A stretch of 64,000 bases of DNA from a virus (Duplodnaviria > Caudoviricetes), in the IMG/VR virus record IMGVR_UViG_3300044972_000310, positions 2,138 through 66,137 of that record; one strand, written 5' to 3'. Positions 1-64,000 of this stretch are shown in pieces; position 1 is the first letter of the stretch; every line of letters starts with the position of its first letter. The position numbers were made by a program, and so were the translations under genes. Below the pieces are notes generated by a model. That model saw only the letters and a program-made list of their open reading frames with translations, was not told where the DNA came from and made no database searches.

Positions 1-1
1 G

Positions 2-82
2 TTAGATACTATTAATCAAGTCGAAGGATTTAAAGTCGGAACAGTACTCGCACTAGGTCCTACAACAACTACAACAGCATAA
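2..82 (+). CDS. 3' end of an upstream CDS (partial, LDTINQVEGFKVGTVLALGPTTTTTA*)
   Basis: Open frame from the window edge to TAA 80-82, directly abutting the next ATG. Confidence 0.6.
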   Translation, partial: LDTINQVEGFKVGTVLALGPTTTTTA

Positions 83-631
83 ATGAATTTAACCGGTAAA
101 CTTTTAATAGCCCCTCCTAACGTGCGTGGAAACTTTTGGCAGAAGACTGTGATCTTTGTTACTGAAGATCATGCCCGTGGTAGTATGGGTGTTGTACTAA
201 ACAAACAATCCAAAATGACTATTCGGGAGTTTGCTGAACAGTGTAATGTAGATATTGACATTGAAGGATTTGTCTATGTAGGTGGTCCAGTTAATGTTAA
301 AGCATTAACCTTATTGCATAGTTCAGAATGGAAGACTAATAACACTATGCAGGTTAATGAGCAATTTAGTATTAGTTCAAGCCAAGAGCTATTACTAAGA
401 CTAGCAATGGGCGACCATCCAAAACATTGGAGACTGTTAGTTGGTCTATGTGCATGGGCACCTGATCAATTGACTAACGAGATCAAAGGGATACCCCCAT
501 ACAATCATGATTTTAGTTGGCTAACTGCAACGCCAAACTATACAAGTGTATTTGGACTAGATACGCAGGATCAATGGACACAGTCAATTGAGCAATCTGG
601 TTCCGAATTTGTACAAAATTTACTTGCTTAA
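83..631 (+). CDS. YqgE/AlgH family protein (DUF179)
   Basis: GKLLIA-P, F-KTVI, GSMGVVLNK, VYVGGPV and G...W...QL..E motifs. Confidence 0.85.
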   Translation: MNLTGKLLIAPPNVRGNFWQKTVIFVTEDHARGSMGVVLNKQSKMTIREFAEQCNVDIDIEGFVYVGGPVNVKALTLLHSSEWKTNNTMQVNEQFSISSSQELLLRLAMGDHPKHWRLLVGLCAWAPDQLTNEIKGIPPYNHDFSWLTATPNYTSVFGLDTQDQWTQSIEQSGSEFVQNLLA

Positions 632-652
632 ATATCTAAATGGCTGTATAAT
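624..652 (+). promoter_or_regulatory. sigma70-type promoter
   Basis: TTGCTT-17 nt-TATAAT upstream of the HNH gene. Confidence 0.6.
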
Positions 653-689
653 ACAAGCTGTTTCACACAAAAAGAAATGATTACCCAAA

Positions 690-1202
690 ATGTCAGATAC
701 GCTCTTACTCAACGCCGACGGCGCACCAGTCAGCTTTCTGCCACTTAGTACACTAACTTGGCAGGATGCAATCAAATACATGGTCTTAGACAAGGCCCAT
801 GTATTGGCTTGGCACGACAATTGGATTGTGCATAGCGCCACTTGGGAAACTGCGGTTCCTAGCATCTTAATTCTTAGAGATTATATGAAGCCCAAGACTA
901 GTGTTAGATTCTCTAAGGGTAATGTATTCTTACGAGACAATTATACATGTGCATATTGTAGCGACCATCTTGAAAAGAAATCGTGTACACTAGATCATGT
1001 GCTGCCAACTAGCTTAGGTGGTAAGACTACCTTTGAAAACTGTGTCACTGCCTGTGGGCCTTGCAACGCCGGCAAAGGCAATAACAAGAAGATTGTTCCC
1101 AAGTACAGACCACATAAGCCAGACTTCTACGAACTAGTAAATAAGCGTAAGAAGATGTCATTCCAACTTAGGTTTGAAGAATGGCGTGACTATGTACAGT
1201 GA
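690..1202 (+). CDS. HNH endonuclease (McrA-like)
   Basis: LLLNAD N-terminus, RDNYTCAYC, TLDHVLP..GG, NCVTACGPCN..K. Confidence 0.9.
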   Translation: MSDTLLLNADGAPVSFLPLSTLTWQDAIKYMVLDKAHVLAWHDNWIVHSATWETAVPSILILRDYMKPKTSVRFSKGNVFLRDNYTCAYCSDHLEKKSCTLDHVLPTSLGGKTTFENCVTACGPCNAGKGNNKKIVPKYRPHKPDFYELVNKRKKMSFQLRFEEWRDYVQ

Positions 1203-2068
1203 ACACAGAAACTTTAACTATTGACTGGAACTTTGGAAACGAATGTGCCCTAAAATGTAGCTACTGCAATGTAGAATTACACGATGGGGCCAACCCATTT
1301 CCTATTGCTGATAAGTTTTGCCCGGCATTTGATCATCTTATTGGTCAGACCCGGGCTTTTTCGCGTGTCAACTTAGAGTTCTCAGGCGGCGAACCTACAC
1401 AGAGTAAGAGCCTACAATATGTCGTATTATCCAGCACAGATGATAGAGTAAAGTTTAAACTAATATCAAACGGTCAAGCACCCATCATGTGGTGGAAACT
1501 CATAGCATACAAGTTATACGCACTTACTTTAACATATCATGTACACACTGACCTAGAACATTTCAAACGTGTAGTTACGATTACCCAGCGCCATGGTCTA
1601 AAGATATTTGTAGCTATAACTCCTGAAACTTGGGCAGCGGGTATAGCAGCCTATCGTGAACTTAAAGTCATACATACCGATGTAGACATGCAACTCTTAT
1701 ACTCAAACTTCACTAGAGGCAATGATCAATATCTTAAATACACAGACGATCACTGGGCTGTATATTATGCAGAGAAAGGCATTGATGTGAAGAACCAACA
1801 GCAAGTAGAGCAGACAATAGAGTTTAAACGAGTTAATCATTTAAACAATTACTACGGTCACATGTGCTGGGCAGGTGTTACACAGGTTATTATAGATAAC
1901 TTTGGGTATGTCTATCGTGGCTGGTGTAAGAGCAACGGACATATGGGTAATGTGTTTGATCAATCGTTTCAAATAGATAGCAGACCAAGACCTTGCCCCA
2001 AGACACAGTGTAAGAATGGATTTGATTTACAAGCTCGTAAGAGTGAAGGAACATGGGGAATGGCATGA
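1199..2068 (+). CDS. Radical SAM protein with SPASM/twitch-like C-terminus
   Basis: CALKCSYC (CxxxCxxC), SGGEPT, C-terminal CWAG...G.VYRGWC...CPKTQC. Confidence 0.85.
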   Translation: MNTETLTIDWNFGNECALKCSYCNVELHDGANPFPIADKFCPAFDHLIGQTRAFSRVNLEFSGGEPTQSKSLQYVVLSSTDDRVKFKLISNGQAPIMWWKLIAYKLYALTLTYHVHTDLEHFKRVVTITQRHGLKIFVAITPETWAAGIAAYRELKVIHTDVDMQLLYSNFTRGNDQYLKYTDDHWAVYYAEKGIDVKNQQQVEQTIEFKRVNHLNNYYGHMCWAGVTQVIIDNFGYVYRGWCKSNGHMGNVFDQSFQIDSRPRPCPKTQCKNGFDLQARKSEGTWGMA

Positions 2069-2484
2069 AAAAGTTATTTTGGAACATATTAGGATTTTTA
2101 AGTTTAGGTATGGCCTATATCGGAGTTATCACTCCGGGCATACCTTATAGTTGTTTTGTTGTGTTTGCTGCCTATTGCTTTGCTAAAGGCAACAAGCGTA
2201 TGCACGATTGGTTATACAATCATAAGTTGTTCGGACCATTCCTAACCAACTGGGGCACCAAGCGTGTGTTCCCGCACAAGATGAAATACTTCATGTTGGT
2301 CACTATGAGTGTTAGTCTAGTCATCATGTGGTTCACAGGTGTTAAACCCGTTGGCATATTGTCTACAGGCATCTTCATGGCCTTGGTAGCAGTATGGGCA
2401 TGGCGATTCCCAGGCAGCACTGACGAGTATGATAGTCGAATTGCTGAAGGCCGTAAGATAGGTTGGTTCAACAATAGTTTTTAA
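2065..2484 (+). CDS. YbaN/DUF454 inner-membrane protein
   Basis: GFLSLGMAYIGVITPGIP, AAYCFAK, HDWLYNHKLFGPFL.NW; start placed at ATG 2065 overlapping the upstream stop. Confidence 0.85.
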   Translation: MKKLFWNILGFLSLGMAYIGVITPGIPYSCFVVFAAYCFAKGNKRMHDWLYNHKLFGPFLTNWGTKRVFPHKMKYFMLVTMSVSLVIMWFTGVKPVGILSTGIFMALVAVWAWRFPGSTDEYDSRIAEGRKIGWFNNSF

Positions 2485-2527
2485 CAGTGTAATCATTATG
2501 TAATCGATTGGGCGGTAAATATGATAT

Positions 2528-3409
2528 ATGAAGACATACCGCTCAATCTTTGTTAGTGATGTGCATCTCGGAACCAAAGACTGCCAAGCGGATAAGTTAA
2601 ACAATTTTCTCAAACATAACTCATGTGATACATTATATCTAGTAGGCGATATAATAGATGCGTGGCGCATACAACAAAACAAGTGGCGTTGGAAACAGAG
2701 CCATACTAACGTAGTACGCAGAGTATTAGGACACGCCAAGCGTGGTACTCGTGTAGTTTATGTAGCGGGCAATCACGACGAATTCCTAAGACCAATGATA
2801 CCCTACGGTTTCTCATTCGGCCTTGTAGAAATACACAATCAAATAGAACACATAGGTGCTGACGGCAAGCACTATCTAGTCACACATGGTGACTTGTTTG
2901 ACGGCATTACACGTCTAGCTCCTTGGCTAGCATTCTTAGGAGATAAAGCATATGATATCATCCTTAGTATCAATAGCAAGTATAATTGGCTACGTCATCG
3001 CATGGGTTTTGGGTACTTTAGCATTAGCAAGTTTCTTAAGCACAGAGTTAAGAAAGCCGTAGACTTTATATTCAAGTTTGAAGAAAATCTAGCAGGCTAT
3101 TGTAAAAAGCGTGGCTTTGATGGTGTAATATGTGGACACATACACCATGCAGAAATCAAAGACATAGACGGAGTGACGTATATGAATGACGGTGACTGGG
3201 TAGAAAGTTGCACAGCCTTGGTAGAACATCACGATGGTCGTTGGGAGATTGTAACATGGACACAGGAGAAAGATAATGTGGATACTAATGCTAATAGCAG
3301 TTCACGTGAACAATCCTCAGGACGTTCCAGGAAGAATAGAACTGGCATTCAAAGACCAGATGAGTTGCGAAGTAGCTCTAGCGTCAATGAAGTGGCAGCT
3401 AAAGTTTAA
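2528..3409 (+). CDS. Metallophosphoesterase, LpxH/UDP-2,3-diacylglucosamine hydrolase-like
   Basis: SDVHLG, LVGDIID, GNHD, HGD and CGHIH calcineurin-like motifs; C-terminal ~45 aa are low-complexity. Confidence 0.85.
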   Translation: MKTYRSIFVSDVHLGTKDCQADKLNNFLKHNSCDTLYLVGDIIDAWRIQQNKWRWKQSHTNVVRRVLGHAKRGTRVVYVAGNHDEFLRPMIPYGFSFGLVEIHNQIEHIGADGKHYLVTHGDLFDGITRLAPWLAFLGDKAYDIILSINSKYNWLRHRMGFGYFSISKFLKHRVKKAVDFIFKFEENLAGYCKKRGFDGVICGHIHHAEIKDIDGVTYMNDGDWVESCTALVEHHDGRWEIVTWTQEKDNVDTNANSSSREQSSGRSRKNRTGIQRPDELRSSSSVNEVAAKV

Positions 3410-3446
3410 CAATTTTAAGGTAGAAGGACAATGCAAAAAACAATAA
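3276..3446 (+). CDS. 56-aa small protein not in the ORF track (MWILMLIAVHVNNPQ...SCEVAL...GQCKKQ)
   Basis: AGGAG at 3264-3268, hydrophobic N-terminus, two Cys; overlaps the upstream gene in another frame. Confidence 0.6.
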   Translation: MWILMLIAVHVNNPQDVPGRIELAFKDQMSCEVALASMKWQLKFNNFKVEGQCKKQ

Positions 3447-4147
3447 GCGATAAAATTACTATTGTGGTCCCTTGCAAGAACGAGGAGAACTACATAGCAC
3501 ATCTGCTAATGCACTTGCGCCAGCAATCTATAGGTGACACTAGAATTATCATTGCTGATTGTAGTACGGACAATACACGCGAAGTTATTCAAATAATGAA
3601 AGGTGAACTGAATGTTGAAGTTATCAATGGCGGCCCAGTTAGTCTTGCTAAGAACAATGGAGCTCAACTGGTCACTACTCCTTACATCTTATTCATCGAT
3701 GCCGATGTACGCTTCTTTAAAGATACTGTGATACACGATGCTGTTAACCTAATAGAGTCTAAGAACTTAGATCTCATTGGACTAAACATTAAATGCTATG
3801 ACAAGGACCTACGTGCTAAGATTGGGTTCGCCGCATTCAACCTAATCAATCATGTATTGAAACACGTTAGTCCATTTGCTGTGGGAGCTTTCATGCTGAC
3901 TCGTAGAGATCGTTTTGAAGAGTATGGGGGCTTCCCTGAACAGTTTTCAACCAGCGAAGACTTCTTCTTGTCTCGTAAGTACAGTCCTAAAAAGTTTAGG
4001 ATCATCAAGCATCATTTCGGACAAGATAGCCGTAGATTTAAGAAGATGGGCTATATGGGCATGGCCAAGTACCTAGTCAAGAACTTTGTTAATCGCAACA
4101 ATAAAGCCTACTGGGACAAGTTAGATTCATCTAAGTATTGGGGTTAA
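3431..4147 (+). CDS. Glycosyltransferase family 2
   Basis: IVVPCKNEE, IIADCSTDNT, FIDAD (DxD), GGF and SED motifs. Confidence 0.9.
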   Translation: MQKTISDKITIVVPCKNEENYIAHLLMHLRQQSIGDTRIIIADCSTDNTREVIQIMKGELNVEVINGGPVSLAKNNGAQLVTTPYILFIDADVRFFKDTVIHDAVNLIESKNLDLIGLNIKCYDKDLRAKIGFAAFNLINHVLKHVSPFAVGAFMLTRRDRFEEYGGFPEQFSTSEDFFLSRKYSPKKFRIIKHHFGQDSRRFKKMGYMGMAKYLVKNFVNRNNKAYWDKLDSSKYWG

Positions 4148-4192
4148 GTAATACTCGCTCGCTGACGGCGTACAATGTGATAAGTAGTCAGC

Positions 4193-4217
4193 AATAGGAT
4201 CGCAAGATCCTATTTTT
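4193..4217 (+). terminator. Intrinsic terminator
   Basis: AATAGGATC-GCAA-GATCCTATT followed by T run. Confidence 0.8.
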
Positions 4218-4249
4218 ATGACTAAATATTAGCACTTATCGGAGTACTT

Positions 4250-4702
4250 ATGAAGAAGTTATTAGTATTATTATTGCTGGTCCCTGTACTGGCATTTGCA
4301 CAAGCAAAAGTGCCAAAAAATTCAGCAACCTACGACGCACAGATCCTGCGTGTCACAGACGGCGACACAGTGGTTATTGCCGCGCCATTCCTACCAGCAC
4401 CATTGAAACCAGAGTTGGCTATTCGTGTGTATGGAGTTGACACTCCTGAGAAAGGACACAGAGCCATGTGCCCAAGTGAAGCACAGCGTGGTGAAGCTGC
4501 CTCAGCATTTACTAAGAAGGCTATAGAATCAGCAGCCGCAGCCAAGGGCAAGTTCCAAGTTACTATGTACGGTTGGGATAAGTTTGGCGGTCGTGTACTA
4601 GGTGATATCCTAATCAATGGTCAGAGCCTACGTGCTGCCTTGATTGCCAACGGCTTTGCTCGTGAGTACTACGGCGAAGCTAAACAAAGCTGGTGTAACT
4701 AA
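4250..4702 (+). CDS. Secreted thermonuclease (SNase family)
   Basis: Signal peptide, DGDT, IRVYGVDTPE, DKFGGRVLG, LIANGFA. Confidence 0.9.
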   Translation: MKKLLVLLLLVPVLAFAQAKVPKNSATYDAQILRVTDGDTVVIAAPFLPAPLKPELAIRVYGVDTPEKGHRAMCPSEAQRGEAASAFTKKAIESAAAAKGKFQVTMYGWDKFGGRVLGDILINGQSLRAALIANGFAREYYGEAKQSWCN

Positions 4703-4703
4703 A

Positions 4704-5081
4704 ATGAAGCGCCTACTAGCCATCACTGCACTGGTCACACTAACAGGGTGTGCTAGTATCATTGACATGATTCCCAGCAAGTGGGATGTCAATCAAGCCA
4801 AGGTTACTACTGACCTAAGACAGGCTACACATAACTTTGACTGCAAGGCAGATCAAAGAGCACAACTTAAAACCATTGCAGAACATGCACAATGGTTTGA
4901 ACTCTACAGTGAAAGCAAAGGCACTAAGGATGTTGCCCAACTAGGCAAGACTCTGCAGGCCACAGTGAAAGAGTTTCGAGATAGAGCACAGCCAGTAAGT
5001 CCTATCTATTGCGATATCAAACGTAAGCTGATGATTCAACAGGCTGACATCATTGCTAAAACAACTCAAGGAAGATTCTAA
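4704..5081 (+). CDS. Lipoprotein, unknown function
   Basis: MKRLLAITALVTLTGC lipobox; start reassigned to ATG 4704. Confidence 0.7.
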   Translation: MKRLLAITALVTLTGCASIIDMIPSKWDVNQAKVTTDLRQATHNFDCKADQRAQLKTIAEHAQWFELYSESKGTKDVAQLGKTLQATVKEFRDRAQPVSPIYCDIKRKLMIQQADIIAKTTQGRF

Positions 5082-5806
5082 TGAAAACTGAACTACTATT
5101 AGAGTTTGCCAACATAGCGCAAACTACCTATGACAATCCTAAAACCGCTACTGCCAAGTTTAAAGCGTTAGGATATAAAATTATTCAATTCTTCGACATC
5201 AACGGAGCACAGGCATATCTATTGACCAATGGCACTATTACTGTGCTGAGTTTTAGAGGTACTGAAGTAACTGAAAAGTCAGATATATTGGCAGACTTAA
5301 AGGCTGGCAAGAATCTTGAAGCCTGTGGTGGCAAGGTACATGTTGGCTTCAAAGAAGAAATCAACAAACTATGGCCCACTATCTCTAAAGTGTTAGCAGA
5401 CAATCCAGGCAACCTATACGTAACTGGACACAGTCTTGGCGCTGCCATGGCTACCATTGCTGCCAGCCGTATGCAGGATCGTGTAACAGCATTGATAACA
5501 TTTGGTTCGCCGAGAGTTGGCAACGCAGAGTTTGTTAAGAGCCTAACTGTTGACCATTACAGAGTACAGAACAATTGCGATGATGTAACCAAAGTTCCAT
5601 TTATGTTGATGGGATTCGCACATCACGGCACACACAGATACATGAACTTCTATGGAGAGTTTAGAGACCTAACTCCGTGGCAACAGGTAAAGGACATGGT
5701 CCGTAGCAGATTGCGAGCCAGAGCAAAAGGTCAAAAGTATATTGGTGTGTTTGATCACATGATGGCCAACTACATTGCCAAATTAGAAAAGTTAAGAGGA
5801 GAATAA
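5081..5806 (+). CDS. Class 3 lipase
   Basis: SFRGTE, VHVGF, VTGHSLGAA, TFGSPRVG, DDVTKVP, terminal DH. Confidence 0.9.
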   Translation: MKTELLLEFANIAQTTYDNPKTATAKFKALGYKIIQFFDINGAQAYLLTNGTITVLSFRGTEVTEKSDILADLKAGKNLEACGGKVHVGFKEEINKLWPTISKVLADNPGNLYVTGHSLGAAMATIAASRMQDRVTALITFGSPRVGNAEFVKSLTVDHYRVQNNCDDVTKVPFMLMGFAHHGTHRYMNFYGEFRDLTPWQQVKDMVRSRLRARAKGQKYIGVFDHMMANYIAKLEKLRGE

Positions 5807-5807
5807 A

Positions 5808-6185
5808 ATGGAATTAGATCAAATCAAAGAAAAGATGAGTGCTGGCGAAGCCAAGGGCGCACTGATCGAAAAGGTAACATTTGCTGTGCTACCCATCATG
5901 TTTGCCTGTGTGGTGTACTTGATGAATGCTCTGAGTGTGGCCAATCATCAACTGACCATTCTTGAAAGCAAGATGCAGTTGGTGGTGACATCAGACAACA
6001 AACAAGCACCAAACATGGGTGCTGAACTGGCTCGTGAAAAACTGCGCCAAGACTTGATGCAGGCCAACACAGAAGCTGTGACCCGTGCGGCTGCAAACCG
6101 TGCCATCATTGAAACCTTGCTGTTTCGTGTGGCAGAGTTAGAAAAATTCAAAGACAGACAATTATACAACGGTGGGAAGAAGTAA
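5808..6185 (+). CDS. Single-TM coiled-coil protein
   Basis: GAGGAG RBS, one hydrophobic helix then heptad-rich region. Confidence 0.65.
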   Translation: MELDQIKEKMSAGEAKGALIEKVTFAVLPIMFACVVYLMNALSVANHQLTILESKMQLVVTSDNKQAPNMGAELAREKLRQDLMQANTEAVTRAAANRAIIETLLFRVAELEKFKDRQLYNGGKK

Positions 6186-6419
6186 ATGAGCAACGTACTA
6201 CACGAAGTTATCAACAGTGGGCAACCTTGGGCAGCTGAACGTGCTCAATATGCTCTACAAATAGCAGAAGCCCTACAGAACGGACAGGTCTCGCAAGATG
6301 AAGCTCGTGCCCTACTTGAAGACTTGATCAACACTGAAAAGTTAGAATCTGAGGGCGCGGACCTGCAGTTACGAGCAGCACTGGTATTTGGTGTTACACA
6401 GGTTCTCAGTATGTGTTAA
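6186..6419 (+). CDS. Hypothetical protein
   Basis: ORF abutting the upstream stop. Confidence 0.6.
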
Positions 6420-7605
6420 ACACTTTGACGAGGGCTTGAACTAAGTCTTCGATCATACCATCATCGTGAAACGGAGTGGGAGCAAATCGCAACCTCTCCG
6501 TTCCCACATCTACTGTGGGGAAGTTGATAGCCTGCACATAGATATTGTGATCGTTCATTAGTGCATCACTCATAGCTTTGGCACGTTTAGCATCTCCTAC
6601 CAGCACAGGCACAATGTGTGTAGTACTACACGCCATAACGGGTATGCCAGCCTTGATCAATCTATACTTTAACTTACGGGCACGGTCTTGATGTTGCTCA
6701 CGTAGCTCTCCGTGACTCTTTAAGTATTTCACAGCAGCCAGTGCGCCAGCACAGGTCACGGGACTCATAGATGTTGTAAAGATAAAGCCAGCAGCAATGC
6801 TACGGATAGCATCAGCTACGACACTGTCACAGGCAATGTATCCGCCCTGTACTCCAAATGCTTTACCAAGTGTACCGTTGATTATATCAACACGATCCTG
6901 TAGCCCGTACTTCTCAACTTTGCCTGCACCTGTTTCGCCATATAGACCTACAGCATGTACTTCATCGATGTAGGTCATAGCACCGTACTGGTCAGCTAGA
7001 TCGCATATCTCTTTGATCATGCCCACATCGCCATCCATTGAGTAAACACTTTCAAATACAATACAAGGAGTCTTACCACAGAGCTGAGCAGCCTGTAGAC
7101 ATTCTTCTAAGTTCTGCATGTCATTGTGACGGAACACCTGCTTGTTAGCACGACTGTGTTGTATACCCACGATGATTGAGTTGTGATTGTTACTGTCGCT
7201 GATATATTCAATGTTGGGAATGATCTTAGCCAAGGCTATCAAGGTCCATTCGTTGGCCACATAAGCTGAACTAAACAACAATGCCCGTTCTTTCTTATGC
7301 AGAGTAGCAAGCTCATGCTCCAATGCCACATGATAGTGACTTGTACCTGCAATGTTTCGAGTACCACCTGATCCTGCACCTGTCATATCTAAAGCTGTTC
7401 GCATAGCATCTATAACAACCTTGTGCTGACCCATGCCTAAGTAGTCGTTTGAGCACCAGTTTACAATGTTTTTAATAGCATAAGGTCCATACCAGATAGC
7501 CTGTGGGAACTTGCCGTTTTCACGTAGAATATCGTTAAACACACGATATTTGCCATTAGCTTTAAGATCTGCTATCAGTGTTTCAAAGGGTGTTTTATCT
7601 ATCAT
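6406..7605 (-). CDS. hemA: 5-aminolevulinate synthase (C4/Shemin pathway)
   Basis: [56 protein letters not shown] (PLP lysine), FIFTTS, ERLRF.PTP.H. Confidence 0.92.
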
Positions 7606-7612
7606 AGTAGAC

Positions 7613-7628
7613 TATTTAACGATAAATA
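7613..7628. promoter_or_regulatory. Divergent pair of TAAATA late-type promoter motifs
   Basis: TATTTA (7613-7618, minus strand) and TAAATA (7623-7628, plus strand) between divergent hemA and the PA14 gene. Confidence 0.6.
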
Positions 7629-7647
7629 TCGTAAGAGGATTAAAATA

Positions 7648-8439
7648 ATGGCTGCAAACGGAATATCAACACTGGCAACTAAACTGGCAAGACAAACTGC
7701 TAAACTTACCATTGCTGAAGCTAAACGTCAAGGTAAAGTAGTTGCCGCCGACGGTACTATTACCGGTAGTTTAGATGCTACTAAACCTTACTATCGTGCT
7801 AAAAATACTTACAACATTGCGCTATTACCAGACACCTATTCCACTAGTGGTGATGATAATGCCAACACCAGTGGCCTAGTACAAGGTCGTCCTTGGTATG
7901 ATTCAAACACCGAAGCAACATACGATGGCGAAGTTATTGAAGTTAGCCCAGGTATATGGCGCACTAACTATCAAGGATATCACAACGAAGTTCCAAACTT
8001 CTTTGATACTGCTGTGTTAAAGGCCGCTCCTGACAACTTTGATGCAGCTGACAATGACATCAACGAGCCAGCACTACCTAACTCAACCAGCATGATGCTA
8101 AAAGGCTACCTGCGAGTAACCTACACTGGCAACTACACAATATATTTGAGCTGTGACGACGGGGCTTACTTATGGTTTGGAGACAATGCCATCACTAACT
8201 GGCGTAGTGGTAACACCTTAACTAACGTGACTATATCAAACGGTGGACTACACCCTCAAACTGAAGTTTCAACCACCGTGGCTTTAACAGCAGGCACATA
8301 CATTCCAATGCGTGTAATGTTCGGCAATGGCCCAGACGGACCTGGAGTGCTAGTTGTTAGTTATTCATATCCGGGACAAGCTAAGACATCGGACTTTACC
8401 GGTAAGATCTTCTACAGAACATCAACTAACGGATTCTAA
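7648..8439 (+). CDS. PA14-domain protein, probably virion-associated
   Basis: GYLRVTYTGNYTIYLSCDDGAYLW and NGGLH...LTAGTYIPMRV PA14 signatures. Confidence 0.75.
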   Translation: MAANGISTLATKLARQTAKLTIAEAKRQGKVVAADGTITGSLDATKPYYRAKNTYNIALLPDTYSTSGDDNANTSGLVQGRPWYDSNTEATYDGEVIEVSPGIWRTNYQGYHNEVPNFFDTAVLKAAPDNFDAADNDINEPALPNSTSMMLKGYLRVTYTGNYTIYLSCDDGAYLWFGDNAITNWRSGNTLTNVTISNGGLHPQTEVSTTVALTAGTYIPMRVMFGNGPDGPGVLVVSYSYPGQAKTSDFTGKIFYRTSTNGF

Positions 8440-8463
8440 TCCATGACCATAGACGTATGAATA

Positions 8464-8487
8464 AAAAAGGACCCGAAGGTCCTTTTT
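8464..8487. terminator. Bidirectional intrinsic terminator
   Basis: AAAAAGGACC-CGAA-GGTCCTTTTT between convergent genes. Confidence 0.85.
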
Positions 8488-8505
8488 GTTTGATGTAATA
8501 TACTA

Positions 8506-8781
8506 TTACTTCTTAGCAGTTGCGCCAGCATTGACAAATGCGTACATCTTTTCAGCTGTTTCTAGAACTTTCTCAAGTCCTGGGAATGTTGGCATATCTA
8601 CTTTGGTAACGATTTGACCAGTCTTCTCATCGCGAGTAGCAGTCATTTCCCAACCTTGGAATTTAGAGTGGAAGTCTTCTGTTACCATGCTCTTAGCCAT
8701 GCCAAGGATGTCTGTACGGATTTCATATCCGTTTTTGTTGAATTTAACTTCTGGTAGCTTTGGTGTTTCGAATTGTGACAT
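8506..8781 (-). CDS. Hypothetical phage protein
   Basis: AGGAG RBS; KNGYEIR...AE.MY.FVN. Confidence 0.75.
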   Translation of the reverse strand: MSQFETPKLPEVKFNKNGYEIRTDILGMAKSMVTEDFHSKFQGWEMTATRDEKTGQIVTKVDMPTFPGLEKVLETAEKMYAFVNAGATAKK

Positions 8782-8841
8782 AATAATCTCCTGTGTGTTT
8801 AATGTCTATGTGTAAACAGCAACTTTGCTGTCTATGTATTT

Positions 8842-8870
8842 ATTATACAGTGTACAAGACTGTTTGTAAA
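8842..8870 (-). promoter_or_regulatory. sigma70-type promoter overlapping a TAAATA motif
   Basis: TTTACA-17 nt-TATAAT on the minus strand, immediately followed by AAATA. Confidence 0.65.
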
Positions 8871-8880
8871 GCTGAATGAA

Positions 8881-9456
8881 CTATTTTTTAAACTTGTTTA
8901 CTCTTTCTTTAACAAGTTTAACAACAGTGTCACTGAGCACAACTTCGTAGTGGTTGCAATCTACTTCCACTAATTCCATATCCTCGTGATGCCGTTGACT
9001 GGCAATGGTTACTACACCATCATTGGGCTCGTGCATAAAAGGGCTTTGACCCTTTACTGTTACTATGTTGGTCCAAGGATGCTGTATTTTAATACGTTTA
9101 GCCTGCTTCATTACCCAACTACTGGGCCCAATGTCACGCATCAGTCTGCTGAATGGCAAGAAGTATTGAGCATAGTCCGCTACTTCAGCACCACCATAGG
9201 GTGTGCTTAGGGTCACAGCACCTTTAACGGCTACTGGCATACTATTAGCTAAATGTAGGCTGTAAATGCCGCCTAGACTATGTGCAACAAACACCAGGTC
9301 CTTATAGTCCTGTAATGCTGTCTGCATGTCCTTTAGGTTATTTTCAAACCCATTTCGGCTATCATAGTTGAGGTCTAGACCTTCACCTAATTTACTCTTG
9401 ATATAGTTGAAGCTCTCGCTGGTGGCATTGGCACCGTGTATGTACACTAATTTCAT
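8881..9456 (-). CDS. Alpha/beta hydrolase
   Basis: YIHG, AHSLGG nucleophile elbow, STPYGG, NDGVV, C-terminal NH. Confidence 0.85.
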   Translation of the reverse strand: MKLVYIHGANATSESFNYIKSKLGEGLDLNYDSRNGFENNLKDMQTALQDYKDLVFVAHSLGGIYSLHLANSMPVAVKGAVTLSTPYGGAEVADYAQYFLPFSRLMRDIGPSSWVMKQAKRIKIQHPWTNIVTVKGQSPFMHEPNDGVVTIASQRHHEDMELVEVDCNHYEVVLSDTVVKLVKERVNKFKK

Positions 9457-9473
9457 GCCAATATTTAGTAATT

Positions 9474-9572
9474 TTAATAGTAGTGATGAGATGCTTTGCT
9501 CTTACGGTATTCCGCAATGGCTTCGCCCCATGCAACTAGGCTTTCGAATATAGTGTTTAAAATTGTTTTCAT
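9474..9572 (-). CDS. 32-aa small protein not in the ORF track (MKTILNTIFESLVAWGEAIAEYRKSKASHHYY)
   Basis: AAGGA RBS, ATGA overlap with the upstream stop. Confidence 0.55.
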   Translation of the reverse strand: MKTILNTIFESLVAWGEAIAEYRKSKASHHYY

Positions 9573-9748
9573 AGATATGTTTCCTTTTGAGAATATTGGT
9601 ATTGTCGGATGTATGCTTCCAACTGTGCAGTATCGGTAATACTTTTGGTACTTAGATAAGCGTCTAAGCGGCTTTGGTAATTAGATCCTGGGAACATTTC
9701 GGCTAATCGTTCCATTACTCTAATCATTTGCTCTGATAAGAATTTCAT
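9569..9748 (-). CDS. Small protein, DUF3563-like
   Basis: RLDAYLS.....TAQLE.YIR pattern; ATG 9748 with AAGGA RBS. Confidence 0.55.
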   Translation of the reverse strand: MKFLSEQMIRVMERLAEMFPGSNYQSRLDAYLSTKSITDTAQLEAYIRQYQYSQKETYL

Positions 9749-9882
9749 GTTATAATCCTTGTGTAAGTGTGTGTAGAGACTCATGGTTTCTACTAATATA
9801 TTTAGTCTAGTTTATCTGGCACTGCAACATTTTTATTTTACTTTGCAAAAAGGTTAAATATACAAAAGAATTAGAGGATTAT

Positions 9883-10140
9883 ATGCGTAAAAGCACCAGA
9901 TCAATACTGCAAGAATTAAGCGACTTAGGTATTAGCCGTGACAAGGATCAAGTGATTGAAAGCCGTGGAGCAAACCTAATCGAAAGCGCAATTAACCTGT
10001 TAACTCTGATTCGTGAGCAATACGATGTAGAAACGGCTGCTGAATTAGAGCGCCGTTTTGTTAATGCTATCCGTACTAGCGAACCAGCTAAGTTTAAGCG
10101 TGGCATGAAGAAAATACAGGAAAGCAAAGGCAATGAGTAA
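9883..10140 (+). CDS. Hypothetical protein
   Basis: TAAATA motif and GAGGA RBS upstream. Confidence 0.75.
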   Translation: MRKSTRSILQELSDLGISRDKDQVIESRGANLIESAINLLTLIREQYDVETAAELERRFVNAIRTSEPAKFKRGMKKIQESKGNE

Positions 10141-11275
10141 AAATGTAATATTTCCGGACACTAAAGAGTTCGATCAAAAACTAGCCCCGGAAATGAAGGC
10201 TAAGATGGATGCTATCCTAAATCCCCTAGGATTAAACAGCGTGGCCATTGGCAGCGCACACACTCCTACGCCCGGGGAAATGAGCGGCGATATGGACTTA
10301 CAAGTTGATCTTGACGAAGTTAAAGCCAAGTTTAAAACAGATGATGATAAATCAGCTCGCAAAGCATTAGCCATGTTTGTACAAGATCGTGGCTTCCAAG
10401 TGCGTCAAGCAGGTGTTAATGTATTTGTACGTTTACCAGTAGGTGATGAGTTCTATCAAGTTGATCTTGAGACTATTCCTAATGTGGCTAAAGTCAGCCG
10501 TTATCATCAACACAAGATTCCTAAAGGATCAACATACAAGGGCGTGGGCAAACAGCTGATGTTAGCACAGTTGGCCAAGAGCAAGGGCTATATGTACTCT
10601 GCATGGCAAGGACTGTTTGCACGTACCCCAGAGAATAAGAAAGGTGAACTAGTTGCAGACGAGTGGGATGACATTGCTCGTGTGCTAATAGGACCAGATG
10701 CTACTGGAGATAACATTGATTCAGTAGAAGCTATCATGGCCAGCTTGCCAGAAGAGCAGGCACAGGCATTACTAGCACATGTTAAACAAGATAAGAACTG
10801 GGCTGAACGAACTCCAAAGATATCTGAAGATATTAGACGAATGAGACAGTTAGCTGGTATGAAAGAAGCCGATGTAGTAAGCCCACGTTTTGCAGGTGTG
10901 CAACAAACTAAACACGCCGATGGTAGTCAAACTACAGACTATAATCAAGGTCCTTTGCAATCTACACAGAAAGTAGATGCCCAAGGCCGCCCGATCAAGA
11001 CCACCACGGCTTACGACTTAGGTGCTGCCAAACTTAGCCATAGTAATGATCATGTAAGTGGCATTCGATCAACCGAAGTTGCTCCAAGAGTTGGAGACGG
11101 AACCGACACCGCCGCAACCCTTGCAGCAGCACATCAAATGATGCCAACAGCAGATATTGCAGCAGCCCGCGGAGTTGATCCTAAAAAGTTTGCACGATTT
11201 CAGAAACAAAATCCCTCAGCAGTTAAAGAAAGCCCTGAGCTAACAGCAATGTTAACTATTGCGAGATTAAGATGA
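10133..11275 (+). CDS. Pol-beta-like nucleotidyltransferase-fold protein with a virion-type C-terminal tail
   Basis: IGSA...SGDMDLQVD and YQVDL; C-terminal IRRMRQLAG and LTAMLTIARLR motifs. Confidence 0.6.
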   Translation: MSKNVIFPDTKEFDQKLAPEMKAKMDAILNPLGLNSVAIGSAHTPTPGEMSGDMDLQVDLDEVKAKFKTDDDKSARKALAMFVQDRGFQVRQAGVNVFVRLPVGDEFYQVDLETIPNVAKVSRYHQHKIPKGSTYKGVGKQLMLAQLAKSKGYMYSAWQGLFARTPENKKGELVADEWDDIARVLIGPDATGDNIDSVEAIMASLPEEQAQALLAHVKQDKNWAERTPKISEDIRRMRQLAGMKEADVVSPRFAGVQQTKHADGSQTTDYNQGPLQSTQKVDAQGRPIKTTTAYDLGAAKLSHSNDHVSGIRSTEVAPRVGDGTDTAATLAAAHQMMPTADIAAARGVDPKKFARFQKQNPSAVKESPELTAMLTIARLR

Positions 11276-12420
11276 GAGCAAACGAGTTCCTAAGAGAAGC
11301 AGAAGAAGCTGCTGTTAAAAAACTAGGTCGTGCCTTTAACCACTTGGAAGACCTAGTGTTCTTTCACGGTAGCCGCGGCACTATTGAAGCATTGGACCAT
11401 TTGAAAGAAATCGCTACTAGTGCTGGTAGTAAGACTATACGTATGAAGTGGGATGGTAATCCACAGATCTACTGGGGTCGTGCTGAAAAAGGTGGTCCAC
11501 TAATCCTAGCGGGACATAATGGCTGGAGCCGTGGTGCTGCTACTGATAGTCCAGATGCAGTAGCAGACTTCATTGCCAACAAGAGCGGTAAACCTAAAAC
11601 TCCCGAAGAAGTAAAACAACGACAGGCATTTGCACAACAGTTTGCAAATCTATATCCCCTGTTTGATCGTGCTACTCCAAAGAACTTTGTGGGCTACGTC
11701 TATGCTGACGGCCTGTACTTACAACGACCCGCAGTTGACAAACAAGGTGTGTATAACTTTGCACCTAATCCAAAAAGTCAAACTGCCTATCATGTTAAGG
11801 CAGATAGTCCATTGGGACAACAGATTAGTCAATCACAGGTAATGGTAGTGGGCCATGCCTACTTTCCGGAGTTTGGTATGGATGACAGTGATCAAAAGCC
11901 CATGGATGACTTTAGCATGTTCAACACAGTTCCTGAACTGATTGTACAAGGACCTGTGTATAACAGCAATCCAGTTAGTATAGATACTAGTGCAATTGAT
12001 CGTGTGGAACAGTATTTGAATCAACACTCTGCTGCTATTGACAACTTCTTGCAAGGTACCACTGGTCTTGGTGATCTAAAGAATATATTGTATACCTATG
12101 TTAATCAAACAGCTAAAGCTAAACAGTTGGATAATCTGGGCGCACAGAACTTCTTATCTTGGCTAAAAAGCAGCAAGGTTAGTGAGCCCAAGCAGACTAA
12201 GATTGAACAGCTTGCACAACAACATGCTCGTGCATTAGAAGCTATATTCGGACTTGTTGGCCGTATTATGGATCTTAAAGATCAAGTTATTGATCAAGTA
12301 GAGCAAGGACAGGGCGAAATATGGGATACACATGGCGAAGGCCGTGTACGCTACGCACCTGCAGGTAAAAAGTTTGGAAATGTCAAGCTAGTGCCTCGCA
12401 GACGTTGGACTCCGAAGTAA
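11272..12420 (+). CDS. DUF6267-like protein with a ligase-type KxDG motif
   Basis: HLEDLVF, MKWDGNP, C-terminal EGRV...KLVPR. Confidence 0.6.
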   Translation: MRANEFLREAEEAAVKKLGRAFNHLEDLVFFHGSRGTIEALDHLKEIATSAGSKTIRMKWDGNPQIYWGRAEKGGPLILAGHNGWSRGAATDSPDAVADFIANKSGKPKTPEEVKQRQAFAQQFANLYPLFDRATPKNFVGYVYADGLYLQRPAVDKQGVYNFAPNPKSQTAYHVKADSPLGQQISQSQVMVVGHAYFPEFGMDDSDQKPMDDFSMFNTVPELIVQGPVYNSNPVSIDTSAIDRVEQYLNQHSAAIDNFLQGTTGLGDLKNILYTYVNQTAKAKQLDNLGAQNFLSWLKSSKVSEPKQTKIEQLAQQHARALEAIFGLVGRIMDLKDQVIDQVEQGQGEIWDTHGEGRVRYAPAGKKFGNVKLVPRRRWTPK

Positions 12421-12527
12421 TATTATCTAGCCAAAAAACTCCATATTCCGGGGTTTTTTTGTATCTCGTATAAATAATAGTACAAAGGCCTACAGGACGT
12501 AGGTCGACATATACGAGGAGATATATT

Positions 12528-12887
12528 ATGTCAGCAACAACAAGAGTAAATCCTACCGCAGTAGCGTTAGGTACAGTACAACGTACATTTCAACAAACAG
12601 TATTCAAGTATGTATTAAGCGGTTCAGACGGCGCTATTGCATTAACTACAACTACTGCAACTAGAGTTACAGAAGAACTTGGTACAACTAGTTCAGTATT
12701 CCAAGTAGCCAGCGACGGTTTAGAGATCCTTACAATGGGCGATCGTCATATGCTTGACTTAGATGCATTAGCTAGCAGAGTTGGATATGTTCTAGGCGCA
12801 GGAAGTGTAACAGCTACTGGCGTATGGACATTTACAGCTGGTGGTACACTAACTGTAACAGAACCAACAACATTGTATTCAATGTAA
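12528..12887 (+). CDS. Small late protein, probably structural (MSATTRVN paralog 1)
   Basis: TATAAATA promoter, GAGGAG RBS, own terminator. Confidence 0.75.
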   Translation: MSATTRVNPTAVALGTVQRTFQQTVFKYVLSGSDGAIALTTTTATRVTEELGTTSSVFQVASDGLEILTMGDRHMLDLDALASRVGYVLGAGSVTATGVWTFTAGGTLTVTEPTTLYSM

Positions 12888-12910
12888 TAATTCTCCGGGA
12901 TGGGAAGACT

Positions 12911-12934
12911 AAGCCCCTTAATTGGGGCTTTTTT
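12911..12934 (+). terminator. Intrinsic terminator
   Basis: AAGCCCC-TTAATT-GGGGCTT plus T run. Confidence 0.8.
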
Positions 12935-13000
12935 ACGGCCATGATAAATACATTACAATGAACTACAAAGAGTAGTTCGACATATACGAGGAGATATATT

Positions 13001-13336
13001 ATGTCAGCAACAACAAGAGTAAATGGTTCAGGCCAATATTTAACTGGTTCTATAGTTTCAGTTGTACAACTAAAAGCATTCATAATTGACGTGGGCGCAG
13101 ACTTGCAAGCCCAAGATGACGGCATTGACGAAGCTGTAGAGCAAGTTATACGTGAACTACAGCCGTTAATGTATTTTACACCATCAGCTGGTGACGGTAT
13201 TATTCACGTGATCGTAGACGGTCACGGTGTAGATGCAGATACATTACAGCTACGTGTCCGTGCGTTAGATACAGGTGCAGGTTATCGTTATAATGCTGCA
13301 ACAGTTGTACTAGGTACAAGTTTTGTAGTAGCTTAA
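13001..13336 (+). CDS. Small late protein, probably structural (MSATTRVN paralog 2)
   Basis: ATAAATA promoter, GAGGAG RBS, own terminator. Confidence 0.75.
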   Translation: MSATTRVNGSGQYLTGSIVSVVQLKAFIIDVGADLQAQDDGIDEAVEQVIRELQPLMYFTPSAGDGIIHVIVDGHGVDADTLQLRVRALDTGAGYRYNAATVVLGTSFVVA

Positions 13337-13356
13337 TTCTCTGGGATGGGAATAAT

Positions 13357-13383
13357 AAGCCCACTTTTATAGTGGGCTTTTTT
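13357..13383 (+). terminator. Intrinsic terminator
   Basis: AAGCCCACT-TTTAT-AGTGGGCTT plus T run. Confidence 0.8.
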
Positions 13384-13402
13384 ACGGCTGTTAAATACAG
13401 CA

Positions 13403-13777
13403 ATGATTTATTGTTTATACACGCTAGCTGACATTTCTGCTTCGGGCCAGTACAAATCTAGGAATGATCTAGAAAGACTACAGCAACAAAACTTTGATAC
13501 TGTTATGCAGACCATTGGACTTGCTGGTAATGTTTATTTTAGCCACCCTCCTCAGCCTATCCCTGCAGATATATTTGGCAACGCAGATCAAACCTGTTGG
13601 TACTTTGAGTGGACTATGGAAATAGAACACCTATTCGAAGTAGATGGGGATGAGCTATCTAGGCTGAAAGACCTGTTTGAATACGTGCCATTCATAACAG
13701 GATTAACAGAAACTGCCCAGTTTGAACGGCCTATGTTTAAGCTCGGGCACAATATTATTTTTGATTATAAACAATAA
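13403..13777 (+). CDS. Hypothetical protein
   Basis: ORF starting 5 nt after TAAATA. Confidence 0.7.
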   Translation: MIYCLYTLADISASGQYKSRNDLERLQQQNFDTVMQTIGLAGNVYFSHPPQPIPADIFGNADQTCWYFEWTMEIEHLFEVDGDELSRLKDLFEYVPFITGLTETAQFERPMFKLGHNIIFDYKQ

Positions 13778-13862
13778 ATATAATACTATAGGCACAAAGG
13801 CATCTTAAGGCTCACACAGTAATACCATACTGAGCAACACCAACCCACAGGAGAGATGCCAC

Positions 13863-14297
13863 ATGGCGACCGCTACCGCGAAGAAACCACGAACAAATTT
13901 AGAAGCAGTTCCACAACTAGCACAGTTACCGGAACGTGTCAGTGTATTAGAAACTAAAGTTGAAAACATCAACGAAAAGCTAGTCGATCTCAAAGCTGAT
14001 GTTAAAGAAATGCATGACTGTTTAGATCAAACTCGTGACATGCTATCAGACAAGCTAGAAAAGATGCAGGAAGAGTATCGCAGGAATGCTACTAGGTATT
14101 TTGAACATGCTGATCGCCTACACTTAGAAGATGTGGCATCACACGAAAAAATGAGTAGTCGTATTGGCTCCTTAGAAAGAGTTAAAAACAAATGGCAACA
14201 GTATGTGATGATATTATTAGCATTTGGCGCAGGCACAGGCTGGCTTAGTGGCCATACAGTAAACGTGTCTCAGCTGTTAAAGTTTGTTGGTATATAA
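13863..14297 (+). CDS. Coiled-coil protein with C-terminal TM helix (XhlA/holin-like architecture)
   Basis: Heptad region RVSVLETKVENI..., C-terminal YVMILLAFGAG hydrophobic segment; AGGAG RBS. Confidence 0.6.
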   Translation: MATATAKKPRTNLEAVPQLAQLPERVSVLETKVENINEKLVDLKADVKEMHDCLDQTRDMLSDKLEKMQEEYRRNATRYFEHADRLHLEDVASHEKMSSRIGSLERVKNKWQQYVMILLAFGAGTGWLSGHTVNVSQLLKFVGI

Positions 14298-14304
14298 AAG
14301 TATT

Positions 14305-15033
14305 ATGTTATTAAGAGAGTTTACATTAGAGAGCGTGGTTGATCAAGCTATTTTGTTTCACAAAGAGCTTAATCCAAAGCTATGGAAGGAACGTAGACTC
14401 AATCCAGAAGTACGTTTTAAACTGTTAAAGATTGCCAAACACTTTATAGACTTTATTGATATTCCACAGATAAGTCTTAAAAATATTACCTTGTCAGGCT
14501 CCAACGCAGCCTACACCTATACAGAACACAGCGACTTGGATCTACACCTTGTTGTTGATATTCCTGCTGCTGCACAGTATCACTTAAAACCCCTGTTCGA
14601 TGCTAAGAAGAATCAGTATAACTTTCAACACGATATTAAAATACACGGTATTGAAGTAGAAGTATATGTACAGCCCATTGTTGATGCGCATCATTCAGCA
14701 GGCATCTACTCAGTACTTGATGACCAATGGATTGAACAACCTAAACCCATTAAGGTTACCATTGATGACCATGATGTTAATCTAAAGTTTAAGAATTACG
14801 TAAATAAAATTAAACAAGCATTGAAGTCAGATGATATCAGTGTGGCCAACACTGTTAAAGATCGTCTTAATCGCTTACGCAAAACTGGATTAGAAAGACA
14901 GGGTGAGTTCTCAGTAGAGAACATTGCTTTCAAAGTCCTGCGTAACAAAGGTTATATTGATCAATTGAGACAGCATATATACAAATTAGAGGATCAGGCA
15001 CTAAGCCTAGGAGAACACAATGAAACGAAATGA
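14305..15033 (+). CDS. Pol-beta superfamily nucleotidyltransferase
   Basis: LSGSNA....SDLDLHLVVD and EVEVYVQ; start reassigned to ATG 14305. Confidence 0.75.
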   Translation: MLLREFTLESVVDQAILFHKELNPKLWKERRLNPEVRFKLLKIAKHFIDFIDIPQISLKNITLSGSNAAYTYTEHSDLDLHLVVDIPAAAQYHLKPLFDAKKNQYNFQHDIKIHGIEVEVYVQPIVDAHHSAGIYSVLDDQWIEQPKPIKVTIDDHDVNLKFKNYVNKIKQALKSDDISVANTVKDRLNRLRKTGLERQGEFSVENIAFKVLRNKGYIDQLRQHIYKLEDQALSLGEHNETK

Positions 15034-16417
15034 AATACTAGGCGAACACAAGAAAGGTACTAAGGCTGTTAAGTACAATAAAAAGCCTAAAGATCACACT
15101 GCTGAGTTTGGCAAAGCTAAAGAAAAACTGGCACCAGTCAAGCCAATGGAAGGGTATAATCCTAATTCAGCAGGTGCAGAACATCGCCGCAAGTTAGATC
15201 AATCACATGCTGCTGACCTAAAGGCAAGAGCAGAAGGACCTGATGCTACAGAACGTGATCAACAAAGATATCAAAATTATCTAGACAAGAAAGAACAAAT
15301 GGCCAACGATTATAATGATCGTATGGAACGCGAAAGTGTAGCACAAGAAGGCCACCGTGATTACGATGACAACCGTACAGGATTTGGTGACCAAGGCAAG
15401 CGTGAATTTAAACGTCGTGAAATGGAACATGAGTTAGGACATGAGACTAACAACTATGCAGTAGCCATTGATGGCCGTACTTGGAAAGTATTTGCCAGTA
15501 GAAATCATGCAGAAGCAGTAGCTCGTTCATTACAGAATAAAGGTAAGAAAGCCACAGTACATGAAACCGGTGCTGAGCCTACTGCCGAAGCAATGGGTGC
15601 AGACATGGGAAAGATTACTAAAGTTGACCCTGCTACAAAGAAAGCAACATTAACCAAACCTGACGGCACTTCGATGGAGGTTGATAGTACTGCATTAAAG
15701 CCAACACCAGACGGCAAGATGTCAATGGACACTCCAGATGCTAACGAACTTAAAACAGGAACGGCAGTAGTTAGTACAGAAGGATCTGTTATTACAGAAC
15801 TTGATCCACCACCACATGATAGTACTAGCCCAATACACGGTGGACAAGATAATACAGATCTACGCAGACTACGCGAACTTGCTGGGCAACCGGCAGCACC
15901 GGAAGATGATGGCGAGTATGATGCTATAGATAGTGTAGATTCGTTTAATGCTTATGCACAGAAACAGTCTGCTGCTGCTGGACTTAGCCCAGAACAGACT
16001 GCTGAACTACAAAAGATGGTTGTTGCAGAACCAGATGGTTCGATTGACATGGAAGCCACTATGGTTAATGCTGTGAAAGGTATGGCTGAAATGATACCGC
16101 AACTGCTTGAGTTGTTTACAACCTGGCTCGGCATGTTAGAAAAAGCCAAAGCTGATCCTGCACAATGGTCTGCACTTACTCCTGAAGAACAAAAAAGCAT
16201 CGACGAGGCTATCAATGATGCCAAGGCGCAGTTACCTAGGCTCCAAGCTGAAGCTAAAAAAATTCCAGGTATGCAAGCTGAATTAGATCAAGTTGTTGCC
16301 GCTAACAAAGCCGCTGGAAAAACTATGAGAATTCCAGCTAAGGCTCCTGCACCAGTAGCACCGACTGTAGAAGAATCAGATCTTACTGCTATGTTACGTA
16401 TCGCAGGCCTAAGATGA
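15020..16417 (+). CDS. Acidic, low-complexity putative internal head protein
   Basis: MKRNEILGE N-terminus, LRRLRELAG and LTAMLRIAGLR motifs. Confidence 0.65.
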   Translation: MKRNEILGEHKKGTKAVKYNKKPKDHTAEFGKAKEKLAPVKPMEGYNPNSAGAEHRRKLDQSHAADLKARAEGPDATERDQQRYQNYLDKKEQMANDYNDRMERESVAQEGHRDYDDNRTGFGDQGKREFKRREMEHELGHETNNYAVAIDGRTWKVFASRNHAEAVARSLQNKGKKATVHETGAEPTAEAMGADMGKITKVDPATKKATLTKPDGTSMEVDSTALKPTPDGKMSMDTPDANELKTGTAVVSTEGSVITELDPPPHDSTSPIHGGQDNTDLRRLRELAGQPAAPEDDGEYDAIDSVDSFNAYAQKQSAAAGLSPEQTAELQKMVVAEPDGSIDMEATMVNAVKGMAEMIPQLLELFTTWLGMLEKAKADPAQWSALTPEEQKSIDEAINDAKAQLPRLQAEAKKIPGMQAELDQVVAANKAAGKTMRIPAKAPAPVAPTVEESDLTAMLRIAGLR

Positions 16418-16614
16418 AAATAAACGAGTTGATCAAAGAGTTTGAAGTATACACTTCAAATGAAGAAAAGCGTATGTTAGAACAACTAACTCATGTACGC
16501 CAATTGAGTAGTTTTAGCGAGCGTGATCAATTCACAATTGAGAGCCTTATCCGTAAAAGTTTGGTAATTAAAGTAGGAGACATAAATCCTAGAGTGATTG
16601 CCAATGAATTATAA
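16414..16614 (+). CDS. Hypothetical protein
   Basis: ATGA-coupled; MKINELIKE N-terminus. Confidence 0.7.
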   Translation: MKINELIKEFEVYTSNEEKRMLEQLTHVRQLSSFSERDQFTIESLIRKSLVIKVGDINPRVIANEL

Positions 16615-17035
16615 ACGACAAGCTAAACAACTTGAATCTTTCTTAGAAGATGAATTTAAGAAAAAGATTCCTATACTGGTCATGCCGGACAAAAGTCTTG
16701 TGTACAAACGCTACAAGATCAAACAGAATAACACCGGCAACTGGGATTTGAGCTATATTGGCGGTGATAAAATTGCAGAGTTTAGAATTAAGACTACAGC
16801 TACCCTGGCAGCTAAATTCTACGATCAACCTAATTTTAAGCGTTACAATGAAGTACTACAATTAGATACTCATTACTGGAACAACAATAATGATGCAGTA
16901 TTTTTTAAATATAGATACGAACATGCAAAAGATATCGAAAAACGTGACATTTTTATGTGGCGTTGGGAACAAGCAGATCACAGGGCCAAACGTTACAAGG
17001 AAGAAATTTCCTCAATGTTTAAGTCAAACTTTTGA
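16604..17035 (+). CDS. Hypothetical protein
   Basis: ORF overlapping the upstream stop. Confidence 0.65.
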   Translation: MNYKRQAKQLESFLEDEFKKKIPILVMPDKSLVYKRYKIKQNNTGNWDLSYIGGDKIAEFRIKTTATLAAKFYDQPNFKRYNEVLQLDTHYWNNNNDAVFFKYRYEHAKDIEKRDIFMWRWEQADHRAKRYKEEISSMFKSNF

Positions 17036-17071
17036 TAAATAAAAATAACAGTCTTTTAGGGATTACAGAAT

Positions 17072-17968
17072 ATGCAGATTACAGAACTTTCACATCCAAA
17101 GAGTAGCAAGGGCCTTAACGAAAGCCTAGCTAAGAAATTTGGCTACAAATTAAACGTAGATAGCTTTACAATGGAGCAACTACGTGCAGCTCGCGATAAA
17201 ATTACTATGGAACTTGCTGAGTTTGAAACAAGTAAGAATTACGATGCTGTTTACGAAAGTAACACGTATCAACGTGACCGTGCATTACTTGATGTAATCA
17301 CCCAGGCAATTTCAGAGCGCACACTAAGCCCAGGCGAAGAAGGCAAGAAAGAAAAATATGTTAAAGGCATGAAGTCTAAGTCAGGCGAATTTAAAAAACG
17401 TTATGGCGATAAAGGCGAAGAAGTAATGCATGCCACAGCCAGCAAAATGGCCAAGAAAGAAAGTATCGATGAAGCAATGGAAGTACTACGTGGTGTTCTA
17501 TCAGAAAGAACACTAACAGAAGGCGAAGAAGAAAAAGCAGCATTGATCATGAGCGCACGTGATATGGTTGACAAGGTCACAGGATGGCTAGAAGATACTG
17601 CATCATTGAAATCAGAAACCATGTTAGAATTAGTTGACTCTATCAGAGACGAACTAGGCAGCGATATTAGCAGTCAGTATTCAGGCACAGTTAAACCAGC
17701 ATTGGAAGAATTATACACAGTATTAGAAACAACTCGTACTACCCTAGCACAGGCAGTGGCTATCCTAACAGGCGAAGAAGGCCCAGCTGGCCCGGCAGCA
17801 GCTCCAACAATGGGCATGCCAGGTGAAGAAGAATTCCCAAGCGGTGATGAATTTGCAGCAGCAGATGCAAGCACAGGTGGCGAAGAAGCTGCCGGTCGCG
17901 AAATGCGCGAGAACATTGCCTACAGCCGTAGACTAGGCACAATGTTAAGCCAGCCAAAAAAAAAGTAA
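17072..17968 (+). CDS. Acidic helical late protein (prohead core/scaffold-like); ends at a slippery site
   Basis: ATAAATA promoter; Glu-rich; ends CCA AAA AAA AAG TAA. Confidence 0.7.
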   Translation: MQITELSHPKSSKGLNESLAKKFGYKLNVDSFTMEQLRAARDKITMELAEFETSKNYDAVYESNTYQRDRALLDVITQAISERTLSPGEEGKKEKYVKGMKSKSGEFKKRYGDKGEEVMHATASKMAKKESIDEAMEVLRGVLSERTLTEGEEEKAALIMSARDMVDKVTGWLEDTASLKSETMLELVDSIRDELGSDISSQYSGTVKPALEELYTVLETTRTTLAQAVAILTGEEGPAGPAAAPTMGMPGEEEFPSGDEFAAADASTGGEEAAGREMRENIAYSRRLGTMLSQPKKK

Positions 17969-18294
17969 ATGAAGATGCGGATACACTTATCCGCATACTC
18001 AACACACTAAAATCTAGAGCAGACTCAAAAGGCACCCCAGCTCAATACAGCTGGGATGCTGTGTCAAATATGTTAAGCAATGTATCTGGTACACAAATGG
18101 ACTATGATACATTTAAGAAAGAGTTTGACACAATCCCTCAATTAAAAAACATAGTTGCCCAATTTGACGGGCAAGGCCTTACACTCAAAACTAAAGAAAA
18201 ACCAGAAGCTACAAATAGTCAGCCACACAGTGCTGGCGGATTGGATGCATCTGCTAAAAGGGCTGCGGCGAAATCGCTCAAACAACCTGGTTGA
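17965..18294 (+). CDS. -1 frame continuation of 17072..17968 (VNEDADTLIRIL...KQPG)
   Basis: Open from the slippery site, in frame with the tracked ORF 18061..18294, which lacks a clear RBS. Confidence 0.6.
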   Translation, partial: VNEDADTLIRILNTLKSRADSKGTPAQYSWDAVSNMLSNVSGTQMDYDTFKKEFDTIPQLKNIVAQFDGQGLTLKTKEKPEATNSQPHSAGGLDASAKRAAAKSLKQPG

Positions 18295-18319
18295 CTTCTA
18301 GGTCAGACTGCTATATAAT
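18291..18319 (+). promoter_or_regulatory. sigma70 promoter giving a leaderless mRNA
   Basis: TTGACT-17 nt-TATAAT with ATG at 18325. Confidence 0.7.
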
Positions 18320-18324
18320 AGCAT

Positions 18325-19014
18325 ATGACCCTACTAATAAACAAATTCAAATACGAAAAACTCTCTAGGGACGACAGCTCCGGTAAGCGTTTATACGCTA
18401 CACCACAAGGGCATAAAGTCCCTAGTGTCACGACTGTACTGGACAAAACTAAGCCAGAAGAAAGTCGCATAGCACTGGCCAACTGGCGTAAAGCAGTAGG
18501 TGAAAAGAAAGCACAAGAGATCACTACAGAAGCTGCCAACCGCGGCACACGTATGCACAAGTTCCTAGAGGACTATGTCAAGGGTGAACCTATGAACGAG
18601 GGTGTTACTAACCCTTTTGCACAACAAAGTCAGAAGATGGCTAAGATTGTGATTGAAAAAGGCATGTCAAATGTAAGTGAAGTATGGGGTAGTGAAGTAC
18701 CCTTGTACTTTCCAGAACTATATGCGGGTACTACTGACTGCGTAGGTGTACATAGTGGTGACGAGAGTATCCTAGACTTCAAGCAGACTAACAAACCTAA
18801 GAAACTAGAGTACATTAGCGACTACTTTCTACAGCTAACAGCCTATGCCCTAGCGCATAATGAAGTACACGGCACTAATATACGCAAAGGCGTTATTCTA
18901 ATGTGTAGCAAGGACTTTGAATACCAGGAGTTTATCTTAGAACCCAAAGACTTTGACTACTGGACAGAAGAGTGGTGTAAACGAGTGGAGCAGTACTACC
19001 GTTTGAACAGCTAA
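18325..19014 (+). CDS. PD-(D/E)xK exonuclease
   Basis: PSVTTVL, RGTRMH, SEVPL, YAGTTD, ILDFKQT, QLTAYA. Confidence 0.85.
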   Translation: MTLLINKFKYEKLSRDDSSGKRLYATPQGHKVPSVTTVLDKTKPEESRIALANWRKAVGEKKAQEITTEAANRGTRMHKFLEDYVKGEPMNEGVTNPFAQQSQKMAKIVIEKGMSNVSEVWGSEVPLYFPELYAGTTDCVGVHSGDESILDFKQTNKPKKLEYISDYFLQLTAYALAHNEVHGTNIRKGVILMCSKDFEYQEFILEPKDFDYWTEEWCKRVEQYYRLNS

Positions 19015-19038
19015 ATATCGTATAACGAGGATATTTTC

Positions 19039-20619
19039 ATGGCTGTTTTGCAAATTTCAAGAATACAACTACGTAGAGGTAAGAAGAACGAAGCTTCTGG
19101 ACTACCTCAGTTAGCCAGCGGCGAAATGGCCTGGGCTATTGATTCACAAGAATTATACATTGGCAATGGAGCAGTTAGTGAAGGCGCCCCGGCCGTGGGA
19201 AATACTAGACTGCTAACTGAAAACGATAACATTTTAGATCTAGCAGAACAGTATCAATATAAAGTTAGCGATCCAGATATCCAGACAAACGCCGATGTTA
19301 ATTTTCCTATAATTCGCACACTGCAAGATCGCCTTGATGATATTGTAACATCTAATAATTATGGTATATTAGCCGACGGTATCGATCAAACAGCTAATAT
19401 CCAGAATGCAATTACTAATTTGTTTGTTACTTCTGAAAGTCGAGTAGTGCTACAATTCCAGCCCGGAGTATTTAAAATAACATCTACTATCAACATTCCT
19501 AGTTATGTTACTATCGAAGGTGCTGGTCCTGAAAAAACTATTTTTAATTTTATAGGCACAGGCACTGTGTTTAATTTTATTAAAGATGCCGGCGCCCCCA
19601 CTCTTGAACTAGGTAATCAGCCTAGATTTATTTCTATGAAAGGATTTAGTGTTACAACTAATTCTATTGCTACTCAAGTATTTGAAATGAATTCTGTTAG
19701 AGATTCAGTGTTTGAAGATATTAGTATTGGTGGCGTATGGACGACAACTAGTGCAACTTCAACTGCAAGCATTGGTATTGGAATGTATGCCCTTAGCTCA
19801 ATAGTAACTTGCCAACGAAATAAATTTACTCGCGTAACTGTTAATGGATTTTGCACAGGCCTATACGCTAAACAAGATATTTTTAATAATCTATTTGATG
19901 ACTGCGAATTTAAAACTTTAGAAACTGGTATTCAGTTTGGTGTTGGTACTGGATTTGGTGCAACTGGATTCCAATACGGCCCAAGAAAAAACATAATTAA
20001 AAATTCAAGATTTGAATCTATTAATCAATACGGTATTATCGTAGACAATGGAACTGGAAATCGATCACGTAGTAACACGTTTATAGATGTTGGTAATGAC
20101 AGTACTGGTAACTCATACACTCCTGGCCAGGATAAGTATTCAATAATCAAATTCACTAATCCGGGAAATAGTTCAATACAAGATATCTTTGACAGGGCAG
20201 TTGCATTGGCATCTGGCGGATTTGTTACTTCTGCATATCTTGCTGAGGTAGAAGGAGCTGTGTTTTTCAGTAGTCCTGAAACTCGAGTAGTTAATATTGG
20301 ACAAGCATATACCCCAATTAACGCATTTAGGATCCCATTAAATTCCTCAACCGGATTAACAATTAACTATGTGTACCAAAGTACTGCATATGAGCAAATG
20401 AGAAAGGGAACATTGTCTATGGCAATAGATCGTATCAACGGCAATATACAACTAGTTGATGATTTTGATTATGCTGGTACATTTATGGCCGATGAGAATG
20501 TTGTATTCTTTGCTAACTTTGAAGACATTGGTAGTTATACAACTATTGTTGTATCTTATACTAATTCCAATATATCCGACGTTGCCACACTAACCTATTC
20601 ATACTCTGCACTTAGCTAA
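19039..20619 (+). CDS. Tail fibre/spike with pectin-lyase-like beta-helix
   Basis: QISRIQLRRG..LPQLASGEM.W..D..ELYIGNG N-terminus; DGIDQTANIQNAI, FQPG.FKI, parallel beta-helix repeats. Confidence 0.75.
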   Translation: MAVLQISRIQLRRGKKNEASGLPQLASGEMAWAIDSQELYIGNGAVSEGAPAVGNTRLLTENDNILDLAEQYQYKVSDPDIQTNADVNFPIIRTLQDRLDDIVTSNNYGILADGIDQTANIQNAITNLFVTSESRVVLQFQPGVFKITSTINIPSYVTIEGAGPEKTIFNFIGTGTVFNFIKDAGAPTLELGNQPRFISMKGFSVTTNSIATQVFEMNSVRDSVFEDISIGGVWTTTSATSTASIGIGMYALSSIVTCQRNKFTRVTVNGFCTGLYAKQDIFNNLFDDCEFKTLETGIQFGVGTGFGATGFQYGPRKNIIKNSRFESINQYGIIVDNGTGNRSRSNTFIDVGNDSTGNSYTPGQDKYSIIKFTNPGNSSIQDIFDRAVALASGGFVTSAYLAEVEGAVFFSSPETRVVNIGQAYTPINAFRIPLNSSTGLTINYVYQSTAYEQMRKGTLSMAIDRINGNIQLVDDFDYAGTFMADENVVFFANFEDIGSYTTIVVSYTNSNISDVATLTYSYSALS

Positions 20620-21047
20620 TGCTTGTAGCAAATCGTCTTCAACAGACTAGGCAAGCTGCTTGGTATCAACTTAGGCAAACTTTAGAAACATCGGAGGATC
20701 CGTTTTCCGATGTTGCCAAATTTTTTCTCCGGCTTCCTCGTGTTAAATTTTACACCGACCCATATGATTCTACCACTTGGCCTACTCCATGGGAACTTAT
20801 TGATGAAAATGAGTATTGTGAATTCAATTTAATTCTGGGAATGTGTTATACTATACAATTAACTGAGCGTTTTAAAGATACACGCCCAACGATAAATTTA
20901 GCTATTGACATTGACAGTAGAACAGTGTATTATTTGCTTTGTATTGAAGAAAGAGTTTACGGGTATGATGACAGTTGGATTAGAGTGTCAGAGTTGCCTA
21001 AGTCTTTGAAAATGCAAAAGATTTATCCAATGAAGCCACTCCACTAA
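20619..21047 (+). CDS. Hypothetical protein
   Basis: Coupled ORF with a WPTPWELI motif. Confidence 0.7.
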   Translation: MLVANRLQQTRQAAWYQLRQTLETSEDPFSDVAKFFLRLPRVKFYTDPYDSTTWPTPWELIDENEYCEFNLILGMCYTIQLTERFKDTRPTINLAIDIDSRTVYYLLCIEERVYGYDDSWIRVSELPKSLKMQKIYPMKPLH

Positions 21048-21074
21048 ATACGTCCTAGACACTAAATTAACAAC

Positions 21075-23396
21075 ATGACAACAATAACTGTAATCAAAAG
21101 AGACGGAAAAAAAGAGCCATTAATGATTGAAAAATGGCAGACACAGATTGCAAAGGTGTGTAGTGGGATTGCTGATGTTAGTCAATCAATGATTGAGATC
21201 AAAGCCCAACCACATTTTTATGATGGAATTACTACTAGAGAAGTAGATGAAATTACACTCAGAGCAATTGTGGATTTGATTGACGTAGAATCAAATCCAG
21301 ATGTTGGTCATGTTAACTATCAATACGTAGCAGGCAAGCAACGTCTATCAATGTTGCGTAAGGATGTTTATGGCGCCTACGAGCCTCCCCACCTTTACGA
21401 GATCGTAAAGACTAATGTGGCTACTGGATTATACACAGCAGAGCTTCTTGAGTGGTATGGTGAAGAAGACTGGAACAAGATGAATGACATGCTGGATCAT
21501 GAAAAAGATGAACAGTATGGCTATGCGGCAATTGAACAATTAATTGAGAAGTACTTGGTTAAGAACCGTAGTACAAAACAAACATATGAGACTCCACAAA
21601 TTAGATACATGGTTGCAGCCGCAACTGTGTTCCATAAAGAAGAACCTAACTCGGCTAGGATGCGCTATATCAAAGAATACTACAACGCCGCAAGCGATGG
21701 ACTTTTTACTCTTGCTACTCCTGTATTGGCTGGCCTTGGTACTCCTACTAAACAGTTTAGCTCTTGCGTACTCATTCGTTCGGATGATGATCTAGATTCT
21801 ATTTTCGCTTCTGGTGAGATGATGGCCAAGTATGCCAGTAAACGTGCTGGCATTGGTTTAGAGATTGGTCGACTACGTCCATTAGGTAGTCCAATTCGCG
21901 GTGGTGAGATTATGCACACAGGTATGATACCTTTCCTGAAAAAATGGTTCGGTGATTTACGATCATGTTCACAAGGAGGTATTCGTAATGCAAGTGCCAC
22001 TGTTTTCTATCCTATTTGGCATCATCAGTTTGATGATCTTATTGTTCTTAAAAACAACCAAGGAACAGAAGAAACCCGAGTCCGTCATATGGATTATGGG
22101 GTTGTGCTTAGTGCCTTCTTCTGGAGACGATTTAAAAACAAAGAAGACATAACATTCTTTGATCCCAACGAAGTACCAGACTTGTATGAAGCGTTCTATC
22201 AAAACACAGAACGCTTTGAAGAGCTTTACGTAAAGTACGAACGTACTCCTGGTTTACGTAAGAAGACCATGTCCGCTGAAGAAGTATTCAAGTCGGGCAT
22301 ACTAAAAGAGCGCACTGATACAGGGCGTATCTATCTAGTGTTCATTGACAATGTAATGAACCAGGGTCCGTTTGACCCAGAGTACCATACCATTTATCAG
22401 AGTAATCTTTGCTGTGAAATCCTCTTACCTACTCGCTCTTTCAAGCGTCTTGATGACGCTGATGGTCGCATTGCTTTATGTACGCTCGGTAGTATCAACT
22501 GGGGAGCTTTCCGCAATCCAGAAGATATGCGTAGGGCTTGCCGTATACTTCACCGCAGTCTTAACAATATCCTTGATTACCAAGACTTTTTAAGTATTCA
22601 AAGTAAATTGAGCAACGATGAAATTCGTCCATTGGGCATTGGTATTACTAATCTCGCCTACTGGCATGCCAAGCGTAGTTTAAAGTATGGAGAGAAAGAT
22701 TCTCTCCATGAAGTTAAAAGTTGGATGGAACATCAAGCCTACTACTTAACTGAAGCTTCAGTTGAGCTAGCTAAGGAACGTGGTCGTTGTGAAGGCAGCG
22801 ATCGTACACGTTATGGCCAAGGTGTATTCCCCTGGGAACTACGTGCTAAGGGTGTAAATGAATTAGCAGACTTTACTCCGGAACTAGACTGGGAGACATT
22901 ACGAGTACAGATGAAAACACATGGTGTGCGCAATGCTACGCAAATGGCAGTTGCTCCAGTAGAGTCTAGTTCTGTTGTTATTAACAGTACCAATGGTATT
23001 GAAATGCCAATGAGCCTAATCTCAGTTAAAGAATCCAAAGCAGGATCGTTTGTACAAGTTGTACCTGAGTACCACAAGTTGAAGAACAAGTATCAACTCA
23101 TGTGGGAACAAAAAGACTGCGATGGTTATATTAAGACAGCAGCCGTTATTGCTGCTTACACTGATCAGTCAATCAGTACTAACACATTCTACAATCCTGC
23201 ACACTTTGCAGATCGTAAAGTGCCAACCACACTGATTGCCAAGAACTTGATGCAAGCCCACATGTGGGGATTGAAGACATTCTACTACAGCTTGATTAAC
23301 AAGCAAGGTAGTAAGGCTGTTGCAGAAGACGCACCAACTATGCTAGAACCTATTAACTTTGATGACGAGGAAGACTGCGAGTCTTGTAAACTGTAA
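21075..23396 (+). CDS. nrdA: Ribonucleotide reductase class Ia alpha subunit
   Basis: ATP cone VIKRDG, ATPVL, SSCVL, SCSQGGIR, SNLCCEI, C-terminal CESCKL. Confidence 0.97.
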   Translation: MTTITVIKRDGKKEPLMIEKWQTQIAKVCSGIADVSQSMIEIKAQPHFYDGITTREVDEITLRAIVDLIDVESNPDVGHVNYQYVAGKQRLSMLRKDVYGAYEPPHLYEIVKTNVATGLYTAELLEWYGEEDWNKMNDMLDHEKDEQYGYAAIEQLIEKYLVKNRSTKQTYETPQIRYMVAAATVFHKEEPNSARMRYIKEYYNAASDGLFTLATPVLAGLGTPTKQFSSCVLIRSDDDLDSIFASGEMMAKYASKRAGIGLEIGRLRPLGSPIRGGEIMHTGMIPFLKKWFGDLRSCSQGGIRNASATVFYPIWHHQFDDLIVLKNNQGTEETRVRHMDYGVVLSAFFWRRFKNKEDITFFDPNEVPDLYEAFYQNTERFEELYVKYERTPGLRKKTMSAEEVFKSGILKERTDTGRIYLVFIDNVMNQGPFDPEYHTIYQSNLCCEILLPTRSFKRLDDADGRIALCTLGSINWGAFRNPEDMRRACRILHRSLNNILDYQDFLSIQSKLSNDEIRPLGIGITNLAYWHAKRSLKYGEKDSLHEVKSWMEHQAYYLTEASVELAKERGRCEGSDRTRYGQGVFPWELRAKGVNELADFTPELDWETLRVQMKTHGVRNATQMAVAPVESSSVVINSTNGIEMPMSLISVKESKAGSFVQVVPEYHKLKNKYQLMWEQKDCDGYIKTAAVIAAYTDQSISTNTFYNPAHFADRKVPTTLIAKNLMQAHMWGLKTFYYSLINKQGSKAVAEDAPTMLEPINFDDEEDCESCKL

Positions 23397-24046
23397 TGTT
23401 AGAAACTATATGTGACATAATGGTAGACGCTTACAAGCGTAATTGGATTACCAGTCGTGATGGTAATGTCAGCATACGACACCACGACCGTGACCACTTT
23501 TATATCACACCGAGTGGTGTGCGTAAGCAAACACTACAACCTGATCAATTCAAGAAGATTGGTATTGAGAAAGGCTACTGGGGCCAACCACCGACTATAT
23601 ACCATGCAACTAAAGAGTTAGAATACACTGAAATCAGTGCCAATCTAAAGCCCAGCGGAGAACTTCCCTTGCACTTTGGCTTACAGAAAGAAATGGGACA
23701 GCATACTGGCGAAGTTCGTGTAGTAGTACACGTTCATCCTACTTATTGTATTGCTGCCATGCATGCCGGCATTAACCTTAGCACTATCAGTGATGCGTTT
23801 CCAGAACTCAACCGCTACACCAAGGTAGCACCCAATGTAGGCGATGTGCCTCCTATTAGCCAAGAGCTTGCGGATCAGTGCCATAAGATGTTACAGTTAG
23901 ATAAAGACGGCAATATTGCTTATGATATCGTAGGTATCAAAGGGCATGGGGTAGTTGCTATTGATACAACACCGTGGCGTGCATACGAGCATATAGAAAG
24001 ATTAGAACATATTTGCAAGATAGTACTTGCAAGTGGAAAATATTAA
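23396..24046 (+). CDS. Class II aldolase/adducin family protein
   Basis: DGNVS, ITPSG, PSGE..LH, HVHPTY, GHGV. Confidence 0.85.
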   Translation: MLETICDIMVDAYKRNWITSRDGNVSIRHHDRDHFYITPSGVRKQTLQPDQFKKIGIEKGYWGQPPTIYHATKELEYTEISANLKPSGELPLHFGLQKEMGQHTGEVRVVVHVHPTYCIAAMHAGINLSTISDAFPELNRYTKVAPNVGDVPPISQELADQCHKMLQLDKDGNIAYDIVGIKGHGVVAIDTTPWRAYEHIERLEHICKIVLASGKY

Positions 24047-24047
24047 A

Positions 24048-25148
24048 ATGTCAAAACAACAATATAATTTAAACACAAAGACAGACTATCTAAGCCGTAA
24101 GATGTTTCTGGATCCAGCAGGACCTGTAACTATTCAACGCTTTGAAGAAGTTAAATACAAGAAGATTGCAGACTTCGATGCCACAGCCCGTGGTTTCTTC
24201 TGGCAACCCGAAGAGATTAGTCTTACCAAAGACGCTAACGATTTTAAGGATGCAAGCGATGCAGTTAAACATATATTCACTAGCAACCTACTACGTCAAA
24301 CAGCACTTGATAGTTTGCAAGGTAGAGGACCAACACAGGTATTCACTCCTGTTTGTAGTCTCCCCGAAGTCGAAGCTCTCATGTACAACTGGGGATTCTT
24401 TGAAACAAATATCCATAGTAAAAGCTACAGCCATATAATCCGCAACATTTATAATGTGCCTAAGGATGTGTTTAACACAATCCATGACACTAAAGAAATT
24501 GTGGACATGGCGTCTAGTGTGGGCAACTACTATGACAAGCTACACGTTATCAATTGCCGTAAAGAACTTGGGCAAGAAGTCACTGAGAAAGAACACGTTA
24601 AAGCCGTTTGGATGGCACTACATGCCAGCTATGCACTAGAAGCATTCCGCTTTATGGTTAGCTTTGCTACAAGTTTGGCCATGGTTGAAAACAAGATCTT
24701 TATCGGCAACGGTAACATCATCAGCTTGATCCTACAAGACGAATTATTGCACAAAGGCTGGACAGCCTATATGATTAACCAAGTTATCAAAGAAGATCCT
24801 CGCTTTGCTGAAGCTAAACAAGAATGTGAAGCAGAAGTATATGCATTGTATATGGATGTGATTCGGGAAGAAAAAGATTGGGCCAGCTACCTGTTTAAGA
24901 TGGGACCAGTTATTGGACTCAATGCAAACATTCTGCGTGACTTTGTGGACTACACCGCAGTAGATGCATTAAAGCAAATTGGTATTAAGTACCAAGCGGC
25001 TGCTCCTAAGTCAACTCCAATTCCTTGGTTTAACAAGCATACTGATACTAGTAAGAAACAAACAGCACTACAAGAAAACGAATCGACTAATTACGTCATC
25101 GGAGTTATGGGTGAAGGTATTGACTATGATGCCTTGCCTGTGCTATAA
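24048..25148 (+). CDS. nrdB: Ribonucleotide reductase class Ia beta subunit
   Basis: FFWQPEE, DSLQGR, ETNIHSKSY, EAFRF, DELLH; start ATG 24048. Confidence 0.95.
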   Translation: MSKQQYNLNTKTDYLSRKMFLDPAGPVTIQRFEEVKYKKIADFDATARGFFWQPEEISLTKDANDFKDASDAVKHIFTSNLLRQTALDSLQGRGPTQVFTPVCSLPEVEALMYNWGFFETNIHSKSYSHIIRNIYNVPKDVFNTIHDTKEIVDMASSVGNYYDKLHVINCRKELGQEVTEKEHVKAVWMALHASYALEAFRFMVSFATSLAMVENKIFIGNGNIISLILQDELLHKGWTAYMINQVIKEDPRFAEAKQECEAEVYALYMDVIREEKDWASYLFKMGPVIGLNANILRDFVDYTAVDALKQIGIKYQAAAPKSTPIPWFNKHTDTSKKQTALQENESTNYVIGVMGEGIDYDALPVL

Positions 25149-25166
25149 TAGGACATCGGAGAAATT

Positions 25167-25421
25167 ATGACAACACCAGTTATTGTATGGTCAAAGTACC
25201 ATTGCCCCTATTGCGATCAAGCAAAGGCATTATTAAAACAACAGGGTGTTCCATTTGAAGAACGTAAAATCGGAGATGGATACACCAAGGAAGAATTGTT
25301 AGAAGCAGTACCAAATGCTCGAACAGTTCCTCAAATTATTATCAATGGTGCATCTATTGGTGGTTTTACAGAATTAAGAAAATATATCGACGAAACCGGA
25401 TTCAACGGTACCGGATACTAA
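25167..25421 (+). CDS. Glutaredoxin
   Basis: CPYC, TVPQI, IGGF. Confidence 0.95.
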   Translation: MTTPVIVWSKYHCPYCDQAKALLKQQGVPFEERKIGDGYTKEELLEAVPNARTVPQIIINGASIGGFTELRKYIDETGFNGTGY

Positions 25422-25434
25422 AAAGGAAACTAAA

Positions 25435-25725
25435 ATGTTAATCAATAAAGGCGTAGCAGAAGGCGAAGTCATTACCCTCAAACTAACCAGCGGCGAAGAA
25501 ATTGTTGCTAAACTAGTAGAAGATGGTGCGTTGTATTACAAACTATCAAAGCCAATGGTTATTGGTATGGGACAAAAAGGTCCAGGTCTAATGCCTTACT
25601 TGTTCACTGTTAGTCCAAATGCAGATATTCGTTTGCAAAAGTCTACAGTCACAGTAGCAGAAGCAACTGACGAAGCATTTGCCAAACAGTTTCTCGAGTC
25701 AACAACTGGCATTGCGTTAGTATAA
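25435..25725 (+). CDS. Hypothetical protein (small beta-rich)
   Basis: AAGGA RBS; LKLTSGEEIVAK. Confidence 0.75.
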   Translation: MLINKGVAEGEVITLKLTSGEEIVAKLVEDGALYYKLSKPMVIGMGQKGPGLMPYLFTVSPNADIRLQKSTVTVAEATDEAFAKQFLESTTGIALV

Positions 25726-25754
25726 CGTCAATAATCATAGTGTATAAATACACT

Positions 25755-25991
25755 ATGACTTATAAAATTAGGGCAGGTGCCCCATTTGATTTAGACAATT
25801 TATTCAATAGACCGGCCGTAGATGCCGGTCCTATCGTTAATCCATATCCGGATATTATATTAAGTAATATTGACGGTGGAGATTTTATACAGCCTGTTAC
25901 ATTTACAGTAGACGGCGGATTTATTCCGGCTGCTGGCACTGCAACGTATGACCCTTCTAGAACATACGGACCGGACGATATTGTACCATGA
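25755..25991 (+). CDS. Small late protein
   Basis: ATG 4 nt after TATAAATA; IDGG repeats. Confidence 0.6.
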   Translation: MTYKIRAGAPFDLDNLFNRPAVDAGPIVNPYPDIILSNIDGGDFIQPVTFTVDGGFIPAAGTATYDPSRTYGPDDIVP

Positions 25992-27223
25992 CTACTCCAA
26001 CTGGTAGCATATTATTACGTCGAGGACCTACTACTGATCGAGTAGCGTTTGTTCCACTTGACGGTGAAATAATCTACGACGAAAATTTAAAATCAATCTT
26101 TATTGGTGATGGTGCTACTTATGGCGGTAATGCTGTTGGTACAGTCCCAGGCTCAATGTCAAACAGTTTTGCTAACATTCTAGTAGCAGGACAAAGTAAT
26201 GTAACAGCAGATTCCTACTCTGATAATTTAACCTTAGTGGCGGGTACTGGAATAACATTAACCACTGATGCAATCAACGATAGCATTACTATTGCTAGTA
26301 GTGCTGCTGGAGCAACCTACGGGATTAGTGCAGAAACGGCCACGGGTGGTACTAGCTTACGACTAACTGGTAGCAATGTTACTACAGATAATGTTAAGTT
26401 TGCAGAAGGTACTGGTATTACAGTTACTCGAACAGATGCAGATACTATTACTATTGCTACAACAGTAACTGATACAAACACAACATATGGGATCAGTGCA
26501 GAGACAGTAGCCGGCGGTGCCTATTTACGATTAACAGGCAGCAATGCGTCAACAGACAATATTAAATTTGCCAGTGCTGGCAATGTAACAGTTACTCGAA
26601 CAGATGCAAATATTATTACAATTAGTGGCAGTCCACTAGGCGGCGCAGTATTAGATGATATAGATGATGTATCATTAAGTGTTCCAACTAACGGACAATT
26701 TTTACGCTACAACGGAACCAACTGGTACAATGCTACAGCAACCTTAGGCGGTGGATCACTATCTAGCAGTTTTGAAACTATTAAAGTAGCAGGCCAAGCT
26801 GATATAGTAGCCGACTCCTCTACTGATATACTAACCCTAGTTGCTGGGCCTGGGATTACTATTACATCTAATGCAGTAACGGATACTATTACTATTAATA
26901 ATTCAGATTCTTTAGTTTCAGTATCACCTTCTGAAATAGCAGCCGGAACTGATCAATCAACTGCTTTAGAACTAACCTCAATTATAAACAATATAACCAC
27001 AACTGATCTCGGAACAGGGGTTAGACTTCCTACAGCAGTAGCAGGTACAAGATTATTAGTGTTTAATAACGGATTGAACACGGCAGCAGTGTATCCGGCC
27101 ATCGGTGCAGATATTAATGGATTAGGTATAGATGTAGCATTTTCATTAGAGGTTGGTGCTCGATTAGAATTTGTTGCAATTACAACTACGCAATGGTATA
27201 CAATGAATGCAACATATGCATAA
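25988..27223 (+). CDS. Tail fibre-like protein
   Basis: LLRRG...P.DGE..YD....FIGDG N-terminus, VAGQ..V.ADS repeats, LDDIDDV repeat. Confidence 0.75.
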   Translation: MTTPTGSILLRRGPTTDRVAFVPLDGEIIYDENLKSIFIGDGATYGGNAVGTVPGSMSNSFANILVAGQSNVTADSYSDNLTLVAGTGITLTTDAINDSITIASSAAGATYGISAETATGGTSLRLTGSNVTTDNVKFAEGTGITVTRTDADTITIATTVTDTNTTYGISAETVAGGAYLRLTGSNASTDNIKFASAGNVTVTRTDANIITISGSPLGGAVLDDIDDVSLSVPTNGQFLRYNGTNWYNATATLGGGSLSSSFETIKVAGQADIVADSSTDILTLVAGPGITITSNAVTDTITINNSDSLVSVSPSEIAAGTDQSTALELTSIINNITTTDLGTGVRLPTAVAGTRLLVFNNGLNTAAVYPAIGADINGLGIDVAFSLEVGARLEFVAITTTQWYTMNATYA

Positions 27224-27232
27224 AGGAATAAC

Positions 27233-27523
27233 ATGACAGGAATTGTTCGAGTCAATGCTGACTCTCATAATGGACATGCAGGACACAGAGTACCCTTCCA
27301 TAAAACATCTTATGCAAGTGGTAGTGGAAATGTTTTTGTAAACAGTGAGCCAGCCGTAAGAAAGGGAGATGCATTAGCATGTGGCGACACCGCAGTTGGA
27401 GCATCGTCTAACGTATTTGTTAACGGCATCCCAGTTCACCGTCAAGGTGACTCAACAAGCGGACACGGTAAATGGGTCCCAAACGCCGCCGCCAGTGGTA
27501 GCTCTAACGTATTTGCCAATTAG
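27233..27523 (+). CDS. PAAR spike-tip protein
   Basis: GSGNVFVN.EPAVR.GD...CG, VFVNG.P.HR.GD...H, GSSNVF. Confidence 0.9.
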   Translation: MTGIVRVNADSHNGHAGHRVPFHKTSYASGSGNVFVNSEPAVRKGDALACGDTAVGASSNVFVNGIPVHRQGDSTSGHGKWVPNAAASGSSNVFAN

Positions 27524-27524
27524 G

Positions 27525-27553
27525 TTGATCTTAAATTAACTACGCTGTATAAT
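27525..27553 (+). promoter_or_regulatory. sigma70 promoter giving a leaderless mRNA
   Basis: TTGATC-17 nt-TATAAT with ATG at 27560. Confidence 0.65.
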
Positions 27554-27559
27554 ATCAAC

Positions 27560-28060
27560 ATGAACATTTATTTAGATATGGACGACGTAGTCGCCGATTG
27601 GATGGGATATGCTCGAAATTATCTTAAAGAACCTGCATGGCAAGAAGGCGAGATACTTCCCTTACCGGTGTGGAATCGTCTTAAAGATAACCAACGTATG
27701 TACAGCAAACTTCCATTAAAGGAAGGGGCAGTGGAGTTGGTCAATTGGGTTACTGAATATACAGATAAACATCCCGATGTGGGATTGTTCTTCTTAACCG
27801 CAGTACCTCATAACAATGATATGCCGTGGGCGTTTGTTGATAAAGTTTGGTGGGCAAGATCACATTTCCCACATATTCCTGTATTCTTCGGACCATACAG
27901 TGATAACAAATGGATGCGATGTGAAAGCGCCGAGGACATTCTTATCGATGATCGTCGCAGCAATAACGAAGAGTGGGTTAAGGCAGGTGGCCGCGCCCAT
28001 ATGTACCGTAACTGGACAGACTGTAAAGCATGGTTGGAGGCTGAGTTAGGTCCACTATGA
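27560..28060 (+). CDS. HAD-family 5'(3')-deoxyribonucleotidase
   Basis: YLDMDDVVAD, LTA, K..W, ILIDD. Confidence 0.85.
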   Translation: MNIYLDMDDVVADWMGYARNYLKEPAWQEGEILPLPVWNRLKDNQRMYSKLPLKEGAVELVNWVTEYTDKHPDVGLFFLTAVPHNNDMPWAFVDKVWWARSHFPHIPVFFGPYSDNKWMRCESAEDILIDDRRSNNEEWVKAGGRAHMYRNWTDCKAWLEAELGPL

Positions 28061-28248
28061 ACAGTTTAGAGAAAGTTTGGGCAAGAGCAACTGGCCATTT
28101 AATGGGCCAAACAGACCAAGATCGTCCGGATATACCTATACTTACTTTAAGAGAAGCACGTATAGCGTTGTTTTTAAAGACCTTCTGGGTCATCATACAT
28201 GTAATAACGTGTTGTTTCATTATTGCGAACACAATACATCACTGGTAA
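28057..28248 (+). CDS. Small membrane protein
   Basis: WARATG and C-terminal TM ending IIANTIHHW. Confidence 0.65.
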   Translation: MNSLEKVWARATGHLMGQTDQDRPDIPILTLREARIALFLKTFWVIIHVITCCFIIANTIHHW

Positions 28249-28273
28249 TAACTATATAACAAAGGAGACAATT

Positions 28274-28468
28274 ATGTCAGCAAACAAATATCAAGAGTTC
28301 ACAAAAATCGTAGAAGCCATGGAGGCAGACTTCGAAAAGTTCTATGACAAGGAAGTTGGCGCAGCCGGCACCCGTGTTCGTAAGGCTTGCCAAGATTTGG
28401 CTAAGTTGTGCAAAGAAACTCGTAACGATGTGACTGCGGTTAAGAACGCTCGAAAAGAAGCGGCCTAA
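28274..28468 (+). CDS. Histone H1-like (Hc1-type) small protein
   Basis: DFEKFYDK.V.AAGTRVRK...L..L.KE.R motif; AAGGAG RBS, ATG 28274. Confidence 0.75.
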   Translation: MSANKYQEFTKIVEAMEADFEKFYDKEVGAAGTRVRKACQDLAKLCKETRNDVTAVKNARKEAA

Positions 28469-28518
28469 TGTCAACGAAACCCCTGGTAAATACGTTATAT
28501 ACTTACAAGGGGTATAAT

Positions 28519-28818
28519 ATGAAAAAACTTTTAACTGTTCTGTTACTAACGGTCAGTGCCACAGCATTTGCTCAGCATAATCATCACTGGCGTCATCATG
28601 GCTATCGTCATGTAGGTCCCAACATCGGTTATTGGGTAGCACCGTTAGTCATTGGCGGGATTGTAGGGGCTGCAATTGCCAAAGAGAATCAGCAACCTCC
28701 TGTAATCGTACAACAACCGCAGTCAGTAATCATTCAACGTCAAACAGTTTGTACTGAGTGGAAAGAAATACAAAATTCCGATGGACAAGTCTATCGTGAA
28801 AGAACTTGTACACAATAA
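28519..28818 (+). CDS. Secreted His/Gly-rich protein
   Basis: Signal peptide MKKLL..AFA, His-rich segment, Gly-rich helix, two Cys. Confidence 0.65.
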   Translation: MKKLLTVLLLTVSATAFAQHNHHWRHHGYRHVGPNIGYWVAPLVIGGIVGAAIAKENQQPPVIVQQPQSVIIQRQTVCTEWKEIQNSDGQVYRERTCTQ

Positions 28819-28827
28819 GGAAATACT

Positions 28828-28902
28828 ATGGCAAAATTTAAAGCACATCACCCTCGTTCAGTAAAAGCTACTGCTCGAAGAGTTCTCAAGAAGAAGAAAT
28901 AA
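28828..28902 (+). CDS. 24-aa basic peptide (MAKFKAHHPRSVKATARRVLKKKK)
   Basis: AAGGA RBS; its TAA overlaps the iscU ATG (TAATG). Confidence 0.6.
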   Translation: MAKFKAHHPRSVKATARRVLKKKK

Positions 28903-29288
28903 TGGCCTACTCAGATAAAGTTGTCGACCACTATGAAAATCCCAGGAATGTCGGATCTTTTGACAAGAGTGATCCTAGTGTTGGTACTGGTATGGTTGGC
29001 GCACCTGCTTGCGGCGACGTAATGAAATTACAAATAAAGGTTGATCATGATACAGGTATTATTACAGATGCGAAATTTAAAACGTATGGCTGTGGATCGG
29101 CTATCGCGAGTTCGAGCCTCATTACGGAGTGGGTCAAAGGAATGCACATCGACCGAGCAGGAGAAATTAAAAACTCCGAAATCGCCGAAGAACTAGCTCT
29201 ACCGCCAGTTAAAATACATTGTAGCATATTGGCTGAAGATGCCATCAAAGCAGCCGTAAATGATTACCGTAACCGACACAGCGGCTAA
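28902..29288 (+). CDS. iscU: Fe-S cluster scaffold IscU
   Basis: YSDKVVDHYENPRNVG, GAPACGD, FKTYGCGSAIASS, LPPVKIHCS. Confidence 0.97.
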   Translation: MAYSDKVVDHYENPRNVGSFDKSDPSVGTGMVGAPACGDVMKLQIKVDHDTGIITDAKFKTYGCGSAIASSSLITEWVKGMHIDRAGEIKNSEIAEELALPPVKIHCSILAEDAIKAAVNDYRNRHSG

Positions 29289-29586
29289 GAAGATCAAACA
29301 GCAGTTGACTAAGCGTGGGAGAGGTGTGGGTATTCGAATAGGTGTTAAAACTACAGGATGCAGTGGCCTAGCTTATGTGTTAGAATTTGTGGACAGTTAC
29401 GAAGCCGAAGTAGGTGTGACTAATTATGCCCAGCCAGATTTTGCCTTGTTAGTTGATGCCAAATCAGAAGTTTATCTAAAAGGCCTAACTGTTGATTGGG
29501 TGCGCAATGGACTCAATGAAGGATTTGAATTTCGCAACCCAAATGAACGTGATAAATGCGGTTGCGGAGAAAGTTTTAGGGTATGA
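29260..29586 (+). CDS. iscA: A-type Fe-S carrier IscA
   Basis: GCSGLAY and NPN...CGCGESF. Confidence 0.93.
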   Translation: MITVTDTAAKKIKQQLTKRGRGVGIRIGVKTTGCSGLAYVLEFVDSYEAEVGVTNYAQPDFALLVDAKSEVYLKGLTVDWVRNGLNEGFEFRNPNERDKCGCGESFRV

Positions 29587-29912
29587 AAAAAGTGTGGGAT
29601 AGAAAAGCAACTCGAGATTGGATTGCTCAGTTAGAGCACAGAATCGAAGACATTCGATACTACATGGAACGTACTATTCAGTGGTGTGAAGCTAATGATG
29701 TGTACAGTGACAGAACAGTTTTCGCCTGTATCATTATGACATCAGTATGGGTTAGCCATCTGCGTAATGAACCCATAACCAAAAAAGAGTTATTTGAAAT
29801 GCTGGGCGTTAAAGGTTGGGAAGGCATTGATGATGCCATATACCAGTTTAACGAGGAATACGAATCGTTTGAACACGAAGAACTACTGGAAATGGTTGCA
29901 AGCTCATTTTAA
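29583..29912 (+). CDS. Hypothetical protein
   Basis: ATGA-coupled ORF. Confidence 0.65.
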   Translation: MKKVWDRKATRDWIAQLEHRIEDIRYYMERTIQWCEANDVYSDRTVFACIIMTSVWVSHLRNEPITKKELFEMLGVKGWEGIDDAIYQFNEEYESFEHEELLEMVASSF

Positions 29913-29941
29913 TTGACTGTTGATAACATAGATGTTATAAT
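29913..29941 (+). promoter_or_regulatory. sigma70 promoter with -10 enclosed by an inverted repeat
   Basis: TTGACT-17 nt-TATAAT; TAACATAGA/TCTATGTTA arms. Confidence 0.75.
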
Positions 29942-29970
29942 AAGTCTATGTTAACTACAAGAAAGTCAAT

Positions 29971-30360
29971 ATGAGTATGCATCTTGAAGGCCCTTGGTTG
30001 TCTACTACTGGCAAACGAAAAGGCAAACAAAAGTTTGCTTCATCAGAAGCCAAACGTCGAGCAGAGCAGTTGGACCAAGATTGGAAAGACATCCAAAAAA
30101 AGTGGGGTGTTGAGGCGGAAGAAAAGAAACGTAAGCGAGCAATGTCCGCTGAGCCGTTGCAGTACTCTTTAAACAGCCCCAATCAACGTACTACTGCACA
30201 TATTCCCAGTCGTGGCGATAGTACAGGAAATGCCATACTTAAACCTAATCCAGTTTATACTGGCACTAAAGTTAAAGGTATTGGTACCATGCATAAAAGC
30301 AATGCTGTGCCAATTTTTAGCGACGAAGAGGCTATTGCAATATCTACAATGCGTAGATAA
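29971..30360 (+). CDS. Basic hypothetical phage protein
   Basis: YTG...GIGTMHKSNAVP motif recalled from T4-like phage proteins. Confidence 0.7.
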   Translation: MSMHLEGPWLSTTGKRKGKQKFASSEAKRRAEQLDQDWKDIQKKWGVEAEEKKRKRAMSAEPLQYSLNSPNQRTTAHIPSRGDSTGNAILKPNPVYTGTKVKGIGTMHKSNAVPIFSDEEAIAISTMRR

Positions 30361-30389
30361 GTAATTAACTATCATAAAAAGGAGAAGAA

Positions 30390-30920
30390 ATGATTAAGCT
30401 CATTAAAATCTTACTTGTATTGATCGGTCTAGCACTTGTTGGATTTATTGGATACAAAGCGGTCATGTATAAACTTGACCCAACTAAGCAATTGGTTATG
30501 AAAAACACTTCAGTAACAGCTGAAGTTAGAAATAAGCAATTAGAATGCTTGGCTCGTAATATCTATTACGAAGCAGGTAATCAACCTTTTGAAGGTAAAG
30601 TTGCTGTAGCACAGGTTACTATTAATCGTGCAGAAAGCGGACAATTTCCCTCCGATATCTGCAAAGTAGTTTACCAAAAGAATGTAGTGTACGAACGTGT
30701 ACTTTGTCAGTTTAGTTGGTATTGTGAAACAGCCACTATGATGAGGCCAAAAAACACAGCCGTATTTAAAGAAAGCGAAATGGTTGCACGACAGGTTCTA
30801 TTGGAAGGGTTCCGTTTGCCTAGTTTGAAAAATGCATTATATTTTCACGCTACGCACATCAATCCAAAATGGAACAGAGAACAAGTAGCCGTTATCGCAG
30901 GTCACGTATTTTACAAATAA
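30390..30920 (+). CDS. Cell wall hydrolase SleB/Hydrolase_2 with N-terminal TM
   Basis: CLARNIYYEA, GKVAVAQV..NR, CQFSW, ALYFHA, IAGHVFY. Confidence 0.9.
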   Translation: MIKLIKILLVLIGLALVGFIGYKAVMYKLDPTKQLVMKNTSVTAEVRNKQLECLARNIYYEAGNQPFEGKVAVAQVTINRAESGQFPSDICKVVYQKNVVYERVLCQFSWYCETATMMRPKNTAVFKESEMVARQVLLEGFRLPSLKNALYFHATHINPKWNREQVAVIAGHVFYK

Positions 30921-30929
30921 AGGAAAGTT

Positions 30930-31250
30930 ATGCAAATTAGTTTAAGAGAATTGGTTAATCTTAAAAAGATGAGAGACAGCCTCACCGAGAACATTGGACA
31001 TCTTAGTGCAGAGACACTCGGATGGATTGGTGTTATTCTAGTACATTTGGCTACTATTCCAACACTAGTTGCAGTACTTACTGGCCTAACCGAAAAGTTA
31101 CCCCCAGTTGATATGGTTGCCCTAATGTGGTTAGGCCTGTTTACATTCTTTGTCAGAAGTGTTATTGCCAAAGATTTGTTAAACATTATCACAATTGGTT
31201 TTGGATTCTTTGTCCAAGCTATGTTGATGGCATTGATTATTTTTAAATAA
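30930..31250 (+). CDS. Three-TM membrane protein
   Basis: Three hydrophobic segments; follows the hydrolase (possible holin, unproven). Confidence 0.65.
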   Translation: MQISLRELVNLKKMRDSLTENIGHLSAETLGWIGVILVHLATIPTLVAVLTGLTEKLPPVDMVALMWLGLFTFFVRSVIAKDLLNIITIGFGFFVQAMLMALIIFK

Positions 31251-31260
31251 CCAAAAAACA

Positions 31261-31289
31261 TTGACACATCAACCCTCTGATAGTATAAT
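31261..31289 (+). promoter_or_regulatory. Consensus sigma70 promoter
   Basis: TTGACA-17 nt-TATAAT; -10 sits inside a long inverted repeat. Confidence 0.9.
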
Positions 31290-31335
31290 AGATACTACAG
31301 AGGGTTTTTATTTTAACACACACAGAAAGGTAGAT

Positions 31336-31464
31336 ATGAGAAACTTTGTAATCGGTACAATCTTTGGATTGGTTTTAGCTACTGTTGGATTCAGCGGCAT
31401 TGCTAAAATGTTGGATAGAGGCGTAGACACAGTTAAAACACACTCACAGGAAATGGCAAAATGA
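31336..31464 (+). CDS. Small membrane protein
   Basis: GAAAGG RBS, ATG 31336, one TM. Confidence 0.6.
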   Translation: MRNFVIGTIFGLVLATVGFSGIAKMLDRGVDTVKTHSQEMAK

Positions 31465-31934
31465 AAAAGTTTATTTTAATCCCCATTGTTGCGGCACTGG
31501 CTGCTTGTTCAGGCATGAAGACCGTTGAGAATCGCAAAGAATACGCACAACCTGATTGGTACCAAGAATGCCAGCAAGCAGGTGTTAAAGGTTACTTCTG
31601 GTGGAAGAAGGAGTTCGCCTACGCATGTGGCGGCGGTGAGTCGCTCCACGCTCAAGCAGCCGAAGAGCAGATGTATGCTATTGCAATGAACAACTTTGCA
31701 AAACGTATCAACTCAGAAGTCAACAGTGAAACAAAGATTGATTTCATCAACGATAAGAAGAGTACAAAAACTTCTATCTCCTATGTGGTTAAGAACACAA
31801 CTATTCGCGAACACATGAAAACAGAAACTGCACAGTTTACTATGCAGGGTCGTCACTATACCTTTGTGCGTCTTGAGATGCCTAAGGAAGTGTTCAACCA
31901 ATTGATTGCCGAAGCCAAAGCGCAAAAGCAATGA
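31461..31934 (+). CDS. Lipoprotein (LPP20-like)
   Basis: LAAC lipobox; PDWY motif. Confidence 0.7.
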   Translation: MKKFILIPIVAALAACSGMKTVENRKEYAQPDWYQECQQAGVKGYFWWKKEFAYACGGGESLHAQAAEEQMYAIAMNNFAKRINSEVNSETKIDFINDKKSTKTSISYVVKNTTIREHMKTETAQFTMQGRHYTFVRLEMPKEVFNQLIAEAKAQKQ

Positions 31935-32263
31935 AACTACTACTAGTACTGGCATTAGCAGTTCCGGTTGTTTTAACAGGTTGCTCTAGTGCGCCTGTTA
32001 AAACAACCCAGCGGCAATACTGCTACACTAGCCAAGAGATTAAAACTAAAGATAAAGAAACTGTCTCTAGTGAAACCACAGTTAAATGTAATGACGATCC
32101 TATTGAACAAATGGTTGTTAAAAAGATTGGCATTGCACGAGACTGCGGCGAATACAAATATGTTATGACCCTTAATGGTCGACCTGTTGAAAGGATTGGA
32201 TATGCATGTCAAAAATATAATGGCACTTGGGAAGTTGTTCCTCATCCTAGCATGTTCCAATAG
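31931..32263 (+). CDS. Lipoprotein
   Basis: LTGC lipobox; Cys-rich C-terminus ending ACQ...GTWEV. Confidence 0.7.
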   Translation: MKLLLVLALAVPVVLTGCSSAPVKTTQRQYCYTSQEIKTKDKETVSSETTVKCNDDPIEQMVVKKIGIARDCGEYKYVMTLNGRPVERIGYACQKYNGTWEVVPHPSMFQ

Positions 32264-32627
32264 TTACGCTCAATCATGGTCTGGTCCGATGAATCGTGAT
32301 CGTATTAAAAACGATGGATTATTGGCCTTTACCTACAACATGTCGATTTATTACGGATCAAGATTACCTAAAGCAGATAATGCTTTGCATTCTCAGGCAG
32401 TTTATCACGCACTGAATAATCTTGACAACGGAGAACTTATTGAATGGTACAATGACCGAACTAACAGTCACGGAAAGGCACGTATAGTTTATACTATACC
32501 AGGAAGTGGGACTATTTGTCGACGTATTCATAGTTTGGTGCAGACAGCTGACCGTTCAAACAACTATGAAGACACTGCCTGTTATAATAACAACACTAAT
32601 ACCTGGACTTTTGTCGATAAATATTAG
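32202..32627 (+). CDS. 17-kDa surface-antigen-like periplasmic protein
   Basis: AL....G..IEWYN..., CRRI..., TAC....W pattern. Confidence 0.6.
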   Translation: MHVKNIMALGKLFLILACSNSYAQSWSGPMNRDRIKNDGLLAFTYNMSIYYGSRLPKADNALHSQAVYHALNNLDNGELIEWYNDRTNSHGKARIVYTIPGSGTICRRIHSLVQTADRSNNYEDTACYNNNTNTWTFVDKY

Positions 32628-32630
32628 TCT

Positions 32631-34013
32631 ATGAAGATTACATTAGCAGATAAATTTATCGCATACCTTGCGCTATTCAGTGGATTGACTATATCTGCTG
32701 TGGCCATTTGGTACTCAGTAGCAGGACTGGTTAGCATTTTTGCGGCCGCAGTAATACCTATTATTGTTATGGGTGTGGTATTAGAGGTTAGCAAACTTAT
32801 TGCCACAGTATGGCTCAAGCTGAATTGGTCTCGTGCTCCTGTGTTTATCCGATCATATCTGATAGCGGCCATTGCTATCCTAATGATTATAACATCAATG
32901 GGTATCTTTGGATTCCTAAGTAAAGCACACAGCGATGCTGGTCTAGTGTCAGGCGATGTGCAAGCCAAAATTGCAGTCTACGATGAAAAAATTAAAACAG
33001 CCAAAGAAAATATTGAAGCCAACCGCAAACAACTTAAACAGATGGATGAGGCGGTTGACCAAGTCATGGGTCGCAGTTCAGATGAGAAAGGTGCCGACAA
33101 AGCGGTTTCAATACGCAAAGCTCAGTCTCGTGATCGCAGTGCGTTGGCCAAAGACATTGAAGCCAACCAGAAGCTTATTGCTACTCTTAATGACCAAGCC
33201 GCACCTATTCGAGCAGAAGTACGAAAAGTAGAAGCGGAGGTAGGCCCAATCAAATACATTGCGGCATTTGTCTATGGAGATAATCCAGATGCTAACGTAC
33301 TAGAAAAAGCTGTCACTTGGGTAATCATTATTATCGTATCAGTCTTTGATCCGTTAGCAGTTATCCTATTGCTTGCCAGTCAATATAGTTTCCAATGGTT
33401 CCGTAAGTCCCGTGAAGATGAAGAACTATTACATAGCACAGTCCCATTGCATGTTGCAGATGAAACTCCTAAAGAGCCTATGAAGTTTGTTGATCCGGGA
33501 GAGCATCCTGATGATCACTTAGAAACGGAACTGGCCGAACCTGAGCCGGTTGTAGAGAAAACTCTAGCAGAACAACATCCTTACTTAAATCAGCCGTTCA
33601 GTCATTTTAAAAATTTAACACCCGTAGTTCATAAACCTGAACCTGTTGTTGAAGAAAAAACTGATCCACTAGACCAATGGAACAAAATGATTGAAGCGGC
33701 TGAAGAAGAAGTAGCTAAAGAAAAAACTCCTGACGAAATTCTCAACGAAGGTTTAAACGAACCAACATACCAATTACTTCCAGAATTACAAGAAACATTG
33801 AACAAGACAGAGTGGCCAGATAATCCTGCAAAAGGCGACCGATGCGTAATGTTCGTTGACGGTGCTAATCGAAGTTTTATCTTTAATGGTAACGTTTGGA
33901 TAGATGCTGATCATTCAGATCCAGGAGCTGTTAATGCCTTGGACGAATCAAAAAAAAAGAGCACATACATAATCAAAGATCAGAATCAACAGATCAAGAA
34001 GACCAAAGAGTAA
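32631..34013 (+). CDS. Membrane coiled-coil protein (DUF4407-like) with acidic tail
   Basis: Three N-terminal TMs, ITSMGIFGFLSKAH, coiled coil, VGPIKYIA, FDPLAV. Confidence 0.75.
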   Translation: MKITLADKFIAYLALFSGLTISAVAIWYSVAGLVSIFAAAVIPIIVMGVVLEVSKLIATVWLKLNWSRAPVFIRSYLIAAIAILMIITSMGIFGFLSKAHSDAGLVSGDVQAKIAVYDEKIKTAKENIEANRKQLKQMDEAVDQVMGRSSDEKGADKAVSIRKAQSRDRSALAKDIEANQKLIATLNDQAAPIRAEVRKVEAEVGPIKYIAAFVYGDNPDANVLEKAVTWVIIIIVSVFDPLAVILLLASQYSFQWFRKSREDEELLHSTVPLHVADETPKEPMKFVDPGEHPDDHLETELAEPEPVVEKTLAEQHPYLNQPFSHFKNLTPVVHKPEPVVEEKTDPLDQWNKMIEAAEEEVAKEKTPDEILNEGLNEPTYQLLPELQETLNKTEWPDNPAKGDRCVMFVDGANRSFIFNGNVWIDADHSDPGAVNALDESKKKSTYIIKDQNQQIKKTKE

Positions 34014-34104
34014 GTTATGTGCAGAACTCAGAACAAAATCCAAATTCATTATGGACAAGAATTAAACACCGAGACAGCTAATTATAATATACATAAGCGA
34101 TAAT

Positions 34105-34530
34105 ATGAATATTGGAAAAATTAATTTAATTACACCTCCGGATAAGTTGTTTAATCTTAATCCCGGATACTTACTAATCAAACCAAGTACTAAGGTAAAG
34201 ATGCAGTTCCAACAACTGCTTAGTCAAAGTATAGATGACTTGAATGTGTATATGTACGATACTGACGAAGTTGACATCGAATGGATGCTAAGTGTTAGTC
34301 AGCAAGCAGATTTTATCATTATTGATATTGACAACTGCGATTCTGTTACTAAACAGTTTGTTAGCTTTTTACTAGCACAACCAAATACTCACTATTTGAC
34401 TAGTGACGAAATCACTCCTTGGCACCTAATTAGCCGCAATAGGATATATAACTTAGACTGGATTTTAGATGCTCTAAAAGACCAGGACGAAGAAAATGAT
34501 GAACCAGAAGAGGAAAATGATGAGGAATAA
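34105..34530 (+). CDS. Hypothetical protein
   Basis: LITPPD N-terminus, acidic tail. Confidence 0.7.
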   Translation: MNIGKINLITPPDKLFNLNPGYLLIKPSTKVKMQFQQLLSQSIDDLNVYMYDTDEVDIEWMLSVSQQADFIIIDIDNCDSVTKQFVSFLLAQPNTHYLTSDEITPWHLISRNRIYNLDWILDALKDQDEENDEPEEENDEE

Positions 34531-34753
34531 TCATATTAAGGGAACAGTAATTGTTCTAAAAGAAGGTGAGGATGTTAACCGTGCTCTACGCCGATTTAAA
34601 AATAAAATTGAAGATTTAGGTATTCTCAAAGTACTTCAATCAAAAGAGTTTTATGAAAAGCCAACTACTGAGCGTAAGCGTAAGAAATCGGCTGCTAAGG
34701 CTCGTTGGCGAAAACAGTTGGAAAAAGATGCATTACCTAAAAAAATGTATTGA
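34520..34753 (+). CDS. rpsU: Ribosomal protein bS21
   Basis: ALRRFKNKI....IL......EFYEKPT..RKRKKSAA..R. Confidence 0.88.
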   Translation: MRNNHIKGTVIVLKEGEDVNRALRRFKNKIEDLGILKVLQSKEFYEKPTTERKRKKSAAKARWRKQLEKDALPKKMY

Positions 34754-34778
34754 CCTTTTAGATTAGATCTGCTATAAT
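34750..34778 (+). promoter_or_regulatory. sigma70 promoter with extended -10
   Basis: TTGACC-17 nt-TATAAT preceded by TGC. Confidence 0.75.
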
Positions 34779-34806
34779 GTAAGTTACTTATTTAGAAAGA
34801 ACTTAC

Positions 34807-35391
34807 ATGGCAAATACAGATTTAATGATTGACTTAGAGACATTGGCGACATCTCCGGATGCCGCCATTCTTACGATAGGCGCAGTAAAGTTTGATCCGT
34901 TTGGGGATGATGTTAAAGACCCTAAATGTGAGAAGTTTTATGTTCGAGTAGATCTTGACTCGTGCGATGCACTAGGATTAGTTACTAGTGATGCTACTGT
35001 AGAATGGTGGGCTAATCAAAGTAAAGAAGCACAGGACGAAGCGTTCAGTGAAGTTGATCGTATCCCGATTACTGAAGCATTTAATCGTCTGTACAAATTT
35101 GCCTGGGGTGCCAAACGTGTGTGGTCACATGGTGCAAGTTTTGACATTGTAATCTGTGAGCATGTGTTTAAAAAGATTGGTAAGGCAGTGCCCTGGCAGT
35201 TCTGGGAAGCACGTTGCACACGTACACTATTTGATATTGGCATTAACCCGCATCGTCCTCCTGTACTCAAACATCACGCATTAGAAGATGCATGGAATCA
35301 AGCAGTAGGCGTACAAAATGTGTTTAACACATTAAAAACAAGTACTACCAGTGCCGGACAATACATACAACCATTTGCAAGAGAAAGATAA
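34807..35391 (+). CDS. DEDDh 3'-5' exonuclease (DUF5051-like)
   Basis: MIDLETL, IGAV.F, WSHGASFD, HHALEDA. Confidence 0.85.
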   Translation: MANTDLMIDLETLATSPDAAILTIGAVKFDPFGDDVKDPKCEKFYVRVDLDSCDALGLVTSDATVEWWANQSKEAQDEAFSEVDRIPITEAFNRLYKFAWGAKRVWSHGASFDIVICEHVFKKIGKAVPWQFWEARCTRTLFDIGINPHRPPVLKHHALEDAWNQAVGVQNVFNTLKTSTTSAGQYIQPFARER

Positions 35392-35392
35392 T

Positions 35393-35536
35393 ATGAATGA
35401 TTTTGAAATTGCACTACTAATGGTGCTAATGTTTATTCAAGGTATTACAGTTGGATACATTCTATGGGCACCACTAACATCTTTCAAACAAGGACTTATT
35501 GATGGTCTATCGTTAAAATTCCTTTGGAGAAAATAA
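35393..35536 (+). CDS. Small membrane protein
   Basis: One TM; coupled to both neighbours. Confidence 0.55.
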   Translation: MNDFEIALLMVLMFIQGITVGYILWAPLTSFKQGLIDGLSLKFLWRK

Positions 35537-35820
35537 TGGACGAACAAACATATGAAGTTATGGCTATCCTACAAGAGGAAGCCGCAGAAGTTATACAGGC
35601 TGTTAGCAAATGCTACAGATTCGGCCTGGACCACTACAAGCCAGGAAAACCTCAAACTAACCGTCAACATTTAGAAGAAGAGATCGGCGATATGCTAGCT
35701 ATGATCGACATTCTACAAAAAATGGACGAAGTTAGTTATAATAACATTGAGGCTGCTAGAGTAGCTAAAATTGAAAAACTAAAGCAGTGGTCCACAATTG
35801 AAATAGTTCAGGAAATGTGA
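35536..35820 (+). CDS. MazG-like NTP pyrophosphohydrolase
   Basis: QEEAAEVIQAVSK, LEEEIGD. Confidence 0.8.
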   Translation: MDEQTYEVMAILQEEAAEVIQAVSKCYRFGLDHYKPGKPQTNRQHLEEEIGDMLAMIDILQKMDEVSYNNIEAARVAKIEKLKQWSTIEIVQEM

Positions 35821-35879
35821 GATAAATAAATTTGTACTAAAACGCCGTAAGGGTTTAGTATAGGACATGGTGTCCACAA

Positions 35880-37853
35880 AATCTTGCTTAAATTAAGGAG
35901 AAAATTATGAGCAAAGTCATCGGTATCGATTTAGGTACAACAAATTCATGTGTAGCTATTATTGAAAATGGCGTCGCAAAAGTTATTGAGAATTCAGAAG
36001 GCGCACGTACTACACCTAGTATTGTTGCATACGCTAATGATGAAATTCTAGTAGGCGCAAGTGCAAAGCGTCAAGCAGTAACAAACCCCAAGAACACAAT
36101 CTATGCTAGCAAGCGACTAATTGGACGTAAGTTTGATGAAGCGGCTGTGCAAAAAGACATTGATCTAATGCCTTACACCATCATCAAGGCAGATAACGGT
36201 GATGCTTGGGTACAGGTAAATGAGGACAAACTAGCACCTCCACAAATTTCAGCTGAAGTACTTCGCAAGATGAAAAAGACTGCTGAGGACTATTTAGGTG
36301 CAGAGGTTACACAGGCAGTTATTACAGTACCAGCTTACTTTAATGACAGCCAACGTCAAGCCACTAAGGATGCAGGTAAGATTGCAGGTCTTGAAGTGCT
36401 ACGTATTATTAACGAGCCTACTGCGGCTGCACTGGCCTACGGTGTTGATAAGGCTGACAAGAAAGACAGCAAAGTTGCAGTATACGACTTGGGTGGTGGA
36501 ACTTTTGATATCTCTATTATTGAGATTGCTAATGTCGATGGCGACAAACAGATTGAAGTGTTAAGTACGAACGGTGATACATTCTTAGGTGGTGAAGACT
36601 TTGACCAACGCATCATGGACTTCTTGGTTGATGAGTTTAAGAAAGAAAATGCAATTGATCTTAAGAAAGACATGCTGGCTCTACAACGCCTAAAAGAGGC
36701 TGCTGAAAAAGCCAAGATTGAATTGTCCAGCAGTGCCAGTACCAGCGTTAACTTGCCCTATATTACAGCAGACGCTAATGGCCCTAAGCATATGAACGTT
36801 ACTATTAGCCGTAGTAAGCTAGAAAGCCTTGTTGAAGAATTGATTCAACGTAGTATTGAGCCATGCCGTATTGCTATTAAAGATGCAGGTGTGGATGTTA
36901 GCGAAATTGACGAGGTTATCCTTGTTGGTGGTATGACACGCATGCCTAAGGTACAAGAAGCAGTTGAGAAGCTGTTCGGTAAGGCTCCACGTAAGGATGT
37001 TAACCCAGACGAAGCAGTTGCAGCGGGTGCGGCTGTACAAGGTGCTGTGCTAGCAGGTGACCGTAATGACGTATTGTTACTTGACGTTACTCCATTGAGC
37101 TTGGGTATCGAGACCATGGGCGGCATTATGGCCAAGTTGATCAACAAGAATACAACTATCCCAACTAAGGCTAGTCAAACATTCTCAACAGCAGAAGACA
37201 ACCAACCAGCAGTTACTATCAAAGCGTTCCAGGGTGAGCGTGACCTAGTACAACATAACAAGCTATTAGGCGAGTTTAACTTAGAAGGTATCCAGCCACA
37301 ACGTCGTGGTCAGCCACAGATCGAAGTTACATTGGATATCGATGCCAACGGTATCATGCACGTAAGTGCTAAAGATAAAACCACTGGTAAAGAAAACAAG
37401 ATTACTATCAAGTCAGACTCGGGTCTAACTAAAGAAGAAATCGAACGTATGGTACAAGAAGCAGAAGTTAACGCAGAGAGTGATAAGAAGACTCGTGAGT
37501 TGATCGAAGCACGTAACCAAGCAGAAGCACAGATCCATAGCATTAAGAAAGATATGGAAGAAGTAGATGCAGAGTTATCGGCCGAAGTTAAAGACAAAGT
37601 TAACGAAGCTATCACTTCAGTAGATGCAGCAATTATCACAGAAGATAAAGATGCCATTACACAAAAACTTAGCGACTTGTTTACTGCGGCTCAACCAGTG
37701 ATGGAAGCTAAACAAAAGAAAGAAGAAGCTAAGAAGAATGAAACTCCGGTAGACGCAGAGTTTACTGAAGTTAACTAACACAGACACACATAATAAATAC
37801 GTGTAGGGCGCTCGGGTGAGGCCCTACTATAATCTTGCTTAAATTAAGGAGAA
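35880..37853 (+). repeat. 23-nt identical leader upstream of dnaK (35880-35902) and hsp20 (37831-37853)
   Basis: AATCTTGCTTAAATTAAGGAGAA occurs twice. Confidence 0.9.
35907..37778 (+). CDS. dnaK: Hsp70 chaperone DnaK
   Basis: [40 protein letters not shown] end. Confidence 0.98.
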
Positions 37854-37857
37854 CATT

Positions 37858-38304
37858 ATGAACGCAACATTAAGAACTATTGATACTGCCGCTTTAGCTC
37901 AACTGAGTAGAGCACTTGTAGGATTTGATCGAATGTTTGACACCTACGAAACTCGATTCGCTAGTCAAACATCTAACTATCCTCCACACAACATTGTTAA
38001 GTATGACGAATATCACTACGCTATTGAAATGGCAGTAGCTGGATTCAAGAAGAGCGAAATCGCTGTAGAAGTTGAGAATGATCAACTGACTATCCGTGGT
38101 GAGAGCTTGACTGCTAACGATCCGACAAGGCAGTACATACACAGAGGCCTAAGTAGTCGAGACTTTGAAAGAAGGATAGGGCTTACTGAACATATGATTG
38201 TTAAAGGTGCTGAAATCCAAGACGGCATTTTGACCATCAACATCGAACTTGAGCTTCCTGAAGAAAAGAAGCCAAGAGTTGTTGACATTGTAGAAATTAA
38301 GTAA
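37858..38304 (+). CDS. Small heat-shock protein Hsp20/IbpA
   Basis: NYPPHNI, MAVAGF, YIHRGL..R.F.R, DGIL.I. Confidence 0.95.
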   Translation: MNATLRTIDTAALAQLSRALVGFDRMFDTYETRFASQTSNYPPHNIVKYDEYHYAIEMAVAGFKKSEIAVEVENDQLTIRGESLTANDPTRQYIHRGLSSRDFERRIGLTEHMIVKGAEIQDGILTINIELELPEEKKPRVVDIVEIK

Positions 38305-38310
38305 TATAAT

Positions 38311-38333
38311 AAGGGGAAGGCAACTTCCCCTTT
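38311..38333 (+). terminator. Intrinsic terminator
   Basis: AAGGGGAAG-GCAA-CTTCCCCTT followed by T. Confidence 0.75.
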
Positions 38334-38352
38334 AAACTATACGGAGAATGAC

Positions 38353-38655
38353 ATGAGCGCAACAGACGTAAAACTTGACGAAAAGATCAAACAAAAGGTT
38401 GAAGAACCGCATCGTTGGAAAGTTATCCTATTAAACGATGACCATACTCCTGTGGACTTTGTTATTGGAATCCTAACAGAGATTTTTAAACACAGCCAAG
38501 AAACAGCCAAGGGTATCACAATGCAGATACATACTGAAGGAAGTGGTATTGCTGGAGTTTACAGTTTTGAGATTGCTGAAGTAAAGGCAGTTGAAGCAAC
38601 TAATCTAGCTAGAGGCAACGGTTTCCCACTCCAAATTAAAATGGAAGAAGAATGA
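38353..38655 (+). CDS. clpS: ClpS N-end-rule adaptor
   Basis: VILLNDDHTPVDFV, QIHTEG, EIAEVK, FPL. Confidence 0.93.
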   Translation: MSATDVKLDEKIKQKVEEPHRWKVILLNDDHTPVDFVIGILTEIFKHSQETAKGITMQIHTEGSGIAGVYSFEIAEVKAVEATNLARGNGFPLQIKMEEE

Positions 38656-39203
38656 GTTTAAAAGAACTAACACACGAAGCACACCGTAACGCAGAAACAC
38701 AATCATTTGTCAAGATTTTATTCTCTGGCAAAATTAATCCAGAGTTGTATGCTGCCTATCTAAAAAATCAACACCCGTGTTATGAAATTTTAGAAGTGTG
38801 CGCTATGCCGCATGGATTACTACATGGCTTACCTGATATGCGTAGAGCACCCGCTATTTTAGAAGATTACTTAGAGTTGCATGATCCTACGCAGGAAGAG
38901 CCTAAAATTTTACCTGCAACTGAACGTTATATCAAGTACATTTTAAGTATTAAAGACGAGCCACAGAAATTAATGGCACACTTGTATGTACGTCATATGG
39001 GCGATTTGGCAGGTGGACAAATGATTGCAAAACGTGTTCCTGGTAGTGGAAAATATTATCAGTTTGAAAATCCCGATGCACTTAAGACTGCAATCCGCGA
39101 ACGACTAAATGATGACATGGCCGACGAAGCTAAAGTATGCTTTAAGTACGCCGAAGAGATGTTTAAAGAAATGATGACATTAGTTGAGTTTGTAGATGAG
39201 TAA
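38652..39203 (+). CDS. Heme oxygenase (HemO/Ho1-like)
   Basis: LKELT...H..AE, AHLYVRHMGDLAGGQ, EA..CF. Confidence 0.9.
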   Translation: MSLKELTHEAHRNAETQSFVKILFSGKINPELYAAYLKNQHPCYEILEVCAMPHGLLHGLPDMRRAPAILEDYLELHDPTQEEPKILPATERYIKYILSIKDEPQKLMAHLYVRHMGDLAGGQMIAKRVPGSGKYYQFENPDALKTAIRERLNDDMADEAKVCFKYAEEMFKEMMTLVEFVDE

Positions 39204-39876
39204 TGTTTGGGATACATTGATTGGGATAGAGCAACTACTTGAATCTAAGTTCTATGCGACAGGTAGTATTATTAACGAACCTGGTATGGATCGATTCAAT
39301 CAACCCGGGTGGGTAAACAAAGTATGGGCAAGTAGTCGTTATCGTCGTGCTCATATTGATGTAGTAGATGCTCGCACAACAAAAGGCCTGTGGATGATGC
39401 ATTGTTGTGTGTTCCCACATACACACAATCCTGCTCCTATTTTTGGATTTGATGTGATCGCAGGCAAGAATAAGATTACCGGCTGTTTTATTGATTACAG
39501 TCCTGCTGGAGATACTAATCATCCTATGATTGAGTATTTTGGTGAAGAAGTAGCTAGGTACGAGTGGAATAAGCCACGTAAATTGCCTGACTGGGCAGAG
39601 CGTATCTTTAGTAAGCATATGGTTGCAGCGGGTAATGTAAGTGACGAAGAAGAACTTCGTCAAATCTCAAGTCTTGCCAATATTCTAGTAAATCATTACT
39701 TAGAGTGCGTTGACGAAACTAATAATACTGCGGAAAACACTACAGAAGCGCAAAACTACTACGCACAGAATCAGAAGCAAAACCCGCATACTCCCAAAGT
39801 TATGGTTAGTCTAGGGCTAAGTGAAGACGATGTTCAGCACTTTATTCAGGAATGTTTGTTCCCGGAAATCAGCTAA
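39196..39876 (+). CDS. pcyX: Ferredoxin-dependent bilin reductase, PcyX/PcyA family
   Basis: RRAHID (D55), WMMHCC (H69), PIFGFDV (D86), LPDWA.IFS, Q..NPHT; adjacent to heme oxygenase. Confidence 0.8.
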   Translation: MSNVWDTLIGIEQLLESKFYATGSIINEPGMDRFNQPGWVNKVWASSRYRRAHIDVVDARTTKGLWMMHCCVFPHTHNPAPIFGFDVIAGKNKITGCFIDYSPAGDTNHPMIEYFGEEVARYEWNKPRKLPDWAERIFSKHMVAAGNVSDEEELRQISSLANILVNHYLECVDETNNTAENTTEAQNYYAQNQKQNPHTPKVMVSLGLSEDDVQHFIQECLFPEIS

Positions 39877-39886
39877 ATATTACACT

Positions 39887-41659
39887 ATGAGATTTACAGA
39901 GTTTAAATTAACAGAAGCAGTCCTAAGGGGCTCGTCATCCACTAGTTGGCCAGGTTACTTGAGAAATATGATTTCTGCTGGTAGTTTGTCGCTAGGTACA
40001 TCTGGTGAAAAAGCTAAAGGGTTAGTTTTAACTCCGGAATCAAAAGAAATTATCAACACCCTTGAAGTAGAAATTAAAGATGCAATAGCAACAAAGGGTA
40101 ATCTTGAACTAGTTAAATCAAAGATTGAGTCTACAGAAATATCGTTTACTAATGGAACAACTGCATTAATTAAATCTGTATTTAAGAGTCCTGAACTTAG
40201 ATCAGGTGCTGCAGATGTAAAAACTGGCGCACGTACTACTAAGTATTGGAACGATGGCGAAGTTGCAGAAACCTTCCTAGGTGTTGCACTATTTGCTCGT
40301 TTCAAAAGTAAAAAAGAAATTACCGCAGATCAAGTATACACAGAATTTAAAAAGTTAAAGGCTATACCTGGCGGTTTTATGATGAAGGGCAAGCGCGGCA
40401 ATAATCCAGTAGAAATGCTTGCAATTAATAAGCCAGCTAATAACCAAGCTATTGAAGAAATTTCATCAGATTTATCAAAATTTAAACGTGAATACCCAGA
40501 TGCATCTACAGAGTTATTAAAGTTAATTGATGCATCAGTTTCGTATGTTAATCAATCTAGTAATGTTTTTGAAGCTATTGCAAAAGCAGACAACGAACCT
40601 AATGCAGATAAGATTATTATTAAAACAGACGGAGTAAGCGATCAAACTGGAACTAAGGCTGACTTACAATTAAATGTAGGCGACTACGAAAGACTGCTAA
40701 GTTTAAAGGCAAATTATGTTAAACAATTTGGTCAAGACACTGGTGCTAGATATGAAGTTATTCAGACATTCTTTAGTAGATTTATCCCCGATGTAGATAT
40801 TTCAGCACTTGAATCTCAATGGCCGCAGATGGATGCTGCTAATTTAAAGAATTACAGAGCACAAGGCATTGCTAGAGATAAGTTTAACGAAGTTTATAGT
40901 TTAGTATCACAAGCATATACTACTGCATCTGATGTACTGAATTCTAAATTATCTAAGCCGGCAACTGCAAGTGGGGTAGTAACTGATCTATATAATGGTA
41001 TCATACACCATGCTCAAGGTAATGAAACAAAACAAGTAGTGGTAGTATTAAATCCTAGTGCAAATAAAGCATGGGCTGAATTAGAATTTGGTGAATCCCT
41101 AGCAACTTCTCTTGCTTCTTTTAGATTAGAAACTAAATTGACCCTAGCAGGGCAAGGTGGTAAGGATAATCATATCTTGCAAATTTTTGGCCGTCCTGCA
41201 AACAGTATTGCCGCAGTTGCAATGGATAATAATATCTCTTCTGATAAGCAAGCTCAACAGGCACTAGCAGTTGCTAAGAAACGAGCACCTAAGGTTGATC
41301 CAGAATTATTATTCCAACTAAGATCTTATGTTCAGGAAGCTGGTCCTACACTACGTAACATTGTCGAAATGGGGCCTCTGTTAAAAGATATTACAGAAGT
41401 ACAACAAATACAAAATGTTGCTAACACGCCTGAACCTGCTGAAGATGAACCACAAGTAGTACAACCGAGCAAATCAACACAGGCAACAAACGTGGCGGCG
41501 CCTACTCAAACGACTGCTACAACAAAAGGTGTACCAAGCGGTGCAACTAGTATTGCTCCTATGAGTGCAACTATAAACAAAGATCCTGCCGAAGAAGATC
41601 CAATGGCTGATAAAGAGTTAGATCGAGTTAAGAAAAATGCCGGTATTAGCGTCGAATAA
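39887..41659 (+). CDS. Putative virion-packaged protein with a PD-(D/E)xK-like core
   Basis: MRFTEFKLTE start 7 nt after TAAATA; NDGEVAE...TKADL...LSLK; ends ELDRVKKNAGI. Confidence 0.55.
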   Translation: MRFTEFKLTEAVLRGSSSTSWPGYLRNMISAGSLSLGTSGEKAKGLVLTPESKEIINTLEVEIKDAIATKGNLELVKSKIESTEISFTNGTTALIKSVFKSPELRSGAADVKTGARTTKYWNDGEVAETFLGVALFARFKSKKEITADQVYTEFKKLKAIPGGFMMKGKRGNNPVEMLAINKPANNQAIEEISSDLSKFKREYPDASTELLKLIDASVSYVNQSSNVFEAIAKADNEPNADKIIIKTDGVSDQTGTKADLQLNVGDYERLLSLKANYVKQFGQDTGARYEVIQTFFSRFIPDVDISALESQWPQMDAANLKNYRAQGIARDKFNEVYSLVSQAYTTASDVLNSKLSKPATASGVVTDLYNGIIHHAQGNETKQVVVVLNPSANKAWAELEFGESLATSLASFRLETKLTLAGQGGKDNHILQIFGRPANSIAAVAMDNNISSDKQAQQALAVAKKRAPKVDPELLFQLRSYVQEAGPTLRNIVEMGPLLKDITEVQQIQNVANTPEPAEDEPQVVQPSKSTQATNVAAPTQTTATTKGVPSGATSIAPMSATINKDPAEEDPMADKELDRVKKNAGISVE

Positions 41660-41680
41660 TAGCTGATTTCACCATTTAGA

Positions 41681-41714
41681 TTGCAAGGGCCATTAAAAGG
41701 CTATATAATAAATA
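41681..41714 (+). promoter_or_regulatory. Overlapping sigma70 and TAAATA promoters
   Basis: TTGCAA-17 nt-TATAAT, then AAATA. Confidence 0.6.
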
Positions 41715-41721
41715 GCATAAG

Positions 41722-42090
41722 ATGGAACTTTTAATATTACTCCTACTACTACAGATCAAGCATTGCTATGCTGACTTTGTACTCCAGACCTACATGCAAA
41801 CGGTTAAAAAAGGCGTGTGGATGGATCCTGTTGGAATTAGTCATACATTAGATCACATATACTGTTCTTTAATAGCATTATTGTTATTTTCTATATTTGT
41901 TCCATTAAGTGCCGTTAGCATATTACTTGTATCTTTAGTTGAAGGTGTTGTACATTACCTTGTTGATTACACAAAAGTAAAATACGGTAGCAAGGACAAT
42001 ACAAAACCCCTCTTCTGGACACAGTTTGGCCTAGATCAACTAGCGCATCAAGCAACCTACCTAGCCATGGTAGCGTATCTTATTAGTTAA
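41722..42090 (+). CDS. DUF3307 membrane protein
   Basis: KH..ADFVLQT, H...H, HYLVD..K, GLDQLAH. Confidence 0.85.
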   Translation: MELLILLLLLQIKHCYADFVLQTYMQTVKKGVWMDPVGISHTLDHIYCSLIALLLFSIFVPLSAVSILLVSLVEGVVHYLVDYTKVKYGSKDNTKPLFWTQFGLDQLAHQATYLAMVAYLIS

Positions 42091-42152
42091 AACTACACTT
42101 TTCTAAAATTTAGCACCTACTAAATACTAGGTAGATCTCAAGGAGCGAACCA

Positions 42153-42632
42153 ATGAGAAAAATCCTAGTATCAATAGGTCTGATTTTATCAGCAACACTA
42201 GCGCAAGCAGAACTAGTACATCAATTTAAAAATCCAGCGTTTAGCGGCGTTGGTTTCAGTAGCCACGTACTCACTATCGACAGCATTGAAAAGAGCCGTC
42301 GTGACGCTATTGAAGCAGATAAAAAATCTGCAATTGCAAAAGCAGAAGCTGAATTGCTGAACACGCCTTTGAATAGATTTATGAGTCTATTCCAAAGTCA
42401 AGTATATGCTCAACTTGCAACACAGTTAAGCAGCAATCTATTTCAAAACAAATGCTCAGCCGCAGACGGATCATCAATCCCGGGCTGCGTAAATCCAACA
42501 ACCGGTAATTTTGTTCTAGATGGCAATACAGTCACTTGGGTTAAATCTGTTGACAAAGTTACACTAACAGTAGTAGATGCTAAAGGTACTAGAACTACTG
42601 TAGTAGTACCAATTGCCAGCTTTAGTTTTTAA
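42153..42632 (+). CDS. csgF: Curli assembly protein CsgF-like
   Basis: Signal peptide followed by ELVHQFKNPAFSG, the CsgG-binding N-terminus. Confidence 0.8.
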   Translation: MRKILVSIGLILSATLAQAELVHQFKNPAFSGVGFSSHVLTIDSIEKSRRDAIEADKKSAIAKAEAELLNTPLNRFMSLFQSQVYAQLATQLSSNLFQNKCSAADGSSIPGCVNPTTGNFVLDGNTVTWVKSVDKVTLTVVDAKGTRTTVVVPIASFSF

Positions 42633-42641
42633 GGAGAAAAT

Positions 42642-43580
42642 ATGAAAGCAATTAAATTATCCTTAATTACATTAGCAATAGTAGCCTTAGCAGGTTGTTC
42701 AACTGTCCGCCCATGGGGCAGTACTAAAATTAAAGAAGAAGCCAAAGTAAGTGAAACAATCAACAAGAGTTTCTCTGTTATTCCAGCGCCAGCAGGCCCA
42801 GCAGTAACCGTAGCAGTATATGGTTTCAAAGACCTAACAGGACAGCGTAAGCCAAGTAGTACATTGAGCTTGTTCAGCACAGCAGTTACACAAGGTGCTG
42901 AAGCATACTTGATGAAGAGTCTACAGGAAGTCGGCAACCGTCAATGGTTCACAGTGGTTGAGCGTGTTGGCCTAGACAACTTGTTAAAAGAGCGTCAAAT
43001 GATCAAACAGACCCGTGAGATCTATGATGGTGCAAATGCCAAACCTTTACCTCCACTACAAATGGCAGGTGTTATTCTAGAAGGCGGCATTATTGATTAT
43101 AACAGCAATACACTAACAGGCGGCACTGGTGCTCGTTGGTTAGGCATTGGCACATCTACAGCCTACACACAAGATGTAGTTGTTATCAGCTTACGTTTAG
43201 TAAGCGTACAAACTGGAGAAGTCCTAACTACTGTTACAGTGGAAAAGAACTTGCTCAGCACCGCAGATGGTGCCACAGCGTTGAAGTTTTTCAACCAAGC
43301 GACTCAGGCATTTGAATTTGATTCAAGCCAAACATTTAACGAGCCAGGTAACTATGCCCTACGTTCAGCGATCGAAACAGCAGTTATTGAGTTAATTAAG
43401 AAAGGCGAACGTAATGGTTTATGGCAATTCAAGGAGAAGTCCAATGAGTTGGTTCAAACACAAACCAAGACTAAAGACGCAGCCAAAGCTGCACCCACAC
43501 CACAGCAGCCCAATATCGGAGCAGGTGTTGAAGGAAGCAAAGAAAAGAGTATCTGGGGAAGACTCCAGTTCTGGAAATAA
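42642..43580 (+). CDS. csgG: Curli secretion channel CsgG-like lipoprotein
   Basis: LAGC lipobox, VAVYGFKDLTGQRKP, STAVTQGA, VVER.GL.NL.KERQ, EGGIIDY. Confidence 0.9.
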   Translation: MKAIKLSLITLAIVALAGCSTVRPWGSTKIKEEAKVSETINKSFSVIPAPAGPAVTVAVYGFKDLTGQRKPSSTLSLFSTAVTQGAEAYLMKSLQEVGNRQWFTVVERVGLDNLLKERQMIKQTREIYDGANAKPLPPLQMAGVILEGGIIDYNSNTLTGGTGARWLGIGTSTAYTQDVVVISLRLVSVQTGEVLTTVTVEKNLLSTADGATALKFFNQATQAFEFDSSQTFNEPGNYALRSAIETAVIELIKKGERNGLWQFKEKSNELVQTQTKTKDAAKAAPTPQQPNIGAGVEGSKEKSIWGRLQFWK

Positions 43581-43599
43581 AAAGAATAAAGAAAAATAA
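43444..43599 (+). CDS. 51-aa basic ORF overlapping the csgG 3' end (MSWFKHKPR...)
   Basis: AAGGAG at 43431-43436, ATG 43444. Confidence 0.45.
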   Translation: MSWFKHKPRLKTQPKLHPHHSSPISEQVLKEAKKRVSGEDSSSGNKKNKEK

Positions 43600-43610
43600 C
43601 CAGACTGGGG

Positions 43611-43641
43611 TGTAAAAAAATTTACAGTAAAAATTTTTACA
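43611..43641. promoter_or_regulatory. Tandem CRP/NtcA-like palindromes
   Basis: TGTAA-N6-TTACA (43611-43626) and AGTAA-N6-TTACA (43626-43641) upstream of the curlin-like gene. Confidence 0.45.
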
Positions 43642-43729
43642 TGTCAGAAAAATAACAGCGGTAGTTTATATATGAGAAGTTCCTTTTAAATAAAATACAC
43701 AACGGACATTCAAGTCCAAAGGAAATATT

Positions 43730-44590
43730 ATGAAACAATTATTATTAGTATTAGCATTATTAACAGCGTTCCCAGTAATGGCTCAACAGGCTGTGCTGGC
43801 CCCAACTACGCCAACAATCCCGTCAGTGGCTACTGTTAGTCCAAACGCAGCCAGTGCATTAGCAGTTAGCACTACCAACAGAGTGTTTATTGATCAAAGC
43901 GGTGAGAACCCTAACGTTAATATCACACAAACAGGTACAGGCAACACAGTAGGTGCGGACACTACTTACCAAAAAGCACTAACAGGTATCCCTAACAGAC
44001 TAGGAACACCAACAACTAGAGCCTGGACATTAAGCAGTCCTGTATATCTAAGAGGTGCTGACCAAACTATTGTTACAGTACAAACAGGCAATAATAACAC
44101 TATCGGTCTAAGAGCAGAAAATCCTACAACAACAGGCGACGGAGTTAATGTTACTATTCAACAAATTGGTAACAGCAACGTAGTTGATGCTGCCTGCGGT
44201 GGCGGAACGGCTAGCAATGGAACCACTGCCTTAACAGGATGTAAGGATGCTGTGTTAAACTGGAAATTTGCTGGCAATACTAACGTGATGCAATTCCGTG
44301 GTACAGGTGACAATCTTAACAGCAATGTAGATACAGCTGGTAACAGCAATGAATTTTACATTGACGCTATTGGCAATAGTCATTCACAGACACTAAAAGT
44401 TGTTGGTGACTTTAACGTATTCAATGTTAGCCAAACAAGTACAGGCGCAAGTGGTAGCAGTGCTTGGATAGATGTTACAGGTAGCACCAATAGGTTTACC
44501 GTTAACCAAGCTGGAACTGTTGACAGCGTAGTTAACATCAAGAGTGTAGCCAGTACTGGAACCTGGAACATTAACCAAAAGACCAACTAA
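43730..44590 (+). CDS. Curlin-like secreted repeat protein (CsgA/CsgB-like)
   Basis: Signal peptide; repeated I/V-x-Q-x-G-x-x-N units. Confidence 0.75.
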   Translation: MKQLLLVLALLTAFPVMAQQAVLAPTTPTIPSVATVSPNAASALAVSTTNRVFIDQSGENPNVNITQTGTGNTVGADTTYQKALTGIPNRLGTPTTRAWTLSSPVYLRGADQTIVTVQTGNNNTIGLRAENPTTTGDGVNVTIQQIGNSNVVDAACGGGTASNGTTALTGCKDAVLNWKFAGNTNVMQFRGTGDNLNSNVDTAGNSNEFYIDAIGNSHSQTLKVVGDFNVFNVSQTSTGASGSSAWIDVTGSTNRFTVNQAGTVDSVVNIKSVASTGTWNINQKTN

Positions 44591-44599
44591 GGGCTAACA

Positions 44600-45769
44600 A
44601 TGAAAGTTGTTGCTCTTATCGTGGGCTTGATAATAGCCAGTTCGGCTTGGGCAGAGATTGGCTCTGTTACAGAAGCCAGTGGCACTGCTATCATCAAGCG
44701 TGGTAAGGACACAATTCAAATTGCCAAAGGCACGCAGATAAAGGTCAACGACAAAGTTGAAACCAAGAACGGAAAAGTCAAGATCGTTTTTAAAGACGAT
44801 ACAAATGTTACTGTTACTGAGTCAAGTAGCCTTGTTATTGATGACTTCGTTTATGATCCTAAAAGCGGAGCTGGCAAGTTGGGACTCAAAGCCGCCGCCG
44901 GCACAGTGCGTTATGTATCAGGAAGCATTGCTAAAGATCCAAAGAATGTAAAAATCAACACACCCACAGCGGCCATTGCTGTTCGTGGCACTGACTTTGT
45001 CATGGCTGTGAGCGAAACAGGTGCTAGTATGATCATGTTGATGCCCACTTGCGAAATAGAACAGAACGTAAATTTAAAAGGTCTTAGTTGCGGCAGCGGT
45101 GCTATTGATGTAGAAACACCATCTGGCATAGTTAAATTAAACCGCCCTTATCAAGCCACCCTAGTTGAAACCTTAAACGGTATACCTAGCCCTGCTGTGA
45201 TAGTTGCTCTTAATGGTATGGCTATTGGCAATAACCTAATGGTTAATCCTCCAAGAACAACTACTGGATTAAATGTTATTGCTGCCGCTCGTGCTGCCGC
45301 AGTAGCTACTGGCGATGCTAAGAAAGACGATAAGAAAGATAAGCGTGACGAAAAAGACGAAAAAGACGATGCTAAAGAAGAACGTCAACACGCTGCTAAT
45401 AAAGATGGGCCTGGCGGCAATAGATCACAGCGACAAGGTCGTAGTGCTAATGAAGGCGATGAGGATCCTGGTAATAGAACTAAAGTGGGTTTAGATACTA
45501 AAGAAGATACATTAGTCAGTCAAACGGCCACAGTTAGTGAAACAGAAAACCCTTACCTGTTTAAACTATGGAAAGACAAAAGTGAAACACAGCAGGTTGG
45601 TTGGATGTACGAAAGTCTAAGTCCCAACAGCAGAAACTATGCCAATGTGGTTATGCCTATGAACACTCAGGTACAGGTAATAGTAACACAAGATATGCAG
45701 ACTAACAGCTGGAACTTTTCAGCAGGTAAAGCCATAGGACAGATTGTTATCAATCAGAACTACAGATGA
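44600..45769 (+). CDS. FecR-domain periplasmic protein
   Basis: Signal peptide; D.V.T..G...I.F.DDT.V, G.VR..SG, I.TPTA.IAVRGTDF. Confidence 0.85.
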   Translation: MKVVALIVGLIIASSAWAEIGSVTEASGTAIIKRGKDTIQIAKGTQIKVNDKVETKNGKVKIVFKDDTNVTVTESSSLVIDDFVYDPKSGAGKLGLKAAAGTVRYVSGSIAKDPKNVKINTPTAAIAVRGTDFVMAVSETGASMIMLMPTCEIEQNVNLKGLSCGSGAIDVETPSGIVKLNRPYQATLVETLNGIPSPAVIVALNGMAIGNNLMVNPPRTTTGLNVIAAARAAAVATGDAKKDDKKDKRDEKDEKDDAKEERQHAANKDGPGGNRSQRQGRSANEGDEDPGNRTKVGLDTKEDTLVSQTATVSETENPYLFKLWKDKSETQQVGWMYESLSPNSRNYANVVMPMNTQVQVIVTQDMQTNSWNFSAGKAIGQIVINQNYR

Positions 45770-47595
45770 AAAAAATATTATTTGCCTTAATGTTATTATG
45801 CTCTAATGCGTTTGCTGCTATTACTGACGGCAAGTTCGGTATCAATCAAATATTCGATGTTCAATACAACTGGAGTGGAACTACATTAAATGCCAGCAAC
45901 TTTATTGCACCGTATAATAAAAACTTTCAAACAGTAACAGCAACCAGCGGACAGTACTTTCAGTTCTTTGCCAGCACTACCAATCCGGGAACCTATGGAT
46001 TGAAGTTGATGAACAGCAATGGCACACAACATAGCATTGTTCATGACACCGGCGAGATCACAGCTCTAGGTAATGGTGCTATCTTTTACCTTGGGTCTGG
46101 CTGGCTCGGCAATGTTATCACAACATCTACTGGATATAACTACGGTGCTAGTGCCCAATTCACTAATATGGATACTAGCGTTACTAGCAGTGATTTAAAC
46201 AATTATACATTTGCTAGTACAACACCCTTGGCTGCAGGTCAGACAGCACAGCCAGCAGCACCCACTTCCAACTGGCAACCTATTCGAACAACTACAAGTC
46301 CAGTACTGATCAGTGACATCTATCCTACCAGCTATAACAGCCCTAGTAACGAAACAGCAGTTAATGCATTTGACGGTAATGTGGGTACAAAATATCTAAA
46401 CTTCGACAAGCAGAACGCAGGAGTTACTGTTAAATTAACTCAAGGCCGAGTAGTTCAAAAGTTTACGTTAACTACTGCTAACGATTCTCCAGAACGTGAT
46501 CCTGCTAGCTACAAACTATATGGATCAAATGACGGCGTTAATTGGACTCTGATTAAAGAAGGTCCGCTATCGTTAAGTGATGGTAGATATGCTGTCAGCG
46601 GAGAAATAGCAGTTGCTAACACCAATGCGTATGTCTATTACTTTATGTTATTTCCCAGTGTTAAAAACAATAGCGGAAATAGTGTTCAGATTTCAGAAGT
46701 TACTTATTACTATGATTTAAATGATGGTGTAACCAGTACTGATACTGGATCAGGCGGAACACCTAGTAACCCCGGACAAGCTGGTAGCGTCTGTGCTGAC
46801 TGTGCTCCTAGTTGGCCAGCAACTAGTGATATTACTGTAAACCAAACTACACAACGTAATTCAGCTAAGAATCGTGTAAGTAATGTTTCGTTGGGTAACA
46901 GTTTATATGTTGAAGAAAAGATTGGTAGTAGCGGCAACTCAGTAACTGTAGAACAGACTGGATTTTACAATAAAATTTCGGGTCTAGGTGGAACTACGTA
47001 TGCAACACTCGAAGGTTCTAGTAACACAGTTAATATCAAGCAAGGTGACACACTAGGAAAAAATCTTATTGAGTTTGCCATTAAGGGTAACACCAACAAT
47101 GTTACTATATGGCAATCACGTAGTCCTGTAACAGGATTAAAAGATGGTAGCGAAAGTGGTGGCCACTATATAGGCTTAAACATTAACGGAAGTACTAATA
47201 CATTATCATTGAAACAGAGTAACGATGGTGGTGCAACAAGTGGACACTTTGCCTATGTCGATGTTACGGGCACGGGCAACAACGGCGCACTAAAACAAAT
47301 GGGTAACGGTGAGAAAACATTCTTTGGTATTATTAGTGGTAGCACTAATATTTTTGATGTTACACAACAAGGATCAGGCAGTTTCTTTGATCTAAGCCTA
47401 ACTGGTAACGGACATAATGTTACAGCTAACCAAAAAGACGCAGGTAGCCATAAAGCCACTATCAACTTAACCAACAATGGTGGTGCTAGTAATGTCACTT
47501 TAATACAGCAAGGTGCTACAGCGCAGAATATCAACATCACACAACAATGTGCTACACTATCAGGGTGTAGTGTTTCAGTGACACAGGGGCAATAG
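45766..47595 (+). CDS. Secreted curlin-repeat protein with internal discoidin (F5/8-C) domain
   Basis: NAFDGN..TKYL, TTANDSPERDP, LYGSNDG.NW; C-terminal Q-G-N curlin repeats. Confidence 0.75.
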   Translation: MKKILFALMLLCSNAFAAITDGKFGINQIFDVQYNWSGTTLNASNFIAPYNKNFQTVTATSGQYFQFFASTTNPGTYGLKLMNSNGTQHSIVHDTGEITALGNGAIFYLGSGWLGNVITTSTGYNYGASAQFTNMDTSVTSSDLNNYTFASTTPLAAGQTAQPAAPTSNWQPIRTTTSPVLISDIYPTSYNSPSNETAVNAFDGNVGTKYLNFDKQNAGVTVKLTQGRVVQKFTLTTANDSPERDPASYKLYGSNDGVNWTLIKEGPLSLSDGRYAVSGEIAVANTNAYVYYFMLFPSVKNNSGNSVQISEVTYYYDLNDGVTSTDTGSGGTPSNPGQAGSVCADCAPSWPATSDITVNQTTQRNSAKNRVSNVSLGNSLYVEEKIGSSGNSVTVEQTGFYNKISGLGGTTYATLEGSSNTVNIKQGDTLGKNLIEFAIKGNTNNVTIWQSRSPVTGLKDGSESGGHYIGLNINGSTNTLSLKQSNDGGATSGHFAYVDVTGTGNNGALKQMGNGEKTFFGIISGSTNIFDVTQQGSGSFFDLSLTGNGHNVTANQKDAGSHKATINLTNNGGASNVTLIQQGATAQNINITQQCATLSGCSVSVTQGQ

Positions 47596-47596
47596 G

Positions 47597-47755
47597 ATGT
47601 TTAACGCTATAGGCTCAATAATGTTAGCAGGCATGCTAGCCCAAGAGCCAAGGTGTGTAAAATGGACCTGGACGGGCGATGTCTACAATCGCAAGGTTGT
47701 ATGCTTAGAATGGACTAAACCTCCGCCTAAGGATAAGGATCCTAAGAAAACATGA
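47597..47755 (+). CDS. 52-aa small secreted protein not in the ORF track (MFNAIGSIMLAG...RCVKWTWTGDVYNRKVVCLEW...)
   Basis: Fills the gap between neighbours, ATGA overlap with the next gene, Cys pair. Confidence 0.6.
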   Translation: MFNAIGSIMLAGMLAQEPRCVKWTWTGDVYNRKVVCLEWTKPPPKDKDPKKT

Positions 47756-48234
47756 TTGATCCTATCACACTTGGTATTGCTTTCACAGCCGCACAGCAGT
47801 CAGTAGGCTATATTAAAAAGGCCATTGCCCTGGGCAAAGATGTCAACAGTCTTTACGGACAGTTTGCCAAGTTCTTTGAAAACAGCGATAAAATTCACTC
47901 TGCCAGCGTAGAGGCACAAAACAGTAAAAAAATTCTCACCGACGGTCAGATTAGAGCCATGTCTATACAGATTGCCATGCAGAGCAAGGCTCTACGTGAT
48001 GCTGAAAAAGAACTAAAAGAGATGTTGATATGGTCAGGTAATAAAGACGTCTGGGACGAGATGATGGCCGAGCGTGTGCGTATGTATAAAGAACGTGCTA
48101 AATTAGAAGCAGACATAAAAAATGCTAGGATTCAAGCACAGTCTGACATGATAGACAGAGTACTTATAGGTACAAGTTTTATGGCAATAGCGGTCCCTAC
48201 GGTGATGTTTACTTTTGCTATGATAGTTAGATAG
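47752..48234 (+). CDS. Hypothetical helical protein with C-terminal TM
   Basis: MIDPIT...A.A N-terminus, coiled coil, TM. Confidence 0.7.
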   Translation: MIDPITLGIAFTAAQQSVGYIKKAIALGKDVNSLYGQFAKFFENSDKIHSASVEAQNSKKILTDGQIRAMSIQIAMQSKALRDAEKELKEMLIWSGNKDVWDEMMAERVRMYKERAKLEADIKNARIQAQSDMIDRVLIGTSFMAIAVPTVMFTFAMIVR

Positions 48235-48241
48235 TAAATAT

Positions 48242-50305
48242 ATGATGAAGAAAATACTATTATCCCCTTGGACAGCACTGGCTACACTAGCCCTGGTGTT
48301 ATTAGTCCGTCTTGTAGATCCTGCGTTTGTAGAACGAGTAAGACTTACTTATTTTGATCAACTAATCACAAGCCAGCAGGCCAAAGATGTTCCTGTTTAC
48401 ACGGTCAACATTGACGAAGCAACATTAGACAAGTTAGGACAGTTTCCGTTCCCTAGAGACATGTATGCTGATATCATCAAAGACTTATACAAGCGTGACG
48501 CTGGACTGGTTGTATTCAATGTGCTTATGCCAGAGAAGGATCGTTTTGGTAAAGATGCGGTGTTAGGTGAAACTCTTAAAAAGTATCCTGTAGTGTTGCC
48601 TGCAATAGGCAGTGAGAAACAAAAGAATACTAATCATGGAACTCCTGCACAGGTAGTAGGTGCTGATCCTGCTGGAATGGTAGTTGAGTATCCGGGATTG
48701 ATCAATAACGTTGAGCCACAAGAAAGCCTTGCCGCTGGTGTTGGCATTGTCAATACATTTCCAGAGATAGATGGTGTTGTTCGTCGTATGCCAATGGTCA
48801 TACTAAGTCAAGAACAACTACATCCTGCACTAGCTCTAGAGACTTTACGTGTCGCGGCCAAGGATCCCAAGTTCCAAGTTAAAATAGGAGACATGGGCGT
48901 GGAGGCGGTGCGTGTTCCTAAGTTTGGTAAAGTACCAACGGACAACGAAGGTCGTGTTTGGATCGATTGGTCGGCCACTCCGAGAGAATACAGCTACATG
49001 AAGTTGCCAGAATCATTCGACGGTGGCATTGTTATTGTTGGACTAAGTGCTGCGGGACTGGCTAATCCAGTTAGTACTGCTAAAGGTGAAGTATGGCCAC
49101 AATATCTACAAGGTGCGGTTATTGGCACTATGATAACACAGAGTAATATACAGCGTCCAGGTTGGGCTGATCAAGCTGAAATCATTGCCTTGCTGGCCGC
49201 AGGCTTGTTGATGCTATTTTTATCAAGGTGGACCTATGCTTTTATTCCTGTTGTTGTCTTTCTCGGTGGCAGTCACTTTGCTATATCTTATCTATATGAA
49301 AACTCCAGAATCCTATTGGACGCCACTTGGTTTGTTGTTGGCTGTAGCTTGGTATACATTCACGCTTATAGTGTCAAATTTCTAAGCGAATACTTACAGA
49401 AGTCACAGATTAAGAAACAGTTCGGATCATATGTAAACCCTATTATTGTAGAACGACTACAAAAGGATCCTAGCTTTATTAAACTGGGCGGTGAGAAGAA
49501 AGAACTTACTGTCATGATGAGTGACATGCGTAACTTTACTGGTTTGGGAGAAACATATGGAGATGATGTTGTGGCATTTACGCATACAATGAATCGTTAC
49601 ATGACTGCCATTGCAGAACCTATACTACGCAACAATGGATGTTTGATCAAGTTCATTGGTGATGCGTCATTACACGTTCACGGTGCTCCTATTCAAGAGG
49701 CGCAAGATCCTGATCACATACTAGCAGGTGTACGTACAGGATTAGAAATGTTACACGCTGTTGAACTGTTTAACATTGAACTAGAGAAAGAGGGCAAGCC
49801 AAAAGTAGGATGCGGAATAGGTATCAACACAGGTCCTACCTTGATTGGTAACATCGGAAGTAAGGATCGATTTGCCTATGACGTATTAGGTGATTCAGTT
49901 AGTCTAACAGCTCGTCTAGAAGGACAGACAAAGAACTATGGTGTGCTGATTATCATTAGTGAAGCTACACAGAGTAGAGTAGGAAATGCTTACTTTACAT
50001 TGCCTTTAGATTGTATTGCGGTCAAGGGTAAGAACATAGGTGTCAATATCTTTACTGTGTTCTACAATCCAGATGAGAATGTAGCAGCAGAATGGCATAG
50101 TGCTAGAGAGCATCATGAACTAATGCTCGAATACTATCGTGAACAAAATTGGGACAAGGCTATTGAACTTTGTCAAGAACTCGTTGGTGAGTTCTATGGT
50201 AATATGGATCACTACTATGAGATATGGATTGAACGTATTGCCGAAATGCGTAGTAGAAATTTAGCCGCAGACTGGGATGGTACTTACAGAGCTACAAGCA
50301 AGTAA
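48242..50305 (+). CDS. CHASE2-domain class III adenylate/guanylate cyclase
   Basis: VNIDE..L...GQFPFPR, DGVVRR (CHASE2), three TMs, SDMRNFT, KFIGDA, GIGINTG, YDVLGDSV..ARLE. Confidence 0.92.
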   Translation: MMKKILLSPWTALATLALVLLVRLVDPAFVERVRLTYFDQLITSQQAKDVPVYTVNIDEATLDKLGQFPFPRDMYADIIKDLYKRDAGLVVFNVLMPEKDRFGKDAVLGETLKKYPVVLPAIGSEKQKNTNHGTPAQVVGADPAGMVVEYPGLINNVEPQESLAAGVGIVNTFPEIDGVVRRMPMVILSQEQLHPALALETLRVAAKDPKFQVKIGDMGVEAVRVPKFGKVPTDNEGRVWIDWSATPREYSYMKLPESFDGGIVIVGLSAAGLANPVSTAKGEVWPQYLQGAVIGTMITQSNIQRPGWADQAEIIALLAAGLLMLFLSRWTYAFIPVVVFLGGSHFAISYLYENSRILLDATWFVVGCSLVYIHAYSVKFLSEYLQKSQIKKQFGSYVNPIIVERLQKDPSFIKLGGEKKELTVMMSDMRNFTGLGETYGDDVVAFTHTMNRYMTAIAEPILRNNGCLIKFIGDASLHVHGAPIQEAQDPDHILAGVRTGLEMLHAVELFNIELEKEGKPKVGCGIGINTGPTLIGNIGSKDRFAYDVLGDSVSLTARLEGQTKNYGVLIIISEATQSRVGNAYFTLPLDCIAVKGKNIGVNIFTVFYNPDENVAAEWHSAREHHELMLEYYREQNWDKAIELCQELVGEFYGNMDHYYEIWIERIAEMRSRNLAADWDGTYRATSK

Positions 50306-50307
50306 AC

Positions 50308-50331
50308 AAAAAGGACCCTAGGGTCCTTTTT
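50308..50331. terminator. Bidirectional intrinsic terminator
   Basis: AAAAAGGACC-CTAG-GGTCCTTTTT. Confidence 0.85.
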
Positions 50332-50678
50332 TAATCATCTCCGGCAGCGCCTTTAATTTCTTCTTTAGTAGCTCGACGTTTACCAATAGGCGGTTCATCT
50401 GCTGTTTTATTAATCTCAGCTTCAGCTTTTACACGCTCACGTTCAATGGTCTTGCCACGCAGTTCCATGACAGTTTCAACTTTTTGATTCAACCTGATAA
50501 GATCGTTATCAAGCATACGAATACGATCAATAAGAGCGATAAGAGTTCCATTAGCTGCTCCAATAACAGGTTTAATTTCTGTGGTAACCCATGTCCACAC
50601 GTAATATATGAAGTATCCCATGCCACCGGCTGCTATAACCGGGAAACCATAGCGATTGACCATTTCTGCCAAATCCAT
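50331..50678 (-). CDS. Small membrane protein (GFP motif, YvrJ/holin-like)
   Basis: VNRYGFPVIAA.GMGYFIYY plus coiled coil. Confidence 0.7.
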   Translation of the reverse strand: MDLAEMVNRYGFPVIAAGGMGYFIYYVWTWVTTEIKPVIGAANGTLIALIDRIRMLDNDLIRLNQKVETVMELRGKTIERERVKAEAEINKTADEPPIGKRRATKEEIKGAAGDD

Positions 50679-50857
50679 TATTTGTATCCTCTAAAAAATT
50701 TAACTACAGGATCAACTTTAACTAATTCTACTCGTCCGTTGATATTCTTAACTTCAAACAGATCCCCTGCTCGCCACTCTAATTTATCAATATTAAGTTC
50801 TCGATCTAGAACTATTCTATCTTTGTGCAAGTCCCAATCATAATCAGCGTATTTCAT
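50678..50857 (-). CDS. 59-aa protein not in the ORF track (MKYADYDWDL...WRAGDLF...)
   Basis: Start and stop both overlap the neighbours; AAGGA RBS. Confidence 0.7.
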   Translation of the reverse strand: MKYADYDWDLHKDRIVLDRELNIDKLEWRAGDLFEVKNINGRVELVKVDPVVKFFRGYK

Positions 50858-51132
50858 TAGTCTTTCCTTTGATCTGCTTGTTCAGCGCGACTAATACGAT
50901 CGTAGTCGGGCTGTAGGCCTAACGCATGACTAACTTTAACATCAATACGCTGTAGTTGATTAGTCATAGTATCAACACGGGCATCTAAGCCTTTAATAAT
51001 ACCACCCATACCATTTACTGAGCTAGTAACACCTGCAAGAATAAATTTCAGTGTTAGAAACACAAAGTAGCCTGCGGCAAATGCTGCGGCAATTGGAAAT
51101 CCAAGTTCTGCTACTAATTTAAAAAAATCCAT
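50857..51132 (-). CDS. Small membrane protein, paralog of 50331..50678
   Basis: VAELGFPIAAA.AAGYFVF plus coiled coil; AGGAG RBS. Confidence 0.7.
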   Translation of the reverse strand: MDFFKLVAELGFPIAAAFAAGYFVFLTLKFILAGVTSSVNGMGGIIKGLDARVDTMTNQLQRIDVKVSHALGLQPDYDRISRAEQADQRKD

Positions 51133-51166
51133 GTAATCGCTCCTACAAATATATTTACCAAAATGC

Positions 51167-51195
51167 TTGCGTATAAATACTAGTGACTGTATAAT
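51167..51195 (+). promoter_or_regulatory. sigma70 promoter of the tmRNA gene
   Basis: TTGCGT-17 nt-TATAAT. Confidence 0.7.
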
Positions 51196-51201
51196 AACAG
51201 T

Positions 51202-51583
51202 TATTGTTGTAATCCCTTCAAAGTGAAGGCATTCTGGACGCGGGTTCGACTCCCGCCAGGTCCACCAAAAGGATATTTATGAAGTACACCGCATTGTGCC
51301 CAAGTTGTTTTATTAGATTTAGTTGGGTAATGAGGAAAGGCTTAACAAAACATAAGTGTTTTTCTGATGGGCCTGCCATGGTTTCGACAGGGTGAGATAA
51401 TAGAGACGGCAACACGGTAGGCGATGACCGTAAATCAAGCAAATAAAGTAAATGCAACAGCAAATACATTCGAGTATTTCCAAGTTGACTTCGACGTTAC
51501 AGCAATGAACGACGAGCAATTTGCAATCGCAGCCTAAGAAACTGCAACTCCGGGGTAGGACTTACCTTGTAAAATAAACAACC
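51202..51583 (+). ncRNA. ssrA: Circularly permuted (two-piece) tmRNA
   Basis: The 3' half (T-arm GCGGG-TTCGACT-CCCGC, CAGGTCC-A-CCA ending 51267) precedes the 5' half (GGGCCTG at 51369); acceptor stem has G3.U70; tag frame 51454-51537 ends NDEQFAIAA*. Outer boundaries approximate. Confidence 0.9.
51279..51395 (+). CDS. 38-aa Cys/His ORF in the tmRNA intervening segment
   Basis: AAGGA RBS just after the CCA; MKYTALCPSCFIRFSWVMRKGLTKHKCFSDGPAMVSTG. Confidence 0.4.
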   Translation: MKYTALCPSCFIRFSWVMRKGLTKHKCFSDGPAMVSTG

Positions 51584-51609
51584 ATAGGACCTTCGGGTCC
51601 TATCTTTTT
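51584..51609 (+). terminator. tmRNA terminator
   Basis: ATAGGACC-TTCG-GGTCCTAT-CTTTTT. Confidence 0.85.
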
Positions 51610-51635
51610 GGCTATATTTCCAATATTTCGCATCG

Positions 51636-51682
51636 AACATGTGCGTACACGCACATGTTTTGCCGGCAAATTCGTGTATAAT
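51636..51682 (+). promoter_or_regulatory. CRP-family palindrome plus -10 (class II-type promoter)
   Basis: AACATGTGC-GTACAC-GCACATGTT centred at 51647.5; TATAAT at 51677-51682. Confidence 0.6.
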
Positions 51683-51730
51683 TGATAGATAGACGAACTA
51701 ATTAGTTTATATGTTATTAAAAGGAAAAAT

Positions 51731-52630
51731 ATGACAACTACAATTACAATTAAAGACAAAGCAGTAAACACAACTTACCAAAATGTCACAGGCTTAACAG
51801 GCGGAACTGGAACAGGCGCTACTTTTGATGTTACTAAAACAGACGGAGTATACTCTGTAGTTCTTGACAGCGTAGCCGCTAGTGCTGGCTCTGGCTATGT
51901 TGCAGGTGATACAATCACTCTTGCTGGTACAGCATTAGGTGGCACTGTAGCCAACAACCTAATTGTTACTGTAGCCACAGTTGGTACATCTGGCAAAGTT
52001 GCTACCTTTGGTGTAGTAGGTACTGGTCGTGCAGGAGATGGCACTGTTGACATTACCGTTGACGTTACAGGTACTACTGGCGTTGACACTTACGCCATGG
52101 GAGGTAAGAGCACAGAGTTCACAGTTACTAAAACTGCTGACAATGTAAAGTTAGCCAGCACACTAGTTAGTAACATGGAATTTAATCTTGCCAATCACGA
52201 GCGTGTTGTGTTCACAGACAAGGCCGTTGCCTATGATGCCACAGGTCGTGCAGGGGACGTATATGCATTGTTAGCGGCTGCACTTGGTACAGCAGATGTT
52301 ACTAAGGCTTATACAGGTGTTGGAATTCGACTTGCTGATTCAGGTTGGACTAACAAGGAATTAGCCACAGCATTGTTAGCCACTGATGTTTACAAAACAG
52401 ATGCAGGTGGTGTTAGCAATGAAACATTCATCAAGCACGTTTACAAAAATGTGTTTGGTACTGATGCAACATTAACACAGGTTACCGATTACACAGCATG
52501 GATGACTAACAGCAAGTTGTCACAGGCTGATGTATTGGTTGCCGCTAGCGAATTAGCCGCGTTTGAAACAACTATTGGTTTAGTGGGTTTAGCAACAACT
52601 GGTATTGAATATACTCCAGTCGTTGGATAA
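51731..52630 (+). CDS. Thr/Gly-rich protein with DUF4214/S-layer-like C-terminus
   Basis: ERVVFTDK..A.D, Y.L..AALG, SNETFI.HVYKNV.G, VGLA..GIEY. Confidence 0.7.
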   Translation: MTTTITIKDKAVNTTYQNVTGLTGGTGTGATFDVTKTDGVYSVVLDSVAASAGSGYVAGDTITLAGTALGGTVANNLIVTVATVGTSGKVATFGVVGTGRAGDGTVDITVDVTGTTGVDTYAMGGKSTEFTVTKTADNVKLASTLVSNMEFNLANHERVVFTDKAVAYDATGRAGDVYALLAAALGTADVTKAYTGVGIRLADSGWTNKELATALLATDVYKTDAGGVSNETFIKHVYKNVFGTDATLTQVTDYTAWMTNSKLSQADVLVAASELAAFETTIGLVGLATTGIEYTPVVG

Positions 52631-52644
52631 TTAATTTACGTCAC

Positions 52645-52674
52645 AAAAAAGGGCTCCGAGAGCCCTTTTCTTTT
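52645..52674. terminator. Bidirectional intrinsic terminator
   Basis: AAAAAAGGGCTC-CGA-GAGCCCTTTT. Confidence 0.8.
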
Positions 52675-55600
52675 ATGCCTGCGCTTCGCCCCAACGTAGA
52701 ATAACGTTAGCAGGAGTTGCTGCCCCAGCAACCTTATACACATTAATAGCTAGTACATCGGGACCATTTGGAAATGTGCCTCGACCACCGATAGCTGTAC
52801 TTGTTAGTTCTTTTAGTGTTTCTAATGATAGTGAATCAGTGCCGCCAGGATTAGATACAAAGGAGAACACTTGCTCTCCGGGCAATGCATACTGCGCACC
52901 AAACTGGAACGTTAGTGTAGCAGATGCTGATATTGCTGAATTTGAAGCCTGTGTAAATGATACACGATATACTGTAGTAGCGCCAAATGTTCGAGTAGTA
53001 ATAGCATTAACACTAGTACCAGCTGGAAACTGTGTTTGACTACTAGCTACTCGAGTTCCAATAATAGCTCCTGATGCTAGCCAAGTAGAACCTGTAAAGA
53101 ACAAATAGCTCAATGATGTGTACGTTGATCCACTACCTGCAGCAGTAGTAAGTACTGATTGATCATTACTGACACCGCTTGTACTAGTAGAATTTGCAGC
53201 GGCAGACATTACAATTCTAGTATATGGAACGCTAGATAGTGTTAAGTATGATGGAGTAATACTGAGAATAGTTTGACCACTAGTTAAGAATGTTGCTAAA
53301 CTCAGTACGTCACCTACTGCAATATTAGTTCTATCAGTGGCATCATTTCTAATTAAGAAGTCTGTCCTAGCAGTACTTAATGCTGATCCATATCTAGCAG
53401 TGGCTGCTGATGTTACTGTAACTGTCACGTTATTTCCAGTTCCTGCTACACTAGTAGCAGTACCAAAATTACTCATAATTACTCTTGCGTAAACAACCCC
53501 AGCAATAGTAGTAAAGTTACTGGTAAAGCTAGATATTGTTTGACCGCTAATTAAGAACGTTGTAGCAGACAGCACGTCCGACGTTGCCGCAGAAGTTGCC
53601 CCGTATTGAGTTTGTGTAATTAAGAAGTCTGTTCTAGCAGTGCTTACAGCAGTATTGTACGTAGCAGCTACTGAGCTAGCAAATGATATGTTGTTAACAG
53701 CAGTATTAGAATTACTAGTAAAATTTGCTGTTCCTGTCATAACTATTCTAGCATACGTAGTTGCGCCTATTGTGATAAAATTTTGTGTAATACTAGATAC
53801 TCGTTGACCGCTGGTAACAAAAGTAGTAACACTAATTACATCGTTTACTGCAAGAGGTGTTGTAAATGCTGCAAGAGTTGCCTGCGGAATTAAAAAGTCA
53901 GTTCTCGCAGTGCTGAATGCAAATTGATAAGTAGCATTTTGTGCGCTCGACAGCGCTGGAGCATTGGCAAGTCGACTAACTGCGCTAAATGACACGGCAG
54001 TAAGTGTTGTTGTTGCCGGCGCAAAACTTTTTGCAAGCAATGTAGTAGTAAATGAACCTTGCACAGTGGCAGTTGACGTGCTGACATTGCCTCCCCAAGT
54101 TACAGAACCACCAGATGCAACCTGTGCAAAGCTAGGCTGTCCGCCTGCTGCTGATGAATTTAAACTGTTCCACGAGATTTTAGTCGGATCAGTTGGATAA
54201 TTAATTGGGTTTAACACACCTTCAACAACGATCGCACCGTTATTATTTGGTGTTGCACCGGCCCATGTTAGATTAACACCAAACGTTCCGCTAGCACCTG
54301 TGCCACTTGTAAACGTTGGTGCTGTTGAGCTGAATGTTCCTGTACTAGTTGCTTGGTACCAATTTTTAATTCCGTTTGATACATTGCTATAATATAGCCC
54401 TGAAGTGGCTGTACCGCCGCTCGACCAAGTATTACCAACAAATGGATCTGCAGAATCAACTGGGTCACTAGTCACCGCAATTGAGCTCAATAATAATTGC
54501 GCACGATTTAATAGTTCGCGCTCGCCAAGATCTCCTGTTTGGGCATTACTTACGCTAGGAGCCAAACGAATCAAGAACGCAGTATTTTTATCCACACTGG
54601 CCGAAATACCAGTGGCTGCATAGTTAAAGATGTATCCACGATCTGAATCAAACTGTCCGTCAATCATAAATGCACTACCCCAATGGCTGATAATCGGAGT
54701 AATTGTATTTGATATTAAAACAACACCTGATCCAGCTGAATGGCTGGCTGCAACCCCTCCGGAGAATGTCCTTTGAGCACCTGCCACAAATTGTGTTAAA
54801 TTAGCTCCACGAGTACAACCCGTCAGCGCAGACCCAGTATTACCAGTGTATCGAATCATTTCAGCGTCAACTATAACTGTGCCAGCTGTTGGAAAATAAT
54901 ATGAATCCTGTAATGGTATTGTGGTCTGTGAGCTAGTCATTGAAGACACTAAAACGTCTTTTGCACCCTCGTTGACTACTTCGTAACGAACAGGTTGATT
55001 ACCAGTACGCATATACGCTTCTGTGTTTACATTACTGTTACGGAAACGGTGTGCAAACACATAGTTACCATCTGCGCCACGTAGCATAAAATCAATAAAG
55101 CCAGCACCGTACCAAGTATGCTGGATACCAATCATCTGCATTTTACCAATGTCAATATTATATCCACTAGGACCAGATCCGTTGCACGGATCTAAATTCC
55201 AATCTGCTTGCGGAACAATTAGGTCAACAGTCTTACAAATTTTAACGTTAGATACATCTGCTACACCACGGAAATCAGGAGCAACAGTTAAGCTAGTGTC
55301 ACTGATAATCTGTGTAATAATATGGCTCATTCCTCTAATAACAACTCTATCTCCAGCTGTTAATTGTTGGCTAAATCGAGTATTAGTTCCAGTAACTAGA
55401 TTAGAGTTTGCGGCAACGGATATAACTCCTGCAACCTGAAATGTACTTGACCTACGTACAACAGCTAATGTACGTCCATCATATTGATAGAACATACCGT
55501 TTTGATCATCAAAAATACCTGCACGTACAGTAGAGCCGTGCCATTGTCTCACTGTCATTATACACGGGCTATTTAATGTAGGGGTTGTACTCCCTAGTGT

Positions 55601-58600
55601 TTGGTAAGCAATAACTGAAAATTGACGTTCCGTAATAACATCACTAACAGTATATACTCCATTGTATCCAAATGTAGTAACACCGCTAATAGTAACCTGT
55701 GCTCCAACTTGACATCCATGATCAGTATCATCTGTATTAATTGTAATCACACTGCCGATTGTTGTTCCGGTGGAAGTAATAGTTTGAATATCATAACTAG
55801 GTGCAAATAATGCTCCAGTATTATATGTTACTCCTTTACCTGATTGATAACGAATATATTTCTTACTCATACGGATTGCAGTAGCACCGTGTGCTGATCC
55901 GCCAGTACCTAATTGTACGCCACCGTCAAACGGTCTGTGTACAAAGTAGCTGTCTGGACGAGCATACACGTTACCAATTAATGTATTCTGTATAGCACCA
56001 GTTGCTCGAGCAGTATAGCGCAGAGATGTAGTAGTAGGAACTTGCTCAACAAAGTATGCGCCAGCTGCAAATTGTGCATTTGTGCCGCTACTAGTAATCT
56101 GAACAGTAATAGTACTTCCCGGAACAAATCCGTGTGCAGAAGTGAAGTTAACTTCAACAGTTGAGATAGCACCGTATGTAATGTCAGTATTGCCGCTGGC
56201 AATTTCAGAAGTGGTGATTGCATTAAGTGTAACAGCACTAATAAAGTTTTTAGTAGGAGCACTGATAGGAGTACCTACTGTAGATACAGTTTGTATAGCA
56301 CCGCCAGCTGATACTGATAAAATGTTTATACTTGCTTGTTCACTTACTGAGCTAACTGTAAATCGACCGTTGGTTCCGGACCCACCAATAGTAATAATAT
56401 CACTGAGAGAATAAGCAGATCCCTGTGAGCTAATGTCAAATGACAACACACGCCCGTCAGTGACTGTAAGGACTGTAAGAACTGCATTGTTTCCGCCGCC
56501 GGTAACACTAACTGTATTGCCAGCACTATACCCGCCGCCTGCTGTAGCTATTCCAGCAGCTATAATTGTGCCGGGAACTATATTAGCAGTTCCAGTACCG
56601 CTGCCAACTCCAGTAACGGTAAATTTAAGTCCGGCGGGTGGTTGAGCAGTAATAGTAGTTGATGTACGTAATTGAGAATTGTTAACCGTATACGTTCCCA
56701 GGCCGCCGGCCCCCGAAACAAACCCGGTAATATATGTTCCCGGAGTAATACTACCCCCAGTAATATATGTACCATTTGCTAGGCTACCCGAAGAAACTGC
56801 TGTTATATCAAGAATAGTTCCGGCGCTGCCTGAACCGTTACTGATAGTACCGGTAAACTGGCCTAGAGCAAGGCCGCCAATTGCTACCCAATCTGTTGTG
56901 CCGTTAGTTACGATTTGATAAGAACGCCCTATTATAAAATTACCTGCTGTAGTAGTGTTAGCAGTAGCGGTTCCGGTACCACTGCCGACTCCGGTAGCAG
57001 TAAATGTTGTTCCAACAGTATTGTTTGGCGACCCGATTAGGGTAAAGTCAGTAGTACCTATTGAGACAATATTATAAGATTGATTAATAATAAAATTTCC
57101 AGCAACTGTAGGAGTTTCCGGCAACGCAACACTTATACCAACCGTTAGGCCAATGCCTGAACCAGTTAATGCAGTAGTATTAGCTAGACCGTTAGTGTAT
57201 CCAGATCCACCGTTGGTAACTGCTAATGCGCCATTTGGCACTCCGATAGTATCGGCAACAATGTCAACAGTTAATCCGGTGCCGGTGCCGCCTGTTGTTG
57301 CTATATTATATCCAGTTGTATATCCAGTCCCACTTGATGTTAATATACTTGTACCTATTACTTTACCTACAACAATTGGTATGGTAATAGTATTACCTAC
57401 AACATAACCAGATCCTGCACTGTTAATTGCAACAGCAGTTACAACCCCGCCTGACACCGTAGTATCAACTGTAAGGCCAGTACCGGCAGGTGCAGTGGTC
57501 GCAACATCAGTAGATGCATTATATCCTTTCCCTCCAACTAGTGTAGTATTATCTAAACTTGCTACTGTATTTTTTACACTAGCTGCTGTAACTGTAATAG
57601 TTGCAGTATTTGCAGGTGCTGTTCCCCCAAGATTTGTACCTGCAATTGTTATAGTATCAGTAGCAGTATATCCAGTTCCTGGTGTTGTGACTGTGGTTAG
57701 ATAGGTGCTTCCAGAACGTGACACTATAAATTCACCGTTAATTCCCGTTCCTGACGTTGACGTTTGTGACAACCCTGAATATGATTGATTAGTGCCCAGA
57801 ATGGCGCTAGTTAATGCTCCTCCCAAACTTACAGTATTGCCAGTTACATCAGTAACATTAACGGCATATCCGTTGCCGCGATCAAACACTAATCCTGAAC
57901 TAATACCGGTAGTATCGTTAACTATGATGACAGTATCTCCAATGGCAGCATTTGTAGTTAAGGTTGTTGATGCTGCTGTCCCGCCTGACCCGGTAACCGC
58001 AGTAACTTGGGTACCGGTAGTAACACCAGTACCAGCTAGCGGAGATCCAATTGGCGGTGCTGTACCGGTGAAGCCAATAATATCAACGCCAGCAGGAGTT
58101 ATCAAACTAGTAGTAATATTGCCGCTAGATCCGGCAGAGAAAATGTTAAATGCTGGAGTTCCTACTGAAGAGCCTGTATAAAATGCACCTTTTCGTAGTT
58201 GAGTATAAGTAGAACTTAACTGCTGGCCGTTTGTTGTTCCGACTTTTGATTTAGCATAATATTTAAATGTTACAAGATCCGTAACTTCGGCAATTAAAAA
58301 ACTACCTTCTGCACGGCTAAATCCAGTAACTGAGTTTGCCAGTGCTTTAATTGTAATAGGATCACTTACTACTAACCCATGAGAGTTTAATGTGGTAACA
58401 GTTATTAAACTTGAGCCAGACGCTCCGCTGCCACTACTTGCATCTGTTACCACATTAACTACTGCAATGTCAGATCCTGGGATTTCGTACACTGACGGAT
58501 AATTTCTCATCAATCCAATTGCTTGCCATTTAGTTGGCTGTAGTCCGTACTCAAAGTCAGCATCAAGCATACTTTGTGGAATACCAACTTTTTGACGCTC

Positions 58601-59437
58601 CATAGCATCAGTAGCAATACTGTTAAATCTAACGATTTGTTCTTTACCTTCTACAAATAACTGAATAGCATCAGTTACCATCATAGCACTAGTATCAATA
58701 TCAAATATCAATGTGGTAATTTTTTCATTGCCGTAGAGTGCGCCTGCAAAATCACTATCAAAATTTTCACTATAGGTTAAATCTGCACCCAATGTTGCGT
58801 CTGCAAAGTTATAAAGAATAACGTTACGAGTTGCATTAGTTATTAACAGAATATCTTTAAGTTTAAAGAATCCGGGGAATTTAATGTATCCCCTATTAGA
58901 AACTATAGCTGGTAAACTAACTAAGCCGTTAGTTATAACATTAATAATTGTATTGGTCAAATCTGACAATTTTGTAGCACCGGCTGGCTCAGCAGTATAT
59001 GCATTGTTAATAACTTGAGTTACTATGCTTTGTCTAAATCCAAATGCAACATTTGTTAGAATAAAATTCTGTATTAGATCTCCAATAAATGTATGTACAT
59101 ATACTTCAGGCTGACGTGATCCATCAATTTGAGGAATACCATTTTCAAAATATTTGCTAGCATTATTAACAGTTTGTCTGTTGCCACCTTTACGAAGATC
59201 GCTAATATATCCTTCTAAAATATAACTGACATCTCGTCGACATTTTTCAGCGTTATAAGAGTAGTAAATAAAAGGATAGATGTTGTTGTCAATATTGTAT
59301 TGAATATATGCAATTGCTTCTTCTTGAATAAACTTTTTGTTTAATTCTAAAAGTGCATGAGTGTTGGGATATAAATTTACGTCCGGAACTACTACACCCG
59401 GTACAAACTTATAAGTTGAAATCTGCTTCTTTGCCAT
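52673..59437 (-). CDS. 2254-aa virion structural/fibre-like protein
   Basis: KCRRD..Y module, DADFEYGLQPTKW, RYQSGKG, Gly/Thr repeats, W.E.QA end. Confidence 0.75.
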   Translation of the reverse strand: MAKKQISTYKFVPGVVVPDVNLYPNTHALLELNKKFIQEEAIAYIQYNIDNNIYPFIYYSYNAEKCRRDVSYILEGYISDLRKGGNRQTVNNASKYFENGIPQIDGSRQPEVYVHTFIGDLIQNFILTNVAFGFRQSIVTQVINNAYTAEPAGATKLSDLTNTIINVITNGLVSLPAIVSNRGYIKFPGFFKLKDILLITNATRNVILYNFADATLGADLTYSENFDSDFAGALYGNEKITTLIFDIDTSAMMVTDAIQLFVEGKEQIVRFNSIATDAMERQKVGIPQSMLDADFEYGLQPTKWQAIGLMRNYPSVYEIPGSDIAVVNVVTDASSGSGASGSSLITVTTLNSHGLVVSDPITIKALANSVTGFSRAEGSFLIAEVTDLVTFKYYAKSKVGTTNGQQLSSTYTQLRKGAFYTGSSVGTPAFNIFSAGSSGNITTSLITPAGVDIIGFTGTAPPIGSPLAGTGVTTGTQVTAVTGSGGTAASTTLTTNAAIGDTVIIVNDTTGISSGLVFDRGNGYAVNVTDVTGNTVSLGGALTSAILGTNQSYSGLSQTSTSGTGINGEFIVSRSGSTYLTTVTTPGTGYTATDTITIAGTNLGGTAPANTATITVTAASVKNTVASLDNTTLVGGKGYNASTDVATTAPAGTGLTVDTTVSGGVVTAVAINSAGSGYVVGNTITIPIVVGKVIGTSILTSSGTGYTTGYNIATTGGTGTGLTVDIVADTIGVPNGALAVTNGGSGYTNGLANTTALTGSGIGLTVGISVALPETPTVAGNFIINQSYNIVSIGTTDFTLIGSPNNTVGTTFTATGVGSGTGTATANTTTAGNFIIGRSYQIVTNGTTDWVAIGGLALGQFTGTISNGSGSAGTILDITAVSSGSLANGTYITGGSITPGTYITGFVSGAGGLGTYTVNNSQLRTSTTITAQPPAGLKFTVTGVGSGTGTANIVPGTIIAAGIATAGGGYSAGNTVSVTGGGNNAVLTVLTVTDGRVLSFDISSQGSAYSLSDIITIGGSGTNGRFTVSSVSEQASINILSVSAGGAIQTVSTVGTPISAPTKNFISAVTLNAITTSEIASGNTDITYGAISTVEVNFTSAHGFVPGSTITVQITSSGTNAQFAAGAYFVEQVPTTTSLRYTARATGAIQNTLIGNVYARPDSYFVHRPFDGGVQLGTGGSAHGATAIRMSKKYIRYQSGKGVTYNTGALFAPSYDIQTITSTGTTIGSVITINTDDTDHGCQVGAQVTISGVTTFGYNGVYTVSDVITERQFSVIAYQTLGSTTPTLNSPCIMTVRQWHGSTVRAGIFDDQNGMFYQYDGRTLAVVRRSSTFQVAGVISVAANSNLVTGTNTRFSQQLTAGDRVVIRGMSHIITQIISDTSLTVAPDFRGVADVSNVKICKTVDLIVPQADWNLDPCNGSGPSGYNIDIGKMQMIGIQHTWYGAGFIDFMLRGADGNYVFAHRFRNSNVNTEAYMRTGNQPVRYEVVNEGAKDVLVSSMTSSQTTIPLQDSYYFPTAGTVIVDAEMIRYTGNTGSALTGCTRGANLTQFVAGAQRTFSGGVAASHSAGSGVVLISNTITPIISHWGSAFMIDGQFDSDRGYIFNYAATGISASVDKNTAFLIRLAPSVSNAQTGDLGERELLNRAQLLLSSIAVTSDPVDSADPFVGNTWSSGGTATSGLYYSNVSNGIKNWYQATSTGTFSSTAPTFTSGTGASGTFGVNLTWAGATPNNNGAIVVEGVLNPINYPTDPTKISWNSLNSSAAGGQPSFAQVASGGSVTWGGNVSTSTATVQGSFTTTLLAKSFAPATTTLTAVSFSAVSRLANAPALSSAQNATYQFAFSTARTDFLIPQATLAAFTTPLAVNDVISVTTFVTSGQRVSSITQNFITIGATTYARIVMTGTANFTSNSNTAVNNISFASSVAATYNTAVSTARTDFLITQTQYGATSAATSDVLSATTFLISGQTISSFTSNFTTIAGVVYARVIMSNFGTATSVAGTGNNVTVTVTSAATARYGSALSTARTDFLIRNDATDRTNIAVGDVLSLATFLTSGQTILSITPSYLTLSSVPYTRIVMSAAANSTSTSGVSNDQSVLTTAAGSGSTYTSLSYLFFTGSTWLASGAIIGTRVASSQTQFPAGTSVNAITTRTFGATTVYRVSFTQASNSAISASATLTFQFGAQYALPGEQVFSFVSNPGGTDSLSLETLKELTSTAIGGRGTFPNGPDVLAINVYKVAGAATPANVILRWGEAQA

Positions 59438-59452
59438 TTATTATTTCCTTGG

Positions 59453-60655
59453 TTAGCTTAATGCTATAGACATTGCAATTGCTCTTGTGTCGACGTATCT
59501 TTTATTTGATGCATGAGCTGGTTGACTTGGGGTTGTTGGAACTGAAATGTTTCCAGCAACTGATAAATTTGTTAAGGTTCCAACTGTAGTTATGCTACTA
59601 GAGCCTGTCCAGGTACTTAATGCGGTGTTTTCAACATTACCTAATCCAACCATAGATTTACTAACACCTCCAACAGTGCCTGTAAAAGTAGGGTCATTGA
59701 TATCTGCTTTAACACTTAATCCGTCATCAACATACGTTTTAACTGCTGATTCCGTAGGAACGTTTAAATTGCTATTAGCTGATAATGCAGAATCGTTTGT
59801 AAATGCTGTTACTTGTACACCTGTACTGAATTCAAGTGACGCAAGATTAGTAATTATACCAGTATCATCAGCATCAAGCTGACCAGTCATAACTAATATG
59901 TCTGTTAACGGGTCGTAGTTTAAAGGGGTAACTCCGCCAAAGATCCCATTATTATTAAATTGAATATTGCCAACGCCGCCACCAGGTGGGTTAGTAGTTC
60001 CGCCGCCACCTCCTCCGGACTGTGCTACCCAAGATAATGCGCCGCCGCCGTTTGTTGATAAAACAAATCCTGCTGTTCCGTCTGCAGCTGGCAATTGATA
60101 TACAGTGTTTACTGTTAAGTTTGCAGGAGATTTAAATGAAATATGATTAGTATTATCTGTATCATTGAACCTAAGCTCGCTAGCTGATCTTACTGTAAGA
60201 GTGGAGCTTGATGAAAATGTGCCTGTAACTGAACTGTTTCCGGTAATAGTTGCTCCGCCTGCTGAAACAGTTAGAGCATTTTCAGCAGTTAGTGTACTGG
60301 TAAAATTACCTGTGCTGCCTACATGCAAAGCACCACCAATACCAGCACCGCCTAACACAATTAATGCACCATTTCCGCTAGTTGAGCTACTAGTTGAGTT
60401 TTGTATGTTCAACGCACCAGTAATTATGCCGCCATTGAATGTACTAGATAACGATAACGGACGCCATATATTGCTAGATCCGTCATAGTATAAAACCTGA
60501 CCATTTGTTGCATTAAAAACATCTACATCAGATAATGTGTCAAGAGTACTTCCTGGGGGTTGTAAATTCCATGCAACGCCGTCCCATACCCAGGTATTTG
60601 AACCTACAGTATGAGTACTGTTAGTAACAGGGGAATTTGGAAAATTAATAGCCAT
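59453..60655 (-). CDS. Tail fibre-like protein
   Basis: MAINFPNSP..W.WDG.AW, LDTLSDV, GALIV.GG.GIGG, VPTESAVKTYVD, NKRYVD. Confidence 0.75.
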   Translation of the reverse strand: MAINFPNSPVTNSTHTVGSNTWVWDGVAWNLQPPGSTLDTLSDVDVFNATNGQVLYYDGSSNIWRPLSLSSTFNGGIITGALNIQNSTSSSTSGNGALIVLGGAGIGGALHVGSTGNFTSTLTAENALTVSAGGATITGNSSVTGTFSSSSTLTVRSASELRFNDTDNTNHISFKSPANLTVNTVYQLPAADGTAGFVLSTNGGGALSWVAQSGGGGGGTTNPPGGGVGNIQFNNNGIFGGVTPLNYDPLTDILVMTGQLDADDTGIITNLASLEFSTGVQVTAFTNDSALSANSNLNVPTESAVKTYVDDGLSVKADINDPTFTGTVGGVSKSMVGLGNVENTALSTWTGSSSITTVGTLTNLSVAGNISVPTTPSQPAHASNKRYVDTRAIAMSIALS

Positions 60656-60684
60656 TTTTAATCTCTTTTTGTATTTATTACATT

Positions 60685-62202
60685 TTAACTAGCTGTAATA
60701 GTAAGGGGTTGACTGCTAGTAAACGGCCATCTTAAATATCTATTAGGGCTTCCCTGTAGGCTAGTTAAATCACTATACCCACCGCCACTATCAACGATTC
60801 TATTAGGAGTAGATCCGGTAGTAGATAACCAACGTATACAATCATCTGCGGTATAATGTCTCCTACTTCCAACAAGACATGCTAGCACTCCCGTAACTTG
60901 GGGAGCAGCCATGCTAGTTCCTTGTATTTTTTTTATATAAAAATTAACATTGTCAGGATGAGCAACTGCTCCGCTGCCTAAAGTAGCTGTTAACGGCATG
61001 GCACTTTGTACAGCTTCACCAGGTGCATACACAGTGATTCCGGGACCGCATGTACTAAATGCAGACTTGTTTTCTGTAAGAGCAGCTCGAATAGCACCTA
61101 CTGAAATTACACTAGTAGGGCCATTAGGAGTTGAGCCTCTATGGTAATATCTAATATCTGCCCCAGATGTTGTATAATAATTGTTGTAATCTAACCCACC
61201 TAGTACATCTTGTTTGTGTGTATCATTGCCGGCAGCTGCAACTAGGATCATACCTGCATCTATACACGCAGTAATATCTGCATCAACACTGCTAACTCGA
61301 ATGGGATGAGTATACACGCCTGCATTAAGATTATAAACACTTTCAATCATACCGTAAGCACTTTGTGCAGTAACAGCAGTCCACGGAGTTCCTCTATAAT
61401 TACCACCTACTATATTTTGATAAGTTTGATAATAACCCCAACTCATGTTTACTACAGTAGGATTAGTATTAGTTTTTAAATTGTGCCAAAGTCTCATCAT
61501 GTTAAAACTTGCACTGATTCCAAATGCGTCAATGTCAAAAATTTTAATAGCATATAAGTTTGCAGCTCTTGCCCAGCCAAATCTACGCCCTGCGGCTGTC
61601 CCTGCACAATGAGTACCGTGCCCGTAGGTATCAGTATAGTGAGCTGGTCCTTGTGAATATGTCCCGGATAGTCCTGATGCTGCGGGCCAATTAATTTGCT
61701 GTAGTCTTAACGTAGTGCCGTCTTGAGCTAGCCATTCAGGATGTCCGACCTCAATACCCGAATCTTGAATAACAACGTCAACATTCTCTCCTATAGCAGT
61801 ATAGGCATGTTGATAGTTGAGATTTAACGTTGAAAACGGATTAACAGTATTTGTACATGAAGGTATTGACCATGCATAATGACTGTTATTTTGTGCAGTA
61901 GATCTACTGTAATTCCTAAAAGCATCTAATGTATTTCTTCGAAGGAAAATACCGTTTTCTTCTTTAGAACCATATCGAACATCGATAATCCTTGGATCTT
62001 GTTTTAACATTTCAGCTTCTGCTCGTGTTAATACAACATCAAAGTTGTAAAGACTATCTTGTTTTTCGTTCCACATCTCAACAGTTCTCTGTGGAATATG
62101 AGGTGTTGTTCCTCCTGATGAAGTTATTTCTTCCATTAAGGCGTCAACATCAACACCTTTGTGAACTGTGACTACGCAACGATTTTGATCTTCTGTACTC
62201 AT
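60685..62202 (-). CDS. Subtilisin-like S8 serine protease
   Basis: VVIQDSG, GHGTHCAG, AAGN, GTSMAAP; start reassigned to ATG 62202. Confidence 0.9.
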   Translation of the reverse strand: MSTEDQNRCVVTVHKGVDVDALMEEITSSGGTTPHIPQRTVEMWNEKQDSLYNFDVVLTRAEAEMLKQDPRIIDVRYGSKEENGIFLRRNTLDAFRNYSRSTAQNNSHYAWSIPSCTNTVNPFSTLNLNYQHAYTAIGENVDVVIQDSGIEVGHPEWLAQDGTTLRLQQINWPAASGLSGTYSQGPAHYTDTYGHGTHCAGTAAGRRFGWARAANLYAIKIFDIDAFGISASFNMMRLWHNLKTNTNPTVVNMSWGYYQTYQNIVGGNYRGTPWTAVTAQSAYGMIESVYNLNAGVYTHPIRVSSVDADITACIDAGMILVAAAGNDTHKQDVLGGLDYNNYYTTSGADIRYYHRGSTPNGPTSVISVGAIRAALTENKSAFSTCGPGITVYAPGEAVQSAMPLTATLGSGAVAHPDNVNFYIKKIQGTSMAAPQVTGVLACLVGSRRHYTADDCIRWLSTTGSTPNRIVDSGGGYSDLTSLQGSPNRYLRWPFTSSQPLTITAS

Positions 62203-63437
62203 TATGAATATAAAGGTATGTAGCGAACATTTGACCCAACTGTAAGCTGTAACCATCCTGTAGGTGAAGCTGTATTTGACGGTGTGCCGGTAGTTGAAGC
62301 TATTGTCATAGTACCAGTTATATCTAAATCACCGTTTAAAATCAACGTTCCTAAGTTATTACCTGTGGTAAAAATAAAATCACCCGCACTAGTGTATGTA
62401 GGAGTACCTACCCCATTGCTAGTTAATGTTGATGCTATTACACTATCGAACACTACAGCGTCCGTAGTGTTCAAAGATTGATTAAATCCAGAAGCAACGG
62501 TAATAGTATCTGTTGCTGCATTTGTTGTTAAGGTAATGCCCGTTCCAGCAACTAGAGTTAATATATCTGTACTACTATCTGCAACAACGTTAGTTTGTCC
62601 TGCAACAGAAATTGTAGCAAAAGAATTTGGAATGCCGCTATTGGTGAAAGTTATTGTATCTGATCCAGGAACAGTTGTTATTGTAATACCTGTTCCGCCG
62701 ACAAATGTTAAGATGTCTGTTATAGAATCTGCAACAACGTCTGATTGGCCAGCTACTGAGATTGTAGAAAAAGAATTACTGCCACTAGTTATAGTACCTG
62801 GCCTCCAATTACTAGCTGCGCTGTTCCATACTAATGATTGGCCGTTAGTTGGAGCAGCTGTTGCAGTGTCAACATCTGAAAGATCGTTGATTGAAGTAGC
62901 TCCACCGATAGTTGTGCCACCTACAGTTGATCCAGCAGGAAGGTCGATAACACTACCTGTAGAACTGATAGTAGCACTGCCTAGATAAATGGTGCTACTT
63001 AGTCGTAAGTCTCTCCATCTTTTATTGTCATTTCCTAAATCAATTGCTCCGCTTAAATTAGGCAGTAGTGATGCATTAATTGCTGTTGTTCCTAAATTAG
63101 TAAGTGAAGTGTTTGCTCCATTAGTAGTGCCCGAGTCAAGGAGACCTGCAGGAACTATAGGTGTTACCCACTGATTACTATTAATATCTTGGTAGTAAAT
63201 GTAAAGACTACCGTTCGCTGAATTAAACCAGAGACTACCTTGGTTAGGAGTATCTGGCGGAGTATCCGCTACAGTCACGCTGGCATTTAGTAGTGTACCA
63301 CCTAAAATTGTACCGTCAAAAATTCGTAAAGATTTCGAAGTACTATCGTAGAAGATTTCCCCTCTGTTCCCGCTGAGTCTATCTAATTCTGCTTTTGGTT
63401 TTGGCAATAATCTTAGTGATCTTACTGGTAATGACAT
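62202..63437 (-). CDS. Tail fibre-like protein
   Basis: GEIFYD...LRIFDG, QGSLWFNS, DLG...RW, LSDVD, VAGQ..VVADS repeats. Confidence 0.75.
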   Translation of the reverse strand: MSLPVRSLRLLPKPKAELDRLSGNRGEIFYDSTSKSLRIFDGTILGGTLLNASVTVADTPPDTPNQGSLWFNSANGSLYIYYQDINSNQWVTPIVPAGLLDSGTTNGANTSLTNLGTTAINASLLPNLSGAIDLGNDNKRWRDLRLSSTIYLGSATISSTGSVIDLPAGSTVGGTTIGGATSINDLSDVDTATAAPTNGQSLVWNSAASNWRPGTITSGSNSFSTISVAGQSDVVADSITDILTFVGGTGITITTVPGSDTITFTNSGIPNSFATISVAGQTNVVADSSTDILTLVAGTGITLTTNAATDTITVASGFNQSLNTTDAVVFDSVIASTLTSNGVGTPTYTSAGDFIFTTGNNLGTLILNGDLDITGTMTIASTTGTPSNTASPTGWLQLTVGSNVRYIPLYS

Positions 63438-63519
63438 ATTATTATCTCGCTATCCTGTATTTAGCTTATTAGCGGGCAGTGTAATGGCGGTAATAAACCA
63501 AAGAGTCCAATCAAAAAGA

Positions 63520-63548
63520 ATGACCAAAATTGGCTAAGAGTGTATAAT
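63520..63548 (+). promoter_or_regulatory. sigma70-type promoter facing the non-coding region
   Basis: ATGACC-17 nt-TATAAT. Confidence 0.55.
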
Positions 63549-63554
63549 AGCTTA

Positions 63555-63980
63555 TTAAAGGCACACAGGCTCCAGGCAAATCAGCGTGACAAAAGGCGTA
63601 GCAGCGCCAGCTATATTCTGCCGGGCAAGGTTCTGATGTGTGACCCAATACCCCGCCGCTTCGCGCCGGCATCTTCTATTCACTACCCGAAAGGATGCTT
63701 AAATGTCTCGCCACTGTGAGAAACGTTTGAATAGTCGTAACAGTTGCAGATTTCCAATACGCTCATAAGAACAATGGCACCGAGGTTCTTTTAAAAATCG
63801 TAGAGAGTGGGGTAAGGTACAGAGCCCAGAAGCGTGGACAATCCAAATACTCTCTGCTAACGTGTGGCCTTGCGACTCAACAAACATGTAACGGCGCTCA
63901 TTATATGGGTGCCGTATGACCACATTGATCTAACAAAACTTAAAGAAAGAAAAATAATGCGATCGCAAGTGAGCATTGGT
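63555..63980 (+). ncRNA. Candidate large structured non-coding RNA (family not recognised)
   Basis: No + strand ORF in the track; dense nested helices and a loop-distal pairing; boundaries approximate. Confidence 0.55.
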
Positions 63981-64000
63981 CTTTAGACCTTTATTGATTT

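Follow-up and report, generated by a model that had tools for sequence, protein, structure and literature searches.

The intervening segment (IVS) of a permuted tmRNA gene in an uncultured jumbo phage contains a second gene, namely, an open reading frame (ORF) led by a Shine-Dalgarno (SD) sequence that, judging by comparison with its relatives, very probably encodes a real Cys/His mini-protein of about 30 residues (30-38). The gene lies in a 64,000-nt stretch of DNA (hereafter, the window), positions 2,138 to 66,137 of the IMG/VR record IMGVR_UViG_3300044972_000310. Similar SD-led ORFs of many unrelated families occupy the same place in the tmRNA genes of related phages. The account that we favor, and consider likely as a whole, is that the mini-protein gene is a cassette in a tmRNA IVS that serves as a cargo slot, and that it would be translated mainly on the nascent precursor.

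Results and Discussion

A permuted tmRNA gene and its parts

ARAGORN, applied to the window, delineates a permuted (two-piece) tmRNA gene at positions 51175-51628, and the Rfam covariance models RF04321 (tmRNA_permuted) and RF01850 (beta_tmRNA) match it with 135 bits (cut-off 47) and 134.2 bits (cut-off 84), respectively. The gene thus scores above the curated thresholds of both models and is a clear member of the permuted two-piece class; the assignment is solid. As in the permuted tmRNA genes represented by these models, the acceptor piece with its CCA comes first and is followed by the IVS and then by the coding piece with the tag frame and the terminator (Table 1). In the Rfam model alignment, CAGGTCC-ACCA, with the CCA at 51265-51267, lies upstream of GGGCCTG at 51369-51375, and the two acceptor strands are complementary over 7 bp, with G.U as the third pair. 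The predicted RNase P cut falls at 51368/51369, making 51369 the G+1 of the coding piece. The tag frame reads ATANTFEYFQVDFDVTAMNDEQFAIAA followed by a stop codon and has the hydrophobic ..AA-stop end. The putative promoter upstream of the precursor aligns to the UUGA...UAuAAU promoter positions of the beta_tmRNA model but is not listed by a consensus scan because its -35 matches at just 3/6 positions. Against cultured phages, blastn aligned the tmRNA only over its conserved T-arm and acceptor, 15% of the query at most, and a neighbouring 299-residue protein had no match in tblastn.

Table 1. Elements of the permuted tmRNA locus and of the gene nested in it, in window coordinates
Feature	Positions	Strand	Basis or remark
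Promoter-like TTGCGT-N17-TATAAT, 5' of the tmRNA precursor	51167..51195 (-10 at 51190-51195)	+	Sequence reading; putative
tmRNA acceptor piece: T-arm, 3' acceptor strand CAGGTCC, ACCA end (51264-51267)	51205..51267	+	RF04321 alignment from 51205; ARAGORN 3' tRNA domain
IVS, 101 nt, predicted to be lost on maturation	51268..51368	+	Flanked by the CCA end and by G+1 of the 5' tRNA-like domain
SD-like AAGGA, 5 nt ahead of ATG	51269..51273	+	Sequence; AAAGGA at 51268-51273
Predicted IVS closing stem, 5' strand, covering SD and AUG	51269..51281	+	MFE fold; RNAalifold
ORF for the CPxC...HKC mini-protein, 38 codons (30 in the IVS, 8 from the tRNA-like domain), then TGA	51279..51395 (ATG 51279-51281; TGA 51393-51395)	+	
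Predicted IVS closing stem, 3' strand: codons H25-K26-C27-F28 and the U run after them	51351..51363	+	MFE fold; RNAalifold
Conserved TGA of the IVS 3' end (..TTNTGAT, then G)	51365..51367	+	Stop of most other cassettes; out of frame (-1) in the window
5' tRNA-like domain of the coding piece: GGGCCTG acceptor strand, G3.U pair	51369..51395	+	ARAGORN 5' tRNA domain; RF04321 acceptor-stem pairing
Tag reading frame and stop	51454..51537	+	ARAGORN; Rfam alignment ends at GCCUAA, 51537
Terminator-like hairpin and T run closing the tmRNA transcription unit	51584..51610	+	Last helix of the RF01850 alignment

The ORF in the intervening segment encodes a conserved mini-protein

The translation of the ORF is MKYTALCPSCFIRFSWVMRKGLTKHKCFSDGPAMVSTG, with C7-P-S-C10 followed, after 14 residues, by H25-K-C27; the frame runs across the predicted RNase P site, and each of the other two frames is interrupted by stop codons. 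An earlier note on this DNA had described this layout, that is, the CCA end, the AAGGA, the ATG at 51279, the 38 codons, the CPSC-x14-HKC pattern, the crossing of the RNase P site and the stop at 51395, and the sequence confirms it in every particular. Taken by itself, the window ORF is weak evidence of coding: the 30-codon frame from the ATG to the end of the IVS stays open in 12% of mononucleotide shuffles of the window copy (p about 0.12), and a Cys/His motif in a single peptide proves nothing.

Relatives of the ORF were collected with degenerate DNA patterns and with a profile search of natural ORFs. There are 31 matches that represent 12 distinct DNA variants, each located immediately after ...CAGGTCCACCA AAAGGATATTT within a tmRNA, and a second subfamily found at 11 metagenome loci; pooled, these amount to 22 distinct IVS variants (12 of 101 nt and 10 of 107 nt), which are not phylogenetically independent and the apparent conservation of which is inflated by recent spread. 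The frame is open in all 22 variants, without a single frameshift or stop, and the sole indel among them is 6 nt long and in frame. The residues F14, W16, G21, L22, K26 and C27 are kept in 22/22 cores and H25 in 21/22, the exception being one variant (L226) with Tyr at the His position; C7 and C10 are likewise kept in all cores but were preset by the DNA search patterns, so that their conservation is an unbiased observation only in the matches of the profile search. That search, which covered 1.84 billion representatives, yielded three true matches (E 4e-20 to 2e-10), all with CPxC...HKC.

Comparison of the diverged copies reveals purifying selection at the protein level. Between the window ORF and a free-standing homolog (L220), Sd is 10.5 of 15.3 synonymous sites and Nd 13.5 of 74.7 sites (dN/dS 0.11, Fisher p 4e-4); between the window ORF and an IVS-borne member of the other subfamily (L219), dN/dS is 0.23 (p 0.024), and between the latter and the free-standing homolog, 0.18 (p 0.0017). 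The differences by codon position are 6/6/12. The claim of the earlier note that the ORF is protein-coding is therefore upheld by the 22/22 intact frames and by dN/dS values of 0.11-0.23 against diverged copies. Its proposal to align the intervening segments of related tmRNAs for a shared frame, Cys/His residues and ribosome-binding site was borne out for the frame, for C27 and, apart from the Tyr variant, for H25; the SD is AAGGA in 16 of the 22 variants and is weakened to AAAGA in the other 6.

The free-standing homolog is located downstream of tRNA-Arg(tct) and 14 nt upstream of tRNA-Thr(tgt), between the two, and has an AAGGA and a stop codon of its own; Rfam searches and folding of the spacer upstream of this copy detected no tmRNA remnant. 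Given that it has its own stop and no tmRNA, the function of the protein does not depend on the tmRNA context. Because the ORF is genuinely coding, the locus is dual-function, as the earlier note had suggested, consisting of a tmRNA gene and a mini-protein gene in the excised spacer, and the comparative evidence of coding supports this description.

The sequence motif and structure modeling suggest that the mini-protein is a Cys2-His-Cys, probably zinc-binding beta-hairpin knuckle, and we lean slightly towards zinc binding as a plausible property. The AF2 model, although mediocre (pLDDT 68, pTM 0.32), contains a beta hairpin (residues 2-6 and 13-17) around the CPxC. As in CCHC zinc knuckles and small zinc ribbons, the CPxC is at the predicted tip of a hairpin, a His/Cys pair follows 14 residues on, and the protein is very small; in contrast to these, its H-x-C spacing is unusual, one variant has Tyr in place of His, and there is no Pfam match. 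For the window peptide, Foldseek found nothing in the PDB at E<=0.001 (best E 6.5), and VIA-align wide returned one chain with Z 2.2, which is not a fold match. Searches with the same peptide detected nothing in Pfam at E<=1, no significant match in PHROGs (best phrog_27447, E 0.032) and no match reaching 0.9 in the ESM Atlas, and the mini-protein is thus a member of none of the curated families searched.

The intervening segment as a cargo slot

The window gene is one instance of a general phenomenon. Of the 57 distinct IVS that bear an SD in the tmRNA genes of related phages, and that are not phylogenetically independent, 53 contain a frame-filling ORF (open to within 13 nt of the IVS end), compared with 6.7 expected and a maximum of 16 in 20,000 simulations, and the ORFs in this slot comprise about 30 unrelated families. 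The IVS that lack AAGGA(G) at the 5' end carry no frame-filling ORF. In a set that was derived from synteny and is thus unbiased with respect to the SD, 11 of the 24 distinct IVS have both an SD and an ORF, and the remaining 13 have neither. Among the cassettes are ORFs of the DUF2061 family, found in two IVS (L146 and L061) with E values of 3.7e-21 and 3.5e-20 and with the full profile covered. All 11 cassette pairs that were compared have pN/pS of 0.17-0.39, with p<0.05 in 7.

At the 3' end of the IVS, positions -7 to -1 each show the same nucleotide in 66-70 of 73 distinct IVS; the exception is -5, with A in 50 and T in 16. The conserved TGA at the IVS end is the stop codon of 30 of the 57 SD-led ORFs. 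The tmRNAs that carry the window cassette differ in their tags, of which there are at least 5, and tmRNAs with these tags also carry other cassettes; from these combinations, the cassettes appear to be shuffled between tmRNA backbones.

Several further observations concern the tmRNA genes themselves. The IVS of L008/L029 contains a tRNA-Arg(ccg). The permuted tmRNA of XacN1 includes an IVS of 114 nt in which there is no SD-led ORF. Scanning genome contigs with a T-arm/acceptor pattern returned mostly ordinary tRNA genes and, among the 80 loci kept, 4 one-piece tmRNAs and 0 permuted ones, an outcome that is uninformative on the hosts.

A predicted closing stem and a proposed timing of translation

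The IVS is also conserved as RNA. The MFE fold of the window IVS (-23.3 kcal/mol, z -2.3) includes a closing stem of 12-13 bp, and RNAalifold predicts 12 closing-stem pairs, none of which is broken across the 22 sequences. Across the wider collection, at least 8 end-to-end pairs are formed in 57 of 68 IVS, with a mean of 10.9 vs 4.9 in controls. Metatranscriptome contigs from two studies span the IVS and the RNase P site (X4, 188 nt, 51226-51413; X3, 109 nt, 51291-51399), although these could derive from contaminating DNA and the RNA ends are not readable. Two other RNA runs (X1 and X2) yielded no contig on the window IVS; instead, the contigs join across it (51267 to 51367 and 51267 to 51360) and carry other IVS, a result that counts neither for nor against the window IVS being transcribed.

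Under the mechanism that we envisage, the ORF would be transcribed from the tmRNA promoter within the precursor, and the slot ends, (T/A)AAGGA... and ...TTNTGAT, would pair and close the IVS, the 5' end doubling as the SD and the 3' end supplying the stop codon in most cassettes. In the family of the window cassette, the conserved TGA is out of frame, and hence, a translating ribosome must continue into the tRNA-like domain, as far as +27 in the window. The SD and the AUG would be exposed some 70-80 nt ahead of the sequence with which they pair, and likewise ahead of the 5' acceptor strand, and the peptide would be made mainly on the nascent precursor. Once the stem and the tRNA-like domain fold and RNase P cuts, the excised IVS would be a closed hairpin with a hidden start that is probably discarded. 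Because the start would be hidden by folding and by the RNase P cut, we infer that translation and maturation of one transcript are sequential and mutually exclusive. The predicted sequestration of the SD and the AUG in a conserved stem makes translation from the nascent precursor look the more likely mode, and on this model, we would assign an even chance to the proposition that the mini-protein is translated chiefly from the precursor.

Alternative explanations

The near invariance of the IVS ends, even at synonymous sites, indicates that the conservation is partly at the RNA level, and it would suit an explanation in which the IVS functions only as RNA, that is, as a hairpin closing the precursor, with the ORF a mini-gene from a tRNA spacer that hitch-hikes or was captured recently and is no longer translated in the tmRNA. 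The one-sided changes in the stem, G4->A in 6 sequences and U99->C in 10, fit this explanation as well, given that both strengthen the stem pairs and the former also weakens the SD, and so does the presence of closing stems in coding and non-coding IVS alike, along with the existence of IVS without an ORF. A role limited to RNA, however, is hard to reconcile with the purifying selection between the two IVS-borne subfamilies (the comparison of the window with L219) or with the in-frame character of the lone indel. Furthermore, K20, G21, T23 and K26 change only synonymously or between Lys and Arg, whereas residues 9, 12, 15 and 17-19 vary freely, and neither the excess of open frames over unrelated cassettes nor the DUF2061 genes can be explained by RNA structure. 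We consider such an exclusively RNA-level role unlikely.

The crossing of the RNase P site invites a different interpretation, put forward in the earlier note, namely, that the excised IVS is an SD-bearing non-stop mRNA on which ribosomes stalled at the 3' end would be rescued and tagged by tmRNA, such that the mini-protein or its tagging would sense or regulate tmRNA maturation. The anatomy agrees with the first part: in all 22 IVS-borne variants, the frame runs without a stop up to the predicted RNase P site, even though the conserved TGA is only 1 nt out of frame, and the free-standing homolog does carry its own stop, so that a fragment left by maturation would indeed be non-stop throughout the family. 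There is also a weak hint in the tmRNA bodies, in that a frame-0 stop occurs within 30 nt past the RNase P site in 12 of 16 cassette-bearing bodies vs 19 of 61 others, but the bodies are not phylogenetically independent, and because of this shared ancestry, the enrichment amounts to only a weak hint, one that would favor translation of the precursor over translation of the fragment. That the fragment is a purposeful tmRNA substrate finds no such support. The distance from the RNase P site to the downstream stop takes the values +12, +27, +57, +60, +69 and +90 nt across the family, and this lack of conservation implies that the tail of the ORF is dictated by the tmRNA body. In the other families, 39 of the 57 SD-led ORFs stop inside the IVS, and thus, the non-stop configuration is not a property of the slot. 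In addition, the excised IVS is predicted to hide the SD and the AUG in the closing stem, which argues against efficient translation of the fragment, and the same protein occurs outside any tmRNA. Nothing ties the peptide to RNase P, SmpB or tmRNA, and the suggestion that it reports on or regulates tmRNA processing is unsupported in the light of the variable stop, the homolog outside tmRNA and the many ORFs that end within the IVS. On balance, a sensory or regulatory non-stop message seems improbable to us.

Comparably doubtful is a version in which phage two-piece tmRNA precursors would double as mRNAs, with the IVS a hypervariable slot into which recombination shuffles small-protein cassettes, and in which the frame of the CCHC family crosses the RNase P site deliberately, each transcript being either translated, with the ribosome unfolding the acceptor stem, or matured, and ribosomes caught by the cleavage being rescued and tagged by the new tmRNA. 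If true, mini-protein abundance and the speed of tmRNA maturation would be coupled, and the RNA that rescues ribosomes would have a built-in feedback link with the product of the gene nested in it.

Programmed -1 frameshifting on the U run (GUUUUUC), which would direct ribosomes to the conserved UGA and yield a 29-residue product ending in the IVS, has very little to recommend it: the -1 frame of the window does read TTT TTC TGA at 51359-51367, and most cassettes use that TGA, but there is neither a canonical X XXY YYZ heptamer nor a downstream stimulatory structure besides the tRNA-like domain, and the U run is broken (GTCTTTC) in 10/10 variants of the 107-nt subfamily. Given that the U run is not conserved, we reject frameshifting. 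Finally, the idea that an AT-rich spacer happens to have an open frame and a Cys/His pattern by accident, an idea for which the fraction of shuffles that stay open would leave room, is refuted by the dN/dS values and by the free-standing homolog and deserves virtually no credence.

Relation to known systems and implications

The cassette in the tmRNA slot has partial parallels in several known arrangements. Small ORFs in phage tRNA arrays and tRNA-mRNA co-transcripts, such as the E. coli thrU-tufB operon and the T4 tRNA region, are parallels in which RNase P detaches an mRNA from the tRNA-like RNA together with which it was transcribed. The free-standing member of the family, which adjoins tRNA-Thr and tRNA-Arg, resembles these co-transcripts; the window ORF, unlike them, is nested between the halves of one RNA gene, and the functional RNA itself, past the RNase P site, supplies the end of its frame. 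Dual-function RNAs, such as SgrS/SgrT, RNAIII/delta-haemolysin and SR1/SR1P, produce a functional RNA and a small protein from one transcript. In these cases, the mature RNA is the mRNA, whereas in the window, it is the excised segment, not the functional RNA, that codes for the protein.

Among permuted tmRNAs, the IVS has been described as a discarded spacer; in contrast, the window and the related phages carry an SD-led coding cassette in it. According to a review, the precursor of a permuted tmRNA is presumably cleaved by RNase P and a tRNA 3'-processing enzyme (PMC3985003). The 2025 tmRNA database paper records a tRNA-Ala gene in one IVS, which is called 'unique' there, a second IVS with a repetitive element, and T-loop group I introns, of which some bear homing-endonuclease genes (PMC11915505). 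As in those cases, a second gene lies within a segment that is removed from a tmRNA precursor; the difference from these particular examples is that the cargo is a small ordinary ORF freed by tRNA-type processing rather than a tRNA, a repeat or an intron homing endonuclease. The word 'ORF' is absent from the main text of that paper (PMC11915505), and our literature search turned up no account of an ORF in the intervening segment of a tmRNA.

Taken together, these findings imply that the IVS of permuted tmRNAs, which has been treated as a throwaway spacer, serves one phage lineage as a gene slot, in which the SD is fused to the CCA end, the stop is often built into the RNase P leader, and about 30 unrelated ORF families are swapped among similar tmRNA genes. 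This is a new way to nest a protein gene inside a structural RNA gene and a probable source of highly expressed phage micro-proteins, which annotation pipelines miss or the tmRNA context of which they overlook, and it offers a natural system for studying how translation, RNA folding and RNase P compete for a single transcript. Those who annotate tmRNAs and small proteins should, therefore, inspect the intervening segments.

The reading frame in the intervening segment of the window

The window covers 64 kb of a 66-kb IMG/VR record for which CheckV estimates a completeness of 16%; because related contigs extend to 320-365 kb, its source is a jumbo phage. It contains a single permuted tmRNA gene, with covariance scores of 135 bits for Rfam RF04321 (cut-off 47) and 134 bits for RF01850 (cut-off 84). 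The borders of the acceptor piece and of the 5' acceptor strand (see the table) define an intervening segment (IVS) of 101 nt that opens with AAAGGA, followed by the start of an ORF whose IVS-encoded residues are MKYTALCPSCFIRFSWVMRKGLTKHKCFSD and whose tail, GPAMVSTG, comes from the tRNA-like domain. With a promoter-like element on the 5' side, absent from the output of the consensus promoter scan, and a hairpin plus T run on the 3' side, the ORF is nested in a compact, self-contained RNA gene.

Positions of features in the window and in related loci
Source	Feature	Position	Strand	Basis
Window	CHASE2 + cyclase protein	48242-50305	+	
Window	Promoter-like TTGCGT-N17-TATAAT	51167-51195	+	Aligned to beta_tmRNA model promoter positions
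Window	Permuted tmRNA	51175-51628		ARAGORN
Window	Acceptor piece, 3' end ...CAGGTCC-ACCA	ends 51267	+	Sequence
Window	IVS	51268-51368		
Window	ORF start, ATG	51279		
Window	5' acceptor strand GGGCCTG	from 51369	+	Sequence
Window	ORF stop, TGA	51393-51395		
Window	Tag frame	51454-51537		
Window	Hairpin + T run closing the transcription unit	51584-51610	+	Terminator-like
Window	Thr/Ser/Gly-rich ORF	52673-59437	-	
XacN1 (L002)	Permuted tmRNA	37201-37621		
L008	Permuted tmRNA	3434-3894		
L008	tRNA-Arg(ccg) in IVS	3537-3611		
L061	DUF2061 gene in IVS	3453-3659		
L146	DUF2061 gene in IVS	6984-7190		
L219	tRNA with CTA anticodon	4704-4780		ARAGORN

The earlier note had described this ORF as 38 codons with a CPSC-x14-HKC motif and a stop available only on the unprocessed precursor, and all its sequence statements proved correct when coordinates and frame were rechecked. 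It further proposed a dual-function locus, in which maturation leaves a non-stop fragment and a zinc-finger micro-protein senses or regulates tmRNA processing; the anatomy of the locus is all that speaks for such a non-stop or sensor function, which we consider improbable.

The tmRNA gene lies 0.9 kb downstream of a gene for a 687-residue CHASE2 and adenylate/guanylate cyclase protein (PF05226, E 7.6e-37; PF00211, E 3.1e-15) and is followed by a repetitive, presumably structural ORF of 2254 residues. The tag frames of many related phage tmRNAs, including that of the window, are unusually long, 26-30 residues (e.g. ANADTFDFSAMSFTGNTVSGKSKVALAA), and these tmRNAs have relatives with the ordinary 10-residue tag ANDEQFALAA.

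A family of mini-proteins under purifying selection

Family members were collected with a degenerate DNA pattern for MKYTALCPxCF, which recovered 25 viral stretches and, across all loci, 31 matches with 12 distinct DNA variants, all 12 located immediately 3' of tmRNA ...CAGGTCCACCA AAAGGATATTT. Looser patterns yielded a subfamily with a 107-nt IVS (MK[HN]RYTALCPTCF...; one viral and 11 metagenome loci) and a free-standing copy in one contig (L220; L230 is the same contig). A profile of 30 IVS-encoded residues, searched against 1.84 billion representatives, produced three true matches (E 3.7e-20, 8.3e-14 and 1.6e-10); three weaker ones (E 2e-6 to 4e-4), covering 12-16 profile positions, were discounted; two of them lie within proteins of 669 and 731 aa, and P0006 (149 aa) is repetitive. 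The 22 distinct IVS-borne variants are mutually related, so that sequence counts are not event counts, and all relatives are metagenomic. The variants contain no frameshifts and no stops, and a single in-frame 6-nt indel separates the 101-nt and 107-nt length classes.

The free-standing copy, flanked by tRNA-Arg(tct) and by tRNA-Thr(tgt), which begins 14 nt downstream, encodes 32 residues, MKYAYTAMCPKCFIRFSWTKEKGLSKHKCVYT, and has an AAGGA and a TAG stop of its own. Between the window and this copy, dN/dS is 0.11 (Fisher p 4e-4), with synonymous differences at 10.5 of 15.3 sites and non-synonymous differences at 13.5 of 74.7, and both alternative frames of the compared region contain stops; the corresponding values are 0.23 for the window and L219, another family locus (p 0.024), and 0.18 for L219 and L220 (p 0.0017). 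Judged by these substitution patterns, the window ORF codes for a protein that purifying selection maintains. The possibility that the IVS sequence acts solely as RNA is contradicted by the codon-level data. A chance ORF, which 12% of shuffles would retain, a frequency not significant on a single sequence, is contradicted by the same data.

Numbered from the Met, F14, W16, G21, L22, K26 and C27 are invariant in all 22 distinct cores, and H25 is kept in 21, the lone change being Tyr (L226). R13 (20/22), K20 (18/22) and K24 (21/22) are mostly retained; K20 is once Asn and once Ile, and all other exceptions at these three positions exchange Arg and Lys. Residues 9, 12, 15 and 17-19 vary freely. 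Residues Y3-F11 were fixed by the DNA search patterns and are unbiased solely in the three profile matches, which retain them. The motif and the way it is conserved can reasonably be read as a putative CCHC zinc knuckle. The window peptide has no Pfam match, a best PHROG match at E 0.032 and nothing at or above 0.9 in the ESM Atlas. AlphaFold2, with a 16-row alignment, predicts a beta hairpin (2-6/13-17) with CPxC at its tip and leaves the HKC part and the tail poorly defined (pLDDT 68, pTM 0.32); Foldseek and VIA-align returned no significant structural match.

The same cassette, that is, the Shine-Dalgarno (SD)-led small ORF occupying the IVS, is present in L004-L007 and ten further loci (group L190...) with an unusual T-arm, CGCGGGGGCAGTGCCCGCC, in place of GGTTCGA, uncalled by ARAGORN. 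About 0.7 kb downstream of the cassette-bearing tmRNA of L219 lies a tRNA with an amber-reading CTA anticodon ('tRNA-Pyl').

The frame crosses the predicted RNase P site in 22 of 22 IVS-borne variants. The conserved TGA at the IVS end lies 1 nt out of frame in this family, and the stop is set by wherever the tmRNA body offers one, ending at +12 in 107-nt subfamily members on either of two different acceptor stems, at +27 in the window and five other variants, and at +57, +60, +69 and +90 on other tmRNA bodies. Given this spread (+12 to +90), the protein's C-terminal tail is not conserved, and some 30 predicted residues suffice, as the free-standing copy shows. An early frame-0 stop is found in 12 of the 16 tmRNA bodies with this cassette versus 19 of 61 others, an excess that we treat as no more than a hint because tmRNA bodies share ancestry.

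Diverse cassettes in related phages

Via a neighbouring 299-residue protein, 80 syntenic loci were collected; 40 of them have a permuted tmRNA that ARAGORN detects, which makes 43 of 83 sources once the window, its own copy and Xanthomonas phage XacN1 are added, and at least four more (L004-L007), with an odd T-loop, are missed. The tmRNA bodies in this set are alike and the IVS hypervariable, with 24 distinct segments of 24-232 nt: 11 have (T/A)AAGGA(G) at the 5' end, a start codon a few nt on and an IVS-filling ORF, and 13 have neither SD start nor filling ORF. A second sample, obtained with the pattern CCA-N-AAGGA, is biased for the SD and unbiased for the open frame; pooling the two gives 109 permuted tmRNAs, among which 73 IVS are distinct and non-empty. 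An SD and a start are present in 57 of these, and in 53 of the 57 the frame either passes the IVS end or closes no more than 13 nt short of it. Shuffles lead to an expectation of 6.7, and the highest count among 20,000 simulated sets was 16. Both ends of the IVS are conserved, reading (T/A)AAGGA on the 5' side and TTNTGAT on the 3' side, with positions -7 to -1 conserved in 66-70 of 73, except -5 (A in 50, T in 16). Thirty of the 57 SD-led ORFs stop at the conserved TGA, 1 nt before the predicted RNase P site, 9 at -12/-13, 14 past that site and 4 early.

Crude clustering splits these ORFs into 36 groups, a few of which are trivial, leaving about 30 unrelated families. The products include many hydrophobic peptides of 19-26 residues, several soluble proteins of 50-70 residues and two full-length DUF2061 (PF09834) membrane proteins of 69 residues (L146, E 3.7e-21; L061, E 3.5e-20; both over profile positions 1-52 of 52). 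Each of the two DUF2061 genes begins 3 nt past AAGGA, ends with the TGA that lies 1 nt ahead of the RNase P site and fills the IVS exactly. Across cassettes, pN/pS is 0.17-0.39 in 11 of 11 comparable pairs, with p<0.05 in 7. At least five different tags accompany the window's cassette, and the same tags are also found with other cassettes, combinations which show, at the level of sequence comparison, that cassettes are exchanged between tmRNA backbones.

Several IVS merit separate mention. Single-helix hydrophobic peptides of 19-32 residues, with a strong TAAGGAG upstream and pN/pS of 0.17-0.34 where testable, are encoded in L009, L049, L043, L106, L112, L118, L132, L137, L175, L183, L107 and L195. 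The IVS of L008, identical in L029, holds an intact tRNA-Arg(ccg), and the L008 tag resembles that of the window. ORF-less IVS of 24-29 nt (L038, L003, L040, L078 and L064) contain TATAAT/TATAAG-like hexamers. The permuted tmRNA of XacN1 (AP018399.1), unannotated in the record, has the tag ANANTFDYALAA and two 'tRNA-Sup' genes about 1 kb upstream; no SD-led ORF was found in its 114-nt IVS.

RNA structure and the order of translation and maturation

The IVS of the window is predicted to fold end to end, with 51269-51281, which holds the SD and AUG, pairing with 51351-51363, where codons H25-F28 and the U run lie, at -23.3 kcal/mol (z -2.3; 3 of 200 shuffles fold equally well). The 12-pair closing stem is unbroken across the 22-sequence alignment. 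Variation in it is limited to three pairs and always affects a single strand: two changes strengthen the stem (A-U replaces G.U in 6 sequences, G-C replaces G.U in 10), one weakens it (G.U replaces G-C in 1), and no double compensatory change was found. Closing stems of this kind are general, with at least 8 end-to-end pairs in 57 of 68 distinct IVS of at least 50 nt (mean 10.9 versus 4.9 after tail shuffling); thus, the conserved IVS ends form both strands of a predicted precursor helix abutting the acceptor stem. In the modelled fold, it is the 5' strand of this helix that coding cassettes use as SD and the 3' strand that they use for the stop.

Parts of the locus occur in 16 RNA-library runs, all as assembled contigs, and four runs from four studies (X1-X4) were compared with it. 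A 188-nt X4 contig (51226-51413) spans both IVS borders with a single difference, T51313A, an I12N variant; a 109-nt X3 contig (51291-51399) spans the predicted RNase P site, reaching 78 nt to one side of it and 31 nt to the other; and in X1, X2 and a further X4 contig, the tmRNA halves are joined across other IVS. These contigs, which cannot reveal RNA ends and might reflect DNA carry-over, establish no more than the presence of the unprocessed arrangement in the nucleic acid of RNA libraries.

RNase P and tRNase Z are the probable processing enzymes of permuted precursors, according to a review (PMC3985003). During transcription, the SD and AUG would emerge some 70-80 nt ahead of their pairing partner and of the 5' acceptor strand, so that a ribosome could load on the nascent precursor, read through the RNase P site and terminate at +27. 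The closing stem and the tRNA-like domain would then form and be cut only after translation, the excised IVS being a closed hairpin with a hidden start. Translation and maturation would thus be sequential on each transcript, a scheme that would need no non-stop or sensor function.

Implications for phage tmRNA genes

Literature searches brought up no publication that describes protein-coding ORFs in the intervening segments of tmRNA genes; lists of IVS contents may exist in supplements. The 2025 tmRNA database paper covers 11,946 permuted and 79 phage sequences, and the word ORF is nowhere in its main text; it mentions a repeat in one IVS and a tRNA gene in another, termed 'unique' (PMC11915505), a case with which the tRNA-Arg(ccg) in the IVS of L008 and L029 is to be compared. 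The Melnitz phage paper counts 53 two-piece tmRNAs among phage genomes and, in its available text, leaves the IVS undiscussed (PMC9004378). On the comparative genomic evidence, a tmRNA gene is shown to carry a selected protein gene in its IVS, and the IVS is shown to be a general cassette slot in the tmRNA genes of these phages.

Follow-up and report, generated by a model that had tools for sequence, protein, structure and literature searches.

The large RNAs of ornate structure that have been described comprise ribozymes and the scaffolds of ribonucleoproteins, besides the GOLLD, ROOL and OLE RNAs, which are still unexplained, and to our knowledge large RNAs with conserved tertiary structure as dense as that presented here are rare. 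ROOL is about 580 nt long and corresponds to Rfam family RF03087; GOLLD corresponds to RF01998. Both are phage or prophage RNAs that are described as 'often near tRNA islands' and as nanocage-forming (bioRxiv 10.1101/2024.12.08.627333), and two-piece tmRNAs are a reported feature of marine and aquatic phages (PMC9004378).

The DNA analyzed here, hereafter the window, is a single stretch of 64,000 nucleotides from a tailed phage. Comparison with related sequences makes it likely that its region 63507-64000 constitutes a self-contained gene, the product of which is a stand-alone structured non-coding RNA of ~440 nt, whose family is absent from Rfam 15 and of which no description was found in the literature searched. 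It is apparently an undescribed large structured phage RNA, and the class of large functional RNAs that it represents is probably new.

Homologues were retrieved by nhmmer at 110 loci on viral and metagenome contigs, representing 93 distinct sequences. Full-length homologues numbered 69, of which 60 were below 97% identity, and the pairwise identity had a mean of 61% and a minimum of 44%. An exact 30-mer was common to two viral contigs, the 18-mer GGGGTAAGGTACAGAGCC was present in 35 viral stretches, and a 21-nt pattern was present in 72 metagenome stretches. All sources but one were viral or metagenome contigs, and the carriers were uncultivated aquatic phage contigs, mostly from lake water; the 185,579 prokaryote species genomes gave a single match, which was a 4.7-kb contig in a lake MAG bin. 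No match to the RNA was found by blastn in distant mode among 50,697 deposited phage records, and none of the 57 loci related by a neighboring 411-aa protein carried it.

By thermodynamics alone, the fold was not beyond chance, the MFE z-score against shuffled sequence being 0.12 for the + strand and 0.72 for the - strand. Comparative evidence, obtained by aligning the homologues with mafft L-INS-i and evaluating the structure model on 55 sequences, places the predicted fold overwhelmingly beyond chance. RNAalifold returned 58 pairs from 24 sequences, with both-sided change in 34, and the model of 69 pairs in 14 helices showed both-sided change in 52 of its pairs. Paired cells amounted to 96.3% in the model versus 79.3% in shuffles, a level that none of the 500 shuffles reached in this control, which ignores phylogeny. 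When the partners were slid by 1-3 columns, the paired cells were 37-42% and the covariation score was 0.08-0.11, as against 0.550 in the model. Among the 4235 cells, G.U occurred in 386 and A.C in 69, and this large excess identifies the + strand as the RNA strand. The predicted fold contains at least 14 helices and at least three pseudoknots that are supported by compensatory change; thus the large, pseudoknotted, + strand non-coding RNA that a first-pass annotation had read from the letters of the window was borne out.

The individual helices are listed in Table 1. The letters of the locus agreed with those quoted in the first-pass annotation. Several of the helices had been proposed in that annotation and are matched by compensatory change, namely AGAAC/GTTCT (P10), the core of GTAGAGAGT/ACTCTCTGC (P11) and ACGGCGCTCA/TGGGTGCCGT (P14). 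CTATTCA/TGAATAG had been taken for a pseudoknot formed by the loop of a GGCATCTT/AGGATGCT hairpin; the long helix is retained as P6, but the hairpin failed, since only 285 of 440 cells were canonical and, among the eight pairs, four stood at 42% or less, and P6 is therefore an ordinary long-range helix and not a pseudoknot. A proposed TGGA/TCCA helix was likewise discarded, being canonical in 106 of 198 cells, and its G residues pair instead with 63754-55 as part of a pseudoknot. GGCGT/GCGCC persisted as GGCG/CGCC, a predicted helix of modest support, which is seen as such in 8 sequences, as GGTG/CACC in 3, and shortened to GGT/GCC in most. TGTGG/CCACA (P13) is plausible but weak, as its duplex energy was within the best 5% of shuffles in only 9 of 55 sequences, and AATGC/GCATT recurred as a hairpin (P15), albeit of differing sequence and poorly aligned. 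In P4, columns 92:109 were U:A in 50 sequences and A:U in 4; a k-turn in the P4 loop was considered and dropped because U63631:A63643 covaries as a Watson-Crick pair. The pairing of PK3 is tentative, since it competes with an extension of P11.

Table 1. Features of the RNA locus, in coordinates of the window. Fractions are pairs with both-sided change; percentages are paired cells.
Feature	Position	Strand	Description	Evidence
Conserved cassette	63507..64000	+	promoter, RNA gene, 3' hairpins	blastn against relatives
Sigma70-like promoter	63520..63548	+	-35 ATGACC, 17-nt spacer, -10 TATAAT	10/12 consensus positions
Predicted transcript	63555..63995	+	~440 nt, ends inferred	alignments A2 and A3
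PK1, 5' strand	63584..63588	+	GCGUG; pairs with 63662-63666 in P5 hairpin loop	5/5; 88%
GGCG/CGCC helix	63595..63608	+	63595-98 with 63605-08; H-type pseudoknot with P2	
P2	63600-63604 with 63618-63622	+		5/5; 97.1%
P3	63623-25 with 63651-53	+	encloses hairpin P4	3/3; 97.6%
P4 hairpin	63629-32 with 63642-45	+	conserved loop CUGAUGUGU	covariation; inspection of alignment A3
P5 hairpin	63655-58 with 63667-70	+	loop 63662-66 is PK1 3' strand	5/5; 92.3%
Central domain	63676..63734	+	closed by P6 (63676-82 with 63728-34); holds P7, P8, P9	P6: 7/7; 99%
P7	63687-88 with 63693-94	+	GAAA loop; inside central domain	
P8	63702-05 with 63724-27	+	inside central domain	
P9	63706-09 with 63718-21	+	inside central domain	RNAalifold; covariation
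PK2, 5' strand	63754..63763	+	CC..ACGCU; pairs with 63831-63837 inside P11 domain	7/7; 93.6% and 97.8% (two helices)
P10 hairpin	63767-72 with 63785-90	+	conserved loop with CACCGAG	6/6; 100%
PK3 (tentative)	63775-78 with 63856-59	+	63775-78 in P10 loop	2/4; 95.9%
Most conserved stretch	63791..63830	+	UUAAAAAUCGUAG, P11 5' strand, P12 hairpin	invariant alignment columns
P11	63803-09 with 63848-54	+	encloses P12 and PK2 3' strand (63831-37)	4/7
P12 hairpin	63810-13 with 63824-27	+	GGGG-UAAGGUACAGA-GCCC	without variation
P13 (weak)	63863-67 with 63920-24	+	encloses twin segment A and P14	
Twin segment A	63874..63886	+	GACUCAACAAACA	variable letters match segment B
P14 hairpin	63891-99 with 63907-15	+		5/9
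Twin segment B	63927..63939	+	GAUCUAACAAAAC	variable letters match segment A
P15 hairpin	63956..63977	+	AAUGC...GCAUU	differing sequence in folded tails; poor alignment in A3
Terminal hairpin	63978..64000	+	GGUC-UUUA-GACC, then U-rich tail; contig end	

The sigma70-like promoter noted earlier was recovered: it is conserved in alignment A1, and TATAAT or TATACT was found in 36 of 55 homologues, 16-61 nt 5' of an invariant AAGG. We infer that transcription of the RNA starts near 63555. The profile HMM match of the RNA covers 63576-63987; the first 28 nt of the transcript are variable, and the conserved fold begins at 63584. At the other end, folded homologue tails typically carried two hairpins, and the terminal hairpin of the window is likely a terminator or a 3' protective hairpin; a terminator scan called none at this end, the stem being 4 pairs long and the tail being cut by the end of the window. 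Relatives covering 63613-63977 were present in contigs assembled from four metatranscriptome runs of four studies, although DNA may occur in such libraries. These contigs, which cannot show ends, gave no match to 63200-63612 or 63978-64000. The RNA would be transcribed from its own promoter, or by read-through from an adjacent tmRNA gene in some relatives, would end at the two 3' hairpins, and would fold into a compact molecule acting in trans through its invariant unpaired elements.

Homology to relatives, as judged by blastn, began at ~63507 regardless of the upstream content. Three loci (L059, L060 and L146) had the same block with differing upstream neighbors, and the cassette order in the window or L161 differed from that in L146 or L059; the cassette is movable as a unit. 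The five large carrier contigs (149-300 kb) had one RNA copy apiece together with 11-39 tRNA matches, their tRNA islands lying 2-45 kb from the RNA; the RNA is thus borne by jumbo phages rich in tRNAs. Of 89 distinct loci, 30 had a tRNA or tmRNA gene, with 103 of 109 such genes on the strand of the RNA. Of the 62 loci whose flank was long enough, 4 had a tmRNA directly upstream, and a tmRNA lay no more than 3 kb away in 5 of 31. The association of the RNA with tmRNA and tRNA genes is partial.

The genes downstream bear on the possibility that the region is a long cis-acting 5' leader, i.e., a riboswitch or attenuator, of the peroxide-stress genes ahpC, ahpD-like and rubrerythrin. By Pfam, 15 of 90 distinct loci had an AhpC-family gene downstream in the orientation of the RNA, and 15 had a CMD/AhpD-like gene there; in L161, a rubrerythrin started ~110 nt past the RNA, and the weakness of the terminal hairpin would also suit a leader. 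However, the downstream gene varies among relatives, even the commonest family, AhpC, being limited to the loci just counted: in L060, three unrelated ORFs separate the RNA from ahpC, and in L146 a minus-strand module with a 2254-aa gene follows it. Moreover, an opposite-strand desaturase gene abuts the RNA in 15 loci, and both the two 3' hairpins and the mobility of the cassette speak against a leader, which we regard as quite improbable. An inspection of the downstream gene for a nuclease, a reverse transcriptase or tRNAs had been recommended at the outset; among relatives, the downstream context held tRNAs along with the peroxide-detoxification genes, and neither a nuclease nor a reverse transcriptase; no nuclease, recombinase or reverse transcriptase was consistently adjacent to the RNA.

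The invariant unpaired elements of the RNA are the P12 loop UAAGGUACAGA, the UUAAAAAUCG linker and CACUACC/GGAUGCC, and the GGG/CCC of P12 was identical in 55 of 55 sequences; it is to be noted that the core owes part of its invariance to ascertainment, because most members were gathered via one conserved motif. The P12 loop also includes a self-complementary GUAC, the sole hint of oligomerization. The two twin segments behave differently, in that their letters vary among homologues and match each other within each: columns 430:502 were identical in 55 of 55 sequences, and 431:503, 432:504 and 433:505 in 54 of 55 each, across the variants AACA, AGCA, AGCG, AGAU and GGAU. At the DNA level, the segments are two 12-nt direct repeats. 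A tmRNA-like tag frame starting from segment B was rejected, as indels do not keep to multiples of three and the peptide does not end in ...AA, as the tmRNA tag of this phage does (ARAGORN). Also rejected was a link of the CAG/UAG and CAA/UAA of segments A and B to an amber-suppressor tRNA, since L060 has UAA yet carries tRNA(CUA).

Such matched variation could be expected of a guide or docking RNA, in which the twin segments would pair with two copies of one target and direct a protein, or the RNA itself, there. As a conjecture, a codon-like triplet (ACA/GCA/GCG/GAU) might read the anticodon loop of a tRNA; alternatively, the target might consist of two sites in DNA or RNA. The lack of any recurrent 7-nt complement of the segments within the RNA agrees with a partner elsewhere. 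On the other hand, in 12 loci the segments were no more complementary to the adjacent tmRNA than shuffled controls were, the 5' half of segment A belongs to a small hairpin, and the enzymes that a guide might serve were not consistent neighbors, as noted above. We give this explanation no better prospects than the leader.

The RNA might also be a highly divergent member of a known family, be it RNase P RNA, group I intron, GOLLD, ROOL, OLE or tmRNA; its size, its pseudoknots and its proximity to tmRNA and tRNA genes would suit RNase P RNA, GOLLD or ROOL. All 4227 families of Rfam 15 were searched by cmscan. In 63300-64000 of the window at E<=10, the only match was a chance-level 15-bit snoRNA on the other strand, and no family matched the RNA in homologous loci at the gathering score (15 loci) or at E<=5 (20 loci). 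Taken together with a scan of the window at the gathering score, these searches yielded only tmRNA, tRNA and chance matches. The claim of an unrecognised family is upheld by this search. Specifically, the covariance models of GOLLD and ROOL and the RNase P families had no match in the window (E<=10) or in the homologous loci, and neither did the group I and group II intron models in Rfam, the RNA being intergenic with its own promoter. ARAGORN reported only the tmRNA of the window at 51175-51628 (51154-51607 by the Rfam models) and no tRNA-like domain in the RNA, which has no sequence similarity to that tmRNA. The short stretches CUAGAUGAAU and AGCAAAC may resemble RNase P RNA, a likeness that was dropped for want of model support. 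Membership in a known family is thus highly improbable.

The first-pass annotation had seen no tracked + strand ORF here; short ones do exist (59 aa at 63540-63719 and 40 aa at 63864-63986), but no coding signature was found in the homologues, in which 68 of 869 indel runs were multiples of three, variability was similar by codon frame (0.221, 0.226 and 0.203), and stop-free frames were no longer than in shuffles. A small protein gene, or a DNA-level element such as a replication origin, packaging or attachment site, might be suggested by these ORFs, the intergenic position at the contig end and the direct repeats, but is strongly disfavored by the strand-specific excess of G.U over A.C, which is unlike a DNA duplex element, by compensatory changes that preserve pairing and not sequence, by the noncoding character and by the conserved promoter.

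With regard to the role of the stand-alone RNA, we consider most likely, although tentatively, that it belongs to a translation-support set with the tRNAs and tmRNA, in which it would either bind a conserved partner from host or phage, such as the ribosome, tRNA or tmRNA, or self-assemble like GOLLD and ROOL. A bolder proposal, which we think rather doubtful, combines several of these features into a new functional class of jumbo-phage RNA machine, in which a ribozyme, or an RNA assembling with itself, would act on the translation system, with the twin segments as programmable docks for two copies of one partner RNA, e.g., a tRNA read via a codon-like triplet. If true, no large phage RNA before it would have had specificity elements that are guide-like and co-evolve. 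A catalytic role as such is possible but unlikely. The RNA would offer an independent, smaller and sequence-diverse system for probing the function of ornate RNAs, and its invariant loops and twin segments are entry points to structure determination as well as to pull-down and mutagenesis studies.

The RNA recalls the T-box leader in its way of working only, in that a variable triplet and the purine after it, displayed beside a small helix, may be likened to a specifier codon; unlike that element, it is not a leader, has two identical sites, lacks an antiterminator or T-box sequence, and has no Rfam match. Bacterial RNase P RNA, which would be a logical partner for phage tRNA arrays and tmRNA precursors, shares the size of ~400 nt and long-range pseudoknots, but its conserved P4 core sequences were not noticed in the new RNA. 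The two-piece (permuted) tmRNA shares the genomes and strand, is directly adjacent in some relatives, and is similarly rich in pseudoknots and similar in size, whereas the new RNA is without a tRNA-like domain, a tmRNA model match or a conserved tag frame. ROOL is likewise an RNA of hundreds of nt, multi-pseudoknotted, encoded by phages or prophages near tRNA genes, with no associated protein and function unknown; it is, however, longer than the ~440 nt seen here, and is found in rumen or Firmicutes prophages rather than in aquatic jumbo-phage contigs. GOLLD is also an ornate phage-encoded RNA of lake and marine metagenomes, located near tRNA islands and of unknown function, but the RNA described here is about half its size, is without an embedded tRNA, and has other helices and conserved sequences. 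The genomic niche of the RNA, with tmRNA and tRNA genes co-oriented and often near, is that reported for GOLLD and ROOL. Its large, covarying, multi-helix pseudoknotted fold, its phage origin and its partial tRNA association are all GOLLD- and ROOL-like, and, by analogy, the new RNA may form an RNA-only homo-oligomeric cage as they do. A third unrelated ornate RNA in tRNA- and tmRNA-rich giant aquatic phages would suggest a recurrent phage strategy.

The region at 63520-64000, read by the first-pass annotation as a candidate large pseudoknotted RNA and quoted there with bases that match the actual sequence, ends where its contig ends, since the window comprises bases 2138-66137 of a linear IMG/VR virus record of 66,137 bp (CheckV completeness estimate, 16%). 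An exact 30-mer from the region was found in two further viral contigs, with which homology runs from 63507 to the window end at 88% and 82% identity. An 18-mer from the most conserved stretch was recovered in 35 viral stretches, and a 21-nt pattern in 72 metagenome stretches and, among 185,579 prokaryote species represented by one genome each, in a single 4.7-kb contig from a lake MAG bin. A profile search then placed the element in 110 loci with 93 distinct sequences; 69 of these are full-length, and 60 of the latter fall below 97% identity (mean pairwise identity 61%, minimum 44%). Most members were gathered via one conserved motif, so that the apparent invariance of the core is inflated and divergent relatives may be hidden; one locus retrieved by a different motif (L094) is one base off the common collecting motif. 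The RNA is single-copy in the window, and nothing similar to it was found in 50,697 deposited phage records.

Against dinucleotide shuffles, 63560-64000 showed no advantage in minimum free energy (plus strand, z = 0.12; minus strand, z = 0.72); the decisive evidence is comparative. In a three-way alignment, CUAUUCA/UGAAUAG is replaced by CUAAGAA/UUCUUAG, and AAGAAC/GUUCUU by ACUAGC/GCUAGU or UCUGAC/GUCAGA, all of them compensatory changes; RNAalifold on 24 sequences gave 58 pairs, 34 of them with change on both sides. For the larger alignment (A3), the window was combined with 54 representatives, partial profile matches (L141, L151, L108, L082, L073 and L078) being left out of the 60. Column pairs ranked by corrected mutual information yielded a model of 69 pairs in 14 helices, pseudoknots included, which is derived from covariation and not from one sequence. 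Standard pairs fill 96.3% of its cells, as against 79.3% in 500 shuffles, none of which reached the observed value in this control that ignores relatedness. When the 3' partners were slid by 1-3 columns, a control that does not ignore relatedness, standard pairs dropped to 36.9-41.9% of cells, pairs with both-sided change from 52 of 69 to 21-26, and the covariation score from 0.550 to 0.08-0.11. Among the helices listed in the first-pass annotation, four were confirmed, three were partly or weakly supported and one (GGG/CCC) is invariant, while GGCATCTT/AGGATGCT (285 of 440 cells canonical) and TGGA/TCCA (106 of 198, its place being taken by PK2) were not supported. The pseudoknot it had named proved to be an ordinary long-range helix, and other pseudoknots are present. 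The only strongly varying pair of PK3 is A:U in 32, G:C in 19 and G:U in 4 sequences; P12 (GGGG...CCC) shows zero variation across the alignment.

Features of the RNA and its surroundings (P, helix; PK, pseudoknot; L-numbers, related loci in viral or metagenome contigs)
Feature	Position	Strand	Description
tmRNA, two-piece (permuted, beta-type)	51154-51628	+	predicted tag ATANTFEYFQVDFDVTAMNDEQFAIAA
11-kb module	52673-63437	-	2254-aa protein, 400-aa protein, S8 peptidase, 411-aa fibre-like protein
Promoter-like site	63520-63548	+	ATGACC-17-TATAAT, 10/12 matches
PK1	63584-88 with P5 loop 63662-66	+	5/5 pairs covary
GGCG/CGCC	63595-98 with 63605-08	+	H-type knot with P2; modest support
P2	63600-04 with 63618-22	+	among best helices (A3 covariation)
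P5	63655-58 with 63667-70	+	among best helices (A3 covariation)
P6	63676-82 with 63728-34	+	7/7 pairs covary
PK2	63754-55 and 63759-63 with 63831-37	+	within P11 domain; 7/7 pairs covary
P10	63767-72 with 63785-90	+	6/6 pairs covary, 100% of cells paired
PK3 (tentative)	P10 loop 63775-78 with 63856-59	+	competes with P11 extension
Segment A	63874-86	+	GACUCAACAAACA
Segment B	63927-39	+	GAUCUAACAAAAC; 72 alignment columns from A
Peroxide-defence genes	L059:2062-3077, L060:8477-9618, L161:9385-9834	-, +, +	AhpC, CMD/AhpD-like, rubrerythrin

The paired cells contain 386 G.U and 69 A.C combinations, an excess expected only if the plus strand is the RNA, which bears out the strand originally proposed. 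Signs of coding were absent: only 68 of 869 indel runs relative to the window are multiples of three, variability has no three-base periodicity (0.221, 0.226, 0.203), and the longest frames without a stop are similar to those in shuffled sequence. A promoter-like site was likewise recovered where the sigma70-type promoter had been proposed, and TATAAT (24) or TATACT (12) lies 16-61 nt upstream of an invariant AAGG in 36 of the 55 homologues; five have no box of this type, including L105 and L099, the latter with a tmRNA gene followed directly by the RNA. In one clade the variable 5' leader (63556-63583; A3 columns 1-39) carries AGGCA/AGGCU two to three times, e.g., AAAGGCACACAGGCUCCAGGCA in the window. 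The folded tails inspected typically end in two terminal hairpins of variable sequence, which a subgroup lacks, and the 3' end of the RNA probably lies at these hairpins. The terminal hairpin of the window has four pairs only, the contig stopping within its U-rich tail, and a terminator scan of the window region made no call. Lake-water DNA from 8 runs of 8 studies contains 93-95% of the sampled words, a count that leaves out six further runs as the possible source. Metatranscriptome contigs from 4 runs of 4 studies hold relatives in 14 records of 151-863 nt, which cover 63613-63977 at 80% likeness or more; RNA libraries may contain DNA, contigs give neither ends nor strand, and these records may weakly suggest expression.

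The cassette of promoter, RNA and 3' hairpins (63507-64000) behaves as a unit, its order relative to the neighbours differing among the window, L161, L059 and L146. In the last two it sits about 1 kb past the tmRNA, behind a homologue of the DUF4214 gene that the window has at 51731-52630. The 11-kb module, a host-interaction module that is movable or variable, separates the DUF4214 gene from the RNA in the window and L161, follows the RNA in L146 and is missing from L059. Downstream of the RNA, L059 has AhpC and a CMD/AhpD-like gene, L060 the same pair behind three inserted ORFs, and L161 rubrerythrin (at about 110 nt) and an Asp/Asn-hydroxylase-like gene, with tRNAs 4 kb on. Peroxide-defence genes, which look like auxiliary metabolic genes of these phages, are found just downstream in a fifth of the relatives. 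Across 90 distinct loci, any one adjacent protein family occurs in 17 at most; AhpC, CMD, an opposite-strand fatty-acid desaturase and the CHASE2 cyclase, which recurs upstream of the tmRNA and RNA region, lead the annotated neighbours with 15 each. No recurrent RNA-binding protein, nuclease, recombinase or reverse transcriptase was found beside the RNA in these loci. The window's phage-encoded CHASE2-adenylate/guanylate cyclase occupies 48242-50305 (+), and a full-length phage-encoded Hsp70/DnaK 35907-37778 (+). Pfam matches in the window comprise ribonucleotide reductase, Hsp70/DnaK, CHASE2-cyclase, S8 peptidase and an Mtd_N-bearing protein, and its other genes are consistent with a large phage.

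Of 89 distinct loci (588 kb altogether), 30 contain a tRNA or tmRNA gene, and 103 of the 109 such genes share the strand of the RNA. Among 62 loci with sufficient flanking sequence, 4 have a tmRNA immediately upstream, and one lies no more than 3 kb off in 5 of 31; tmRNAs of relatives, some directly upstream of the RNA, carry other tags. Five large carrier contigs (G001-G005, those of L092, L061, L067, L079 and L093; 149-300 kb, 44-81% complete) each hold one copy of the RNA and 11-39 tRNA matches, in same-strand islands at distances of 2-45 kb; these carriers are jumbo phages with genomes of about 350 kb. CUA-anticodon tRNAs, labeled tRNA-Pyl by ARAGORN, occur in 8 of 60 scanned loci (L060:3855-3928, L066:3364-3438, L116, L139, L154, L156, L162 and L166); such tRNAs may be amber suppressors, a hint that some of these phages recode stop codons. 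Overall, these comparisons show a gene that is conserved and moves independently, carried by tRNA-rich jumbo phages and specifying a compact plus-strand RNA with multiple pseudoknots.

With the 4227 models of Rfam 15, the tmRNA was the sole match in the whole window, and the locus itself, at E<=10, gave only one 15-bit snoRNA match on the opposite strand. In 15 homologous loci all matches at gathering score were tmRNA or tRNA; among 20 small loci, a cutoff of E<=5 gave 18 matches, 14 to tmRNA or tRNA and four weak, chance-level ones, none on the RNA. Because no Rfam match falls on it, membership of the RNA in GOLLD, ROOL, OLE, RNase P, group I/II introns, tmRNA or other curated families is undetectable by Rfam 15, and it shows no resemblance to the tmRNA of the window. 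Strings in it that we take to resemble RNase P have no model support. The literature text covered by our search describes no such RNA; such a search is blind to sequence, and 'not described' is thus provisional. Fremin et al. 2023 (PMC10690425) report 8495 structured RNAs of 29-151 nt predicted from IMG/VR, and fragments of the RNA could be among the predictions in the supplementary tables. The family of large structured phage RNA is real and apparently undescribed.

Its twin segments are 12-13 nt long, and their variable letters (AACA, AGCA, AGCG, AGAU or GGAU) are identical within every genome and differ between genomes: A3 columns 430 and 502 agree in 55 of 55 sequences, and 431:503, 432:504 and 433:505 each in 54. 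This covariation is parallel, not complementary. The 5' half of segment A closes a small covarying hairpin (YUGAG...CUCAR), no partner of the segments was found within the RNA, and their complementarity to the adjacent tmRNA was no greater than that of shuffles. The identity suggests a shared partner in trans or a pair of equivalent pockets; reading the letters as codon-like triplets (ACA, GCA, GCG, GAU plus a purine) is conjecture. As to role, a tie to translation support (ribosome, tRNA or tmRNA) is plausible, at somewhat under even chances. We consider a catalytic role unlikely, and hold homo-oligomeric assembly to be equally improbable; the invariant P12 loop contains the self-complementary GUAC, whose sole variant, GUGC, still self-pairs via G.U. 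The RNA would be stable and trans-acting, and the invariant unpaired elements, namely the P12 loop UAAGGUACAGA, UUAAAAAUCG, CACUACC/GGAUGCC and the P4 loop, may form a binding or active site.

GOLLD and ROOL are described in a preprint (bioRxiv 10.1101/2024.12.08.627333) as RNAs of phages or prophages that assemble into RNA-only nanocages of unknown function and are often encoded close to tRNA islands. By analogy of genomic niche and architecture, the RNA may work as they do; by family it belongs to neither. It is a new and unrelated representative of the GOLLD/ROOL kind, distinguished by its pair of co-varying segments.
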